Virus record (IMG/VR): IMGVR_UViG_3300028842_000016
Coordinates: 1-48,765 of that record
DNA length: 48,765 nucleotides
Source: a virus
Reading direction: 5' to 3' (one strand)
Shown here in pieces: positions 1 to 48,765 of the stretch. Each line of letters begins with the position of its first letter. The first letter of the stretch is position 1. The position numbers and the translations under genes are program-made. The notes under the pieces are model-generated. The model did not search any database. It had not been told where the DNA came from and was given only the letters and a program-made list of their open reading frames with translations.

Positions 1-141
1 AATTGTGTTAATTATTAAGGCGTGAGCATACAGTGTGCATACCTGACGCCGACCCACCCCCTCCTGATCGTTGTGTGGGTCGCGTCTTTATGAGTTTAAG
101 CCGGAAACCTCTCTCCCCGAAACAGCGACGCTTCGTCTCAG
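1..141. repeat. Terminal direct repeat, identical to 48625-48765. Either an assembly overlap of a circular genome or a terminal redundancy. Unit length 48,624 bp.
   Basis: Compared base by base. Both copies run from aattgtgttaattattaagg to cgacgcttcgtctcag. The offset is exactly 48,624. Confidence 0.95.
22..42 (+). promoter_or_regulatory. Motif GTGAGCATAC-N5-GCATAC upstream of terS. Candidate late promoter or operator. Recurs at 35374-35394.
   Basis: 16 identical bases with the same 5-nt spacer length at two intergenic sites, both preceded by AAGG. The GCATAC half-sites lie 11 bp apart. Confidence 0.4.
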
Positions 142-650
142 AATATCTCAAAGATCAGAATGCTACGGCGGCCGCCAAGCGCGCCGGCTACTCCAAGAAG
201 ACGGCGGATACCCAAGGGCCGCGCCTGTTGGAGAATGTGGGTGTGCGCGAAGCCATAGACTCAAATCTCAAAAAGATCGAGGACAAAGCGATCGTGACCG
301 TGGAATATATCCTCGAGGGTTTGAAGGAAGTGGCACAGCGGTGTTTGCAGCGCGTCCCGGTGATGGAGTTCGACAAAGCCGAGCGGTGCATGGTTCAGGC
401 CACAGCCATTGATTCCAAGGGACGAGAGGTCGGACTCTGGGAGTTCGATTCGATGGGCGCCAATAAAGCCCTGGAATTACTCGGTAAGCACATCCGATTC
501 TTCCCGGCCGAGCGGCGCGAGTTATCCGGCCGAGACGGTGAGCCGCTGATTCCCCCGGCCAAGGCTCCAGACCTCAGCCAGATCACGACGGCCGACCTTG
601 TGGCGCATGTTAAAGCGAGAGGGGGTGCGGAATGTGCTCCTCACTCCTGA
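90..650 (+). CDS. terS: Terminase small subunit (P27/Terminase_4-like)
   Basis: The N-terminus MSLSRKPLSPKQRRFVSEYLKDQNATAAAKRAGYS matches the typical terS helix-turn-helix opening. It sits directly upstream of terL. The ATG at 90 lies inside track ORF 33-650. Confidence 0.8.
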   Translation: MSLSRKPLSPKQRRFVSEYLKDQNATAAAKRAGYSKKTADTQGPRLLENVGVREAIDSNLKKIEDKAIVTVEYILEGLKEVAQRCLQRVPVMEFDKAERCMVQATAIDSKGREVGLWEFDSMGANKALELLGKHIRFFPAERRELSGRDGEPLIPPAKAPDLSQITTADLVAHVKARGGAECAPHS

Positions 651-2112
651 GCAAGATCTTGCGCTCGTACAATACGAACGCCTCGAGATTGCCCGGCGCG
701 CCGCCAAGAACAAGGACATCCTCACCTGGGGATGGGCTCTCTTCCCGGAAAAGTTCCCATCCGATTTCTGCCCCACATTCCACACGCACCTCGTTGACAT
801 CCGGAACGATCCATTCACGGCCACAAAAGGTCCTCGATTCCACGCCAAAACAACCATCGGTTGTTTCCTCATCCCGATTTTCCAGACTCTCGAAGAGCCA
901 GACACGTTTAAGCATTACCTCCAGGTCCAGGCCACAGAAACTAAAGCCCTCGAAGCCAACAAATCGATCAAAATCGAGTTGGAATCAAACGAACTCATCC
1001 GGGCTCTTTACGGAGACGTGCGCGGTGAATACTGGACGGACACCCGCTTCGTCACTCGAGAGGGAGTTATTCATTCGTGCATTTCTACAGGGCAATCCAT
1101 CCGCGGGATCAATTATCGAAACATCCGGCCTGACTACATCATGGCCGACGACTTGTACAACGAAGCGGACATCAACAATCCCGAGTCAACTGAAAGAGTC
1201 AATCGCTGGTTCTGGGGATCTCTCTACCTCGCCCGCTCCAAGACGCGCCGATCCTGTGTGCATCTCACCGGCACAGCGATCAACGATTTCGATCTCCTCA
1301 CTCAGTGCGAAAGCAACAAATCCGTCAAATGCCGGACCTTCAAGAATCTGGATTTTGAGCATCAAACCGTTCTTTGGCCGGCTCTTGGCTCGTATGAATA
1401 CCAGAAAGCCGAGTTCGACAAGATGCCTCTCTCTGTCGCCATGCGGGAGCTGCAAAACGAACCCCGCGATGAGTCGACGGCCATCATTAAGCGGCATTGG
1501 CTTTATGCGGAGGATGGTTCTTACAGCTGGGAGTTTAACCCCGATGAGCTTGACCAGCGCGTCCGCACTGGGAAGCTGCGCATCACCCTCATCTCGATCG
1601 GGAATGACCCATCAATCGGGAAAAAAGGCGAAAAGAAAAACTCTGCGGAGAGTGACGAGAACGGTGTGGCCCTTATGTGGGAAACCGTCCCGGTTGGCGC
1701 GTCTGGCCCTGTTGATTACTGGATCATGGAAGTCCATGACGGCCGCCTTTCGCTCGATGAGCGGAAAGACAAGCTCCTGTCTGTCGGTAATCGCCAGCCG
1801 GTTGACCGGCGCCCGAAAAAGGTTTTCATCGAAGCGATCGGCGGCTTTGACGATTACGCCACCTACGTGTCTTCGAAGACCAGCATCCCGGTTGAGCGCG
1901 TGGCCTGGGTGCCTGACAAACTCACCAATCTGGAAAACCGCTCACACCACTTTCAGCAGCGCCGCGTTCACCTCAACCAGCGTCTGGATCCCGGCATGAA
2001 AAAGAAGATCGAATACCAGCTGACAGTCAATCACCCCACTCATGACGACGTGCGCGACGCTATCCTGCTTCCGATGCCGCTTTACACGCAGTCCTGGAAG
2101 GCGTGGGTCTGA
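607..2112 (+). CDS. terL: Terminase large subunit
   Basis: 502-504 aa. Walker-A-like GPRFHAKTT, acidic motif IMADDLYNE, and position between terS and portal. Start is ATG 607 or TTG 598, overlapping the terS end. Confidence 0.85.
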   Translation: MLKREGVRNVLLTPEQDLALVQYERLEIARRAAKNKDILTWGWALFPEKFPSDFCPTFHTHLVDIRNDPFTATKGPRFHAKTTIGCFLIPIFQTLEEPDTFKHYLQVQATETKALEANKSIKIELESNELIRALYGDVRGEYWTDTRFVTREGVIHSCISTGQSIRGINYRNIRPDYIMADDLYNEADINNPESTERVNRWFWGSLYLARSKTRRSCVHLTGTAINDFDLLTQCESNKSVKCRTFKNLDFEHQTVLWPALGSYEYQKAEFDKMPLSVAMRELQNEPRDESTAIIKRHWLYAEDGSYSWEFNPDELDQRVRTGKLRITLISIGNDPSIGKKGEKKNSAESDENGVALMWETVPVGASGPVDYWIMEVHDGRLSLDERKDKLLSVGNRQPVDRRPKKVFIEAIGGFDDYATYVSSKTSIPVERVAWVPDKLTNLENRSHHFQQRRVHLNQRLDPGMKKKIEYQLTVNHPTHDDVRDAILLPMPLYTQSWKAWV

Positions 2113-3632
2113 TGGGCGGCCAGATCATCCGAACCGGCAAACCTGTCCGGCTCCAACGGTTGGAGCATGAAGCCAATTTGCTTGAACTCCAGAACTCTCA
2201 GATGCGCGAGGGTCTTCAGATCAAGAAGATGCAGCTCCAGAACTCGCTGACCTCTCTCGTTCAGGGCGTGATGGGATCGACCACGCTCACCAGCTTCAAC
2301 CCCATGATTCAGAACAACATCATGGCGCCGCTGAGCATCAACTACACCCTGCTGTCCTACTTCTACAAAACGCACGGAATCATCCAGACGGCCATCGACA
2401 CGCCGGTGCTGGATGCCCTGCGCGGTGGGGTAGAGATCAAATCCGATGAGGGCAATCTTGACGAGGACAACGTCAAAGAGATCCACGACTTCATCGAAGA
2501 TCAGGACATCGTTGGAGTCTGGACCGATGCCGGGATCTGGCAGCGTCTTTACGGCGGCGGGGCGATTGTTATCAACACCGGAGAAGATCCCGCGACCCCG
2601 CTCGATTTGTCCCGCCCGATTCGACATCTGGAGCTTTATGCGGCCTCGCGCTGGGAGCTTCAATCCCCTTCCCGGCTCACTTCCCAGACAGACACAAAAG
2701 ACGTCATCGAAGGGAAGCTTAACCCCTACGAGCAGTACGCTTCCCGGATGACGGAGCACTACGTTTTCTACGGACACAAGCTCCACAGCTCACGAGTTTT
2801 GACGCTGGTTGGCAAATCGGCCCCCTTCCTGATCCGCTGGCAGCTGCAGGGCTGGGGCATGAGCGAAGTCGAACGGATGGTGGAAGACTTCAATATCTTC
2901 ATCCGGACTCGCAACGTGCTCTACGACATCCTGAATGAGGCCAAGGTTGACGTCTACCGGCTTAAAGGCATGCGCGACATGCTCACCTCTGCTGAGGGCA
3001 CCCAGATCGTCCAGCAACGCATTCAGGCCGTGAACTCTTTGAAGAACTTCAACAATGCGCTGATCCTCGATCAGGAAGACGAATACGAGACCAAGCAGCT
3101 GACCTTCTCTGGCCTGGCCGAGGTCATGCGCGAGAACCGGATCGGGATCGCCTCAGCCATGCGGATGCCGATCACCAAGCTCTTCGGGATCTCGGCGACC
3201 GGGTTCAACTCCGGGGAAGACGATATCGAAAACTACAACGCCATGGTCGAAAGCGAAGTCCGGCAACGGATGCGCCGGGTGATCCGCAAGACCTTGGACC
3301 TTGTCTGCCTGTTCAAATGGGGGCAGACCTTCGATTTCCACTGGGATTTCAAGCCGCTTCGCGTCATGTCCACGATGGACGAGGAAGAGGTCAAGATGAA
3401 GCGGCATCAGCGGATCATGGATATGTACGACCGGTCGCTGATGAACTCCGAGGAAGTCGGTCTGGCGGAAAGCCGGGAGAACCTGATTTCGATCGAGACC
3501 CAGGCGGCCCAGGGGAAGCTCGAGGATTTCCCAGCTCCGGCCGGCGCGCAGGCGCAGACCGAGATGGAGACCGCCGCTCAGATGCAGCTCACCAAGCAGC
3601 AGCAGTCAGGTAAAGGGGGAAAGGACAAATGA
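2112..3632 (+). CDS. Portal protein (DUF1073-like)
   Basis: About 506 aa. The segment MRMPITKLFGISATGFNSGEDDIENYNAMVESEVRQ is typical of this portal family. ATG 2112 overlaps the terL stop (TGATG). The track ORF starts at GTG 2103. Confidence 0.85.
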   Translation: MGGQIIRTGKPVRLQRLEHEANLLELQNSQMREGLQIKKMQLQNSLTSLVQGVMGSTTLTSFNPMIQNNIMAPLSINYTLLSYFYKTHGIIQTAIDTPVLDALRGGVEIKSDEGNLDEDNVKEIHDFIEDQDIVGVWTDAGIWQRLYGGGAIVINTGEDPATPLDLSRPIRHLELYAASRWELQSPSRLTSQTDTKDVIEGKLNPYEQYASRMTEHYVFYGHKLHSSRVLTLVGKSAPFLIRWQLQGWGMSEVERMVEDFNIFIRTRNVLYDILNEAKVDVYRLKGMRDMLTSAEGTQIVQQRIQAVNSLKNFNNALILDQEDEYETKQLTFSGLAEVMRENRIGIASAMRMPITKLFGISATGFNSGEDDIENYNAMVESEVRQRMRRVIRKTLDLVCLFKWGQTFDFHWDFKPLRVMSTMDEEEVKMKRHQRIMDMYDRSLMNSEEVGLAESRENLISIETQAAQGKLEDFPAPAGAQAQTEMETAAQMQLTKQQQSGKGGKDK

Positions 3633-3850
3633 CGCAGGAACAGGACAAGGCGAAGAGCCCCGAGAAGATCCGGATCATCATTTCTCTGGATCAGCAGACG
3701 GGAGCGCTGTCTGTGGCCGGGCCGACGCACAATAAACTGCTGTGCGCCCACATGATCGCCGACGCGCTGAAAGCCATTATGGACACCAAGACGCAGATCG
3801 TTCATTCTCACGATATCGTGAAGGCCCCTATCCCTTTAGGAAGTGCATGA
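3629..3850 (+). CDS. Hypothetical small protein (73 aa)
   Basis: ATGA overlap with the portal stop, and its own stop overlaps the next start. No recognisable motif. Confidence 0.6.
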   Translation: MTQEQDKAKSPEKIRIIISLDQQTGALSVAGPTHNKLLCAHMIADALKAIMDTKTQIVHSHDIVKAPIPLGSA

Positions 3851-4833
3851 TGAACGTGACCGGGATCCAGCGCCTGAGAGATCAGGATTATAAAGACATG
3901 GAAGATCAGCTCAGCACGATCTTCTATGAGATCGTCTTTAAGGAGCCCGTGGAATCCATTCGAGAGATGGACCCGAAGACCGCGCGCGTCATCCAGGTGG
4001 AGAATGCCAATCCGACCGATCTTGAGCGAGCCCTGCGCACCGGGCGCATCCAGTACGTGGGCGGCGTATTCAGCGGCGAATTTAACGCCCAGATCTCTGT
4101 GGAGATCCGACGCATGGGTGGCCGGTTCGATAAGCGCATGAAGGTCTATTTCATCGATCAGGCCTTCGTGCCGGCATGGGTTAAGACCACGGCGCAGACA
4201 TTCCGGTCGAAATCAAAGACCCTGCATGACAACATTCTCAAGTTCCTGGATCAACGCGAGTTTGACCTGGGCGAGGTCGTCGAAAAGCATCGAGTCGATG
4301 CCATGAAGACCATTGAACGGGTTCAGGACGGGTTCCGAGTCGCCGCGGATGCGATCGGCGTTTCTCCCAAGATCACCCCGGAATCCAAAGCGCGCCTGGC
4401 GAAAGAGTATTCCGAGAACATGTCGATTTACATCGAGGATTTTTCAAGAAGCGCCATCAAGACGCTGCGCGCTGTGGTGGAAGACAACGCGATGAAGGGG
4501 TACCGATTCGACCGTCTCATTGAGACTATCCGCCTGAGATATGGCGTGACCAGGTCGAAGGCCGCCTTTCTGGCTCGCCAGGAGACGGCACTTTTTATGT
4601 CCAAATACCGGGAAATGCGGTTCGCAGAGGGCGGCGTCGACAGCTACGTCTGGGACACGGCAGGCGATGAGAAGGTCCGTCATTCCCATGCGATCCTTGA
4701 CGGAAAGCGGTTCTTTTATAAAAGTCCACCAGTCGTCGATCAGGCGACAGGCCGGCGCGCGAACCCCGGTCAAGACTTTAACTGCCGGTGTGTGGATAAA
4801 CCGGTGATCAATCGAATGGCGGCCGCGGCATGA
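3847..4833 (+). CDS. Head morphogenesis / minor head protein (Mu F / SPP1 gp7 family)
   Basis: C-terminal signature VWDTAGDEKVRHSHAILDGKRF ... NPGQDFNCRCV. In-frame ATG at 3847 overlaps the preceding stop. The track ORF extends to 3742. Confidence 0.85.
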   Translation: MMNVTGIQRLRDQDYKDMEDQLSTIFYEIVFKEPVESIREMDPKTARVIQVENANPTDLERALRTGRIQYVGGVFSGEFNAQISVEIRRMGGRFDKRMKVYFIDQAFVPAWVKTTAQTFRSKSKTLHDNILKFLDQREFDLGEVVEKHRVDAMKTIERVQDGFRVAADAIGVSPKITPESKARLAKEYSENMSIYIEDFSRSAIKTLRAVVEDNAMKGYRFDRLIETIRLRYGVTRSKAAFLARQETALFMSKYREMRFAEGGVDSYVWDTAGDEKVRHSHAILDGKRFFYKSPPVVDQATGRRANPGQDFNCRCVDKPVINRMAAAA

Positions 4834-4922
4834 GCGCGTGCATCTGGAACATTGTAGGGAGCCTGTCAGTCGTGACCATCATCACGATCATGCGCAGGGC
4901 GGCGAGACGGAAAAGGTCGTAG
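4830..4922 (+). CDS. Possible 30-aa membrane peptide (MSACIWNIVGSLSVVTIITIMRRAARRKRS)
   Basis: ATGA overlap with the upstream stop. Hydrophobic core followed by a basic tail. Below the ORF-track size cutoff. Confidence 0.3.
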   Translation: MSACIWNIVGSLSVVTIITIMRRAARRKRS

Positions 4923-4991
4923 TCTAAAAATCTAGCCGGTTGGGGTAGCTCCCCATTCAGGGCCCTAAGCCCACGGTAAAACCCCGACTTA

Positions 4992-5037
4992 GGCGGGAAT
5001 CTGACGTCAGAAATGACGTCCGGTTCCCGCCTTTTTT
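4992..5037 (+). terminator. Rho-independent terminator
   Basis: GGCGGGAA(tct)GACGTCA-agaaa-TGACGTC(cgg)TTCCCGCC followed by TTTTTT. A long GC-rich hairpin with a T-run, in the 220-bp gap after the Mu-F-like gene. Confidence 0.7.
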
Positions 5038-5054
5038 GTCGGAGGAAAAGGGAG

Positions 5055-6107
5055 ATGGAGATGCTCGAGAACCAGCAGGGACAGCGTGGAGCCAGCTTCA
5101 CCATGCGATTCATTGAACCGGGTCTCGTCTGCTACGAGCAGATCGGTTTTGTGCTGGTCCAGAAGCCAGCGCTCGACGAGATGATGTCGTCTTTCGTCGG
5201 ATGTCCCATTTTCGATAAACGCCATAAGGACACGACGGCCACGGATTTCACGCAGGGCCGCGCGGACGGGATTGTCACGCGAGTCTGGTACGACGCCACG
5301 GACGGCTGGTATTGGCTCGAAGGTCTGATCTGGGACAAAGAGACCGCCGAAGACATGCGCCTGAAAGCCTACAGCGTCTCCTGCGCCTATGACGTCGTGG
5401 AGTGGAGCGACAAACCCGGAAAGCACCACAACATCCCGTACGAAAACGAAGTTTTGAGAGGGAAATACACACACCTGGCAGTCGTTCTAAACCCTCGCTA
5501 TGAGGGCGCCAGGATTCTGGCGAACCAAGGAGGCCACATGAAACTGAAGTGGTTCACGAAGAGTACTGAGAAGCCGGAGGAAACGGTCGCCTCCGAGGCG
5601 GAGCTGGTCAACTCGGTTGTAGAGATCGGTCCTGGAAAAGAGGCGAAGCTCGAAGACGTCCTGGCCGGCTACAAGGCCCACGAAGACGAGCAGAAACGCC
5701 TCGCCAATGCCAAACCGAAGTTCGCGGACGATGACTTGATCGACGTGGGCGACGGTCGGAAGGTTGCCTGGAAAGACATCCGGGCGGGGTACGAAACCCA
5801 CCTGAAGAACTCGTTGGCCAATTCCATGGAAACGGAACACAAGGACGGGAAGCACAAAGAAAAGACCATGGAATCCTGTGGTCTTTGCTCTGTCGAGCTG
5901 AAAAACGCTGCGGACAAAGCAGAGGCTGACAAGAAGGCATTGGAACTTAAAAACGCCGCTGAAGCCGCGAAGAAAGAGCAGGAACGGCTGGAAGCGTTGC
6001 GAAACGCTCAGGCGAAGGGACAGACGCCGGCTCTTCCGGCGCCGCCCTCGGATCAGGAAAGCCGTCTTGCTACAGGCAAAGAGCGGTACGGCGAAATCAA
6101 AAACTAA
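5055..6107 (+). CDS. Prohead protease/scaffold-like protein (DUF2213-like N-terminus, coiled-coil Lys/Glu/Ala-rich C-terminus)
   Basis: N-terminal FIEPGLVCYE ... WYWLEGLIWDK ... YSVSCAYD ... HLAVVLNPRYEGARI resembles DUF2213. The C-terminal half is charged and low-complexity, like scaffolds. GGAGG at 5041 precedes ATG 5055. Confidence 0.7.
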   Translation: MEMLENQQGQRGASFTMRFIEPGLVCYEQIGFVLVQKPALDEMMSSFVGCPIFDKRHKDTTATDFTQGRADGIVTRVWYDATDGWYWLEGLIWDKETAEDMRLKAYSVSCAYDVVEWSDKPGKHHNIPYENEVLRGKYTHLAVVLNPRYEGARILANQGGHMKLKWFTKSTEKPEETVASEAELVNSVVEIGPGKEAKLEDVLAGYKAHEDEQKRLANAKPKFADDDLIDVGDGRKVAWKDIRAGYETHLKNSLANSMETEHKDGKHKEKTMESCGLCSVELKNAADKAEADKKALELKNAAEAAKKEQERLEALRNAQAKGQTPALPAPPSDQESRLATGKERYGEIKN

Positions 6108-6128
6108 GACCAGGAGGAATCAACGCAA

Positions 6129-6593
6129 ATGGCTACCTCAATTAACCAGTTCACCCAGGCGCCCGTAAGAGGCCAGGTTGAACATCAGCAAACCGCAGTG
6201 GTGATGACCATGCAGGTCAGCGCCAATCAGGCAACGGCTCTTAAAGCCGGCGATCTCGTCACGCTCGACACCGCCGTGACGGTCGGACCTGGACAGCCGC
6301 TTCAGATCATCGCTCAGGGAACGGCCGTCGCAATCGGCGTCATCGCCCACAACATCCAGGGAGACACGTTCTCCGCTGGCGCCATGGTGGAAGTGCTCGT
6401 TCTGGGCGTCGTGTGGCTTCTCAACACGGCAGTCGCCATTGCCCCGATGGCGGCCGTGGAAGACAACGGCTCCGGTCTCGTGCAGGCGTACGCGTCTGCG
6501 TCTCAGAAGAAAATCGGAATCGCCGTCGACTATGTCCCGGCCAGCACCTTGGGTCGGTACCTCATCATCGGCCCGATGTCGTCGGCCGTATAA
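6129..6593 (+). CDS. Head decoration-like protein (DUF2190-like)
   Basis: 154 aa, Ala/Val/Gly-rich. It lies between scaffold and major capsid, as is usual for this family. RBS AGGAGG upstream. Confidence 0.5.
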   Translation: MATSINQFTQAPVRGQVEHQQTAVVMTMQVSANQATALKAGDLVTLDTAVTVGPGQPLQIIAQGTAVAIGVIAHNIQGDTFSAGAMVEVLVLGVVWLLNTAVAIAPMAAVEDNGSGLVQAYASASQKKIGIAVDYVPASTLGRYLIIGPMSSAV

Positions 6594-6605
6594 ACCAAGG
6601 AGAAC

Positions 6606-7664
6606 ATGAACATGAAACCATCAGAACTGATCCTCAGACAGCTTCAGAACCAAGGGCCGGTGACATGGGCTCCTGGGATGTCTCTGGAGAACGCCAACGG
6701 GGCTATTGATACCGCATCCCTCGGGTATCAGTACGCCATCCAGACCACGACTCAGATCCGCGCGCGCACGGTTGACCAGAAGTTTTATGAGGTCTCTGTC
6801 GCCGACAAGATCCCCGTCGAGGTCGGTGAGGCCGCGTGGCTCGAAAACATCAAGACGAACCTGGTCTACCAGGCGGGTCAGGATTTCGAGACCGGCATCA
6901 TCCAGGCGGGAACCAGCGGCGCAAAGATCGCTAAAGTCGACGTCGGAACCGCGCCTAAAACTCAGGTCATCAAAACGTGGGCGAAAGGCTACGACTACTC
7001 CGTTCCGGACGTCAACAAGGCCCTCGCCTCGAATAACTGGGACGTGGTTACCGCGCGCCTGAAAGCGCTCAAAAAGAACTGGGACCTCGGCGTTCAGAAG
7101 ACGGCATTCCTCGGCCTTAAATCTGACCTGACGAATGTCCCGGGTCTCCTGACCAACGCGAACCTGACCTCGGCTGACCTGACCACCATCTCCAAGAACA
7201 TTTCGAGCATGACGTATGCCGAAATCCAGACCATGGTGTCGGTGATGCTGTCGAAGTACTACGCGAACTCAGGATCCACCGTCCTGCCGGATGCCTTTGA
7301 AATCCCGATGGACGACTACCTGGGCCTCGGTGGATTCACCAGCCCGCAGTTTGGCAACCGGACCATCCTCTCCTACCTGAACGAGTGGCTCAAGGAAATG
7401 ACGGGAAACCCGAATTTCCTGATCTACGGACTCGCGTATGGAATGGCGTCGAACAACGCCGGGTACGTGTCTGCCGGCGGGAAGAACCGATACGTCCTGT
7501 ATCGCCGGGATCCCGAAACGCTCCGCATGGACATCCCGGTCGACTTCACGCTGAACGCGCCGAATACCGCTGACAACTTCATGTGGAACGGCGTGGGATA
7601 CGGTCAGTTCACGGGATGCGTCATCTTCCGCGAACCCGAAGTCTATTACATGGACCACAGCTAA
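6606..7664 (+). CDS. Major capsid protein (DUF2184/encapsulin-like, HK97 fold inferred)
   Basis: 352 aa, position after scaffold and decoration genes, sequence style typical of DUF2184 capsids. AAGGAG RBS upstream. Confidence 0.8.
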   Translation: MNMKPSELILRQLQNQGPVTWAPGMSLENANGAIDTASLGYQYAIQTTTQIRARTVDQKFYEVSVADKIPVEVGEAAWLENIKTNLVYQAGQDFETGIIQAGTSGAKIAKVDVGTAPKTQVIKTWAKGYDYSVPDVNKALASNNWDVVTARLKALKKNWDLGVQKTAFLGLKSDLTNVPGLLTNANLTSADLTTISKNISSMTYAEIQTMVSVMLSKYYANSGSTVLPDAFEIPMDDYLGLGGFTSPQFGNRTILSYLNEWLKEMTGNPNFLIYGLAYGMASNNAGYVSAGGKNRYVLYRRDPETLRMDIPVDFTLNAPNTADNFMWNGVGYGQFTGCVIFREPEVYYMDHS

Positions 7665-7682
7665 TCGTCCAAGGGGGACACC

Positions 7683-8051
7683 ATGACGACACAAAAGCCA
7701 GAAGAGCAGAAAAGCCGGATTGTCGTGCTGAATCAAGGGCAGATGACCTACACGATGAGACCCGGGCCTAATGGAGAGCCGCGCATCCTTGAGCCCGGGA
7801 GCAGCATCGAGACGCTGGATGACCAGGAGGCCAAAGACCTCTTGGACTATCACACGATCGTCGATGCGGCAAAGGTCATGCCGGCGGCCGTTGCCGAGTC
7901 GAAAAAGCTCCAGGCGCGCATCAAGGAGCTGACAGAAGAGAACGCTGAACTCCGGAAACAGCTTGGCGCTTCGGCGCCCGTTGCGTCCAATGAGCCGGCT
8001 TCTCCCGTGTCCGCGACTCCGGCAGCCAAGAAGAGCGGGAAGAAGGGCTGA
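7683..8051 (+). CDS. Hypothetical head-associated protein with C-terminal coiled coil
   Basis: 122 aa with KKLQARIKELTEENAELRKQL. RBS AAGGGGGA upstream. Confidence 0.6.
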   Translation: MTTQKPEEQKSRIVVLNQGQMTYTMRPGPNGEPRILEPGSSIETLDDQEAKDLLDYHTIVDAAKVMPAAVAESKKLQARIKELTEENAELRKQLGASAPVASNEPASPVSATPAAKKSGKKG

Positions 8052-8054
8052 TTC

Positions 8055-8528
8055 ATGGCCTGGCCGCCAACGACAGACGACTTCAGAAGTCGATTCGATC
8101 GCGACTTTGTTTATGGAACGGGGAAGGAGTGCGTCCGAGAACTGGACATCACAAATGCTCTGGCCGACGCACTCCCCCTCTTCAACACATCGTTGTGGTC
8201 CTCTTCAGCCCAAATGAAGACGGCTTTCCTGTTTCTGTCGGCTCATCTGCTGGTTCTCAATCTCCAGGCTGCCGGGGGCCCGTCGTCGAGGGTCACCGGC
8301 AAGGGGGCAGGGAATACCGGGGGCGGTGTCATCCAGAGCAAATCAGTGGGCAGTGTGTCGCTGAACTACACGATCCCTGAATCGCTCGCCAACAGCAGAA
8401 TCCTGTCGCAATTCCTACGGACGGACTACGGGCAGCGCTACCTGCACATGATGGCCCCACGGCTGGTCGGCAACGTGTCGATCGCTCGCGGGCCGGGGAT
8501 TGATGATGAGCCAAATAGTCAAACATGA
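8055..8528 (+). CDS. Head-tail connector/adaptor (DUF4054-like)
   Basis: 157 aa, position after the capsid, N-terminal style of DUF4054. Confidence 0.55.
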   Translation: MAWPPTTDDFRSRFDRDFVYGTGKECVRELDITNALADALPLFNTSLWSSSAQMKTAFLFLSAHLLVLNLQAAGGPSSRVTGKGAGNTGGGVIQSKSVGSVSLNYTIPESLANSRILSQFLRTDYGQRYLHMMAPRLVGNVSIARGPGIDDEPNSQT

Positions 8529-8973
8529 CCTGACGAAGCTCCGACGGTTCGTCAAAGGCATCACGTCGAAGTACGCCGTGCGCATCGGAATCTTCGGTGA
8601 CCGAACGGATCGAAACGACGACAACGAGGTGGATAACGCCTACGTGGGGATGCTTCATGAGCTGGGATCTTTCGAGAGGAATATCCCGGCGCGGTCTTGG
8701 CTCATGATGCCGCTCAGGCTCAGCCAGAACGAGATCATCAAAAAAGCCGGTGTCGGAATGGGTGATCTTCTCGCTCAGGGGTACATGGATCGAGTTCTAA
8801 AAGATCTTGGGTTCGCCTGCGAGGACGCTGTGCTGGCCGCCTTTAAATCGGGCGGATTCGGCATGTGGCGGCCGCTCAAGCCATCCACGATCAAACGGAA
8901 GGGGTCGGCGGCCATCCTGATCGATACGGGCCAGTTGCGCCGCTCAGTCGCTTCTCAGGTGGTGAAGCTGTGA
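8500..8973 (+). CDS. Neck / head-tail joining protein (putative)
   Basis: 157 aa. Assigned only from synteny in the neck module. Confidence 0.5.
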   Translation: MMMSQIVKHDLTKLRRFVKGITSKYAVRIGIFGDRTDRNDDNEVDNAYVGMLHELGSFERNIPARSWLMMPLRLSQNEIIKKAGVGMGDLLAQGYMDRVLKDLGFACEDAVLAAFKSGGFGMWRPLKPSTIKRKGSAAILIDTGQLRRSVASQVVKL

Positions 8974-9305
8974 TGCCTGACGTGTCAGACGCCCTTTGGG
9001 GCCTTGGTCAGACCGAACGGCTTCGGGTGATCAAAAAGACGGTTGAAGACTTCGAAGTGGTGGAGTCATCTGACGATCGCCCGCAGTTCTGGATTGATGG
9101 CATCCTCCAGCCGCTGGATCCGCAAAGGCTTCTGGTGAAGCCGGAAGGCCAGCGGGAATGGCAGTGGTGGACGCTGTGGACTCAGGATCGTCTTGAGCTG
9201 GATTGGGCGATCGTGGATCCGCGAGGAGTGACCTTGAGAATCATGAATCGAAGCAACTGGGATAACTACCACGAATATCAGCTCGTCGAGGGGCAAGCAT
9301 CGTGA
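8973..9305 (+). CDS. Hypothetical neck-module protein (110 aa)
   Basis: ATG 8973 overlaps the preceding TGA. The track ORF extends to 8865. Confidence 0.5.
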   Translation: MPDVSDALWGLGQTERLRVIKKTVEDFEVVESSDDRPQFWIDGILQPLDPQRLLVKPEGQREWQWWTLWTQDRLELDWAIVDPRGVTLRIMNRSNWDNYHEYQLVEGQAS

Positions 9306-9817
9306 GCATTGAGCCGATCAAAATCATTGCTGACATCATTCAAACCTATATGAGGCTTGAGAATGGACAGGTGATGCTCGCCTATCAGAAGTTCAAAATC
9401 CCGACGGAAGGCCTTTTCGTGGTGATCACTGCTGTCAGTGACGTTGAAATAGCCCGCGACAGCTACATCGAAGACGCCCAGGATGGCGGCCAGAATGAGG
9501 TCGTCGATATCGCCATGCTCCACGAGATACAGATCGACATCATGTCCTTTGACGATCAGGCCCGAAAACGCCGGATGGAAGTGATCGCGTCTCTGGCCTC
9601 CATTTATTCCCAGCAGAAGCAGGTGGCCAACACGATCCAGATCGCCCGGAACGTGATGCCCATGACCGACACCTCATCGCTCGAGGTCACGCAGTACCTG
9701 AGCCGGTACACCACCCGGGTTCGGGTCGCCGCATTCCACAGGATCGTGAACGGGACCAAAGAATACTACGACGATTTCACGCAGGCCGTACCGCCATCGG
9801 TGACGGTCAACGCATGA
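9302..9817 (+). CDS. Hypothetical neck/tail-terminator-position protein
   Basis: 171 aa. GTGA overlap start. Immediately upstream of the sheath gene. Confidence 0.5.
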   Translation: MSIEPIKIIADIIQTYMRLENGQVMLAYQKFKIPTEGLFVVITAVSDVEIARDSYIEDAQDGGQNEVVDIAMLHEIQIDIMSFDDQARKRRMEVIASLASIYSQQKQVANTIQIARNVMPMTDTSSLEVTQYLSRYTTRVRVAAFHRIVNGTKEYYDDFTQAVPPSVTVNA

Positions 9818-9830
9818 CAAGGAGAAACCC

Positions 9831-11285
9831 ATGACGAACCTCAGCCCCGCAAACTTCATCACCGTCTCCCTCCAGGGCACGCCCCAGGGGCTGGCGGTTC
9901 CCAACATCAACACCGTTGCCCTGATTTCCTCTGAGCAGCCGGCCTGGTATGGGTCTCAGGATTACGCGCAATACAAGGACGCCACCTCGGTCGCTGAGGA
10001 TTTCGGGTCATCCAGTCTCGCGGCCGCCATCGCTAATGCGTTTTTCTCCCAGTCTCCCAATCCAATCCAGACGCAGGGATGCCTAGTCATTATTCCCCGC
10101 CAGCACAGCATAGCCGTGGCGGCCGACCTGACTGTCCAGGACATCAATTACAAAGCCGTGGCGACCGGAACCGGCGGGAACTCCATCACGATTGCCTATA
10201 CGACCGGCGGGACTGCCGGATCTGAAGTCGTAAGCGTCGTGGGTAACGCCATTTCGGTTCAGATCGCTTCCGGGGTCTCGACAGCCCAGCAGATTGCAGA
10301 TGCGATCGGCGCCAGTGTCGACGCTTCGGCGCTGGTCACCGCGACGATCTACGGCCAGGCCTCCAAGAAGCAGACCGCCCCGGTGAGCGTGACTAACCTA
10401 TCGGGTGGAAGTGCCAGCGGGACTGAGCCGGTTCATACGGCCATGGTCCGCACAGCGAGCCAGGTGTATTACTTCGGGGTCATCTTGGATCAGATCCCGG
10501 CGGCCGCCATCAATAGCCTGGCGGCATACGTTCAGGGCCAGGACAAGATGCTCTTTGTTTCCAGCAACGTGAAGGCCGATTTTCAGGCCAACGGAATCAT
10601 TGGGATCTTTTCCGCACGGAATCAGAATCAGGTGCGCGGGCTCTACTACAACAATGGGGTTACCAACGACACCATCACCTTCGCGGCGGCCTATGCTTCC
10701 CGTGGACTCTCAACGGACTTCTCCGGAAACCTGACCGCCATCAGCATGCACGCCAAGCAGCTGGTCGGTTTTGACCCTGACGCGACCCTGACCCAGACCG
10801 ATGTGGAGACGGCCAACGCGAACGGCGTCGACGTTTACCCAGCCTTTGGATTCCAAGGACTGACCGCGCAGGCGCGCCTGTTTACGAGCGGCGCAAACGA
10901 ATACTTCGACCAAGTCTATAACCGCATGTGGTTGAAACTCCAGCTGCAGGTGGCCGGGTTCAATTACCTCGCCCAGGCCAGCAATAAGATCCCGCAGACC
11001 GAGACGGGAATGGATGGCCTGAAAGACGCTTACCGCAGGGTCCTCGCGCAGGCGATTTCCAACGGAATCCTGGCGCCCGGGTCGTGGAACTCTCCCACCG
11101 TCTTCGGGAACGTCGCCAATCTTCACGCCAATATTAAGGCCATCGGCTACTACGTCTACAGCTTGCCTGTGGACTCGCAGCTCCAGACAGATCGGGAAGC
11201 ACGGAAAGCCCCGGTTGTGCAGATCGCGGCAAAAGAGGCAGGAGCGATTCACAGCTCGAGCCTTATCGTTCAGGTGAACCCCTAA
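9831..11285 (+). CDS. Tail sheath protein (DUF3383-like)
   Basis: 484 aa, followed by a 151-aa tube-like gene, the chaperone and the tape measure. AAGGAG RBS upstream. Confidence 0.7.
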   Translation: MTNLSPANFITVSLQGTPQGLAVPNINTVALISSEQPAWYGSQDYAQYKDATSVAEDFGSSSLAAAIANAFFSQSPNPIQTQGCLVIIPRQHSIAVAADLTVQDINYKAVATGTGGNSITIAYTTGGTAGSEVVSVVGNAISVQIASGVSTAQQIADAIGASVDASALVTATIYGQASKKQTAPVSVTNLSGGSASGTEPVHTAMVRTASQVYYFGVILDQIPAAAINSLAAYVQGQDKMLFVSSNVKADFQANGIIGIFSARNQNQVRGLYYNNGVTNDTITFAAAYASRGLSTDFSGNLTAISMHAKQLVGFDPDATLTQTDVETANANGVDVYPAFGFQGLTAQARLFTSGANEYFDQVYNRMWLKLQLQVAGFNYLAQASNKIPQTETGMDGLKDAYRRVLAQAISNGILAPGSWNSPTVFGNVANLHANIKAIGYYVYSLPVDSQLQTDREARKAPVVQIAAKEAGAIHSSSLIVQVNP

Positions 11286-11294
11286 GGAGGCTCT

Positions 11295-11750
11295 ATGCCA
11301 ATCGCATCAACGACAGGACAGGACACCCTAATCATAAACGGTCGGATCATCACGGCGCTCGCCGATGCCAGCGCGGTCGATGTGACATTCCCGAACGACA
11401 TCTCATCGGTGAAGCGCGGGAAGGACGGCAACACCATTTACGCCAAAAACGAGATGGGGCGCATGGCATCCATGACCGTGCGTATCGTCCTTGGGTCTGA
11501 AGACGACAAATACCTGAACGGATTAATCCAGCAGTGGAAGCAGTCCTCGTCAGACTTCACGCTTCTGACCGGAGCCTTTTATAAGCGCATCGGTGACGGA
11601 TCCGGGAACGTGCAGACCAAGGTTCATCAGCTATCGGGCGGGACCTTTAAAAACATGCCGGAAGCGTTGACTTCCGCCGAGGGCAACACCGATCAGAGCG
11701 TCGCCGTCTACAACCTGACCTGGGCTGACTGCGACATCTCGGTGCAATGA
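11295..11750 (+). CDS. Tail tube protein (DUF3277-like)
   Basis: 151 aa, directly after the sheath gene. AAGGAGG RBS upstream. Confidence 0.7.
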   Translation: MPIASTTGQDTLIINGRIITALADASAVDVTFPNDISSVKRGKDGNTIYAKNEMGRMASMTVRIVLGSEDDKYLNGLIQQWKQSSSDFTLLTGAFYKRIGDGSGNVQTKVHQLSGGTFKNMPEALTSAEGNTDQSVAVYNLTWADCDISVQ

Positions 11751-11751
11751 C

Positions 11752-12129
11752 ATGGCGCTAAAAACCTTCCTTCTGGGCAGCGGCGCGACGCTTGAGGTTG
11801 GTCCAGCCAACTTCGAGGAGGGCGTTGCCTTGATGGAAGCCGTGGGCAAAGCCGTTCTAGGGCAAGACCAGGAACTCCCGCTTGCTCAGGTTGTGCTGTT
11901 CAACCCTGAAGTTCGGAAGGCGATCTACAACGTGTTTCCGTGGGTCATCTACAACAAGATCAAAGTGACCCCCGCTCTGTTCAACGACCCCAGTCTCGGA
12001 GAGCGCGCCTGCTCTGACTGGTTTGAAATGGCTTCAAAGATCGTGGAGGTGAATCAGGAACATTTTTTTCCAAGGACCTCTTCCGGGTCATTAATCCCAG
12101 AAGGGGCTCTCTCAAAAAGCCGGGAATAG
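11752..12129 (+). CDS. Tail assembly chaperone, short form (lambda gpG analogue)
   Basis: 125 aa, immediately upstream of the tape measure. Contains a T7 slippery run near its 3' end. Confidence 0.65.
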   Translation: MALKTFLLGSGATLEVGPANFEEGVALMEAVGKAVLGQDQELPLAQVVLFNPEVRKAIYNVFPWVIYNKIKVTPALFNDPSLGERACSDWFEMASKIVEVNQEHFFPRTSSGSLIPEGALSKSRE

Positions 12130-12311
12130 AAGTAAAGGCGCCCACCGCGCTAGCCATCGCAATCAGGCTGGCCAAAGCAGGGTGGTGGGGCGGGAACCCG
12201 GGAGCCATTCTCCGGGCACCAATGGATGAGGTCATGGCGGCCATGCAATACGACAACTTCGTCAGCGAATACGAGATCACCGCAGTCGAACTGAACCGGG
12301 AGAACAAATAG
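11752..12311 (+). CDS. Tail assembly chaperone, -1 frameshift-extended form (lambda gpGT analogue). The shift is at 12063-12069.
   Basis: I translated the -1 frame by hand from 12063 (FFSKDLFRVINPRRGSLKKPGIEVKAPTALAIAIRLAKAGWWGGNPGAILRAPMDEVMAAMQYDNFVSEYEITAVELNRENK). It is open until TAG 12309-12311, one base before the tape-measure ATG. Confidence 0.55.
12063..12069 (+). other. Slippery heptamer T_TTT_TTT for programmed -1 frameshifting
   Basis: The zero frame reads cat ttt ttt cca. The X_XXY_YYZ rule is satisfied, and the -1 frame is open for 81 more codons. Confidence 0.55.
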
Positions 12312-13292
12312 ATGGGCTACAAGCTCGGAGAATTTTTCGTCGATCTGACAACGAAGGTCGATGACCGAAAGGTTAAAGATTTCTCCAACACCATCGGAAG
12401 TCTGCCCCTGAAGATCCTGGGAAGTCTGGCGGCTTTGGGTGGTCTTGACTTGGCTTTCATGTCGATGGCCTCCAGCACCATGGAGATGGGAACACAACTA
12501 CGTCTTTTCAGTGCGATCACCGGGGAATCGACGGATGAGCTGGAAAAATGGCAGATGGTCGCGCGCCGTGTCGGCCTGAACAACGAGGCCGCTACCGGGT
12601 CCATCACCAAGATGATTGGAGCGATCGCCCAGCTGAAGACGTATGGGACTGGGCCAGCCGCTGAAATGTTCGGTCGTCTTGGAATCACCGGGGTCACCGA
12701 GAAATCACCCTATGAACTCCTGGCAGAGATGCGGGATAAGTACAGCCGGCTTGATGTTCGACAACGGGCAGGATTCGCGCAGGTTGCCGGCAGTCTGATT
12801 GACCCCAACATGCTGCTCATGTTCTCGTCGAAATGGAGTTCGCCAGAGGCGATGTCGAAGATGAATCCGCTTCTAGGGAAGTCTGGAATTGATCAAACCC
12901 GTGATCTGACTGAAAAGCTGTCCGAGTTTACCGACACGATCCGGCGCGACTTTGTTCCTGTCCTTATCCGGTTGATCCCGGCCTTGAAAGAGTTGTCCGG
13001 ACAGATCAGTCATTTCCTCGTCTGGATGGCAAACAATAAATCTGATCCCATGGGGAGCGCCTACAGCGCAGGTGCAAAGACGCGCCAACTCTTCTCGAAT
13101 ATTTTCCATGCGCTGACCGATGACGTTCTGGTTCCCGGAATACTCGCTAATCCAGGACAGACAAACTCATTCGGTGGGATAGTCCAGAACTTTTACGGGA
13201 ACGTCGATAAGACCGACATTGACGCTGGAAATTTAGACCTCGAGCACACGTTAGTCAGGACCTCTCGAATGCTTAACCGAGGGGGTCGCTGA
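12312..13292 (+). CDS. Tail tape measure protein (short, 326 aa)
   Basis: Position after the chaperone pair. TMP-like core ITGESTDELEKWQMVARRVGLNNEAATGSITKMIGAIAQL. Confidence 0.8.
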   Translation: MGYKLGEFFVDLTTKVDDRKVKDFSNTIGSLPLKILGSLAALGGLDLAFMSMASSTMEMGTQLRLFSAITGESTDELEKWQMVARRVGLNNEAATGSITKMIGAIAQLKTYGTGPAAEMFGRLGITGVTEKSPYELLAEMRDKYSRLDVRQRAGFAQVAGSLIDPNMLLMFSSKWSSPEAMSKMNPLLGKSGIDQTRDLTEKLSEFTDTIRRDFVPVLIRLIPALKELSGQISHFLVWMANNKSDPMGSAYSAGAKTRQLFSNIFHALTDDVLVPGILANPGQTNSFGGIVQNFYGNVDKTDIDAGNLDLEHTLVRTSRMLNRGGR

Positions 13293-14209
13293 TGGCACTG
13301 ACGGACATCATGCCATCGGGAGCGTCCAACGCCGTTAATAGCGCCGCGGCGTCATCCTGGAATCCGGTCAACATGGTGACCAAGGGCCGGAATTACGCGG
13401 ATACGCTGGCCAACAACTGGCTCGTTAAGCCAGCAACGGCCGCTGGTATCGCCGGGTTCGTGTTCGATGTCCAAGCCGAGACGACTATAACCGCCGATAC
13501 CGAAGTCACTGACCACTTCACCGAGTACAACAATTTCTTTAACGATCACGCCGCGATCCGTCCTATGGAAGTGACGATGCGCGGATACGTCGGAGAACTG
13601 ACTCTGAAGGCGCCCCAGGGTGTAAATGGCCTGATCTCTGGCCTTCAGAATAAGCTGACCTCGCTGGATGCGATTCTCGGGAAATACAGCCCCCAGGCCT
13701 TCTCAAAAGTCAAAAGCGTCCTGACCAAGGCCCAGAACACGGTCAACCAGGTCGACAACGTCATCAGCCGGGCCCAGAACATTGTCGGTCTCATTGCGGG
13801 CGGATCCGCCGCTCCATCCAAGCAGGAGCAGGCCTTTTCAAAGCTCATGGCTTTACGCGAGACACGGCAGGTCTTCACACTTGTGAGCCCTTACGGTCTC
13901 TTGGCTTATTTTGACCCGATTAAGCAGAAGGGCGGCCCTAGATCCTTCATCATCAAACGGCTCGTTTTTGAGCAGGCCGAAGACAACAGCGACATCAGCG
14001 ACATCATTGTGACGATGAAAGAGGTCCGATTCGCTTCCGTTTCCTCCATCTCCCAGGGGCAGACCGCACAGGAAGCCCTGCAGAACAATTCCGGCCGGTC
14101 TGCATATCAGAGCCAGTCCCAGACAAACAAAGGGAATCAGGCCGGGAAAACGGTTTCTTTTTCAAGGCTGTCCAGATCATTCATCCCAGCGACAGGCGGT
14201 GCCGCGTGA
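13292..14209 (+). CDS. Tail/baseplate structural protein (function unassigned)
   Basis: 305 aa. ATGA overlap with the tape-measure stop. Assigned from synteny only. Confidence 0.5.
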   Translation: MALTDIMPSGASNAVNSAAASSWNPVNMVTKGRNYADTLANNWLVKPATAAGIAGFVFDVQAETTITADTEVTDHFTEYNNFFNDHAAIRPMEVTMRGYVGELTLKAPQGVNGLISGLQNKLTSLDAILGKYSPQAFSKVKSVLTKAQNTVNQVDNVISRAQNIVGLIAGGSAAPSKQEQAFSKLMALRETRQVFTLVSPYGLLAYFDPIKQKGGPRSFIIKRLVFEQAEDNSDISDIIVTMKEVRFASVSSISQGQTAQEALQNNSGRSAYQSQSQTNKGNQAGKTVSFSRLSRSFIPATGGAA

Positions 14210-14553
14210 GACAGATCACAACCATCTCAACGGACGCGGACCAGCTCATCTACATGACCCTGGATGATGGGTCGGTCCTCTCCATGGAGTTTATTTACCG
14301 CCCTGCCATTCAGCGCTGGAGCCTGAACATCAGTCATCCGAAGCTCACTCTAAACGGATTTGTGCTTTGTGTCGGACCCAACATCCTTCGCCAATGGCGG
14401 AAGCTGATCCCCTTTGGGCTGGCGGTCACGTCATCGGATGGTCAAGACCCCGTCGACATCAACGATTTTGAGTTCGGCCGGATCAGCCTGTTCCTTCTCT
14501 CTGCCTCAGAAATTGATCAGACCGAAAAAGAGATTCTGAAGGCGGCCGCATGA
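14206..14553 (+). CDS. Hypothetical baseplate-module protein (115 aa)
   Basis: GTGA overlap start. Synteny only. Confidence 0.5.
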   Translation: MRQITTISTDADQLIYMTLDDGSVLSMEFIYRPAIQRWSLNISHPKLTLNGFVLCVGPNILRQWRKLIPFGLAVTSSDGQDPVDINDFEFGRISLFLLSASEIDQTEKEILKAAA

Positions 14554-15455
14554 AATTCCTGCGCACTTATTCCATGGTGATCAAAGGCGCTCACGAGACG
14601 TGGACCTTTGGGCCTCCTTTTACGGTGAGATTCACCACCACCGCCCGGGGAACGCCGACCACAAATACCGCTCATTTCTTCGTCTACAACCTACCGGAGA
14701 AGGTGCGCAACGACATCCTCAAGGACATTTACAGCAATCTGGATTACTACCCCATGAGCTTCTCGGCGGGGTACCTCTATGAACCCTCCACCCCTCCAAT
14801 CTTCGTTGGAAACGTCCGCTGGGCCTACAGCTACCGGCAGGGTCCGGACTGGGTCACGGAGTTTGATTGCGTCGATGGTGGCGGTGCGATCGAGATTGCG
14901 AACTGTGAGGAGTCCGTCGTTTCGGGAACATCGCTCGGACAGATTTACAGAGTCCTTTGTCAGTCGATCGTTGGCGTGGAACGTGGCGTGAATGGGTTCT
15001 TCATCAGCAAATCCTTTGACTCACAGAGGGATACCCGTGGCGTCGTTCTCTCGGGGAATGCCTGGGAAGAGCTGGTCCGGCGGATTATCCCGGCAAACGC
15101 CCAGCTCTTCATCAACAAGGGAAAGATCTACATCATCCTTCAGAACGAGTATGTGAGCATCCCGGGCGGATTCTCCACCATTTCCGCCGAAACCGGGCTC
15201 ATTGGATCACCGCGCCGCCAGGAAGCCCTGACGATCGCCACCATGATGTTTGAGCCGCGCCTTGAAATTGGACAGAACGTGGAACTCGTTTCCGCATCGC
15301 CATCATCCGGAGAGCATAAGCTCCTCCAAGTCACGCACCAGGGGACCATCAGCGAAGCTGTCGATTCCGGTGACATCGTGACCGTGGCGACTTTGTTCCG
15401 TCCGGGGCCTCTTGGCCTGGCTGTGGACTCTGCCTTTGCGGGGGTGGCTGCATGA
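14550..15455 (+). CDS. Putative baseplate hub protein
   Basis: 301 aa, immediately upstream of the spike gene. Overlapping start and stop. Confidence 0.45.
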   Translation: MKFLRTYSMVIKGAHETWTFGPPFTVRFTTTARGTPTTNTAHFFVYNLPEKVRNDILKDIYSNLDYYPMSFSAGYLYEPSTPPIFVGNVRWAYSYRQGPDWVTEFDCVDGGGAIEIANCEESVVSGTSLGQIYRVLCQSIVGVERGVNGFFISKSFDSQRDTRGVVLSGNAWEELVRRIIPANAQLFINKGKIYIILQNEYVSIPGGFSTISAETGLIGSPRRQEALTIATMMFEPRLEIGQNVELVSASPSSGEHKLLQVTHQGTISEAVDSGDIVTVATLFRPGPLGLAVDSAFAGVAA

Positions 15456-16141
15456 CGACCCAATCATTCCCTGTCGTCAATCCGTCCTTCTACGAAGTGC
15501 TCCAGCAGCTCAAAGAGGAAATCTTCTCCACACTCCGGGTCTGCATGCCGGCTGAGGTGATCAGCTTCGACGGGACAAAACGGACGGCGACCGTCAAGAT
15601 CCTCGCGAAGCGGACGCTCGAAAACGGAACGTACGCCGAATACAAGCCACTCCATGACTGCCCGGTCATGACGCCGGCCGGCGGCGGGGCCTTCATTCAA
15701 TTTCCGATAGCGGCCGGCGATCAAGGGATGCTCATCTTTGCCGATCGGAATATCGGGACTTGGCTTCAAAATGGCGCGGTGGCTCCGCTTCAGGACCTTC
15801 GCGCCCACAATCTCTCTGACGGGATCTTCGTTCCTGGTCTTCATGCCTTAAACGCATCGATGCCGGCGTACCCCACAAACAAGCTCCTCCTCTCCTACCA
15901 GGGCAGCACCTTTGAAATCGATGCGGCTGGCCTGAAATTCATCGGAACGGGCGGCGCTGAGGTGGATCTGCAGGCGGCTCTCGTCACCATCAAGAACGGG
16001 ACAACCACGCTTTTGACGCTGATTAACGGTCTTATCGACGTGATCAAGGCTCTTCAGGTAACCGGGCCACTTCCTCTGACCGCTCCGTCCGTGGCCGCCC
16101 TTGAGGCGTATAAGGCCATGCTGGCGACACTGCTCGCATGA
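15452..16141 (+). CDS. Baseplate central spike (Gp138 N-terminal domain / gpV-like)
   Basis: RVCMPAEVISFDGTKRTATVKI ... CPVMTPAGGGAFIQFPIAAGDQGMLIFADR matches the OB-fold spike pattern. Confidence 0.7.
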   Translation: MTTQSFPVVNPSFYEVLQQLKEEIFSTLRVCMPAEVISFDGTKRTATVKILAKRTLENGTYAEYKPLHDCPVMTPAGGGAFIQFPIAAGDQGMLIFADRNIGTWLQNGAVAPLQDLRAHNLSDGIFVPGLHALNASMPAYPTNKLLLSYQGSTFEIDAAGLKFIGTGGAEVDLQAALVTIKNGTTTLLTLINGLIDVIKALQVTGPLPLTAPSVAALEAYKAMLATLLA

Positions 16142-16512
16142 TTTTCAGACAACTGACATCGGCCGGTGATTGGACCTTCGGAAAAGGAAAAGCGGGGTAT
16201 GCCGTGGAAGAGCAGGCCATTGAACTCAATATCAAGACACGCCTCCAAAGCTGGAAGGGCGACTGTTTTTTCGCGCTGGGTGATTTCGTCGATTGGCTCG
16301 GGCGGCTGGATAAGGGGCAGGAGACCAATCTTCTGAATGAACTCAAAAGCATCATTCTCCAGTCTTATGGCGTCGTTTCCGTCGATAGCATGACGAGCGT
16401 GTTGGACCGGACGACGCGTAACTGCCTTGTGACCTATCGCATCTCCACCGTTTTCAGCCAGTCCTTTGAGCGGACGCTCACACTGACAGCCGGACTCCAG
16501 GTAGGGGGATAG
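16138..16512 (+). CDS. Baseplate wedge protein (gpW / gp25-like)
   Basis: 124 aa, placed between the spike and the J-like gene. Confidence 0.6.
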   Translation: MIFRQLTSAGDWTFGKGKAGYAVEEQAIELNIKTRLQSWKGDCFFALGDFVDWLGRLDKGQETNLLNELKSIILQSYGVVSVDSMTSVLDRTTRNCLVTYRISTVFSQSFERTLTLTAGLQVGG

Positions 16513-16513
16513 C

Positions 16514-17692
16514 ATGTCCAGCACTTTAAACCAGTCGGGCCTGACCATTCAGTCCAAAACGAGCATAACCGCCGATCTGGTAGCGGCCTACCAGGCCATT
16601 TACGGAGCTGATATCAGCGTCGATTCAAACTCCCCCGATGGTCAGCTCATTGGAATCTTTTCCCAGGCTGTCTCGGACTTTCTGGAGCTTCTGCAGGATG
16701 CCTACAACTCCATGGCGATCGATACCTCCTACGGGCAGCGACTTGACCAGCTGGTGGCCCTGAATGGAATTTCCCGGCAGGCCGGTACTTACACCCAAGC
16801 CTATGTCTCCGTGACATCGACGCAGGCTCTGACGCTTCCTGGACAGGACCAGACCGCATCCACGCCATTCACAGTCGAAGACGAAGCCGGCAATCAATTC
16901 CAGCTGGCCGTGTCTTATACCTTTTCCGGCGCCGCCACCACTTCGCTTCTCTTCCATGCGGTCGATATCGGGAACGTGCCGACAACCGCCAACACAATCA
17001 CCAACATCGTGACGGCCACGGCTGGAATATCGACCGTCAACAACCCGTCGACAGCTTCCGATCTTACCGGGGTCGATGAAGAAACGGATGCCCAGCTGAA
17101 AGTGCGCCATGCGCAGAGTCTGAAGAAAGCCTCCATTGGCCCGAGCGATGCGATCGAAGCGGAGCTGAAAGACACTGCCAGCGTGGTGGATGCCTATGTG
17201 GTGGAAAACAACACCGGAAGCCCCGTAAACGGTGTCCCAGCCTATTCGGTCTGGGCTATCGTCAACGGCGGTGCTTCCGCTGATATCGCGGCTGCCATCT
17301 ACGCCAAGAAGTCCCCGGGTTGCGGAATGAAGGGAAGCACCTCCTTTGCTGTGACACGTCCCAATGGATCCATCTTTACCGCGCAATGGGACGCGGCGAT
17401 CGCTCAGTCCCTTTACATCAAGTTCAGCATCATCTGGAAAGGTGCCCAGACCATGTCCAATGCCGACATCGGAACGGCTCTGGCTCAGGCGCTTGTTTAC
17501 AAACTGGGTGAAAATCCGAGCATCGGAGACATCGTCACCGCGATGGCATCCATAGCCCCCACAGCCATCGTGACCATCAACAGCGCTACCCAGGGGGTCT
17601 CTACGAATGGGTCGACCTGGGAAAGCATGGTTCAGCCGACGGATGCCCAGCATTACTTCACGGTTTCGGCCGCGAATATAACGGTGAGCTGA
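16514..17692 (+). CDS. Baseplate J-like protein
   Basis: 392 aa. N-terminal ADLVAAYQAIYGADISVDSNSPDGQLIGIFSQAVSDFLELLQDAYN is typical of Baseplate_J. Confidence 0.8.
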   Translation: MSSTLNQSGLTIQSKTSITADLVAAYQAIYGADISVDSNSPDGQLIGIFSQAVSDFLELLQDAYNSMAIDTSYGQRLDQLVALNGISRQAGTYTQAYVSVTSTQALTLPGQDQTASTPFTVEDEAGNQFQLAVSYTFSGAATTSLLFHAVDIGNVPTTANTITNIVTATAGISTVNNPSTASDLTGVDEETDAQLKVRHAQSLKKASIGPSDAIEAELKDTASVVDAYVVENNTGSPVNGVPAYSVWAIVNGGASADIAAAIYAKKSPGCGMKGSTSFAVTRPNGSIFTAQWDAAIAQSLYIKFSIIWKGAQTMSNADIGTALAQALVYKLGENPSIGDIVTAMASIAPTAIVTINSATQGVSTNGSTWESMVQPTDAQHYFTVSAANITVS

Positions 17693-18306
17693 TGACGACT
17701 CAAGACCTGATCGATTACTACAAGGGCCTGCTGATCCTTCAGTATGCGACTCAGCCGAACGCCCTGGCCACGGTGGATGCCGTGATCAAGGCGCTGGTTC
17801 AGGATCAGATCGTCTCAAAGGTCAGAGACGCTTTTGATCTGGAAACGGCCATCGGCGCTCAGTTGGACATTGTCGCGTCATATCGCGGTATCCCTCGTGT
17901 CGTCTTTGGTGTCGTGCCCGACGAAGACTGGTCTTTGATGGAGTACAGCGACGCCGACAACTCGCTGTACGGATGGATGGAATATTCCGATGCGGATCCT
18001 TTCATCAACTGGCTGGAATACAACGATTTAAACGGTGTTCCAAAGTCCCTCACTGACACTCAGATGCGCCGACTAATAAAGCTCGTCGCAGGTCTCCACT
18101 CTTGGGATGGAGGGCTTGGGAGTCTAGACCGGATTCTTTTCAGCACGTTTGGCCATTACGTGAACGTGGTGGACAACCTGAATATGAGCGTGGTTTACCA
18201 GCATCAAGCGATCGATCCTGACACCGATGGGCTTTGGGATGTAGCGATTCTGGCCAATGTCCTGCCGCATCCATCTGGGGTCGCGTTCACAACCGTGGAG
18301 GTCTGA
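17692..18306 (+). CDS. Baseplate protein (DUF2612-like, gpI position)
   Basis: 204 aa. N-terminal LIDYYKGLLILQYATQPNA is typical of DUF2612. It follows the J-like gene. Confidence 0.65.
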   Translation: MTTQDLIDYYKGLLILQYATQPNALATVDAVIKALVQDQIVSKVRDAFDLETAIGAQLDIVASYRGIPRVVFGVVPDEDWSLMEYSDADNSLYGWMEYSDADPFINWLEYNDLNGVPKSLTDTQMRRLIKLVAGLHSWDGGLGSLDRILFSTFGHYVNVVDNLNMSVVYQHQAIDPDTDGLWDVAILANVLPHPSGVAFTTVEV

Positions 18307-18307
18307 T

Positions 18308-19201
18308 ATGTCGAAATTAACGCGCGTTTTCCAGAACCTGTTTGGGCGAGATGGTGATCAAAGTCATTTTGGTCAATTCGGATCCCGGGTGACCCCGTTG
18401 ACCGGATTCCCAACAAAAGACCCGAACAGCATCCAGGCTTTATCAGCCTTCGTCAATAACGGATGGAAGGATGCGATCGTTGGGCTCAAGAAAACCCCGA
18501 CCCTGGAAGACATGAACGGTCTGATGTACCTGATTTTCTATCAGCTCTGCTATGGGTTTCAGGAAGGTGTCCCGGAGTGGAACTCAGCGACGACCTATTA
18601 CATCGGGAGTGTCGTCAAAAAGTCTGGGACCTTTGAGTTCTACGGATCTCTCACAGACGGGAACGCTGGGAATGCGCTTCCAAGCAAGACGGACAACGGA
18701 TACTGGCACTATCTTAACCCTCCCTCTGTCCAGCCAGGAATAGTCGATGCGGCCGCGGGCCCAAATGCTCCTTTCGGTTACCTGAAATGTGACGGAACAG
18801 ATTACGCCTCTGCGTCTTATCCAGACCTCTCCACCTACTTGGCCGGGACATGGGACACCTTCAGGGGCCAGTCTTCTCCTGGAGCTGGTCGGTTCAGAAC
18901 ACCAGCACTTCAAGGATTGACGCTTATTGGTGTCGGAGGAGCACTGGGAGGGGTCAGCGCGCGGACGCTGGCTCAGTACGTTGGAGAGGAACAGCACACG
19001 CTGACCACGACGGAAATACCTGCGCATAGTCATCCGTACGGAAAGCTAAACCCGGCAATCAACGTCGACAACACGGGATCTACTCGAGTCGCTATTTTCG
19101 ATTCTGACGGAACTGGTGGATCAACGTCGAATGCAGGTGGTGGAGCAGCGCATAACAATATGCAACCGAGCGCCGGAATTAATTGGGTCATCAAATACTG
19201 A
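18308..19201 (+). CDS. Tail fibre protein with C-terminal phage tail collar domain
   Basis: YLKCDGTDYASASYPDLSTYLAG ... RTPALQGLTLIG ... EEQHTLTTTEIPAHSH ... GGAAHNNMQPSAGINWVIKY is the collar-domain signature. ATG 18308 lies inside track ORF 18257-19201. Confidence 0.8.
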   Translation: MSKLTRVFQNLFGRDGDQSHFGQFGSRVTPLTGFPTKDPNSIQALSAFVNNGWKDAIVGLKKTPTLEDMNGLMYLIFYQLCYGFQEGVPEWNSATTYYIGSVVKKSGTFEFYGSLTDGNAGNALPSKTDNGYWHYLNPPSVQPGIVDAAAGPNAPFGYLKCDGTDYASASYPDLSTYLAGTWDTFRGQSSPGAGRFRTPALQGLTLIGVGGALGGVSARTLAQYVGEEQHTLTTTEIPAHSHPYGKLNPAINVDNTGSTRVAIFDSDGTGGSTSNAGGGAAHNNMQPSAGINWVIKY

Positions 19202-19214
19202 TAAGGAGACTGCC

Positions 19215-20864
19215 ATGCGAAGACTGATCGCCACGTTGTTGATTATAGGAGCCCTGCCGGTCGCAGCGTTTGCGGCGTCTGGCGCACAGACATTGGTAAA
19301 CGAATCCGGACTGGCCTACACGACGACCTACACCCAGAATCTGCAGGCTTTCGGGAATCCTCAGAGCGCCGCCTCTAAGCTATCCGTCCAGGTGACGTGG
19401 TCCTCTGCCAACTTCGTGACCTCTTCGTTTACAGATGGCACGCAGTCTACTGGATCAATCACCGTGGCCAGCAACAACCTGCTGTCAGTGGCTGCCACAA
19501 ACCAGATCACAGTGCCTTCCACGGCTCTGATTTTAGGATCTGGGGCTACTTCCCAAGTCACGATCAGCTCGTGCGTTCCAAAGTCGACCGTCTATTTCAG
19601 CGGTCGTGGGATTGTCGAAGGGAAGGACTGGAACTGCGGTGCCTCCACGACCCTCTCGGCCGCCGCACTTGCGTCTGGATTCAATACGGCTTTTGGAAAC
19701 ATCTTCACCAGCACCAACGTGGGCGCCGTGGTGTATTCGACGATGAATGTCGTGGGCTCCTACGCAAACGGGTATACCGTGACATCCTCTTCAGCGCCAG
19801 CCTACACGGTCTCAAATTTCTCTGGAGGTCTGGATCCGGCCCTCCGGAACGCGATCATCTATTTCAACGGCGTTCCCTATCAGAACGGGTATTTCTGGAC
19901 TGATGCCAGCGGGACCTCTGCTGGAACGGCGGCATCCATCGCGGCCATGTTCCAGACTTTTGGCGTGGTGACAGCGACATCGGCCGCCGGCGGCAGCGTG
20001 GTCTATTCAACTGCAACAACCAAGGGCTCCGCGGCAAACGCCTACACCCTGACAGCCTCCACCAATAAACTGACTATTGCGTCGACGAAATACACCAATG
20101 GTCAGGATGCTGCGACTCTGACTCTAAACGGTAAGACATTCACCGCCGGCGTGGATTTCAGCACGGGAGCCACCACCTCGAACACGGCCACCAGTCTGGC
20201 CGCGGCCATCACAGCGGCCGCCGCGACAGTCAAGGTAAATGCTCAAGCGGTCGCCGCTGTTGTTCGCGCGACATCGACAGTTAATGGAGTCTCTTCGAAA
20301 TACCTCATGTCGACGAACTCTCCCAGCTATCTGACGCTCTCCGGGGCGACGATGACGGGTGGAACGAATGCCGGGACGACTCTTAACTCGTCTGTCATTT
20401 CCCTTCCGTCCCATGGATTCACGACGGCACTTCCTGTGCTTTATGGCCAGGGAGCGCTGCTGGGCGGACTGACCGACAAAACGACCTATTACGCCGTGGT
20501 GGTCGATGCGAACAACATCAAGCTGTCCTCCACGAGCGCCGTGGCGCAGACGGGCAATGGAATCGTGATTACGAGTTCCAGTTCCCAAACCACCGCGCAC
20601 ACATTCACCCTGACGCCGATCTCATGGCTGCAGGGCCCGGCCTCCGCCAAATGGCGCGTCTCCAATGATGGGGTCAACTTCGCGGATTTCTCCAGCACAT
20701 CCAACAACGTGACGGTCTCCAGCCAGACGTTTGCTGCCGTCTATCCTTCGTCGACAACGGTTCAGGACTTTGGAAACGTGGATTATGGATACCTGCAGTA
20801 CAGCGTGACGGGTCCGACTTGGGGCGGGATCAACCTGAAGGTCATCCTGAATGCAAAGGACTAA
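19215..20864 (+). CDS. Fibre-like Ser/Thr/Ala-rich protein with N-terminal signal peptide (549 aa)
   Basis: AAGGAG RBS at 19203. Leader MRRLIATLLIIGALPVAAFA/ASG. Three internal modules of about 60-70 aa ending in VVYST..G(S)xAN(G/A)YT(V/L)T. Confidence 0.6.
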   Translation: MRRLIATLLIIGALPVAAFAASGAQTLVNESGLAYTTTYTQNLQAFGNPQSAASKLSVQVTWSSANFVTSSFTDGTQSTGSITVASNNLLSVAATNQITVPSTALILGSGATSQVTISSCVPKSTVYFSGRGIVEGKDWNCGASTTLSAAALASGFNTAFGNIFTSTNVGAVVYSTMNVVGSYANGYTVTSSSAPAYTVSNFSGGLDPALRNAIIYFNGVPYQNGYFWTDASGTSAGTAASIAAMFQTFGVVTATSAAGGSVVYSTATTKGSAANAYTLTASTNKLTIASTKYTNGQDAATLTLNGKTFTAGVDFSTGATTSNTATSLAAAITAAAATVKVNAQAVAAVVRATSTVNGVSSKYLMSTNSPSYLTLSGATMTGGTNAGTTLNSSVISLPSHGFTTALPVLYGQGALLGGLTDKTTYYAVVVDANNIKLSSTSAVAQTGNGIVITSSSSQTTAHTFTLTPISWLQGPASAKWRVSNDGVNFADFSSTSNNVTVSSQTFAAVYPSSTTVQDFGNVDYGYLQYSVTGPTWGGINLKVILNAKD

Positions 20865-20867
20865 ACC

Positions 20868-23402
20868 ATGAATAAAACATCCCGAAGGCTGGCTCTGGCC
20901 GCCTGGGTCTCGGCCGTCACACTGGCCGGGACCTCGGTTCGGGCTATTGAGCCCATCGTAAAAACAGGCCAGGTTCTCTTTGGTTCAAATCAAAAGACGA
21001 TCACCAGCTCAACGGATGTTCTGATTGACACCCAGACGCACGTATTGTCCGCCGGCGCCGGATTTAAAACCAACCGGATCACGTTTATTGGTGATGGGAC
21101 TTATTTGGCGTCTACCACCACAATCTCGTCACCCGCGTGGGGATCTATCACCGGTACGTTAACCAATCAGTCTGACCTTCAGGCCAGGTTCGCCGGGGTT
21201 GGAGCTTCTACCGCGTCGCTCTATATTCAGATCGTTGGGGTCGGGGTCACGACCGGATCGCTGCAAACCCAAATCAACAACCTTGGAAGCACATACCTTA
21301 CGCTGAGTTCCGCCACGGCCACGTACGTTCAAAAAAATGCGTTCGCTTCATCGAGCAGCAGCGGAACGCTGAGTGCCAGCGATTGGCGAATGTTTCAGAA
21401 TTTGGGAGGGCTTCAGAATCCCGGAACGGTTACATGGGTCAATAATTTTGGAATCCAGGTCTCAACGTTGGTGGTCGATTCTGGCGCTAGTTTCTCAACC
21501 AACGTCGGGGCTGTGGTTTTCAACAACCCGGATTACATCGGGCCTTTTAGAACCGGTTTTTATTTTGCTTTCAATGGATCAATTTATGGAGGAATCGGGC
21601 AAACAAATTCGTCGTGGATGGATGGAAGCAATCGAAAGATCGCGGAAAGACCGATCATCTTTAGCCCCGATGGTGTCGACACGATGCTGATTAGTGCTGG
21701 CCATGGGAGCATTGGCGGGGCTGTAACGGGCACTCAAGTGGCCTTTAGCACGTGGGCGGTCATTGGGAATATGTCGGTAGGGTCTACCCCGTCTACGCCG
21801 CCGTTGAATGGTCTTTATGTGCAGGGCGGAATTATTAACGGGAACCTGACCGCCAGCCGGTTTGTGATGACCGACGCCTCAAAGCAGCTGGTGAGCTATG
21901 ACCTGCTCGGCGGAAACAATGTGTTTTTGGGGTCACAGACGATTCTGTCACCGTTGGGTGCCGCCGTAACGTATGGGCTCAAGTCTGGATCATTCACCAT
22001 CACCGGACTCTTGGGGGTCGGACCACTTCGTGGCGGACCAAGCGCGATCGTGTCGACAGGTCCCGTGGCTTTGGCTTCAGAGGTGTCGGGTATCCTTCCG
22101 GTTTCAAATGGCGGGACAGGCACAGCCACCCCAAATCTCGTCGCTGGAAACAATGTCTCAGTAACCGGCACCTGGCCAAATCAAACCATCGGCGTAAATG
22201 GGATTGGGAGCGCTCTGGCTGTCGGAACTGGCACCGCCTCGGCATTCGTGGCCATCACGTCACCGACAGCCGCGGCCAGCTTCAATAATGCCCAGTTTAT
22301 TTCTCTGGCTGTTGGATCCACGAACTTCTTGAGCCTGAACACTTCCAGCATCACGGCCCAGGGCAATTCGTTCAACGGAGCCAACCAACTGGTCAAGCTG
22401 TCGGCCGGAAGCCAGCTTCCTGCGATTGATGGCAATCTGCTCACAAACCTGAATTACACCAGCATAACTGGAGTGTCTGCGAATCGGGTGCCATATTCCA
22501 ACGCCGGCGGGACAGCCTTAACCTCTTCCGCCAACATGACTTTCGACGGGTTTACGTTGTCTGTGACGACCCTTAATTTCACCAGCAATTTAAGTGTCTC
22601 GGGAACGCCATTAATGTATTGGAACTCTGGAAACGGGTCGTTTTTATTCGGGCCCGGGTTCTCTCAGGTCAATACGGGGCAGAGCAATACGAGTCACGGA
22701 TATTCTGCGTTAAGCAGGATCACATCCGGCAACTACAACACGTGTGGAGGCCTGCAGTCCTGCCTCGTTCTCTCGACTGGGAACTACAACACAGCGTGGG
22801 GCGCTCAGTCGCTTCAGCAGACCAGTTCCGGTTCATGGAACACATCAATTGGAGAAGCGGCCGGCTACAACATTCATGGCGACAGCAATACCGCTGTCGG
22901 GTATGCCGCGCTTCAAAATCTGACCTGGGGATCCGGGGTTACGGCTATCGGATTCAGCGCTGGGATTCATGACCTGGCCGGCGGAAGCTGGAACACGTAC
23001 CTCGGCGCGTTTTCGGACGCCGATAGCTCGAAGATCCTTTTCAACTCTACTGCCATCGGCTATGGCGCAGTCGTTAAATCGTCGAACACGGCGACAGTGG
23101 CCGCTGACAACCTGACCGTTCAAGCCATCCATTCACCATCTGTGAGTTCTTGTGGAACTGGAAGCCCTGCGATTACCGGGAGTGACATTGCCGGGTCGAT
23201 TACGACGGGAACAGGGGCTCCGACATCGTGTGGCGTCGTCTTTTCTCAGCCCTACACGTATGCGCCTTATTGCGTGGCACAGACAACATTCACAGCCACA
23301 TCGGCCGTAATTTCTTCGATCACTACGTCGAGCATGACGATCACGACGTCCGCTGGTTTAACGAGCGGCACGCTGACCTATCACTGCATCGGGAGGCAAT
23401 AA
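20868..23402 (+). CDS. Large fibre-like protein with signal peptide and C-terminal YadA-head/Hep_Hag-like repeats (844 aa)
   Basis: Leader MNKTSRRLALAAWVSAVTLAGTSVRA/IEP. Motifs WGSITGTLTNQSDLQ, NGGTGTATPNLVAGNNVSVTGTWPNQTI and repeated NTAxGxxAL-type units. Confidence 0.65.
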   Translation: MNKTSRRLALAAWVSAVTLAGTSVRAIEPIVKTGQVLFGSNQKTITSSTDVLIDTQTHVLSAGAGFKTNRITFIGDGTYLASTTTISSPAWGSITGTLTNQSDLQARFAGVGASTASLYIQIVGVGVTTGSLQTQINNLGSTYLTLSSATATYVQKNAFASSSSSGTLSASDWRMFQNLGGLQNPGTVTWVNNFGIQVSTLVVDSGASFSTNVGAVVFNNPDYIGPFRTGFYFAFNGSIYGGIGQTNSSWMDGSNRKIAERPIIFSPDGVDTMLISAGHGSIGGAVTGTQVAFSTWAVIGNMSVGSTPSTPPLNGLYVQGGIINGNLTASRFVMTDASKQLVSYDLLGGNNVFLGSQTILSPLGAAVTYGLKSGSFTITGLLGVGPLRGGPSAIVSTGPVALASEVSGILPVSNGGTGTATPNLVAGNNVSVTGTWPNQTIGVNGIGSALAVGTGTASAFVAITSPTAAASFNNAQFISLAVGSTNFLSLNTSSITAQGNSFNGANQLVKLSAGSQLPAIDGNLLTNLNYTSITGVSANRVPYSNAGGTALTSSANMTFDGFTLSVTTLNFTSNLSVSGTPLMYWNSGNGSFLFGPGFSQVNTGQSNTSHGYSALSRITSGNYNTCGGLQSCLVLSTGNYNTAWGAQSLQQTSSGSWNTSIGEAAGYNIHGDSNTAVGYAALQNLTWGSGVTAIGFSAGIHDLAGGSWNTYLGAFSDADSSKILFNSTAIGYGAVVKSSNTATVAADNLTVQAIHSPSVSSCGTGSPAITGSDIAGSITTGTGAPTSCGVVFSQPYTYAPYCVAQTTFTATSAVISSITTSSMTITTSAGLTSGTLTYHCIGRQ

Positions 23403-23403
23403 G

Positions 23404-24030
23404 ATGGGAATCCTTGCGCTTCATGCCGCCACTGGCCAAACCGCCTACGCGCATTTAACAAGCGGGCTCGATGCCAAAGTCGGGAATGGGTCCTCTCTGG
23501 AAATCTGGAACCAGGCCCACTGGTCTGATTACGTGAACAGCACTCCAGAGCAATCCGGATCCGGTCGCTACATTCTGACGGTCCCTGGCTATCTCCCGGC
23601 TGGTCGGTATTTCGCGACTCTTTACGTCCAGCTCGGTGGATCGCCAGCCGCCGGGGATACCCCGGTAGACGAAGACTGGTTTGACTGGGATGGATCAAAC
23701 GTCCTAACTCAAGGGTCTACGGTTGACGTAGGAAAGATCAACGGGAGTGCCATCGCGGCCGCCAATCTGTCGAAATCAGCCGCCGCGATGCAGGCCGGGG
23801 TGGCAGCTGCCGGCACACTGACCACCAGTCAGATGACGACCAATCTGACCAATACCACTCCCGACGCTTATAAAGGCCGCGTGCTGCAGTTCACCAGCGG
23901 AAACAATGCCGGCATCATCGCGCTTATCACCGCTTACGCAGTGACCGGTGGAAAGCTCACGTTCATCTGCTACGGAAACTCGCCACTCCCCAGCGCGCCG
24001 GTGGCCTCAGACACCTTTGTGATCGTGTGA
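23404..24030 (+). CDS. Hypothetical fibre-module protein (208 aa)
   Basis: The start lies 2 nt after the preceding stop. No signal peptide. The function is unknown. Confidence 0.55.
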   Translation: MGILALHAATGQTAYAHLTSGLDAKVGNGSSLEIWNQAHWSDYVNSTPEQSGSGRYILTVPGYLPAGRYFATLYVQLGGSPAAGDTPVDEDWFDWDGSNVLTQGSTVDVGKINGSAIAAANLSKSAAAMQAGVAAAGTLTTSQMTTNLTNTTPDAYKGRVLQFTSGNNAGIIALITAYAVTGGKLTFICYGNSPLPSAPVASDTFVIV

Positions 24031-24082
24031 TGAACGCATTTCAGGATCAGCTGTCGACGCTTGGACTCTCAGGAGTTAGAGC

Positions 24083-24108
24083 GGTGCCTTTTCAGACGGC
24101 ACCTTTCT
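24083..24108 (+). terminator. Terminator-like hairpin
   Basis: GGTGCC-ttttcagac-GGCACC followed by TTTCT, in the 139-bp gap after 24030. Confidence 0.4.
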
Positions 24109-24169
24109 ACGTGAAGGTCTATTTATACGTGAAGGCCGTGACGTCTAGCCTGCTTAGAGTGGAGGCCCC

Positions 24170-24850
24170 ATGAATATCGGAGACGCGCCGGAGAGCGGGC
24201 AGTATTACCAGCAGGGATCTGTTTCTGAGATCGTAGTCCAGATCCAAGACTATTCGACGGGGGATCCGATTCTTCTTCAGGCAGCCACAGGGATGACCAT
24301 ATCCCTCGTTTACCCTGATGGACTCACGCGCCAGGACTTCGCGGCAACACTTTTTACAGACGGCGCTGATGGTCGGATTAAATATCGAACCCGGAACAAT
24401 GGCAGCACGCTCGTCGATCTTTCTCAGTCAGGGCTTTACATGGTTCAGGGGTTGGCCTACATCGGCGGGATTCCAATCAAGAGCAAGTGGACCGATTTCT
24501 ATGTTTTGCCCGATGCCCTGGGTACGATCCCAACACCAGGCGTCCAGCCGTCGGCCATGATATTCCGCGACACCGCGGATGTCCGTTGGGCTATGACCGT
24601 AGACACCGCCGGCGGGATCCATTTTTCTGCGACTCCATCCGGTCCCTCCTCCTATACAGAACTGAATACCGTCGTGATGAAAGATCCAAATGGGCTCTAT
24701 TGGATTATGGCGATCGACACGTCAGGAAACCCTCAGCCGACTCCCGGCGGTTCTCATGCCGGCGCACTGGAATCGTTCATCCTCGTGGACTCAAACAATA
24801 AAAGCTGGGTCATTACCATAGACGAAACGGGGGTATGGGTGGCATCATGA
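24170..24850 (+). CDS. Hypothetical protein with three C-terminal repeats of about 30 aa (226 aa)
   Basis: GGAGG RBS at 24161. The repeats are RDTADVRWAMTVDTAGGIHF, KDPNGLYWIMAIDTSGNPQP and VDSNNKSWVITIDETGVWVA. Confidence 0.55.
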   Translation: MNIGDAPESGQYYQQGSVSEIVVQIQDYSTGDPILLQAATGMTISLVYPDGLTRQDFAATLFTDGADGRIKYRTRNNGSTLVDLSQSGLYMVQGLAYIGGIPIKSKWTDFYVLPDALGTIPTPGVQPSAMIFRDTADVRWAMTVDTAGGIHFSATPSGPSSYTELNTVVMKDPNGLYWIMAIDTSGNPQPTPGGSHAGALESFILVDSNNKSWVITIDETGVWVAS

Positions 24851-27690
24851 AAAAATTAATCTGCTTAGCTTTCCTGTTCCTGTCACCGGCCGCGCGGGCG
24901 GATAACGCGGTCACGCTCTACGATTCAGCCAACCATTACATCCAGATCAAAGCCCCAAATGTGATGAGCCAGACGTATAAATTGATCATGCCCCTAAGCC
25001 AGGGGGCAACGGGTCAGGTTCTCGCATTGGCTTCTGTTGCCGGAAACACCGCGACGTTCGCATGGTCAAGCGCGGCGGGCGGCGGCGCCTGGGGAAGCAT
25101 CAGCGGAACCCTTTCGGCTCAGACAGATCTCCAGACCGCACTCAATAATATTGGCGTTTCAACGGGATCTTTGCAGGGTCAGATCAACGGCCTGGGATCC
25201 ACTTATTTAACTCTCAGCTCTGCGACGGCCACCTACCTCCAAAGCTCGTCCGCCACCGCGACCTATTTGCAAAGTTCGGTGGCGGCGGGCACCTACCTCA
25301 GCATGTCGAGCGCGACGGCGACATACGCCTTCAAGAACCAGATCACTGGATTGCAGACTCAAATAAATTCAATCGGCCTGTCGACGGGTTCACTCCGAAC
25401 CGATTTAAACGCGACGGCTCTTTCCACTCAAACGCTGGCGAATGCCGTTGGATCTTCAACCGCCTCTTTGAGAACAGATCTTAATGCCGTCCGATTGGCC
25501 ACAGGTACCATTTCGACTTCCGTTGATGACTCTGTGATGGTAGGGAACGGGACCGGAATGGATGCGAAGGCTATATCAGACTGCCAAGGTGCTGGGAAAG
25601 CAATGACCTACACGGCAGCCACCAATACGTTTGGGTGCAATACGATATCGGCCGGGAGCGGCGGATCCTCTTTGGCGATCGGAACAGGCACGACGTCCGG
25701 ATACGCCGGCGTGATCACTTCATCTCCTTCCCTTGTTCTCCTTTTTGATAACGCGACGACGAAGGGAGTCTTGCAGGGCGGAGGGACCTACTTTTTCACC
25801 CTCAATTCTGGATCTGTCACGCTCCAAGGAAACTCGATCAACTTGGCTAACCTTCAGACACAAGCCAACAATATCGGATTATCCACGGGAACAATCCAGA
25901 CCCAGGTAAACAGTGTTGCCTTGGCGACAGGAACGATTCAGACGCAGCTTAATTCGGTCGCTCAATCTACCGGAACGCTGCTCACTCAGATTAATACAAA
26001 GGTCAATTTCTCGTCGTTCTCGGCGACTCAACCGATCCTCTACAACTCAGCCACCGGAGCATTTAGTGCAACTCTAATCAGTCTGTCGACAGGCGTTGTT
26101 GGAACGCTTCCTGTAGCCAATGGCGGGACAGGAACAGCGACTCCTTCTCTCGTCCAAGGGGCGAACATAACAATAACAGGCTCGTGGCCGAATCAGACCA
26201 TCGCCGCAACTGCTGGATCTGGAGTTCTCTCCACAGACAGCACGACCTGGTCCGGCGTCTACAACTGGCCAAACGTAAACCCTTCAACGTTCACCAATCT
26301 TGTGGTGACTACTCTCACTATAACGGGCGCGATAATTATGAATGGCCCAGGCACGTGGCCCATCTTTACGCCCAAGGCGGATCCAGTTGATTATCGGGCC
26401 GTCCTGACCAGCTCAACGCTTACCGTTGGGCACTATGCGCTCATCTCGAGCACAAACGGGGCAATCATTGATGGTGGCATCCCTTCGGGTAGCGGTGTCC
26501 CTTCGATCAACTCCTATGGAAATCCAGCCATTACAAGCTCAGCCACGATTCTGGCCGGTACGAATGTGACGCTCGGGCAGTCAGGGAACACAATCACGAT
26601 TAATGCGTCTGGAGGGAGTGGTTCTCCGGCTGGTCCTGCGTGGTCTGTCCAGGTGTCTAGCGCTGGATCTCTTGGCGGTTTCGCCAATTTCCTGAACAAC
26701 GGAAGCACGATCACGATCAGCAGCGTGTTTAGTCTCGTTCTGGACAATATTTCCTCCATGACTCTGCAGGGAATCTATTTCGACACGATCGGAAGCACGT
26801 TCAACATTGTGACTGTGACGAGTTCCGTTGTTCTTCAGGATGGTGTCACGTCTTGGCCAGCATACCCCCACAATCCCCACTTTATCGGTGGAAATTTCAA
26901 CGGTCCTATGCAAACAAACATCCAGAACTTCTCTACAGGTTCGAATGCCGCGTCCGAGTATTGCGCCACCTCAGACACAGGGAATAACACGAAGAACTTT
27001 GCCTGTATGGGAATCAACAACTCAGGATTCTCTAACGCGACATGGCCGTACATGAGACCCCAGAGCGCCTATCTAATCTCTTCGGACAGTGATGTGGTAG
27101 TCGGCGCGGGAACGCTTGGGACAGATCCGGGAGCACAGATTATTTTTGTGACAAGTGCGACCACGCAGATGGTAATTAAATCGACTTCATCGGATGGTTA
27201 CGGGATAGTCATATCGACACGAGTGAACGCGCCCAACATTCCCCAGGTATACATGCTTCAAGTTGACTCGACAACGAATGGTACTGGGAACGCATCCACG
27301 CCGATCTCATTCCCTGTACTTGCGAACACGACTTATTACATCGACTGTTATCTGCTGTTCCAAACGACCACCACGACGACCGGGATAGCGTTTGCCCTCA
27401 ACACCCCATCAGCTCCCGGTGCCATTTCCTACACAGTGGGGATCCCAATCGCGGCAGATGCAGCGGCTGGGATGTTCTGGGGATGGGGTTCCTCATCTGA
27501 TGACTACGTGACGGGAACGGCTGTCCAGGCCATCAACACAACCTATGTTGCCAGGCTTTATGGGTCACTCCAGAACGGAGCAAATGCCGGAAATCTTGTC
27601 GTGAGGTTCCATAGTGAACTAGCGGGTCAAGATGCAAAGCTGAAGAATGGGAGCATGTGTACCCTGCTCACGAATCCGGGGAAACTATGA
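24847..27690 (+). CDS. Large fibre-like protein with signal peptide (947 aa), paralogous in part to 20868-23402
   Basis: ATGA overlap start. Leader MKKLICLAFLFLSPAARA/DNA. Shares the WGSISGTLSAQTDLQ, LGSTYLTLSSATATYLQ and NGGTGTATPSLVQGANITITGSWPNQTI modules. Confidence 0.65.
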   Translation: MKKLICLAFLFLSPAARADNAVTLYDSANHYIQIKAPNVMSQTYKLIMPLSQGATGQVLALASVAGNTATFAWSSAAGGGAWGSISGTLSAQTDLQTALNNIGVSTGSLQGQINGLGSTYLTLSSATATYLQSSSATATYLQSSVAAGTYLSMSSATATYAFKNQITGLQTQINSIGLSTGSLRTDLNATALSTQTLANAVGSSTASLRTDLNAVRLATGTISTSVDDSVMVGNGTGMDAKAISDCQGAGKAMTYTAATNTFGCNTISAGSGGSSLAIGTGTTSGYAGVITSSPSLVLLFDNATTKGVLQGGGTYFFTLNSGSVTLQGNSINLANLQTQANNIGLSTGTIQTQVNSVALATGTIQTQLNSVAQSTGTLLTQINTKVNFSSFSATQPILYNSATGAFSATLISLSTGVVGTLPVANGGTGTATPSLVQGANITITGSWPNQTIAATAGSGVLSTDSTTWSGVYNWPNVNPSTFTNLVVTTLTITGAIIMNGPGTWPIFTPKADPVDYRAVLTSSTLTVGHYALISSTNGAIIDGGIPSGSGVPSINSYGNPAITSSATILAGTNVTLGQSGNTITINASGGSGSPAGPAWSVQVSSAGSLGGFANFLNNGSTITISSVFSLVLDNISSMTLQGIYFDTIGSTFNIVTVTSSVVLQDGVTSWPAYPHNPHFIGGNFNGPMQTNIQNFSTGSNAASEYCATSDTGNNTKNFACMGINNSGFSNATWPYMRPQSAYLISSDSDVVVGAGTLGTDPGAQIIFVTSATTQMVIKSTSSDGYGIVISTRVNAPNIPQVYMLQVDSTTNGTGNASTPISFPVLANTTYYIDCYLLFQTTTTTTGIAFALNTPSAPGAISYTVGIPIAADAAAGMFWGWGSSSDDYVTGTAVQAINTTYVARLYGSLQNGANAGNLVVRFHSELAGQDAKLKNGSMCTLLTNPGKL

Positions 27691-28448
27691 AAAAACTGAT
27701 TGTTGCATTGTTGCTTATCCCATCAATCTCTCACGCCGGACGAATCACGATGAATTTTGGATCTGGCGGTGGAACAGTCACTTTTTCGTCTGGAACTGCG
27801 TCTAGTGGTGGAGGATCTGCGCCAACATTCGTCCGTGTTTCTTCGATGACCTATCGAGGCGGCGGCGGGTCTAATTGTGAGACAGGAACTATCACCATTG
27901 GAAGCGGAAACACACTTGTTTGCTTCTGTGGGTCTGGAGATACGAATGGGACCACGAGCATGTCAGATACTCTTGGGAATACATACACGGCATACGCGGC
28001 ACAAACTCTCGCCGGATCGAACTCCAGCATCAAGGCTTTCGTTGCAAAAAACACGACTGGGGGTACAGGTGTAATTTCTTGCACGGACCACGTGAACTGG
28101 CCCGGCGGCATGGATGGATTCTGTGCTGAATATTCTGGCGCAAATCTAACGGCTCCTGTTGATGTGTACAGCTCTAGCGCGTCTGCTGTAACAAGTGGAG
28201 GCCTAACGATGAACTCAAGCCCCGCTACGACAACGGCAAGCAACGTCGTGATGGTTTCGGCTTTAAGACAAGGAACTGGATTGACGATAACTGGTCAGTC
28301 TGGAACGAGTCGAATGACGAACACTGCGTCATACGTTCAACAGATTCAGGATACTGTTGTCACTTCTCCAGGGTCTTATGAGTCTACGTACACATGGGCT
28401 GGAGGTTCCTACTTCCCATCTATGTACCAGGTTGGGATTAAACCTTGA
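27687..28448 (+). CDS. Secreted Gly/Ser/Thr-rich protein (253 aa), function unknown
   Basis: ATGA overlap start. Leader MKKLIVALLLIPSISHA/GRI. Confidence 0.55.
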   Translation: MKKLIVALLLIPSISHAGRITMNFGSGGGTVTFSSGTASSGGGSAPTFVRVSSMTYRGGGGSNCETGTITIGSGNTLVCFCGSGDTNGTTSMSDTLGNTYTAYAAQTLAGSNSSIKAFVAKNTTGGTGVISCTDHVNWPGGMDGFCAEYSGANLTAPVDVYSSSASAVTSGGLTMNSSPATTTASNVVMVSALRQGTGLTITGQSGTSRMTNTASYVQQIQDTVVTSPGSYESTYTWAGGSYFPSMYQVGIKP

Positions 28449-30469
28449 GTCGTTTGTCCTTCATCGCTCTTCTCGTTCTGATTCCTTCGACATCACACTC
28501 AGCGCTCACTCACTTCTACATGTCAGACGGAGGTATTAAGGTTCCCCAAGACGACATTCCTCCGTCAACGACGAGCTACTTCTGGGATGGAACCAGCAAC
28601 GCCTATTTCACGGAATCAAAGAACGGGACGCTTGGGATTGAGTTGGTTATCGGAAATAACACAGCGGTGGACATTGGGAGCGTCAGCGTTTCTATGAGCG
28701 GGTTCACAGGATCAGGGGGAAGTATCTCATCGGTGGCCGTGTCGTCATCGAACGTGTGGGATTGGACCGGTAGACCGATTGAGCAATTTCTCGAACGGTG
28801 TCTGAAAATCGAGGGAATATCAATGCTGACGTATGAGCAGTACGATCAACAGCATCTTCCCGAGAAGTTTAGACTTCCGTGCACGATGACAGCTGGTCAA
28901 TGCTCCGCAAACGGTGGGACAGTATGGGCAGACCGCCCAGACCACGACAAATGCATTCCCGAGATCATGGTGCCTTACGAGTTTTACGGGTCGAGCTTCA
29001 CCGTGTACGCCTCAAGCTCTCAGTCGATCTGGTTCGACGTTTACATTGCAAAGACCCTCCCGGCAGGACAGTACACCGCCACGATCACCGTGAAAGAGAA
29101 CGGATCGACGGTAAAGACGATCACCGTTAATCTCACTGTCAGAAACTCCACATACCCTGACGTTCCAAATTACAAATACCTTTTGAATGTTGGACGGGAT
29201 GACATCACGGAACGGATGAACGGTGTACGGTTTCCTGCGAACTCGAATTTGGAACCGTACTACACGACACGGAAGCGTTTCCTCCAGATGGCTCACAGGC
29301 ATGGAACAACCCCGTTCGGAATCGACAATCTCGTTGGAGATGTCCCCTCACCAACGGACTCTGCTCGACTCTCTGGCGATCTGTACGCAAGCGCGACAGG
29401 ATACGGAATGGCTCGAGGAGAAAGCACGGGTGACACTGTCTATTCGATTGGAACATATGGGAGCCCGTGGCAGTCTGCGTGGTCGACGACGAACGCCACT
29501 GTGTTCTGCGCTCATGCCAGCGCTTGGGCAACGTATTTCAAAAACAATCACCCAGATGTTCGGGCATTTATCTACCTCGCCGACGAGACTCTCACGGGAG
29601 TCCCCGTGTGGTCAAACTGGCTGAGCACGGTAACGGCATGTCAGGTTTCCGGGTACAAAGTTAATGGGATGGTCACGTCAAACTGGACAAGCGTTCAGAC
29701 CGGCGCACCCTACGTCAACATGCCATTTTCAACAGGATGGATCGGGGTTTCATCTCCGACTTGGCAAGCAGCTGCAAATAATTATTTACAGGGGCTTACG
29801 CCGGGAACTACCACAGCTGGGTCCTATAACGGCAAGGCTCCTTGGAGCGGGACCATAGCGACCGAAGATGATGGAATTTCTCCGCTCGTAATCGCGTGGG
29901 GTGACGCAAAGATGGGCATACCAGTTCACCTCTATTGGGAATCAACCTACTACAACAATTATCAGGGTGGAATGGGAAACACACATCTATTTAGCGATGC
30001 CGCAACGTTCGGCGGAACGGGATCTTACGACGCTCAAAGAGGAAGGACCGGCTGGAATTACACTAACGGAGATGGGGTATTGATGTACCCCGGAACGGAT
30101 GCTGTTTATCCAGCTGAGAGCTATGGCGTTAATGCCCCATTCGCTTCTCGTCGATTAAAGATGACCAGAAAGAGCATCCAAGATTATGACCTTATTGTCA
30201 TGGCGCGAGCGGTGAACGCCGCTGCTACGAACGCAATCGTGGCTTCGATGGTTCCTCAGATTCTCTGGGAAAACCAGTGCTACGAGTTGACCCAGCACAC
30301 GGGAACCGACTGCACCTACTATCGCGGGCCTAGGTCATGGACAAACAACCCAGACAACTGGGAATACGCCCGGAACGCCATCGCCAACCTCATCCCCGCC
30401 GGGACCGTCGGCATAAACAACTATTTGACAGGCGATTTCAAACTAATCGGAGGCGGTACTTTCCGATGA
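28445..30469 (+). CDS. Secreted DUF4091-like glycoside hydrolase (candidate polysaccharide depolymerase), 674 aa
   Basis: TTG start overlapping the preceding TGA. Leader MSRLSFIALLVLIPSTSHS/ALT. C-terminal HLYWESTYY ... GWNYTNGDGVLMYPG ... ASRRLKMTRKSIQDYDLIV resembles the DUF4091 signature. Confidence 0.55.
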   Translation: MSRLSFIALLVLIPSTSHSALTHFYMSDGGIKVPQDDIPPSTTSYFWDGTSNAYFTESKNGTLGIELVIGNNTAVDIGSVSVSMSGFTGSGGSISSVAVSSSNVWDWTGRPIEQFLERCLKIEGISMLTYEQYDQQHLPEKFRLPCTMTAGQCSANGGTVWADRPDHDKCIPEIMVPYEFYGSSFTVYASSSQSIWFDVYIAKTLPAGQYTATITVKENGSTVKTITVNLTVRNSTYPDVPNYKYLLNVGRDDITERMNGVRFPANSNLEPYYTTRKRFLQMAHRHGTTPFGIDNLVGDVPSPTDSARLSGDLYASATGYGMARGESTGDTVYSIGTYGSPWQSAWSTTNATVFCAHASAWATYFKNNHPDVRAFIYLADETLTGVPVWSNWLSTVTACQVSGYKVNGMVTSNWTSVQTGAPYVNMPFSTGWIGVSSPTWQAAANNYLQGLTPGTTTAGSYNGKAPWSGTIATEDDGISPLVIAWGDAKMGIPVHLYWESTYYNNYQGGMGNTHLFSDAATFGGTGSYDAQRGRTGWNYTNGDGVLMYPGTDAVYPAESYGVNAPFASRRLKMTRKSIQDYDLIVMARAVNAAATNAIVASMVPQILWENQCYELTQHTGTDCTYYRGPRSWTNNPDNWEYARNAIANLIPAGTVGINNYLTGDFKLIGGGTFR

Positions 30470-30561
30470 ACGCTTATTACGGAATCGTCGCACTTCTTTG
30501 GATCGGGGCCATTGTTTGGCTCATTGGAAACATCACAGACAGGATGGAGCATAGGAAATGA
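30466..30561 (+). CDS. 31-aa single-pass membrane peptide (lysis-cassette candidate)
   Basis: ATGA overlap start. Sequence MNAYYGIVALLWIGAIVWLIGNITDRMEHRK. Confidence 0.35.
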   Translation: MNAYYGIVALLWIGAIVWLIGNITDRMEHRK

Positions 30562-30585
30562 GTGATAGAGAAGGGGGAATTTTTC

Positions 30586-30837
30586 ATGAATGATGAGCAC
30601 GATAAAAAGGGTAGAAGGATCATAGACCGTTGGCTTCCGGTGGCGGCCACTTTCGCCGGCATCGTCGGCGTTTTGATTGGGATGCTCTTCAGGATTGGCG
30701 GTGCTTACCAGGTTGTCCGGGATGATCACGACAAGGTCATCGCGATCCTCTCCTGGAAAGAAAAACAGGAAGAGTTTAACCGGGAGACGACGGTGGCGAT
30801 CGCACGGCTTCAAGAGATCACGAAGCGCATCCGGTAA
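30586..30837 (+). CDS. Single-pass membrane protein (83 aa), holin or spanin candidate
   Basis: TM segment WLPVAATFAGIVGVLIGMLF followed by a charged C-terminus. Purine-rich RBS before ATG 30586. The track ORF starts at GTG 30562. Confidence 0.45.
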   Translation: MNDEHDKKGRRIIDRWLPVAATFAGIVGVLIGMLFRIGGAYQVVRDDHDKVIAILSWKEKQEEFNRETTVAIARLQEITKRIR

Positions 30838-30849
30838 GGAGGCTCATAC

Positions 30850-31119
30850 GTGTCCGAACTTTTGCACCAAATGCGGCGAAAGACTGATCGAGTGGCCCGG
30901 AAGCCTGGGAAGCGATTGCCCGAATGCGTGCAAACAGGACGTCTCTGGTACGCGCGCCTTAAATGTCCCCGGTGCGGGTCCCTATGCGCAGGACAGCCTT
31001 GCGAAGGGAAATATCGGATCTTCTGTGAAACCCCAAAATGTGGATTCGTGACCTGCTCCAGCAAATGGGATGGACTTGGCGCGGCCGCCTCGGACCGCTC
31101 GGAGGGAGTCCCCAAATGA
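30850..31119 (+). CDS. Cys-rich zinc-ribbon-like protein (89 aa)
   Basis: AAGGAGG at 30836, then GTG 30850. Contains CPRCGSLCAGQPC and CETPKCGFVTC. Its stop overlaps the endolysin ATG. Confidence 0.4.
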   Translation: MSELLHQMRRKTDRVARKPGKRLPECVQTGRLWYARLKCPRCGSLCAGQPCEGKYRIFCETPKCGFVTCSSKWDGLGAAASDRSEGVPK

Positions 31120-31622
31120 TCGAAGACCGCAAGTTGTCGGAACATTTCAGTCTTTACGAACTGACGCACACGGATCACGCCGAATTTCTGGCTATGAACC
31201 GTCAGGTGACGGAGGATCAGATCGCCAAGCTCATTCAGGTGGCGAATCTCTATGAAGTCGTCCGGCTGATCACTGATTGCCCTTGGATCATTCCCAGCGC
31301 CTACCGTTGCCCTGCGCTCAATGCCGCCATAGGATCGACTCCGCGGAGCCAGCATCTTTTGTGTGAGGCCGGCGATGGCGTGCCCAAGGGCGGCCTGAGC
31401 GTCCCGGATGCGTTTAAACGGCTTCGCGCGGCCGCCAAGGATGGGAAGATCAAATTCGGGCAGATGATCTACGAGAAGGCCAACCGCAACTATTCCGGCG
31501 GCGTTGTGGAGTGGATCCACCTTTCGCTGGGGTTCCCGTACCGACAAATCGATCGCTGTGGACAGATCCTGACGATGGTGGATGGTTCCTACCAACTTCT
31601 CGAGACTGTGCCGCAAAAATAG
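31116..31622 (+). CDS. Endolysin, peptidase M15 family
   Basis: FSLYELTHTD ... SAYRCPALNAAIGSTPRSQHLLCEAGD ... EWIHLS matches the M15 zinc-peptidase H/D/H pattern. GGAGGGA RBS upstream. ATG 31116 lies inside track ORF 31038-31622. Confidence 0.8.
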   Translation: MIEDRKLSEHFSLYELTHTDHAEFLAMNRQVTEDQIAKLIQVANLYEVVRLITDCPWIIPSAYRCPALNAAIGSTPRSQHLLCEAGDGVPKGGLSVPDAFKRLRAAAKDGKIKFGQMIYEKANRNYSGGVVEWIHLSLGFPYRQIDRCGQILTMVDGSYQLLETVPQK

Positions 31623-31631
31623 GAGGCTTCT

Positions 31632-31991
31632 ATGATTGAAAAACTGTTCAGCATCTTGCCTGATTGGGCTCAAAACAAGCTGGCCATCCGTGCCGTTTAC
31701 ACAGCCGGATCATTCATCTCGGCCAGGGTCATTGCGTTTCTCACCGGCCCCACCCTGGATCACAGCTTCTCCGTGGTCATGATGGCCGCTTCTAAAATCG
31801 GTATCCCTTTGGTGATCAAGCTGAATGGCCCGGTCAACGAGCGGGTTCTCGAGACCTTCATCACCGGAACGCTGATGGTGAGCGCCGAGTGGTTGATTCA
31901 GAAATTCCACGAAAAACACGTCGTCCCCGTTGTTGCCCCGGTTGCCCAGCAAGCTGCACAGGCCGCCGTGGAGCCAGCGAAACCCGCATAA
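31632..31991 (+). CDS. Putative membrane protein (holin candidate), 119 aa
   Basis: AGGAGG RBS upstream. Two to three moderately hydrophobic segments. Position right after the endolysin. Confidence 0.4.
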   Translation: MIEKLFSILPDWAQNKLAIRAVYTAGSFISARVIAFLTGPTLDHSFSVVMMAASKIGIPLVIKLNGPVNERVLETFITGTLMVSAEWLIQKFHEKHVVPVVAPVAQQAAQAAVEPAKPA

Positions 31992-32002
31992 AGGAGCCTA
32001 AA

Positions 32003-32482
32003 ATGAAACTGCGCCTACCCGTCTGGATCATCGCCGCCGTGGCCATCATGGTCATGGGGCTTCTTCAATCAGCCCACGCCTGGAATCCGATCACGGATGT
32101 CCGGGACAATCTTCAGTGGACATTCGGAAAGAAAGCAGAAGCCGGTCTGGCCGTCAAATTGGCCGGGGCCGGGAACCTCGAAAGTGGAGACACCGCGACC
32201 AGTGCGCTGGCCGGCATCGCTGATTACCGCTTCCTGACGTTCTCCTATGGGGGGATTAAGGTCAATAACAACGACGCAAAGGTCACCGACACGTTCAAGG
32301 TCGGATTCCGGATCACGTCGTTCTTCGATCTGTTTAAGAACCCGCCGACTCAAGAGATGGCTTTTATGAGAAATTTGAACGTAGGGCCTGCGATCAGCTC
32401 TCCGATCATTTCAAGGTCTCATCCTGTGACCCTGTTCTTTGATGTGAATTACCAGTTCGGTTCGGGTGCGCCCGTCCAGTAA
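32003..32482 (+). CDS. Secreted beta-strand-rich protein (159 aa). Possibly a small outer-membrane barrel, as with lambda Lom, acting as a moron.
   Basis: AAGGAG RBS at 31991. Leader MKLRLPVWIIAAVAIMVMGLLQSAHA/WNP. Alternating hydrophobic stretches (YRFLTFSYGGIKV, TFKVGFRITSFF, VTLFFDVNYQFG). Last gene before the tRNA and integrase. Confidence 0.45.
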   Translation: MKLRLPVWIIAAVAIMVMGLLQSAHAWNPITDVRDNLQWTFGKKAEAGLAVKLAGAGNLESGDTATSALAGIADYRFLTFSYGGIKVNNNDAKVTDTFKVGFRITSFFDLFKNPPTQEMAFMRNLNVGPAISSPIISRSHPVTLFFDVNYQFGSGAPVQ

Positions 32483-32494
32483 TGTTGAGAATCT

Positions 32495-32524
32495 GGGCGG
32501 CGGTTGGTCCCCCTCCCGCCGCCC
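32495..32524 (+). terminator. GC-rich hairpin, probable terminator of the late/lysis transcript
   Basis: GGGCGGCGG-ttggtccccctc-CCGCCGCCC followed by TTGTTCTC. Lies 13 nt after the stop at 32482. Confidence 0.45.
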
Positions 32525-32770
32525 TTGTTCTCACTGAGGTATCTGACGATGTATGAAAACTGGGGTCACGGTTGGAATGCCACGCCGCCAAAGCCGCGGT
32601 CCAAACGGCTCCGACATAAACCTTTTGGTCTCGCTGGAATGCCTTCAATCACAGGTCGCGCGATGCGGTACCTGTCAACCAGGTCTACAATGGGACTCCG
32701 CGCCTTAAGGACATCCATCACGCCAAACCCCACGAACGTGCCCAGGAAGTTCAACGCCTGGTAAAAAGAA

Positions 32771-32853
32771 TGGCCCCGGTCGGACTCGAACCGACACACC
32801 CTTGCGGGCAATGGATTTTGAGTCCATCGCGTCTACCATTCCACCACGGGGCC
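32771..32853 (-). tRNA. tRNA-Leu (anticodon CAA), type II with a long variable arm
   Basis: Reverse complement is GGCCCCGTGGTGGAATGGTAGACGCGATGGACTCAAAATCCATTGCCCGCAAGGGTGTGTCGGTTCGAGTCCGACCGGGGCCA. It has a 7-bp acceptor stem, a CUCAAAA anticodon loop and GGTTCGAGTCC in the T-arm. No encoded CCA. Confidence 0.9.
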
Positions 32854-33074
32854 AAAAATTCAAGAAACAGTCCTCTATCTTCCCACCAAAACACTAAAAC
32901 GATTCGAATTATAGACTACGCCATTCAGATTTTGAGTCCTGTGTGCCCTCTTTTGATCTTCCGTCGTAAGCCATCGGATGTGCATATTTTCAGACGATGG
33001 ATACCGTCATCACCGCTCATCATCGAACATCATGAAACATCAAATAAATCCAAATCTATCCCACCATCTTCCCA

Positions 33075-34073
33075 CTAATGTGCCTTCGGGAACTTGATCA
33101 TTTTGTGCCGGTCTTTTAGTCGGCTCATCTCAAAATGCGCATAGGGGGCCATGGACTGCGGCGAGACGTGGCCGGTAAACCCCATGACTTCAAAAGTGGT
33201 TAGGCCGGACTGCAGGCCCTTTTTAACGAACGTGTGCCGCGCCATGTGCCAGGTGATGCCCTGACGCACTTTAGCCGCCTTCCTGAGGCGCCTGAACGCT
33301 CTATCAAGGGCGTAGCGGCCGTCCGGATCCCCGGCCCACTCCGGGAATAAGGGGCCCGCTGGCAGGGGTTTAGGGAGCAGCGCCAGGACCCGTTCATTCA
33401 GTGGCGCCGAAATGGGCTTTTTCCCCTTTGTCCGCTGGACGGCAATCATCCCATCCTCGATCTGGTCCCCGCGGAGCTGCCGGACGTTCTTCTGGCGGAG
33501 CCCCGTGGTGTAGGCCAGGCGCCAGGCAAGCTTGATGGGGCCTTTCGCGGCGCGATCGATGGCCATGATCTCGTCATCGGTGAGGAACTTTGGCTGTGGC
33601 GTATAACTGGGAAGCTCGATATGCTTGAAAGGCGTCTCCGCGAGAAAACCCTGATTGACGCACCAGGACAGCCAGGCGGCCAAATGCCGGAGATAGCTTC
33701 TAACCGTGGCGGGCCTCAGCTTCTTAATGATCTCGGTTCTGTAAAGAAGGATCGATTCTCGCGTGAGTTCTGAAAACATCTTTTTGTCGGCGAGATAGGT
33801 GATCTTGATGGTCCGGAAGTGCTTCGTGTAGGGAAGCTGATCGTTTCTTTCCAACTCTTCGATGAACTGGTCAATGGCTTCATGGACGGAGCGGCGCGGA
33901 TCCACCATGCCCAGATCCTGAAGCTCCAGCTCTCTCAACCACTTCTTTTTAAGCTCGTTCGCCAGAGACTTTGTGCTGCACGATTTTGAAGGGAGGCTTC
34001 TTCCGGACGAATGCCGGCGCCGGACCAAGAACTTCCCGGAAGGCTTGTCTTCTATCCAGACATTCCAGGCCAT
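33075..34073 (-). CDS. int: Tyrosine recombinase / phage integrase
   Basis: C-terminal TGLRQKNVRQL ... WHMARHTFVKKGL ... GFTGHVSPQSMAPYAHF carries the R..HxxR..Y catalytic pattern. The ATG at 34073 overlaps the upstream stop (TGATG). The track ORF extends to 34178. Confidence 0.9.
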   Translation of the reverse strand: MAWNVWIEDKPSGKFLVRRRHSSGRSLPSKSCSTKSLANELKKKWLRELELQDLGMVDPRRSVHEAIDQFIEELERNDQLPYTKHFRTIKITYLADKKMFSELTRESILLYRTEIIKKLRPATVRSYLRHLAAWLSWCVNQGFLAETPFKHIELPSYTPQPKFLTDDEIMAIDRAAKGPIKLAWRLAYTTGLRQKNVRQLRGDQIEDGMIAVQRTKGKKPISAPLNERVLALLPKPLPAGPLFPEWAGDPDGRYALDRAFRRLRKAAKVRQGITWHMARHTFVKKGLQSGLTTFEVMGFTGHVSPQSMAPYAHFEMSRLKDRHKMIKFPKAH

Positions 34074-34405
34074 CAGTTGAACCGGTACTGTTTGGGCGCT
34101 GTGTCCGCAAAGATCCGGGCATTGGCGATCTTCTGCAGGCGTTCCTTTTCGGCTTTCTCTTTTGTCCAGAGATCCCATAGATCGTAGGGGTTGGCATACT
34201 CACCATTGAGGAAATGAGTCGTGGTCTTCCAATTCCCGACGAATCGCTGAATAGATTGCCAGGATCCCCAGTCGGACACTTCAACGGAATGCCACAAGAC
34301 CCCGTTTTCGGTCCATTCTTTATAGGTTGGGAAACGCTTGCAGTGCGAGACTGCTGCCAGGTAATAATCAGAGCGGGATTGTGAGAATTGAATGCGGATC
34401 TTCAT
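34073..34405 (-). CDS. Hypothetical Trp-rich protein (110 aa), translationally coupled to int
   Basis: Its stop shares one base with the integrase ATG, and its start overlaps the upstream stop. Confidence 0.55.
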   Translation of the reverse strand: MKIRIQFSQSRSDYYLAAVSHCKRFPTYKEWTENGVLWHSVEVSDWGSWQSIQRFVGNWKTTTHFLNGEYANPYDLWDLWTKEKAEKERLQKIANARIFADTAPKQYRFN

Positions 34406-34782
34406 TGTTTTGAAAAATATTTACGGGTGTACTCGTCACGTTCCATCATGAGGTAGTCTCGGCAATTGTTGAACATATAAGTGAGGGATTTCTTTGATTT
34501 TTCACCGCTAGACCGCATTCTCTCCCGTTCCTTCTCGCATTTCGCATCAACATCGTCGATGGGAGCATAATGCACTTCCCAGTCGGAGCATGCCTGACAT
34601 CCTTGACGCAGTTCCTCGTATGTATACCGCGGCATTATCTCGGAATGTTTTTCGGTCACCCATTTCGGGTATGGCGTCAGCGCGCCTTCTACATGCCAGG
34701 TCGACCACGAGACGCGCACCGCCTCTGCTGAAACGAGGCTGTTCAGAAAAAGAATAAAAAGCGCAACGAGTAGATTTCTCAT
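34402..34782 (-). CDS. Secreted Cys-containing protein (126 aa), lysogeny-operon moron candidate
   Basis: Leader MRNLLVALFILFLNSLVSAEA/VRV. First gene of the int operon. Confidence 0.55.
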   Translation of the reverse strand: MRNLLVALFILFLNSLVSAEAVRVSWSTWHVEGALTPYPKWVTEKHSEIMPRYTYEELRQGCQACSDWEVHYAPIDDVDAKCEKERERMRSSGEKSKKSLTYMFNNCRDYLMMERDEYTRKYFSKQ

Positions 34783-35066
34783 ATTCACTGTCACTGAAAC
34801 TTAACAAAAGTTATTGAACTTTAGCCCCATTGCAGGGAACGGCGCTCTGCTACATACTGTTTAAGTCAAACTTTTTCTGGAGGGGAAAAGTTATTTTCGG
34901 GTCAGCCATCCATCATGAGAACCGGAGTCCAGGTGGCCGTTCGCGCTGCTCCTTCCCCTCTTCCATCGTTAAATCTAATCCCTGCTCACAAGGAAATAAA
35001 TGAACCCCCAACTATTGGAAATGGAGCCCATTGAAGCCGATGCCACCCTTAAATCGGGCGAACAGA

Positions 35067-35342
35067 TTACGCTGATTTTTCGTGACCCGGAGGCAGTTCG
35101 CGCTTTCGCTTTGGGTCTGCTTTCGAAAGTCGAACGTCTCCGAGGATCGGCTCTTCAGCTCGTCTAGGAACATTCCTCCGCACCAGGTTCCCCTGGGCAT
35201 AGTCCCAAAGGATCTGTTCACAATAAGCATTCAACGACGCAGTACGAATCTGCCCCGCGTTCTCTAGTTCTCTCACCTTCGCCACAGCGGCGTAAATACG
35301 ACGATCAACCATTACCCGAGTGAACGGGTTTTTCCGCGCCAT
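35067..35342 (-). CDS. Putative ribbon-helix-helix (Arc/MetJ-like) regulator, candidate lysogeny repressor
   Basis: GGAGGA RBS 5 nt before the ATG. N-terminal MARKNPFTRVMVDRRIYAAVAKVRELE fits a beta-strand followed by a helix. Divergent from the early operon. Confidence 0.45.
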   Translation of the reverse strand: MARKNPFTRVMVDRRIYAAVAKVRELENAGQIRTASLNAYCEQILWDYAQGNLVRRNVPRRAEEPILGDVRLSKADPKRKRELPPGHEKSA

Positions 35343-35365
35343 GAGATCCTCCAATAAAAAAATAC

Positions 35366-35395
35366 TTGACAAGGTGAGCATACTTGGGGCATACT
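35366..35395 (+). promoter_or_regulatory. Sigma-70-like early promoter (TTGACA, 18-nt spacer, CATACT) overlapping the GTGAGCATAC-N5-GCATAC motif (35374-35394)
   Basis: Perfect -35 hexamer and a 4/6 match at -10. Located in the divergent gap between the RHH-like and XRE-like genes. Confidence 0.45.
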
Positions 35396-35641
35396 GTGGT
35401 CAGACAGGACGCTCACCGTCGAGACATCAACCAGCTCAACGGTAACAAACGGAGTTTAGACATGCAAACGGCGAGATACCAATATGAACAACCATCAGGA
35501 ACCCTGGCGGGCTAACCGCGAGGGATCTTCTTTTTGTGGCGGTCTCGCCACGCCTTACCCTCGGTTATACCTGGGGTCTGGCGTCACCCGTAAAGCCGGG
35601 TGGGCCGCCACCTCTTTTTTCTTTCGCATAGAGGTTACCCA

Positions 35642-36013
35642 ATGATCCTCTCCGCGAATAGCCCCAAAAATCCCGAAACTTCCAAAGTACCCACAGCCCA
35701 AAAAACACGGGGCGCCAGCTTTTCTGTCGGACAAACACGAGCGAGATACAAGGGGGGGCGTAAATTGCTTTATGCAGAAAGGTTCCGAATTTGGCGAGAG
35801 GTTCAGGATTTTTCCCGGAGCAAGATCGCAGAACGGCTCCAACAAACGGCGCGCGCGGATGGGATCCACATTAAGGTGGAGTATCTGCAGGATCGCCTTG
35901 AAGAGTTTGAAAACGGCCGCCACAAGCCGCCGACATGGCTGGTCCTTCTGATTCTCCAAGCCTACGACATCACCCTGCCATGGAATGAGTTCTTCGACGG
36001 AGTAATCCAATGA
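35642..36013 (+). CDS. XRE/Cro-type helix-turn-helix regulator (123 aa)
   Basis: FSRSKIAERLQQTARADGIHIKVEYLQDRLEEFENGRHKPPTWLVLLILQAY resembles an XRE HTH. First gene of the rightward early operon. The track ORF starts at GTG 35600. Confidence 0.55.
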   Translation: MILSANSPKNPETSKVPTAQKTRGASFSVGQTRARYKGGRKLLYAERFRIWREVQDFSRSKIAERLQQTARADGIHIKVEYLQDRLEEFENGRHKPPTWLVLLILQAYDITLPWNEFFDGVIQ

Positions 36014-36240
36014 GTGGGCTTCCCCCCTTCATCACCAAAAAGCAACTGACGCAGTGGATGGGGTGGTCGTCATCGACCATCGAACGAAAAGTCCGCACCC
36101 AGTGCTTCCCCATTTACCGCTTTGGCCCCAATAACGTCCGCTTCAGGCCGGAAGAGATTCTCCACTATGCGGAAGGATGCAAAGAAGGGTCATTTGAGCG
36201 GAACGGAACACCGAAAGTCGTACTTGAGGAGGTCCTTTGA
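36010..36240 (+). CDS. AlpA/excisionase-type HTH protein (76 aa)
   Basis: ITKKQLTQWMGWSSSTIERKVRTQCFPIYRFGPNNVRFRPEEI fits the HTH_17/AlpA pattern. Confidence 0.6.
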   Translation: MSGLPPFITKKQLTQWMGWSSSTIERKVRTQCFPIYRFGPNNVRFRPEEILHYAEGCKEGSFERNGTPKVVLEEVL

Positions 36241-36374
36241 TGCTATCCGACAACCCGTATTACTGCGAAGACGACCGGAAGTGGCTGACCTTGGAGGAAT
36301 CCATTATCCACGCCGCTGAAGGTCACCAGATCACGGAGATGCAGATGCCAAAAAAAGACCGGAGGGCCGCATGA
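36240..36374 (+). CDS. Tiny ORF (44 aa)
   Basis: ATG overlaps the preceding TGA. Part of an overlap-coupled chain of ORFs. Confidence 0.35.
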   Translation: MLSDNPYYCEDDRKWLTLEESIIHAAEGHQITEMQMPKKDRRAA

Positions 36375-36487
36375 AAATCTTGATCGGGTTGGTCATTTGG
36401 GGAGTTCTGTCGTTTGCCGCCGGGATCCTGTTTGGGAAGTTCTGCGCCGCTTGTGATCGCGACGAAGAAGAAACGAGGGACCGATGA
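36371..36487 (+). CDS. Tiny membrane ORF (38 aa, MKILIGLVIWGVLSFAAGILFGKF...)
   Basis: ATGA overlaps on both sides. One hydrophobic helix. Confidence 0.35.
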   Translation: MKILIGLVIWGVLSFAAGILFGKFCAACDRDEEETRDR

Positions 36488-36624
36488 AGCCCTGCAAGCA
36501 GTGCGGATTCCCAATCGTTCCGCATCCCCGAGAAAAGTCCGCCCAGGATGCGGGGTTCTGTTGTACCGGATGCTTTGACGTGTACGAAGCGATCAAGGCG
36601 AGTGAAAAGAGAGCGAACCAATGA
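36484..36624 (+). CDS. Tiny Cys-rich ORF (46 aa, CKQC ... CCTGC)
   Basis: ATGA overlaps on both sides. Zinc-ribbon-like cysteine pairs. Confidence 0.35.
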   Translation: MKPCKQCGFPIVPHPREKSAQDAGFCCTGCFDVYEAIKASEKRANQ

Positions 36625-36767
36625 AAGGTTTCATCAGCCTCACTCAACGCCGGGAAGATTCATTCGATTCATTCCTGTCGGTCCTATCAAAGGTCTGCAC
36701 CGTTTTGGCTGTCCTCTGCGCGTTTGCGTGCGTGGGACACGAGGTCATTTTGAGGATTGTGCGGTGA
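36621..36767 (+). CDS. Tiny ORF with hydrophobic C-terminal half (48 aa)
   Basis: ATGA overlap upstream and GTGA overlap downstream. Confidence 0.3.
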   Translation: MKGFISLTQRREDSFDSFLSVLSKVCTVLAVLCAFACVGHEVILRIVR

Positions 36768-37042
36768 GCCACTCCTGCCGCGCCTTTCTCTGCGAGACCC
36801 CACACTATGAGGAACCGATCGACACCGGCTACACGGATGAAACGATCGAGATCGAATGCGGAGAGTGCAATCGAATGGTAACAGGAGTGGACGCGATGGC
36901 CGCGCACATCATGGAAACCCACCCCTCTTATTCCGCTCTTGAATCCGTGAACACGGCGTGTTTATGGGCTGACAGTGCCTACGAGCGAGAGGAAGACAAT
37001 ATCAGGAACCAAGAACCGGACGTGGATGATGACCCGCTTTAA
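36764..37042 (+). CDS. Small Cys/His-containing acidic protein (92 aa)
   Basis: GTG 36764 lies in the frame of track ORF 36548-37042. Upstream of it, that ORF is Arg-rich junk overlapping the tiny ORFs. Confidence 0.4.
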   Translation: MSHSCRAFLCETPHYEEPIDTGYTDETIEIECGECNRMVTGVDAMAAHIMETHPSYSALESVNTACLWADSAYEREEDNIRNQEPDVDDDPL

Positions 37043-37065
37043 ATGAAAACTGGGAGACCGCAACA

Positions 37066-37947
37066 ATGAACACGACGACAGCCCCGGAAGTTGACCGCAA
37101 GACGTTCATCGGAGGAAGCGACGCGCCGGCCGTCATGAATATGTCGCGCTGGAAAACCATGTTACAGGTCTGGGCAGAAAAGACCGGCACCGTTGAATCC
37201 GACAGGATCGAATCCGTCCCCATGATGGTGGGTAAGGCGTTGGAGCCAACCGTTGCCGCGTTGTTCACCAAAGAAACGGGGCTTGAAACCGAGAAGGCCA
37301 ACGAGCGCTTCTATCATCCCAAATATCCATTCTTATCCGCCGAGATCGACCGGAAGATCAAGGGCGAGCGCGCGTTCCTGGAATGCAAAACCTGCACGAT
37401 CCGGAAGGCCAAGGAATGGGCCGGAGACGACGAGATCCCGACCGAGTACATCATCCAGACCATGCACGATCTGGAAGTCACCAAAGAGCATTACGACTAC
37501 GCCTATATCGGCGTTTTGATCGGCAATGAGGACTTCAAATTCAGGAAGGTCCTGCGCGACGACAGCATGATCGCGGAGATCGTCCGGCGCGAAAGCAACC
37601 TCTGGAATAACTATATCGTTCCGAAGGTGATGCCGCAGATCGTGACGGCCGGCGACTCCGACATCCTCTACAAACTCTTTCCTCAGCAGAAACCTGGAAA
37701 GCAGATCCAATTTGGCGACGATGAAGCAAGGCTCCTTGAAATGCGGAATGCGCTTTATCAGGACGCCGCGACCTGCGAGGCTCAGGCCGAAAAACTCGAC
37801 AACGAGATCAAACTGAAAATGGCTGATGCGGAGATCGCCGTGGTGGGTGACTGGAAGGTCACTTGGAAACACCAGAAGCGCGCAGCCTTCTCCGTAAAGG
37901 CTACGGAGTTCCGCAAATTTGACGTCAAAAAACTTGGAGGTAAATAG
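37066..37947 (+). CDS. YqaJ-like recombination exonuclease (lambda Exo-type PD-(D/E)XK)
   Basis: FIGGSDAPAVMNMSRWKTMLQVWAEKTG ... AEIDRKIKGERAFLECKT is the YqaJ signature. Paired with recT. Confidence 0.85.
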   Translation: MNTTTAPEVDRKTFIGGSDAPAVMNMSRWKTMLQVWAEKTGTVESDRIESVPMMVGKALEPTVAALFTKETGLETEKANERFYHPKYPFLSAEIDRKIKGERAFLECKTCTIRKAKEWAGDDEIPTEYIIQTMHDLEVTKEHYDYAYIGVLIGNEDFKFRKVLRDDSMIAEIVRRESNLWNNYIVPKVMPQIVTAGDSDILYKLFPQQKPGKQIQFGDDEARLLEMRNALYQDAATCEAQAEKLDNEIKLKMADAEIAVVGDWKVTWKHQKRAAFSVKATEFRKFDVKKLGGK

Positions 37948-37949
37948 AC

Positions 37950-38825
37950 ATGGCAACGACTGAAGCAGTGGGAAAGGCGCTGGCACAACCAGCGGGGCAA
38001 TTACAGCCAGCTGATCGATTGGAAACGCTTCTGAAGCGGATCGACATTAAAGATCGACTGGATGAGGTCCTCGGAAAACGCTCGGCCGCATTCGCCTCGA
38101 GCATTCTGTCCCTCGTCAATGCGTCGCCGCAATTAAAGAAGTGTCAGCCGGTCACGATCATCGGGTCGGCGATGGTTGCAGCGACGCTGGATCTGCCCGT
38201 AAACAAGCAGCTGGGATTCGCTTACATCGTTCCCTATGGGGACGAGGCGCAGTTTCAGATGGGCTACAAGGGATACATCCAGCTGGCCATGAGGAGCGGG
38301 CAATATAAAACGATCCATGCGACGGAGGTATACCGGGATGAAATCAAAAAGTGGGATCCGCTTCATGGGGACATTGAACTGACAGATCCGGAGACTTGGA
38401 AGCAACGCGACAACGGAGAGACGGACAAGATCGTCGGATTCATGTCATACCTGAAGCTCCTGAATGGATTCGAAAAGACCATTTACATGACGAAAAAGCA
38501 GGTCCTGAATCACGCGAAACGCTACTCCAAATCCTTCGGCGCTAATTCTGGGATCTGGAAAACCAACGAGCACGAAATGTGCGTCAAGACGCCTCTGCGG
38601 TTATTGCTGAGTAAATACGGAGTCCTGTCTGTTGATATGCAGACGGCGCTGCGCGCAGACCAGGCGGTCATCAAGGACACGAATGGCGAAGTGCAGGAAG
38701 CGGCCTATGTCGACGCCGTAGCGGGCGAAGCAGTGGACGCAGACGCACCACCCGAGAGAGCGGCTGAACCTGCTGTCTCTACGGTGACCGGAAAACCCAT
38801 CGAGTTCGGAGGACCGCAACTGTGA
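37950..38825 (+). CDS. recT: RecT-family single-strand annealing protein
   Basis: LGFAYIVPYGDEAQFQMGYKGYIQLAMRSGQYKTIHATEVY is the RecT core motif. Confidence 0.9.
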   Translation: MATTEAVGKALAQPAGQLQPADRLETLLKRIDIKDRLDEVLGKRSAAFASSILSLVNASPQLKKCQPVTIIGSAMVAATLDLPVNKQLGFAYIVPYGDEAQFQMGYKGYIQLAMRSGQYKTIHATEVYRDEIKKWDPLHGDIELTDPETWKQRDNGETDKIVGFMSYLKLLNGFEKTIYMTKKQVLNHAKRYSKSFGANSGIWKTNEHEMCVKTPLRLLLSKYGVLSVDMQTALRADQAVIKDTNGEVQEAAYVDAVAGEAVDADAPPERAAEPAVSTVTGKPIEFGGPQL

Positions 38826-39253
38826 GTTACCCCAAGCGCGGCGGTCGTCATGAGCATCGGATTATTGCCGAGGAAAAGATCGGCCGGCCGTTGCGCTTGG
38901 GGGAGGTCGTCCATCACATCGACGGTAACAAGAAAAACAACTCGCCTGACAATATCCTGGTGCTTTCCAGCCAAGCCGAACACGTACGGCTGCATTTCAC
39001 TGGAGTCAGAAGGCCGCTAGTGACCGTCTGCAAGTTCGGGCATGCCTTAAAGCCGGGGAATGTCTTGATCACGTGGGCCGGAAGGCGGCGCTGTCTGACG
39101 TGTAGTCGGCGTTATGACAACGAATGGAAAAAGTCTAAGCGGAGGTCCCGGGGGCTTATGCGCCCCGGCCCAAAGCCAGGAACACCCGGGGCAATGGCAA
39201 TTTCTTTAAGCAATTCACGGAGGTCTTATGAAAATCGTATCGCTTGTCGCTGA
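38822..39253 (+). CDS. HNH endonuclease
   Basis: HRIIAEEKIGRPLRLGEVVHHIDGNKKNNSPDNILVLSSQAEHVRLH. GTG start overlapping the recT stop. Confidence 0.85.
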   Translation: MSYPKRGGRHEHRIIAEEKIGRPLRLGEVVHHIDGNKKNNSPDNILVLSSQAEHVRLHFTGVRRPLVTVCKFGHALKPGNVLITWAGRRRCLTCSRRYDNEWKKSKRRSRGLMRPGPKPGTPGAMAISLSNSRRSYENRIACR

Positions 39254-40532
39254 GAATTTTAAAAAGTTGATTGCCGTCGAGATTAAACCTGACGGGAATG
39301 TCGTGCAGCTTACCGGGAAAAATGGATCCGGTAAAACGAGTTGCCTTGATGCCATATGGGTAGCGCTCGCGGGAATGTCCGTTTCCCCACAAGTGCCAAT
39401 CCGCAAAGGCCAGAAGGAAGCCCGGATCCGGCTTGACCTGGGCGAGATCGTGGTCACCCGGACATTCCGTGAGAAAGAGGACGGAGCCACATCTTCTATC
39501 ACAGTTGAGAACGCCGAGGGAGCCCGTTTCACATCTCCGCAAGCGATGCTGGACGACCTCATGGGTCAGTTGTCCTTTGACCCGCTGGCGTTCGCGCGGA
39601 TGTCTCCTAAGGACCAATTCGACGCCCTGAAGAAATTCGTTCCGGGGGTCGACTTCGAAGCGATCGAGACGCAGAACAAAGTCGATTACGCGAAGCGCAC
39701 GGACGTCAACCGCCGGGCCAAGGAAGCCAAGACTTTGGCGGACCGGCTGGCGGTCCCTCCGGACACTCCGGATGAGCCGATCGATGAAGCGGCGCTCGTC
39801 GCCCAGATGGAAGCGGCCGGGAAGCACAACGCCGACATCGAGGCACGGAAGGCGCGGCGGATTGACTTCCAGAACCAGATCCAGGCAAAGAGTGATTCCC
39901 TTACGGCTCTTTCATCGCAGATCTCCGAAGCTCAAAAGCGATTGAACGAGTTGCGCGAAGGCTATGCGGCCGTCAAGACGGAGGTCGATACCATGACCGA
40001 AAAGCTGAAAGCAGCTCCTGTCTTGCCTGATCCCATCGACACCTCAGCCCTCATGCAGAAGATTAATGAGGCGAAATCCATCAATCAGGCCATCGGAGTC
40101 AAGAAGCAGCAGGAAGCTCAGCGGAAAGCCGCCCAGGCCCTGGAAGCCGAAGCAGAGGCCCTCACGGAAGCCATGGAGAAGCGCACCTCTGACAAAGAGG
40201 CGGCGATCGCCGCGGCCAAGCTCCCGGTCAAAGGAATCGGATTCGGGGATGGAGTCATTCTCCTGAACGACGTCCCGTTTGACCAGGCGTCCGACGCCGA
40301 GCAGCTGCGCGCCTCTATCGCCTTGGCCATGGCCTCAAACCCGAAGCTGAAGGTCATCCGGGTTCGCGACGGGTCACTGCTTGATGACGACTCGATGAAG
40401 ATCCTGTCAGAAATGGCTGACGCTCATGACTTTCAGGTCTGGGTTGAGCGCGTGGATGGATCCGGGAAGATCGGGTTTGTCCTTGAGGACGGGCATCTCA
40501 AGGCGGCCGAGAAAGCGAAGGTGGCCGCGTGA
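39228..40532 (+). CDS. SMC/RecF/SbcC-like AAA ATPase with a central coiled coil
   Basis: Walker A GKNGSGKTS at the N-terminus, a long coiled coil, then a C-terminal KVIRVRDGSLLDDDS Walker-B-like motif. GGAGG RBS upstream. Confidence 0.7.
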   Translation: MKIVSLVAENFKKLIAVEIKPDGNVVQLTGKNGSGKTSCLDAIWVALAGMSVSPQVPIRKGQKEARIRLDLGEIVVTRTFREKEDGATSSITVENAEGARFTSPQAMLDDLMGQLSFDPLAFARMSPKDQFDALKKFVPGVDFEAIETQNKVDYAKRTDVNRRAKEAKTLADRLAVPPDTPDEPIDEAALVAQMEAAGKHNADIEARKARRIDFQNQIQAKSDSLTALSSQISEAQKRLNELREGYAAVKTEVDTMTEKLKAAPVLPDPIDTSALMQKINEAKSINQAIGVKKQQEAQRKAAQALEAEAEALTEAMEKRTSDKEAAIAAAKLPVKGIGFGDGVILLNDVPFDQASDAEQLRASIALAMASNPKLKVIRVRDGSLLDDDSMKILSEMADAHDFQVWVERVDGSGKIGFVLEDGHLKAAEKAKVAA

Positions 40533-40741
40533 AGATCGTCGCGATTAAGAAGTGCAGTGAAGGGAATGACTCGGTAGGCGATATGTGGACTGAAACCAAG
40601 ATTTTCGAGCCCACCGCTACGCTTGCCGATGTCATGGGATGGATTTCAAACGGAATCGGCGGGTTCTACAAAAAGGACATAACCCTGACCGTTGCCGACG
40701 AGAAGGAGGCCGCCCCGTGGGAACAATCGAAATCGAAATAG
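40529..40741 (+). CDS. Hypothetical protein (70 aa)
   Basis: GTGA overlap start. Confidence 0.5.
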   Translation: MKIVAIKKCSEGNDSVGDMWTETKIFEPTATLADVMGWISNGIGGFYKKDITLTVADEKEAAPWEQSKSK

Positions 40742-40798
40742 GCTACCGCCTGGCGGCCGTCATCATCATCGCGTTGTCGATATGGAGGAGCTGCTTCC

Positions 40799-40981
40799 AT
40801 GGCGACTAATCGAAAACTCAAAACGCTCGACGAAGTCAATGCCGAATACGACGCCAAGATGGCCGAGCTAACTGGTCTGGAAGCTCAGATCCTGAACATG
40901 CACGACCGCGAAGGCCAGATCCGGACAGAACTTCATCACCTGTATTTGCAGAGCCTTCGGATTAAGGCGGCGGGCGTCTAA
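40799..40981 (+). CDS. Hypothetical coiled-coil protein (60 aa)
   Basis: Present in the ORF track. GGAGG lies about 9 nt upstream. Confidence 0.45.
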   Translation: MATNRKLKTLDEVNAEYDAKMAELTGLEAQILNMHDREGQIRTELHHLYLQSLRIKAAGV

Positions 40982-41142
40982 TGCTTTACGCGGCGGCCCT
41001 CGAAAGAGTCCCCCAGTCACAGGCCCGTGCTGGGTTGGTCGCCGCTTTCTTTAAACCTGCGGATAAATCCGGATATACAGATGTACTTCCGTTCGCTCGA
41101 GGCGGTTATTCCTCGACCAGGTACTTTCACAAGGACGTTTAA
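40981..41142 (+). CDS. Possible small ORF (53 aa)
   Basis: The ATG shares a base with the preceding TAA. Hand-translated. Confidence 0.3.
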   Translation: MLYAAALERVPQSQARAGLVAAFFKPADKSGYTDVLPFARGGYSSTRYFHKDV

Positions 41143-41271
41143 ATGCCATTAGGAATCGCAGGAGTGCTGTTTTTAGCCGCTCTTCTTGGTCTTGGGAGTC
41201 TCAGGACCAAACAGGCGGATCGAATGGAAATGGAGCATCTGAAGCAGGTCTATCAGGTTCCGGTGAAATAG
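41143..41271 (+). CDS. Possible small membrane ORF (42 aa, MPLGIAGVLFLAALLGLGSL...)
   Basis: The ATG immediately follows the preceding TAA. One hydrophobic helix. Confidence 0.3.
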   Translation: MPLGIAGVLFLAALLGLGSLRTKQADRMEMEHLKQVYQVPVK

Positions 41272-41296
41272 GTTTAGAAGCGGATGGGGAGGGGTT

Positions 41297-42091
41297 GTGG
41301 CTTGGATTGAATCGCATCAGTCTTTAAAGAATCACCCAAAAACGGTGATGGCGAGCAAAACGATGGGCATTTCTAAAGCTCAAGTGATCGGTCACCTGCA
41401 CCTTCTTTGGTGGTGGTGCGCTGATTATGCCAAGGATGGGGTGCTGGAAAAGTTCAGCGAGGAACAGGTAGCGGATGCCGCTGAATGGTCAGGAGATCCC
41501 AGTGATTTCATCGAACACATGGCGAACGCGGGGTTCATAGACCGCGTCCCGTTACGTGTTCACGATTGGGGAAGCTACCGATTACACTATGACCTTCTCC
41601 AGGCCACAAGAGACCGCAAATTAAAGCAGGTTCGTCGACGGGTGAAGAGGTGGAGAGAGCGTAACGCTGATGTAACGCAACATAGTAACGCACCAGTAAC
41701 GCAATGTAACGCGCCTACCATAAAGACCTTAAAGACCGTACATACCAAACAAACCAAACCAGAAAAGATTAAGCATCTCGATTTCGTTTGGCTCACGCCA
41801 GAAGAACACGGCAAGCTCAAAACGACCCTTGGGAAACACCTGGACCCGTTCATCAGCAGGCTCAATGGGTATATCGGTCAGATCGGTGAAAAGAAAGCGG
41901 CGGCGAAGTACACCTCACACTACCACACCATCCTGAACTGGTTCCGCGGGGATATTGAAAAGGGCTTGATTCGTCCGGAGTTCATAAAACCTCCCACCCC
42001 AAAAACCCCAGACCCCAAACCCGAGGATTGCGTCTCTGCAGAAGACGTCGGCCAACTCGTTAAAGCGCTGGCCGGAAAGGTGAAACCATGA
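41297..42091 (+). CDS. Putative replication initiator / replisome organiser (lambda O-like arrangement)
   Basis: 264 aa. The central part of the gene carries five GTAACGC iterons followed by an AT-rich stretch. N-terminal HLHLLWWWCADYA resembles phage replication-protein N-domains. Confidence 0.5.
   Translation: MAWIESHQSLKNHPKTVMASKTMGISKAQVIGHLHLLWWWCADYAKDGVLEKFSEEQVADAAEWSGDPSDFIEHMANAGFIDRVPLRVHDWGSYRLHYDLLQATRDRKLKQVRRRVKRWRERNADVTQHSNAPVTQCNAPTIKTLKTVHTKQTKPEKIKHLDFVWLTPEEHGKLKTTLGKHLDPFISRLNGYIGQIGEKKAAAKYTSHYHTILNWFRGDIEKGLIRPEFIKPPTPKTPDPKPEDCVSAEDVGQLVKALAGKVKP
41661..41712 (+). repeat. Five direct GTAACGC iterons (41661, 41672, 41685, 41696, 41706), putative origin
   Basis: Spacings of 11, 13, 11 and 10 bp. 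Followed by an AT-rich segment with TAAAGACC twice (41721, 41730) and CAAAC/CAAACC repeats. Confidence 0.6.
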
Positions 42092-42357
42092 ACACGTGCC
42101 GAGGATGCGGGAAGGAAATAGTCTGGGCGGAGACACAGCACGGGAAGAAGGTTCCGCTCGATCCGAAGGCCTTGGTGTTTAGCGTCATGTCGGAGAACGG
42201 AAAGATGATCGCCGTTTCTTTGACCGGTCACCGTGGTCCAGCCGGAGACTTGATCATGACGAGTCATTTTGCCACGTGTCCTAACGCCAACGACTTTCAC
42301 AAAAAACCAGAATCCGCTCAGCAAAGTTTCATCGAGCCGAAGGAACCCGGGGAATGA
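42088..42357 (+). CDS. Small zinc-finger-like protein (89 aa)
   Basis: N-terminal CRGCGKEIVW plus HFATCPN. ATGA overlap start. Confidence 0.5.
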   Translation: MNTCRGCGKEIVWAETQHGKKVPLDPKALVFSVMSENGKMIAVSLTGHRGPAGDLIMTSHFATCPNANDFHKKPESAQQSFIEPKEPGE

Positions 42358-42836
42358 CTCTGGAAGAAGAAAATCCGGTTACCGTATCCAAGATCCGAGA
42401 GAACTTAGAAAGACTCGGTGGCTACAACAGCATTTTGATCCCTGAGTTCACCTGGGGAGACCTTCGAATAGATGCCGTGGTCGTCGATCTTTCTTCCCGG
42501 TGGATACGAGGATTCGAAATAAAAGTGAGCCGATCAGATTATCAGCGCGACACAAAGTGGACCCTTTACTCTCAGTTTTGCTCGTCTCTGTCCATCGTCT
42601 GTCCATGGGGGCTCATCAACAAGAACGAGGTCGATGAACCATATGGGCTCTTGTGGGTGAGTTCGTCGAACTTAGTTCATTGGGAAAAGAGACCGAAGAA
42701 TTTCCAGAAACGCAATGGCATGGCGTGGCTTTGGACATATATCAAGGTCATCGAAAAAGAACTCCCGCGCATCCACTTCGCAGAACGCCAAGTGCGCAGT
42801 CTCCTGGACTGGGAATTAAAGAAGGCCAAGGAATGA
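42354..42836 (+). CDS. MmcB-like PD-(D/E)XK nuclease
   Basis: RIDAVVVDLSSRWIRGFEIKVSRSDYQRDTKWTLYSQFCSSLSIVCPWG matches the MmcB-family pattern (D ... EIK ... D..KW..Y). Confidence 0.6.
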   Translation: MTLEEENPVTVSKIRENLERLGGYNSILIPEFTWGDLRIDAVVVDLSSRWIRGFEIKVSRSDYQRDTKWTLYSQFCSSLSIVCPWGLINKNEVDEPYGLLWVSSSNLVHWEKRPKNFQKRNGMAWLWTYIKVIEKELPRIHFAERQVRSLLDWELKKAKE

Positions 42837-43141
42837 CGCTTCCGACTCAATCGGAATCCTGGGACAAAACACTGGCCGAGTTGGGCCCGCGCCAGCGTGA
42901 GGTCTTGGACGCCATCCGCCGGCATCCGTCAGGGGCATCGGCCTGGGAATTATCGACAGAGTTGCGACGCGATGTCTACACCGTCAGACCGCGGATTTGT
43001 GAGCTGTTCAAGATGGGCGTCATTCGGGAAGTGGGCACACGTTGGGAGGCGAGCACGTACCGCCATGAGACCGTTTGGGGAATCGTTTTAAACAGAGCGG
43101 AACAGTTGAATTTCGACATCAAATCAGGGGAGGCAGCATAA
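42833..43141 (+). CDS. Winged-helix DNA-binding protein (102 aa)
   Basis: LGPRQREVLDAIRRHPSGASAWELSTELRRDVYTVRPRICELFKMGVIREVG is MarR/wHTH-like. ATGA overlap start inside track ORF 42653-43141. Confidence 0.5.
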   Translation: MTLPTQSESWDKTLAELGPRQREVLDAIRRHPSGASAWELSTELRRDVYTVRPRICELFKMGVIREVGTRWEASTYRHETVWGIVLNRAEQLNFDIKSGEAA

Positions 43142-43142
43142 C

Positions 43143-44579
43143 GTGGAAACATTACCAATCAGCCAGATTGTCGTAGACACAAACTCGCGTCGGAGCATGA
43201 ATCCGGACCGGCTTAAAGAGCTGACAGAGAACATCAAGAAAGTAGGGGTTCTGGAGCCTGTGCTGGTTCGCGCGAATGGACGGAATCACGTCATGGAGAG
43301 CTGGACGCTGATCGCCGGCCACCGCCGGCTGGCGGCCGCCAAAGCCGCCGGGCTCTCCGAGATCCCGGTACGGGTGCTGGACGTGGATGAAAAGCAGGCG
43401 CAAGAAATCCAGGCGCTTGAGAACCTCCACCGGGAAGATCTTGGACCGGTTGATGAGGCGCGGTCATTTAAGGCGCTTCTCGATCTGGGTACGCATACCG
43501 TGGAAACGCTGGCCGCCCGGGTGGATAAATCGGAGACCTACGTCTACCGGGCGCTGCGGCTGCTTGAACTCCCGGAAAAAGTCCTGAAAGCCATTGATGA
43601 TGGAATCCTGACATCGGGACACGCGCACCAGCTTCTCCGGGTTCCAGCAGATCGCCGGGAAGCGCTTTTAAAGTTCGTTTTGGAAAAGGACTGGCATGGG
43701 CATTATCGGACGGTCGATGACCTGAAAAGCGAGATCGACCGGAATGTGTCAAAGGACCTCGACAAAGCCCCGTTTCCAATACGCGATGAGTATGCCGGCA
43801 CAGTCGCCTGCACCGTGTGCCCGTTCAATAGCGGAAATCAGGGAATGCTGTTTGACGGCGCGGAGAAGGGCTCCTGCACGAACGGCGTGTGCTACGCCAA
43901 GAAGAGCAAGGCCTACGACCAGCAGTTGCGCGCCCAGGGAGAAAAGAAATTCCCCGGTCTTGAGTTTGTCGGATCCGCGGTAGATCGTGGGTGGGGTGAT
44001 CGGGTGATCGGCGGAGCACTCATCGTCGACAAGGTGGATGCCAATGTGAAGGCAGCCATGAAAAAGAGCCCCGAGAAATTCGGATTTGGACTCCTGCGCC
44101 CAGACTCCTATGCGGGCGGCGCTCCAAAGCTGGCCATCGTGTGCAAAGACCCAGAACTCATTGGGAAAAAAGCCAAAGACATTCAGGGGGACCGCGTGAC
44201 GACGGAGGATTACGAGAAACAGCGTTTCATCGCTAACGCTGTGGATCTCGCGGTCAATAAAGTGCTTCTGGAAAAGGCGAAACTGGAAAAAGAAGACATC
44301 ATCGAGGCCATTCTCGAGATGAACTCGAATGTCTATGGAAGCCGGTGTCAGCTGATTCCGGCGGCCGGCTGCGCGGAGGATGTGACTGCCGAGTGGCTTT
44401 CAACGCTCGATGAATCTTTGCTTCAAAAAATCCTGATTCTCATGACTGTCAATGAAAACCGGGAAAAGCAGCTTTTGAAAGCGGCCGGGGTTCGTATCCA
44501 GGATATCGAGAAGGCCGCGAAGAAAGCCGCCACCGCGGAGTGGGCGGAACGGCAAAAGAAATCCGAGAAACCCAAATGA
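43143..44579 (+). CDS. ParB N-terminal-domain (ParB/Srx) protein with a Cys cluster, 478 aa
   Basis: LEPVLVRANG ... LIAGHRRLAAAKAAGLSEIPVRVLD is the ParB box. Central CTVCPFNSGNQ ... CTNGVCYAKK. Confidence 0.8.
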   Translation: METLPISQIVVDTNSRRSMNPDRLKELTENIKKVGVLEPVLVRANGRNHVMESWTLIAGHRRLAAAKAAGLSEIPVRVLDVDEKQAQEIQALENLHREDLGPVDEARSFKALLDLGTHTVETLAARVDKSETYVYRALRLLELPEKVLKAIDDGILTSGHAHQLLRVPADRREALLKFVLEKDWHGHYRTVDDLKSEIDRNVSKDLDKAPFPIRDEYAGTVACTVCPFNSGNQGMLFDGAEKGSCTNGVCYAKKSKAYDQQLRAQGEKKFPGLEFVGSAVDRGWGDRVIGGALIVDKVDANVKAAMKKSPEKFGFGLLRPDSYAGGAPKLAIVCKDPELIGKKAKDIQGDRVTTEDYEKQRFIANAVDLAVNKVLLEKAKLEKEDIIEAILEMNSNVYGSRCQLIPAAGCAEDVTAEWLSTLDESLLQKILILMTVNENREKQLLKAAGVRIQDIEKAAKKAATAEWAERQKKSEKPK

Positions 44580-45292
44580 TCGGCCTATCGAAGTCGTCAA
44601 TCGAGACGTTTAAAAACTGCCCCCGGTGTTTCTGGCTCGAGAAGAACGGGAAGATCAGACGCCCGGATGGTCTCAAAGCTTCGGTCTTGAAAGGGATCGA
44701 CGGAGGGATGAAGCTCGTGGCCGAGTACAGCGCGGAAACCGGAGAGCCCGCGCCGTATCTGGCGGCGTTCCCCGGGGCGCGTCCCTATTCGGACCGGACC
44801 CGGCTCAAGAGTTTCATGAACTGGAGAACCTTTCAGGCGCAGGTAAAGGCCGGAAAGCATGTGGTTCTCATTTGGGGTGAAGTGGACGAATTGATCGAGT
44901 GGGAAGATGGCCGGGTTTCCCCATGGGATTTCAAATCAAACGGAAAAAAACGGGATTGGGTCGAGTACACGATGGCCTACAACACGCTCCAGGCCGACAT
45001 GTACGACCTGATTCTTCCGGCTCAGGGCCTCATCACCACCGGGGATGCCTTCTTCACGTATTCGTGGCCCATTGTGGTCAACGGGGTCATGGTCTTTGAC
45101 TTTGAAACCGTGAAGATCCAAGCGGTCAGGGACCGGGCGCTGGAAGTCATTGAATCTGCGGTGGATTGTCTCCAAGGCGATGAACCGGATGAAAATCCGT
45201 CATGCGAGTACTGCAGTTACGTCACCAAACGAGTGGATCGAGTCGAAAAGAACACAGAAAAGGAGAAAGCATGTCGAAGCAAAAAGGCGTAG
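44576..45292 (+). CDS. Cas4/RecB-like PD-(D/E)XK nuclease (238 aa)
   Basis: N-terminal CPRCFW plus C-terminal CEYCSY cysteines, with a central EVDELIE ... PWDFKS core. ATGA overlap start. Confidence 0.6.
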   Translation: MIGLSKSSIETFKNCPRCFWLEKNGKIRRPDGLKASVLKGIDGGMKLVAEYSAETGEPAPYLAAFPGARPYSDRTRLKSFMNWRTFQAQVKAGKHVVLIWGEVDELIEWEDGRVSPWDFKSNGKKRDWVEYTMAYNTLQADMYDLILPAQGLITTGDAFFTYSWPIVVNGVMVFDFETVKIQAVRDRALEVIESAVDCLQGDEPDENPSCEYCSYVTKRVDRVEKNTEKEKACRSKKA

Positions 45293-45672
45293 ACGAAGAA
45301 AACAAAAAACAGGATTCCCGGATCACCTCGATGCCCCTTGAGGTCCGCCTTTCGGAAAGGGAGCTGAAGCAGGCTTCTAAACTGCTGGCGGACGCTCTCC
45401 AGAAGAAAGGGCAGCTGGAAGCGGAAACGGAGTCGTTCAAAGCGGACGTCAAGTCCAAGGTCAAAGAGTTCGATGAGCAGATCGCGCGCTGCGCTTATCT
45501 GGTCAACACCGAAAAGGAAATCCGGCAGGTTGAATGCGAAGAGCAATTCGACTGGGATAAAAGCCTGAAGATGATTGTCCGCCTGGACACCGGGGAGGTC
45601 GTCAATACGGTGAAGGTCACCAACGAAGAACGCCAGATGTTCTTCCGGGAACCGGTGGAAGCGGGCAAATGA
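45271..45672 (+). CDS. Hypothetical coiled-coil protein (133 aa)
   Basis: AGGAG RBS at 45261. ATG lies inside track ORF 45202-45672. Confidence 0.55.
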   Translation: MSKQKGVDEENKKQDSRITSMPLEVRLSERELKQASKLLADALQKKGQLEAETESFKADVKSKVKEFDEQIARCAYLVNTEKEIRQVECEEQFDWDKSLKMIVRLDTGEVVNTVKVTNEERQMFFREPVEAGK

Positions 45673-46049
45673 TCTATCGATTCACCATCGAAGGGCGACT
45701 CCCGGGCTTGAACGATTTCAAATCGTCTGCCCGGGGCCGCCCCTGGTGGGCCTGCCAGAAAGCCAAACAGGAGGCCATGAACCGTGTGATGTGGGATCTC
45801 CGCCGTTTCCAAGTCCCGCATTTTGTTGTTCCTGTGACCATCCGGATTCGGGAGGTCGAGCCGAATGCGCGGCGGGATCGGGATAACGTGTCCGGAGGCG
45901 CCTCCAAGGTGATCCTCGATGCGATGAAGCACCTGGGGATTATCAAGAACGATTCGCGCAAGTGGGTCCTGGACTGCCGGCACGACACCACCCAGATTGA
46001 CAAAAAGAATCCCCGCATCGAAGTCGAAATTGAAGAGGTCGCGGCGTGA
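45669..46049 (+). CDS. rusA: RusA-family Holliday junction resolvase
   Basis: 126 aa. EPNARRDRDNVSGGASKVILDAMKHLGIIKNDS fits the RusA D.DN ... K...D pattern. Confidence 0.8.
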   Translation: MIYRFTIEGRLPGLNDFKSSARGRPWWACQKAKQEAMNRVMWDLRRFQVPHFVVPVTIRIREVEPNARRDRDNVSGGASKVILDAMKHLGIIKNDSRKWVLDCRHDTTQIDKKNPRIEVEIEEVAA

Positions 46050-46153
46050 GCGCCATAGATCACGGACCTTTTGTAGAGGTCGTAATCTCTGGGATTGTCT
46101 TCGATAAATGCTCCGTCTGCGGATACCTGATATACAAACGGCCGCTCCCATGA
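46046..46153 (+). CDS. Possible tiny ORF (35 aa, contains CSVC)
   Basis: GTGA overlap upstream and ATGA overlap downstream. Confidence 0.3.
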   Translation: MSAIDHGPFVEVVISGIVFDKCSVCGYLIYKRPLP

Positions 46154-46377
46154 ACTATATCTACCCAGCAAACAACGAGAAACCGATGGCGTTCTGCATC
46201 AGCTGTCGAAAGCGGCTCTTAAATACTCTGGACACGTGCCCGCCGCATCTTCAAGGCAGGATTATTCAAAGCCTCTACTGCCAGTGGCCGACATGCGTGC
46301 GGTATGGGCTCGCGACAATTCTTTATCTCACCGTCCCGGATTTAACGACCTTCAGCAAAGAGAGAAAGAAACCATGA
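46150..46377 (+). CDS. Small Cys-rich protein (75 aa)
   Basis: ATGA overlaps on both sides. Contains CISC ... CPPH ... CQWPTC. Confidence 0.4.
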   Translation: MNYIYPANNEKPMAFCISCRKRLLNTLDTCPPHLQGRIIQSLYCQWPTCVRYGLATILYLTVPDLTTFSKERKKP

Positions 46378-46499
46378 TCGGATGCCATAGCCATTCACGA
46401 AACGAATCAAAAAACAAAAATCGGGCACCGAAGCAATGCTTGATGTTCAGCTGGAATAGTCGGAGCGCGACATACGAAAAAAAGCCAAGGAGGCAGTAA
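46374..46499 (+). CDS. Possible tiny basic ORF (41 aa)
   Basis: ATGA overlap upstream. Its TAA shares a base with the next ATG. Confidence 0.3.
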   Translation: MIGCHSHSRNESKNKNRAPKQCLMFSWNSRSATYEKKPRRQ

Positions 46500-46729
46500 T
46501 GAAACGGTTGATGCAAATGGGAGTGATCTTCGTTGTGAGCTGGGCCACCGGGACGCAGTACGCGCCAGTGCCTTGCGTAGGGAAAGAGCCGGATGGCGTG
46601 ATCTGCGCGAAAGCCGTCATTCAGCGTTCGGAAAAGGTGTTTAAGAGCCAGGAAGCGGCCGAAGCCTTCAAAGCGGTCATGGAAGAAATGAAAGCCAATG
46701 ATCTGAAGGTGGAAAAACGCGCGAAGTGA
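46499..46729 (+). CDS. Small protein with a hydrophobic N-terminus (76 aa), possibly exported
   Basis: AAGGAGG RBS at 46487. N-terminus MKRLMQMGVIFVVSWATG. Confidence 0.5.
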   Translation: MKRLMQMGVIFVVSWATGTQYAPVPCVGKEPDGVICAKAVIQRSEKVFKSQEAAEAFKAVMEEMKANDLKVEKRAK

Positions 46730-46799
46730 GTGTCGGATCAGCCGCACGAGCGCCCCACCGGGGGCGCCGTGCCAGGCTGGAATTTGGAGGTAAGTGACG

Positions 46800-47141
46800 A
46801 TGAAAGAGATCAAGTTTCGACAGAGAAACAAAAATAATGGGCATTGGCACTTCTGGGGATTGGTAGATGGGGAATGGGTGAATCCGATCATTCAGGACAA
46901 TTATTTTCCCCCAGAGGAATCGGATATGTTCACTGGCCTCCGCGACAAAAACGGGGTCGAAATTTACGATGGGGATATCGTGTGGTGCAGACTTACTCGG
47001 AAGCATTCCGGGTCAAATAACGAGGTTGAATGGTCTTCCAGTCTAGTCGGATGGTACGTGTATGCGACCCCTCTTTACCAAGCCAGAGACATTGAAGTCA
47101 TCGGCAACATTCACGAGAACCCCGATCTGGTGAAGCCATGA
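46800..47141 (+). CDS. YopX-family protein
   Basis: KFRQRNKNNGHWHF ... TGLRDKNGVEIYDGDIV ... IEVIGNIHENPDLV is the YopX signature. GGAGG lies 9 nt before ATG 46800. The track ORF starts at GTG 46794. Confidence 0.8.
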   Translation: MKEIKFRQRNKNNGHWHFWGLVDGEWVNPIIQDNYFPPEESDMFTGLRDKNGVEIYDGDIVWCRLTRKHSGSNNEVEWSSSLVGWYVYATPLYQARDIEVIGNIHENPDLVKP

Positions 47142-47308
47142 AAAAGAAATATAGGGCTGTTCACGTTGATTCATTGTTAAGTAGCTATTGGCGAGTACTG
47201 AGTTCTGACGATTATCTGGTAGCTCAATTTTGTGGCTATCACAGTCGAAGATACGCGAGGGCCCACGCAAAGATGCTTAATGCGCTTCCAAAGGAAGATC
47301 AACCATGA
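47138..47308 (+). CDS. Possible small ORF (56 aa)
   Basis: ATGA overlaps at both ends. It fills an otherwise empty 160-bp gap. Confidence 0.4.
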   Translation: MKKKYRAVHVDSLLSSYWRVLSSDDYLVAQFCGYHSRRYARAHAKMLNALPKEDQP

Positions 47309-47961
47309 CCGAGCGACCGATTCTATTCAGCGGAGAAATGGTGCGGGCGATTCTGGATGGGAGGAAGACGCAGACGCGACGGATTGCCAAGGGCATTCCG
47401 TCTTGGGACCATCTCGGGAAAGACATCATGGATTGGGATCTGTCCGGAGTCTACCAAGAGGATGATGGTAGATGGATTCTTGAAATCCAGACTGATGTTG
47501 ATGATAGCACGAGAGAGGAAATCAAGTGTCCATACGAAATCGGGATGAGGCTATGGGTGCGGGAGACGTGTATGGATCTTGATCGGACTGGAGTCGAGCA
47601 CCGCAACGAACACGGCAATCTTATGCGATTCGCCTATCGCGCAGATTGCCCTGCGGGGAGCGTAGGTGACTCCGCGCGAAAAGATTACGGCCTGAAATGG
47701 CGTCCCTCCATCCACATGCCCCGCTGGGCCAGCCGTATAACGCTGGAAATCACCAGCGTGCGCGTTGAGAGGGTGCAGGATATCAGCGAAGAGGATGCGA
47801 AGGCGGAAGGGATCACGGATTCATTCCCCGAAATGGAATGCAATAGCGACAGGCCCTTTGCTGAGGGGTTTTCAAATCTTTGGGACTCCATAAACGCCAA
47901 GCGCGGCTTCGGATGGGACAAAAACCCGTGGGTCTGGGTGATCGAGTTCAGGAGGGTGTGA
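47305..47961 (+). CDS. ASCH/PUA-like domain protein (218 aa)
   Basis: N-terminal ILFSGEMVRAILDGRKTQTRR and later RLWVRE resemble phage ASCH-type proteins. Confidence 0.4.
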   Translation: MTERPILFSGEMVRAILDGRKTQTRRIAKGIPSWDHLGKDIMDWDLSGVYQEDDGRWILEIQTDVDDSTREEIKCPYEIGMRLWVRETCMDLDRTGVEHRNEHGNLMRFAYRADCPAGSVGDSARKDYGLKWRPSIHMPRWASRITLEITSVRVERVQDISEEDAKAEGITDSFPEMECNSDRPFAEGFSNLWDSINAKRGFGWDKNPWVWVIEFRRV

Positions 47962-48248
47962 TGACTCAGACTAGCACGGAGGTAATGATGAATTGTACGT
48001 GTCACGTTGAGCCTCACAGTTTTATAATCCCTCAAACTAAAGTAATCGAGCAAGCGGCCTATGATCGTGGATTCAAAGATGGGGATCATTGCACGGCTCA
48101 ATCGGTGGGAAAGGCATATGAACAAGGTTTTGCGGAGGCGGTGGAGAGGGTGGCGAAGGTGGTTCACGAATGGACTGTTTGGACACCAGAGCATATCGAA
48201 CAACTAGAGATAAAGATTCGCCAGATGAAACCGGGGGGCGGGAGATGA
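47961..48248 (+). CDS. Hypothetical protein (95 aa)
   Basis: The ATG shares a base with the preceding TGA. Lies inside track ORF 47880-48248. Confidence 0.5.
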   Translation: MTQTSTEVMMNCTCHVEPHSFIIPQTKVIEQAAYDRGFKDGDHCTAQSVGKAYEQGFAEAVERVAKVVHEWTVWTPEHIEQLEIKIRQMKPGGGR

Positions 48249-48577
48249 CCGACAACGAAATCAATGAGGCCGTAGCTGTAAAGTTGGGGTGGTTAAAAAT
48301 TATCTTAAGGACTCCTTCAAAGCCTTCATGGAAAGATCCTACTGGTAAAGTTCGAGGTTGGGATGCGGTACCCGACTACTGCCACTCCATCGAAGCGGCG
48401 TGGGAGATTGTGGAGAAATTATCAATCCTCGGGTGTGGATATTGGGTGAAGATGTGGTCCAGTCCAGTAGGGTTTACAGTCCAGATAATGAAAGCCATTC
48501 CAGAGAAGGAATCAGCCTTAATAAATGCCGACTCCGCCCCCATGGCCATCTGCACGGCGTTTTTGAAGATGTCCTAA
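48245..48577 (+). CDS. Phage ABA-sandwich-domain-like protein (110 aa)
   Basis: NEINEAVAVKLGW ... VPDYCHSIEAAWEIVEKL resembles the ABA sandwich domain. ATGA overlap start. Confidence 0.55.
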   Translation: MTDNEINEAVAVKLGWLKIILRTPSKPSWKDPTGKVRGWDAVPDYCHSIEAAWEIVEKLSILGCGYWVKMWSSPVGFTVQIMKAIPEKESALINADSAPMAICTAFLKMS

Positions 48578-48624
48578 GCGGTCTATTTCCCCTGTTTTTC
48601 CTGCACCCCTTGTAAAACATATCG

Positions 48625-48765
48625 AATTGTGTTAATTATTAAGGCGTGAGCATACAGTGTGCATACCTGACGCCGACCCACCCCCTCCTGATCGTTGTGT
48701 GGGTCGCGTCTTTATGAGTTTAAGCCGGAAACCTCTCTCCCCGAAACAGCGACGCTTCGTCTCAG
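48625..48765. repeat. Second copy of the terminal repeat. Includes a duplicate of the motif (48646-48666) and the first 52 nt of terS.
   Basis: Identical to 1-141. Confidence 0.95.

What the first reader, a model, noticed from the sequence alone, without database searches (positions are those of the whole stretch)
19215..30469. Five of seven proteins in an 11-kb tail-fibre-position cassette carry Sec-type signal peptides
A conventional baseplate (J-like, DUF2612-like) and a collar-domain fibre are followed by seven more ORFs. Five of them open with a basic n-region, a 12-18-residue hydrophobic core and an AxA-like cleavage motif:
- 19215: MRRLIATLLIIGALPVAAFA/AS
- 20868: MNKTSRRLALAAWVSAVTLAGTSVRA/IE
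- 24847: MKKLICLAFLFLSPAARA/DN
- 27687: MKKLIVALLLIPSISHA/GR
- 28445: MSRLSFIALLVLIPSTSHS/AL

The last two leaders share LIPSxSH[AS]. The cargo is three fibre-like Ser/Thr/Ala/Gly-rich proteins of 550-950 aa, a 253-aa Gly/Ser/Thr-rich protein and a DUF4091-like glycosidase.

Virion parts of tailed phages assemble in the cytoplasm, so cleavable export signals on fibre-like proteins are unexpected. Two readings are possible. The proteins may be exported non-virion factors, such as receptor masking, surface remodelling, free depolymerase or adhesins shown by the lysogen. Alternatively the leaders may be uncleaved membrane anchors used during assembly. I know of no described system like this, so it is my best candidate for the novel element in the window.
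Basis: partly seen in the sequence, partly recalled or inferred. Interest (0 to 1): 0.72.

Follow-up and report, generated by a model that had tools for sequence, protein, structure and literature searches.

The report
Phage tail-fibre-like proteins carrying export signals
A complete 48.6-kb phage related to a Bdellovibrio phage follows its normal tail-fibre gene with a conserved block of large fibre-, adhesin- and glycosidase-like proteins that carry cleavable export signals, so the infected cell probably secretes them instead of building them into the virus particle inside the cell.

Summary
All five leaders are at the stated coordinates. Equivalent leaders occur on the orthologous proteins of seven syntenic relatives. 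They also occur in 33 of 34 database representatives of the E-type family, where conserved mature sequence starts exactly at the predicted cleavage site (A|D-T-A-V-T-L-Y). Leader-bearing relatives have paired cysteines (29 even: 6 odd counts). Leaderless fibre relatives do not (33:26). This is independent evidence of folding outside the cytoplasm.

The window is a circular, temperate dwarf myovirus. Its nearest cultured relative is Bdellovibrio phage phi1422, which also has a leader-bearing 614-aa protein directly after its fibre. Vibrio and Klebsiella relatives have none.

The cargo is built from phage-fibre modules. E's N-domain is a repeat unit also found in giant proteins that match solved Bdellovibrio MAT surface fibres.

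Best reading: these are late-expressed, Sec-exported, disulfide-bonded envelope or surface fibres plus a GH123-like enzyme. They are a phage-borne functional analogue of MAT fibres, but not MAT members.

Not excluded: periplasm-matured fibres that join virions only at lysis.

Host, export and function remain inferred. Novelty: a new variant of a known kind.

The parts
18308..19201 (+). Leaderless collar-domain tail fibre, the conventional fibre just upstream of the cassette. True start is MSKLTRVFQNLF.
   Evidence: Pfam Collar PF07484 and 13 PHROG tail or tail-fibre families. The N-terminus is conserved in L001, L002, L004, L009, L011 and L012. It is 39% identical to phi1422 gp73.
19215..20864 (+). 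A: 549-aa Ser/Thr/Ala-rich fibre-like protein. Leader is residues 1-20 (nt 19215-19274). The mature part has 2 Cys (residues 120 and 141).
   Evidence: AGGAG Shine-Dalgarno. Orthologues with leaders sit in the same position in 6 syntenic genomes. Residues 395-465 match a cyanophage tail-fibre motif.
20868..23402 (+). B: 844-aa fibre-like protein. Leader is residues 1-26 (nt 20868-20945). Conserved mature N-terminus (S/E)-I/P-QPIV..G.VLYGS. Contains a beta-helix repeat block and a 4-Cys C-terminal domain.
   Evidence: PHROG virion structural and tailspike families match residues 564-742. tblastn hits to tail-fibre or structural proteins of cyanophages and other phages. Leader-bearing orthologues P0047, P0087, P0107, P0109 and those in the loci.
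23404..24030 (+). C: 208-aa conserved protein with no leader. Function unknown.
   Evidence: Orthologues in all syntenic loci begin MGG(I/V)IPAGAGTG and have no leader. The only family hit is a sub-threshold CshA_NR2 match.
24027..24173 (+). Conserved 48-aa ORF (GTG start) that overlaps both the stop of C and the start of D.
   Evidence: 46-49-aa counterparts with the motif GQITRLG...AI.W are called in L002, L009, L011 and L012.
24170..24850 (+). D: 226-aa leaderless protein with no Cys, the most conserved gene of the cassette. It has two beta-sandwich domains. Its stop overlaps the start of E.
   Evidence: 65 database clusters, all 220-236 aa, on contigs of at most 52 kb. AlphaFold2 pLDDT 90.4. 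The N-domain resembles the N-terminal domains of BppU, tailspikes and baseplate components, and phage NF5 and 80alpha baseplate chains.
24847..27690 (+). E: 947-aa fibre. Leader is residues 1-18 (nt 24847-24900). Then a ~70-aa conserved N-domain (19-88), coiled-coil repeats, the common fibre motif GGTGTATP..ITGSWPNQTI, and a C-terminal beta-sandwich. 6 Cys.
   Evidence: N-domain family. Leaders in 33 of 34 representatives. The AlphaFold2 model is poor overall (pLDDT 48). The C-terminal 800-945 scores about 50-80 per 10-residue block and gives weak TNF/C1q-like, birnavirus VP2 and lambda gpJ receptor-binding-domain matches.
27687..28448 (+). F: 253-aa Gly/Ser/Thr-rich protein. Leader is residues 1-17 (nt 27687-27737). 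5 Cys. It forms a conserved pair with the gene that follows.
   Evidence: Homologues (23-33% identity), most with leaders, precede a large leader-bearing protein in L003, L004 and L002. No family or PDB match.
28445..30469 (+). G: 674-aa GH123-like putative glycoside hydrolase. Leader is residues 1-19 (nt 28445-28501). TTG start overlaps the stop of F. 8 Cys.
   Evidence: Pfam GH123_N 2.2e-5, 23 bits against a cut-off of 22. PDB GH123 5L7V and 5L7R at 1e-6, and 8K2F at 4.5e-5. 45% identical to a leader-bearing orthologue in L003. DUF4091 not detected.

Best explanation
The five N-termini are genuine Sec-type, signal-peptidase-I-cleaved leaders.

Proposed sequence of events. Late in lytic infection the phage transcribes this block as the tail end of its structural operon. 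It exports A, B, E, F and G across the inner membrane. There they fold in the oxidising envelope compartment with disulfide bonds. A, B and E become long fibres, presumably trimeric, assembled from the same interchangeable modules as phage tail fibres. F and G form a conserved pair whose large member is a GH123-like glycosidase.

Each family keeps its own conserved domain directly behind the cleavage site. By analogy with Bdellovibrio MAT surface fibres, I propose this domain holds the fibre on an envelope or surface element while the variable C-terminal module is presented. The variable modules include a TNF/C1q-like sandwich, a beta-helix, Ig-like domains, LamG domains and the enzyme.

Proposed role. 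The proteins bind or trim the surface glycans of the infected cell, and of its surroundings once lysis frees them. That would give receptor interference or receptor destruction, and passage through outer layers. They are not built into the virion in the cytoplasm. The leaderless collar fibre, and probably D and C, are the cytoplasmically assembled tail parts.

Shown:
- the leaders and their conservation
- the position of the conserved mature N-termini
- the cysteine-pair signature
- the module homologies
- operon coupling
- restriction of the feature to the phi1422-related lineage

Inferred:
- actual export and cleavage
- trimer state
- anchoring through the N-domain
- timing of expression
- the ligand and the benefit to the phage
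- a Bdellovibrio-like host
For: 1. Leaders are present and enriched. The heuristic flags 5 of 7 cassette genes against 3 of 45 elsewhere, p = 4e-4. Start codons are supported.

2. The leaders show the evolutionary signature of a signal peptide. The leader sequence varies, but the n/h/c architecture is kept and conserved mature sequence starts at +1. This holds for the 10 family members aligned, and for 33 of 34 representatives (clusters at 50% identity) that carry the E N-domain at residues 17-36. The one exception is N-terminally truncated. The same holds for the A- and B-type orthologues in L001, L002, L004, L009, L011 and L012.

3. Cysteines. The mature parts have 2, 6, 6, 5 and 8 Cys, mostly in nearby pairs. 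Among the 120 homologues of E, the 36 with leaders split 29 even: 6 odd: 1 zero, with 0.73% Cys. The 84 without leaders split 33: 26: 25, with 0.31% Cys. Binomial p is 1e-4 against 0.43. In phi1422, gp68 has 8 Cys and the leaderless fibre gp67 has none.

4. Late-operon context. Intergenic distances are 14, 3 and 1 nt, or 4-nt overlaps. There are no promoter- or terminator-like sites above chance (3 promoter-like sites against 10.9 expected). The 48-aa ORF closes the only gap.

5. Lineage. The portal is 37% identical to Bdellovibrio phage phi1422 (E 3e-78; other cultured phages reach at best E 4e-33 at about 30% identity). 17 syntenic structural homologues are shared with phi1422. phi1422 is lytic (PMC3391216) and has a leader-bearing 614-aa gp68 directly after its fibre. 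The group members Vibrio CP-T1 and Klebsiella KpV79 have no such genes.

6. Analogy to a known exported system. E's N-domain is a repeat unit of giant proteins, many with leaders or lipoboxes. One of them, P0135, matches the solved MAT structures 8OND, 8OJN, 8OML, 8OL4 and 8ON4. MATs are described as a signal peptide, a conserved N-domain directly behind it, a trimeric fibre and a mosaic tip, located on the cell surface (PMC10769870).

7. Module shuffling among leader-bearing proteins, seen in P0199, P0248 and P0203.
Against: - No trained signal-peptide predictor and no experiment were available. Export and cleavage are inferred.
- The host is unknown. Both genome scans were empty. The Bdellovibrio link rests on 24-39% identity to one phage.
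- Three features are what one expects of true virion receptor-binding proteins: three distinct N-domains, each conserved; a fixed gene order A-B-C-small-D-E across divergent genomes; and tight coupling to baseplate genes.
- P0010 and P0072 carry a leader fused directly onto the classical fibre N-domain that is leaderless in phi1422 gp67 and in many phage fibres.
- D looks like a baseplate adaptor and is translationally coupled to E.
- No signal for crossing an outer membrane was recognised, so 'surface' could in fact be 'periplasm'.
- The MAT-type N-domain itself is absent.
- The sequences in the cysteine-parity counts are related to one another, so the p-values are optimistic.
Confidence: 0.5

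Rival explanations
1. Periplasm-matured virion fibres added in trans. A, B and E are real receptor-binding fibres of the particle. They are exported, cleaved and disulfide-bonded in the periplasm. They dock onto cytoplasmically assembled tails, for example on the leaderless adaptor D, only when holin lesions or lysis mix the two compartments.
For: - The genes sit in tail-fibre position in the late operon.
- Conserved N-domains with variable C-termini are the classic pattern of receptor-binding proteins.
- Gene order is fixed in 7 syntenic genomes.
- D has a BppU-N/tailspike-N-like domain. It is always followed by a leader-bearing large protein, with a 4-nt overlap wherever I checked the coordinates: the window, L001, L002, L004, L009 and L011. 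L012 is an exception, with a 13-nt gap.
- For the 10 E-type proteins, the longest-contig length listed equals that of a D-family member, except P0004, whose D neighbour was seen directly in L002.
- P0010 and P0072 place a leader directly on the classical fibre N-domain.
- P0199 fuses the E-type N-domain to D-type repeats.
Against: - I know of no precedent in tailed phages, and four literature searches found none.
- A leaderless collar fibre already provides an adsorption organelle.
- Related Vibrio and Klebsiella phages make do with one fibre.
- F and G look like an accessory protein and an enzyme, not fibres.
- Assembly efficiency after lysis would be low.
Confidence: 0.22
2. Lysogenic conversion. 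The proteins are surface adhesins expressed from the prophage for the benefit of the lysogen. If the host is a Bdellovibrio-like predator, they could serve as extra MAT-like prey-recognition fibres.
For: - The phage is temperate: it has an integrase and an adjacent tRNA-Leu.
- The architecture parallels MAT surface fibres.
- Mosaic tips are known to diversify prey recognition (PMC10769870).
- GC content is slightly lower across 24-30 kb.
Against: - There is no intergenic space, promoter-like site or terminator to set the block apart from the late operon.
- The lytic phage phi1422 has the same kind of gene.
- All 65 D-family clusters and all E-type proteins lie on contigs of at most 52 kb. None was seen embedded in a long chromosomal contig.
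- The sigma-70 scan may not apply to the unknown host, so this evidence is weak in both directions.
Confidence: 0.13
3. Uncleaved signal-anchors. The hydrophobic N-termini tether the proteins to the inner membrane. They would act as assembly scaffolds or SAR-like releasable domains and would not be cleaved.
For: - The leader of B is rich in Ala/Gly/Ser/Thr, like SAR domains.
- Phage late proteins with SAR or signal sequences are known for endolysins (own knowledge; PMC8878798).
Against: - The h-regions are 10-17 residues, too short for a stable membrane span.
- The small-x-small motif at -3/-1 is conserved, with conserved mature sequence starting at +1, in more than 30 divergent members.
- The leader sequence itself is not conserved, only its physico-chemical character.
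Confidence: 0.07
4. Not secretory. The hydrophobic N-termini are chance features or mis-called starts, and the proteins are ordinary cytoplasmically assembled tail fibres.
For: - Only a home-made heuristic was used.
- G scores below my threshold and starts with TTG.
- The heuristic gives a few weak false positives, such as the D orthologue in L009 at score 3.7.
Against: - The leaders are conserved across orthologues in 7 or more genomes and 33 of 34 family representatives.
- No alternative start is available: the mature N-domain has no Met near its start, and downstream starts would truncate a conserved domain.
- Cysteine parity differs between leader-bearing and leaderless relatives.
- Other proteins of the same genome, and the fibre modules of CP-T1 and KpV79, score negative.
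Confidence: 0.03

Closest known systems
Bdellovibrio bacteriovorus MAT (mosaic adhesive trimer) fibres, Caulton et al. 2024 (PMC10769870)
   Same: - A signal peptide, with a conserved beta-rich domain directly behind it.
- A long fibre that resembles a phage tail fibre.
- Swappable C-terminal tips, with C1q/TNF structure papers among those cited.
- Full-length Bd2133 and several tip fragments were produced with a periplasmic PelB leader.
- E's N-domain is a repeat unit of proteins that match solved MAT structures.
   Different: - MATs are chromosomal genes of a predator and all share one N-domain. Here three or more different N-domains are encoded in a phage late operon.
- A proxy profile of the MAT-type N-domain finds nothing in the window or in any related locus.
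- A, B and E give no sequence match to MAT crystal structures at E <= 1.
Bdellovibrio phage phi1422 and the phiPLPE-like dwarf myoviruses (Comeau et al. 2012, PMC3391216)
   Same: - Syntenic structural module from portal and head genes through to the baseplate and fibre, with 17 homologous proteins at 24-39% identity. No terminase match was found.
- phi1422 gp68 (614 aa, 8 Cys) has a strong leader and follows the fibre gene.
   Different: - phi1422 has one such protein, not five, and it is not homologous to A-G.
- phi1422 is lytic with 44% GC. The window is temperate with about 55% GC.
- My term search of that paper turned up no discussion of signal peptides or virion proteomics.
Multi-RBP (branched) tail-fibre or tailspike cassettes, such as CBA120 TSP1-4, G7C and PhiK64-1 (own knowledge)
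   Same: Several large receptor-binding-type genes in tandem behind the baseplate genes. They have conserved N-terminal docking domains and variable C-termini.
   Different: As far as I know, those proteins have no signal peptides and assemble in the cytoplasm.
Signal-peptide-bearing phage proteins encoded beside tail-fibre genes: T5 Llp, lambda Lom and Bor, Cor of T1/phi80 (own knowledge)
   Same: Phage-encoded, exported to the envelope, and located in or next to the fibre region. Llp and Cor mask the receptor and protect progeny from debris or exclude superinfection.
   Different: Those are small single-domain lipoproteins or outer-membrane proteins. They are not 550-950-aa fibre-like mosaics and not a conserved multi-gene block.
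Sec-exported and SAR endolysins, such as fOg44 Lys44 and the J5a-clade Wbeta-like phages (PMC8878798)
   Same: They show that tailed phages do route late proteins through the host Sec system before lysis.
   Different: They are lysis enzymes, not fibre-like proteins. The endolysin of this window (31038-31622, Peptidase_M15_3) has no leader.
Prophage-encoded CAZymes with signal peptides (PMC13507307)
   Same: About 5% of soil-prophage CAZymes carry signal peptides. G fits that class, being GH123-like with a leader.
   Different: That survey treats such genes as auxiliary metabolic genes and excluded tail-fibre-associated genes. It does not describe fibre-like exported proteins.

Membership tests
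Sec-type (SPase I) signal peptides | Basic n-region, hydrophobic h-region of 7-18 residues, small-x-small at -3/-1, no Pro at +1, cleavage within about 15-35 residues | tested here: met
   My own heuristic (no SignalP available) passes A, B, E and F with scores 5.2-6.7. G scores 3.7 at an alternative site, and SHS|AL also fits.
Sec-type (SPase I) signal peptides | Leader sequence evolves freely but keeps its architecture, and the conserved mature protein begins at +1 | tested here: met
   Alignment A1. 33 of 34 N-domain representatives. Orthologues in 7 syntenic genomes.
Sec-type (SPase I) signal peptides | Not Tat and not lipoprotein: no conserved twin-arginine motif, and no lipobox Cys at +1 | tested here: met
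   A (MRRLIA) and B (SRRLAL) contain RR, but their orthologues do not. The window has no L-x-[GA]-C lipobox. One relative, L003 4275-6629, has LAGC.
Sec-type (SPase I) signal peptides | Actual translocation and cleavage | not testable with these tools
   Indirect support only, from the even-number cysteine bias of leader-bearing relatives.
MAT fibre superfamily (Bdellovibrio) | N-terminal signal peptide | tested here: met
   The MAT definition comes from PMC10769870.
MAT fibre superfamily (Bdellovibrio) | The shared ~130-aa MAT N-domain directly after the signal peptide | tested here: not met
   I built an HMM from the N-termini of five MAT-like proteins (P0130, P0133, P0135, P0141, P0149). 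It finds no ORF in the window or in L001-L012 at E <= 1. Caveat: the profile is a proxy and was not checked against Bd proteins themselves.
MAT fibre superfamily (Bdellovibrio) | Homotrimeric fibre shaft | tested here: inconclusive
   E has heptad-like repeats in residues 85-230 and 324-393, with weak matches to coronavirus HR1 trimers. The AlphaFold2 monomer model scores only pLDDT 48. No multimer prediction was possible.
MAT fibre superfamily (Bdellovibrio) | Mosaic, exchangeable C-terminal tips | tested here: met
   Family members range from 455 to 1663 aa with unrelated C-termini. B's 4-Cys domain recurs behind an E-type N-domain in P0248 and P0203. E's tip gives weak TNF/C1q-like matches.
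MAT fibre superfamily (Bdellovibrio) | Chromosomal gene of the bacterium, with the protein on the cell surface | tested here: not met
   The genes lie inside a phage late operon in all 8 genomes examined. Contigs are at most 52 kb. Surface localisation cannot be tested here.
Virion tail fibre / receptor-binding protein | Homology to known fibre modules | tested here: met
   - B: PHROG tailspike and virion-structural families and tblastn hits.
- A: a cyanophage fibre motif.
- E: the GGTGTATP..WPNQTI motif, shared with dozens of leaderless phage fibres.
Virion tail fibre / receptor-binding protein | Cytoplasmic synthesis with a leaderless N-terminal virion-docking domain | tested here: not met
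   All of A, B and E open with a leader. In the cassette region only the collar fibre, C, the 48-aa ORF and D are leaderless.
Virion tail fibre / receptor-binding protein | Presence in purified virions | not testable with these tools
   No cultured member exists. No proteomics was found for phi1422.
Glycoside hydrolase family 123 (protein G) | Match to GH123 family models or structures | tested here: inconclusive
   Pfam GH123_N scores 23 bits against a cut-off of 22, covering only residues 185-238. Glyco_hydro_123_N_2 is below its cut-off. PDB hits 5L7V, 5L7R and 8K2F are short stretches at E 1e-6 to 5e-5.
Glycoside hydrolase family 123 (protein G) | DUF4091 catalytic-region domain and the catalytic Asp-Glu pair | tested here: not met
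   DUF4091 was not reported at E <= 0.1. A conserved 'YLADETL' (D380-E381) is shared with the L003 orthologue, but it was not aligned to a GH123 catalytic site.
phiPLPE-like dwarf myoviruses | Genome of about 45-50 kb with a syntenic portal-head-sheath-baseplate module homologous to group members | tested here: met
   The genome is 48.6 kb and circular. Pfam annotation. 17 proteins are homologous to phi1422 in the same order. Portal hits to CP-T1, KpV79 and others at about 29%.

The most novel reading that the evidence does not exclude
A two-compartment assembly route for a tailed phage. The receptor-binding fibres A, B and E would be exported by Sec, cleaved, and disulfide-bonded in the periplasm. 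They would then be captured by cytoplasmically built tails, via the leaderless adaptor D (and perhaps C), only when the holin or lysis merges the compartments. The result would be virions with oxidatively stabilised fibres. A variant applies if the host is an endobiotic predator such as Bdellovibrio: the exported set would instead act on the dead prey's envelope so that progeny can escape the second enclosure.
Probability: 0.2. Interest if true: 0.93.

Novelty: new variant of a known kind. Interest (0 to 1): 0.72.

Why it matters
Tailed-phage particles are thought to be assembled entirely in the cytoplasm, and tail-fibre-position genes are routinely annotated as virion receptor-binding proteins. 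Here a whole lineage devotes about 11 of 48.6 kb to fibre-like proteins that carry export signals. The lineage comprises 65 clusters of the marker protein D and 8 genomes examined.

If these proteins are exported accessory factors:
- automatic annotation of receptor-binding proteins and host-range prediction would be wrong for such phages;
- phages would be shown to carry MAT-like surface fibres, linking phage fibre evolution to the prey-recognition fibres of predatory bacteria.

If they do end up on virions, a new assembly pathway would exist.

Either way the question is directly testable. phi1422 is a cultured phage with one such protein (gp68), on which virion proteomics and leader deletions can be done now.

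Tried and rejected
Host identification failed.
- A genome-collection scan with the E N-terminal motif confirmed no relative.
- An exact 37-mer from the 3' half of the phage tRNA-Leu(CAA) matched none of 185,579 species genomes.
- Cluster look-ups returned no organism names.
- Sample and assembly accessions appear in no paper.

Searches that found nothing.
- An IMG/VR scan with the same motif.
- Megablast of the cassette against 50,697 phage records.
- tblastn of E and G against the same records.

Family and structure searches.
- Pfam, PHROGs and NCBIfam are silent for A, C, D, E and F.
- PDB sequence searches are uninformative for A, B and F. E gives only coiled-coil noise.
- A single-sequence homologue search for D found only 2 proteins. 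The profile search was needed.
- The AlphaFold2 model of E is mostly low confidence, so only its last ~150 residues were interpreted, and weakly.
- The fold matches for D are generic Ig-like. The BppU-N/tailspike-N resemblance is suggestive, not diagnostic.

Ideas rejected.
- Tat export: the RR is not conserved.
- Lipoproteins: there is no lipobox.
- A promoter in the C-D gap: the gap is filled by a conserved ORF.
- MAT membership: the N-domain is absent.
- Homology between phi1422 gp68 and A.

Other.
- The 212-kb contig carrying the leader-bearing relative P0025 looked phage-like, not chromosomal, and was not pursued.
- The literature searches found no description of leader-bearing tail-fibre cassettes in tailed phages. 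The library is incomplete, so this is absence of evidence only.

Full report
**What the window is.** The 48,765-base window ends in a 141-bp direct repeat of its start, so it is a complete circular genome of about 48.6 kb. It is recorded in the protein collection as a whole metagenomic contig.
- It encodes terminase, portal (PF06381), a MuF-like protein, major capsid (PF09950), sheath (DUF3383), an E217-gp41-like hub, baseplate J, DUF2612/Wedge1 and a collar-domain fibre. All are on the + strand.
- Next come the cassette, then a lysis region with an M15 peptidase.
- After that come a tRNA-Leu(CAA), an integrase, and YqaJ/RecT recombination genes.
- It is therefore a temperate dwarf myovirus.

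**Check of the observation.** The seven ORFs and the five N-termini are exactly as reported.
- A has an AGGAG Shine-Dalgarno. D/E, E/F and F/G overlap by four bases. No in-frame downstream start with a ribosome-binding site would remove a leader.
- The only apparent gap, between C and D, holds a conserved 48-aa ORF that overlaps both neighbours. The block is eight tightly coupled genes.
- A sigma-70 and terminator scan finds nothing above shuffled expectation inside it.
- SignalP was not available. My own n/h/c heuristic flags 5 of 7 cassette proteins against 3 of 45 other proteins (p = 4e-4). At a stricter score it flags 4 of 7 against 2 of 45 (p = 2e-3).

**Are the leaders real? Evolutionary evidence.** Homologues of E that share its N-terminus all start with a different but equally signal-like leader. 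They then align from the first mature residue: A|D-T-A-(V/L)-T-L-Y-D-S.
- I searched the mature N-domain alone (70 aa) against 1.84 billion representatives and found 180 relatives.
- In 34 of them the domain sits at residues 17-36. Of these, 33 have a signal-like leader with the cleavage site directly in front of the domain. The remaining one is N-terminally truncated.
- I fetched seven syntenic relatives: L001, L002, L004, L009, L011 and L012, plus the variant L003.
- In each, the collar fibre is followed by A-like and B-like proteins with leaders, then leaderless C, the small ORF and leaderless D.
- Then come one or more large leader-bearing proteins, then the lysis genes.
- C and D never carry a leader.
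- D is the best marker of the lineage. It has 65 clusters at 90% identity, all 220-236 aa, all on contigs of at most 52 kb.

**Independent evidence of export.** Proteins that fold in an oxidising compartment tend to have even numbers of cysteines. This criterion is established knowledge from Dutton et al. 2008, which I cite from memory.
- The mature parts of A, B, E, F and G have 2, 6, 6, 5 and 8 Cys, mostly in close pairs. The 24 leaderless structural proteins have fewer Cys (0.54% of residues) and mostly 0 or 1 each.
- Among the 120 homologues of E, the 36 with leaders split 29 even: 6 odd: 1 zero, with 0.73% Cys. The 84 leaderless fibres split 33: 26: 25, with 0.31% Cys. The binomial p-values are 1e-4 and 0.43.
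- The N-domain representatives give 22: 5: 3.
- The sequences are related, so these p-values are optimistic. The contrast with leaderless relatives is nevertheless clear.

**What the cargo is.**
- B carries a beta-helix repeat block found in tail-fibre and virion-structural proteins of many phages.
- A has a motif shared with a cyanophage fibre.
- E contains the widespread fibre motif GGTGTATP..ITGSWPNQTI. Most proteins sharing that motif start with the classical leaderless fibre N-terminus MADVKISQLPAAT.
- In two relatives, P0010 and P0072, a leader is fused directly onto that classical N-domain: A|DEKISAMSS.
- E's low-confidence AlphaFold2 model (pLDDT 48) has a better-defined C-terminal beta-sandwich. 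It gives weak TNF/C1q-like, birnavirus VP2 and lambda gpJ receptor-binding-domain matches.
- F and G form a conserved pair that is also present in L003 at 33% and 45% identity. G is GH123-like on weak evidence, and DUF4091 was not detected.
- D folds with high confidence (pLDDT 90.4) into two beta-sandwich domains. The first resembles N-terminal domains of BppU, tailspikes and baseplate components.
- Modules are shuffled among leader-bearing proteins. P0199 joins an E-type N-domain to D-type repeats. P0248 and P0203 join it to B's four-cysteine C-terminal domain.

**Lineage and probable host.** The portal's best cultured match by a wide margin is Bdellovibrio phage phi1422, at 37% identity and E 3e-78. 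The next group of phages reaches E 4e-33 at best, at about 30% identity.
- Seventeen structural proteins are homologous to phi1422 proteins in the same order. This places the window in the phiPLPE-like dwarf myovirus group (PMC3391216).
- phi1422 is lytic. It has a leaderless fibre, gp67, with no Cys.
- gp67 is followed directly by gp68 (614 aa), which has a strong leader (MKFMIAFIIALFSVTMATA|Q) and 8 Cys.
- Two group members with gammaproteobacterial hosts, Vibrio CP-T1 and Klebsiella KpV79, go from a single leaderless fibre straight to lysis genes or a terminator. They have no leader-bearing protein in the module.
- Among the four cultured group members I examined, the feature therefore appears only in the Bdellovibrio phage. 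An unrelated podovirus contig also has it (L005; see other observations).
- The host itself remains unproven, because both genome-collection scans were empty.

**Closest known system.** The second class of N-domain hits is giant proteins of 1,000-3,750 aa with 3-17 internal copies of the same ~60-aa unit.
- About a third of the 30 examined carry leaders or lipoboxes. Others look like leaderless phage fibres.
- One of them, P0135, matches the solved structures 8OND (Bd2133), 8OJN, 8OML, 8OL4 and 8ON4. These are the B. bacteriovorus MAT fibres.
- Caulton et al. describe 21 MATs. Each has a signal peptide, a conserved ~130-aa beta-rich domain immediately after it and a mosaic C-terminal tip. Trimerisation appears invariant in the structures and models they examined.
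- The MATs they examined localise to the predator surface. The N-domain is proposed to bind a surface element (PMC10769870).
- The window's proteins share that architecture and some building blocks.
- They fail the membership test, however. A profile of the MAT-type N-domain finds nothing in the window or any related locus. They use at least three different N-domains. They are phage genes.

**Mechanism and rivals.** I commit to genuine Sec export, cleavage and oxidative folding of a late-expressed set of fibre-like adhesins and a glycosidase. These act at the envelope or surface, and in the lysate. In short, they are a phage-borne functional analogue of MAT fibres. Receptor interference, receptor destruction, or passage through outer layers are the most plausible benefits. 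I put this at about 0.5.
- **In-trans virion assembly (about 0.2).** The conserved N-domains, the fixed gene order, the adaptor-like D coupled to E, and leaders fused onto a classical fibre N-domain are what true virion fibres would show. I cannot exclude that periplasm-matured fibres join tails at lysis.
- **Lysogenic conversion (about 0.13).** This is disfavoured by the operon coupling and by the lytic phi1422.
- **Uncleaved anchors (about 0.07)** and **non-secretory artefact (about 0.03)** fit the conservation pattern poorly.

**Novelty and limits.** Six of my literature searches were aimed at leader-bearing tail-fibre proteins in tailed phages. None found a description of such a cassette. 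My term search of the phi1422 genome paper turned up no discussion of signal peptides. Secreted phage-fibre-like adhesins (MAT) and exported phage accessory proteins are both known kinds, so I rate this a new variant of a known kind. No step of export, cleavage, localisation, expression timing or function has been shown experimentally. The host is inferred.

**Other observations.**
- A 160-aa leader-bearing protein follows the lysis genes and has weak leader-bearing counterparts in relatives.
- A leader-bearing 130-aa ORF sits beside the integrase.
- An unrelated podovirus contig, L005, also has leader-bearing giant proteins.

Noticed in passing
window 24027-24173 (+): A conserved 48-aa ORF (GTG start) fills the only apparent intergenic gap of the cassette. 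It overlaps the stop of C and the start of D. Counterparts of 46-49 aa with the motif GQITRLG..AI.W occur in L002, L009, L011 and L012.
   Followed up: partly
window 32000-32482 (+): A 160-aa protein with a strong leader (MKLRLPVWIIAAVAIMVMGLLQSAHA|WNP) sits just after the holin-like and endolysin genes. Weakly similar leader-bearing proteins sit in the same place in L001, L003 and L004. It could be a spanin substitute or an outer-membrane protein. No family match was found.
   Followed up: partly
window 34402-34794 (-): A 130-aa ORF with a signal-like leader (MTVNMRNLLVALFILFLNSLVSA|EA) lies on the minus strand beside the integrase. This is a moron-like position, so it may be expressed in the lysogen. 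No family match was found.
   Followed up: no
window 32770-32854 (-) and 33075-34178 (-): A full-length tRNA-Leu(CAA) lies next to the tyrosine integrase and is a probable attP region. An exact 37-mer from its 3' half occurs in none of 185,579 species genomes.
   Followed up: partly
window 1-141 and 48625-48765: A 141-bp exact terminal direct repeat shows that the contig is a circularly closed, complete genome.
   Followed up: yes
L006 (phi1422) 40429-42273 and 44298-44810: The cultured Bdellovibrio phage phi1422 encodes gp68 (614 aa, strong leader, 8 Cys) right after its tail fibre. It also encodes gp75 (170 aa, strong leader). Both are annotated only as hypothetical proteins.
   Followed up: partly
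L005 2253-4940 and 10001-13510: An unrelated podovirus-type contig (SU10-like adaptor, neighbouring glycosyltransferases) also has leader-like N-termini on an 895-aa and an 1169-aa protein. The feature may therefore not be confined to one virus lineage.
   Followed up: partly
P0199, P0248, P0203 (database proteins): These are mosaic proteins. P0199 has a leader, an E-type N-domain and D-type 'W.[MI]T[VI]D..G' repeats. P0248 and P0203 have an E-type N-domain plus the four-cysteine C-terminal domain of B.
   Followed up: partly
window 19215-19240 and 20868-20900: The leaders of A (MRRLIA) and B (TSRRLAL) contain twin arginines reminiscent of Tat signals. The RR is absent from all orthologues examined, so Sec export is more likely.
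   Followed up: partly
L003 2873-4033 and 4275-6629: The related contig L003 has three small leader-bearing ORFs (39, 166 and 150 aa). It also has a 784-aa fibre-like protein whose leader ends in a canonical lipobox (LAGC|A). Some cassette members may therefore be lipoproteins.
   Followed up: no
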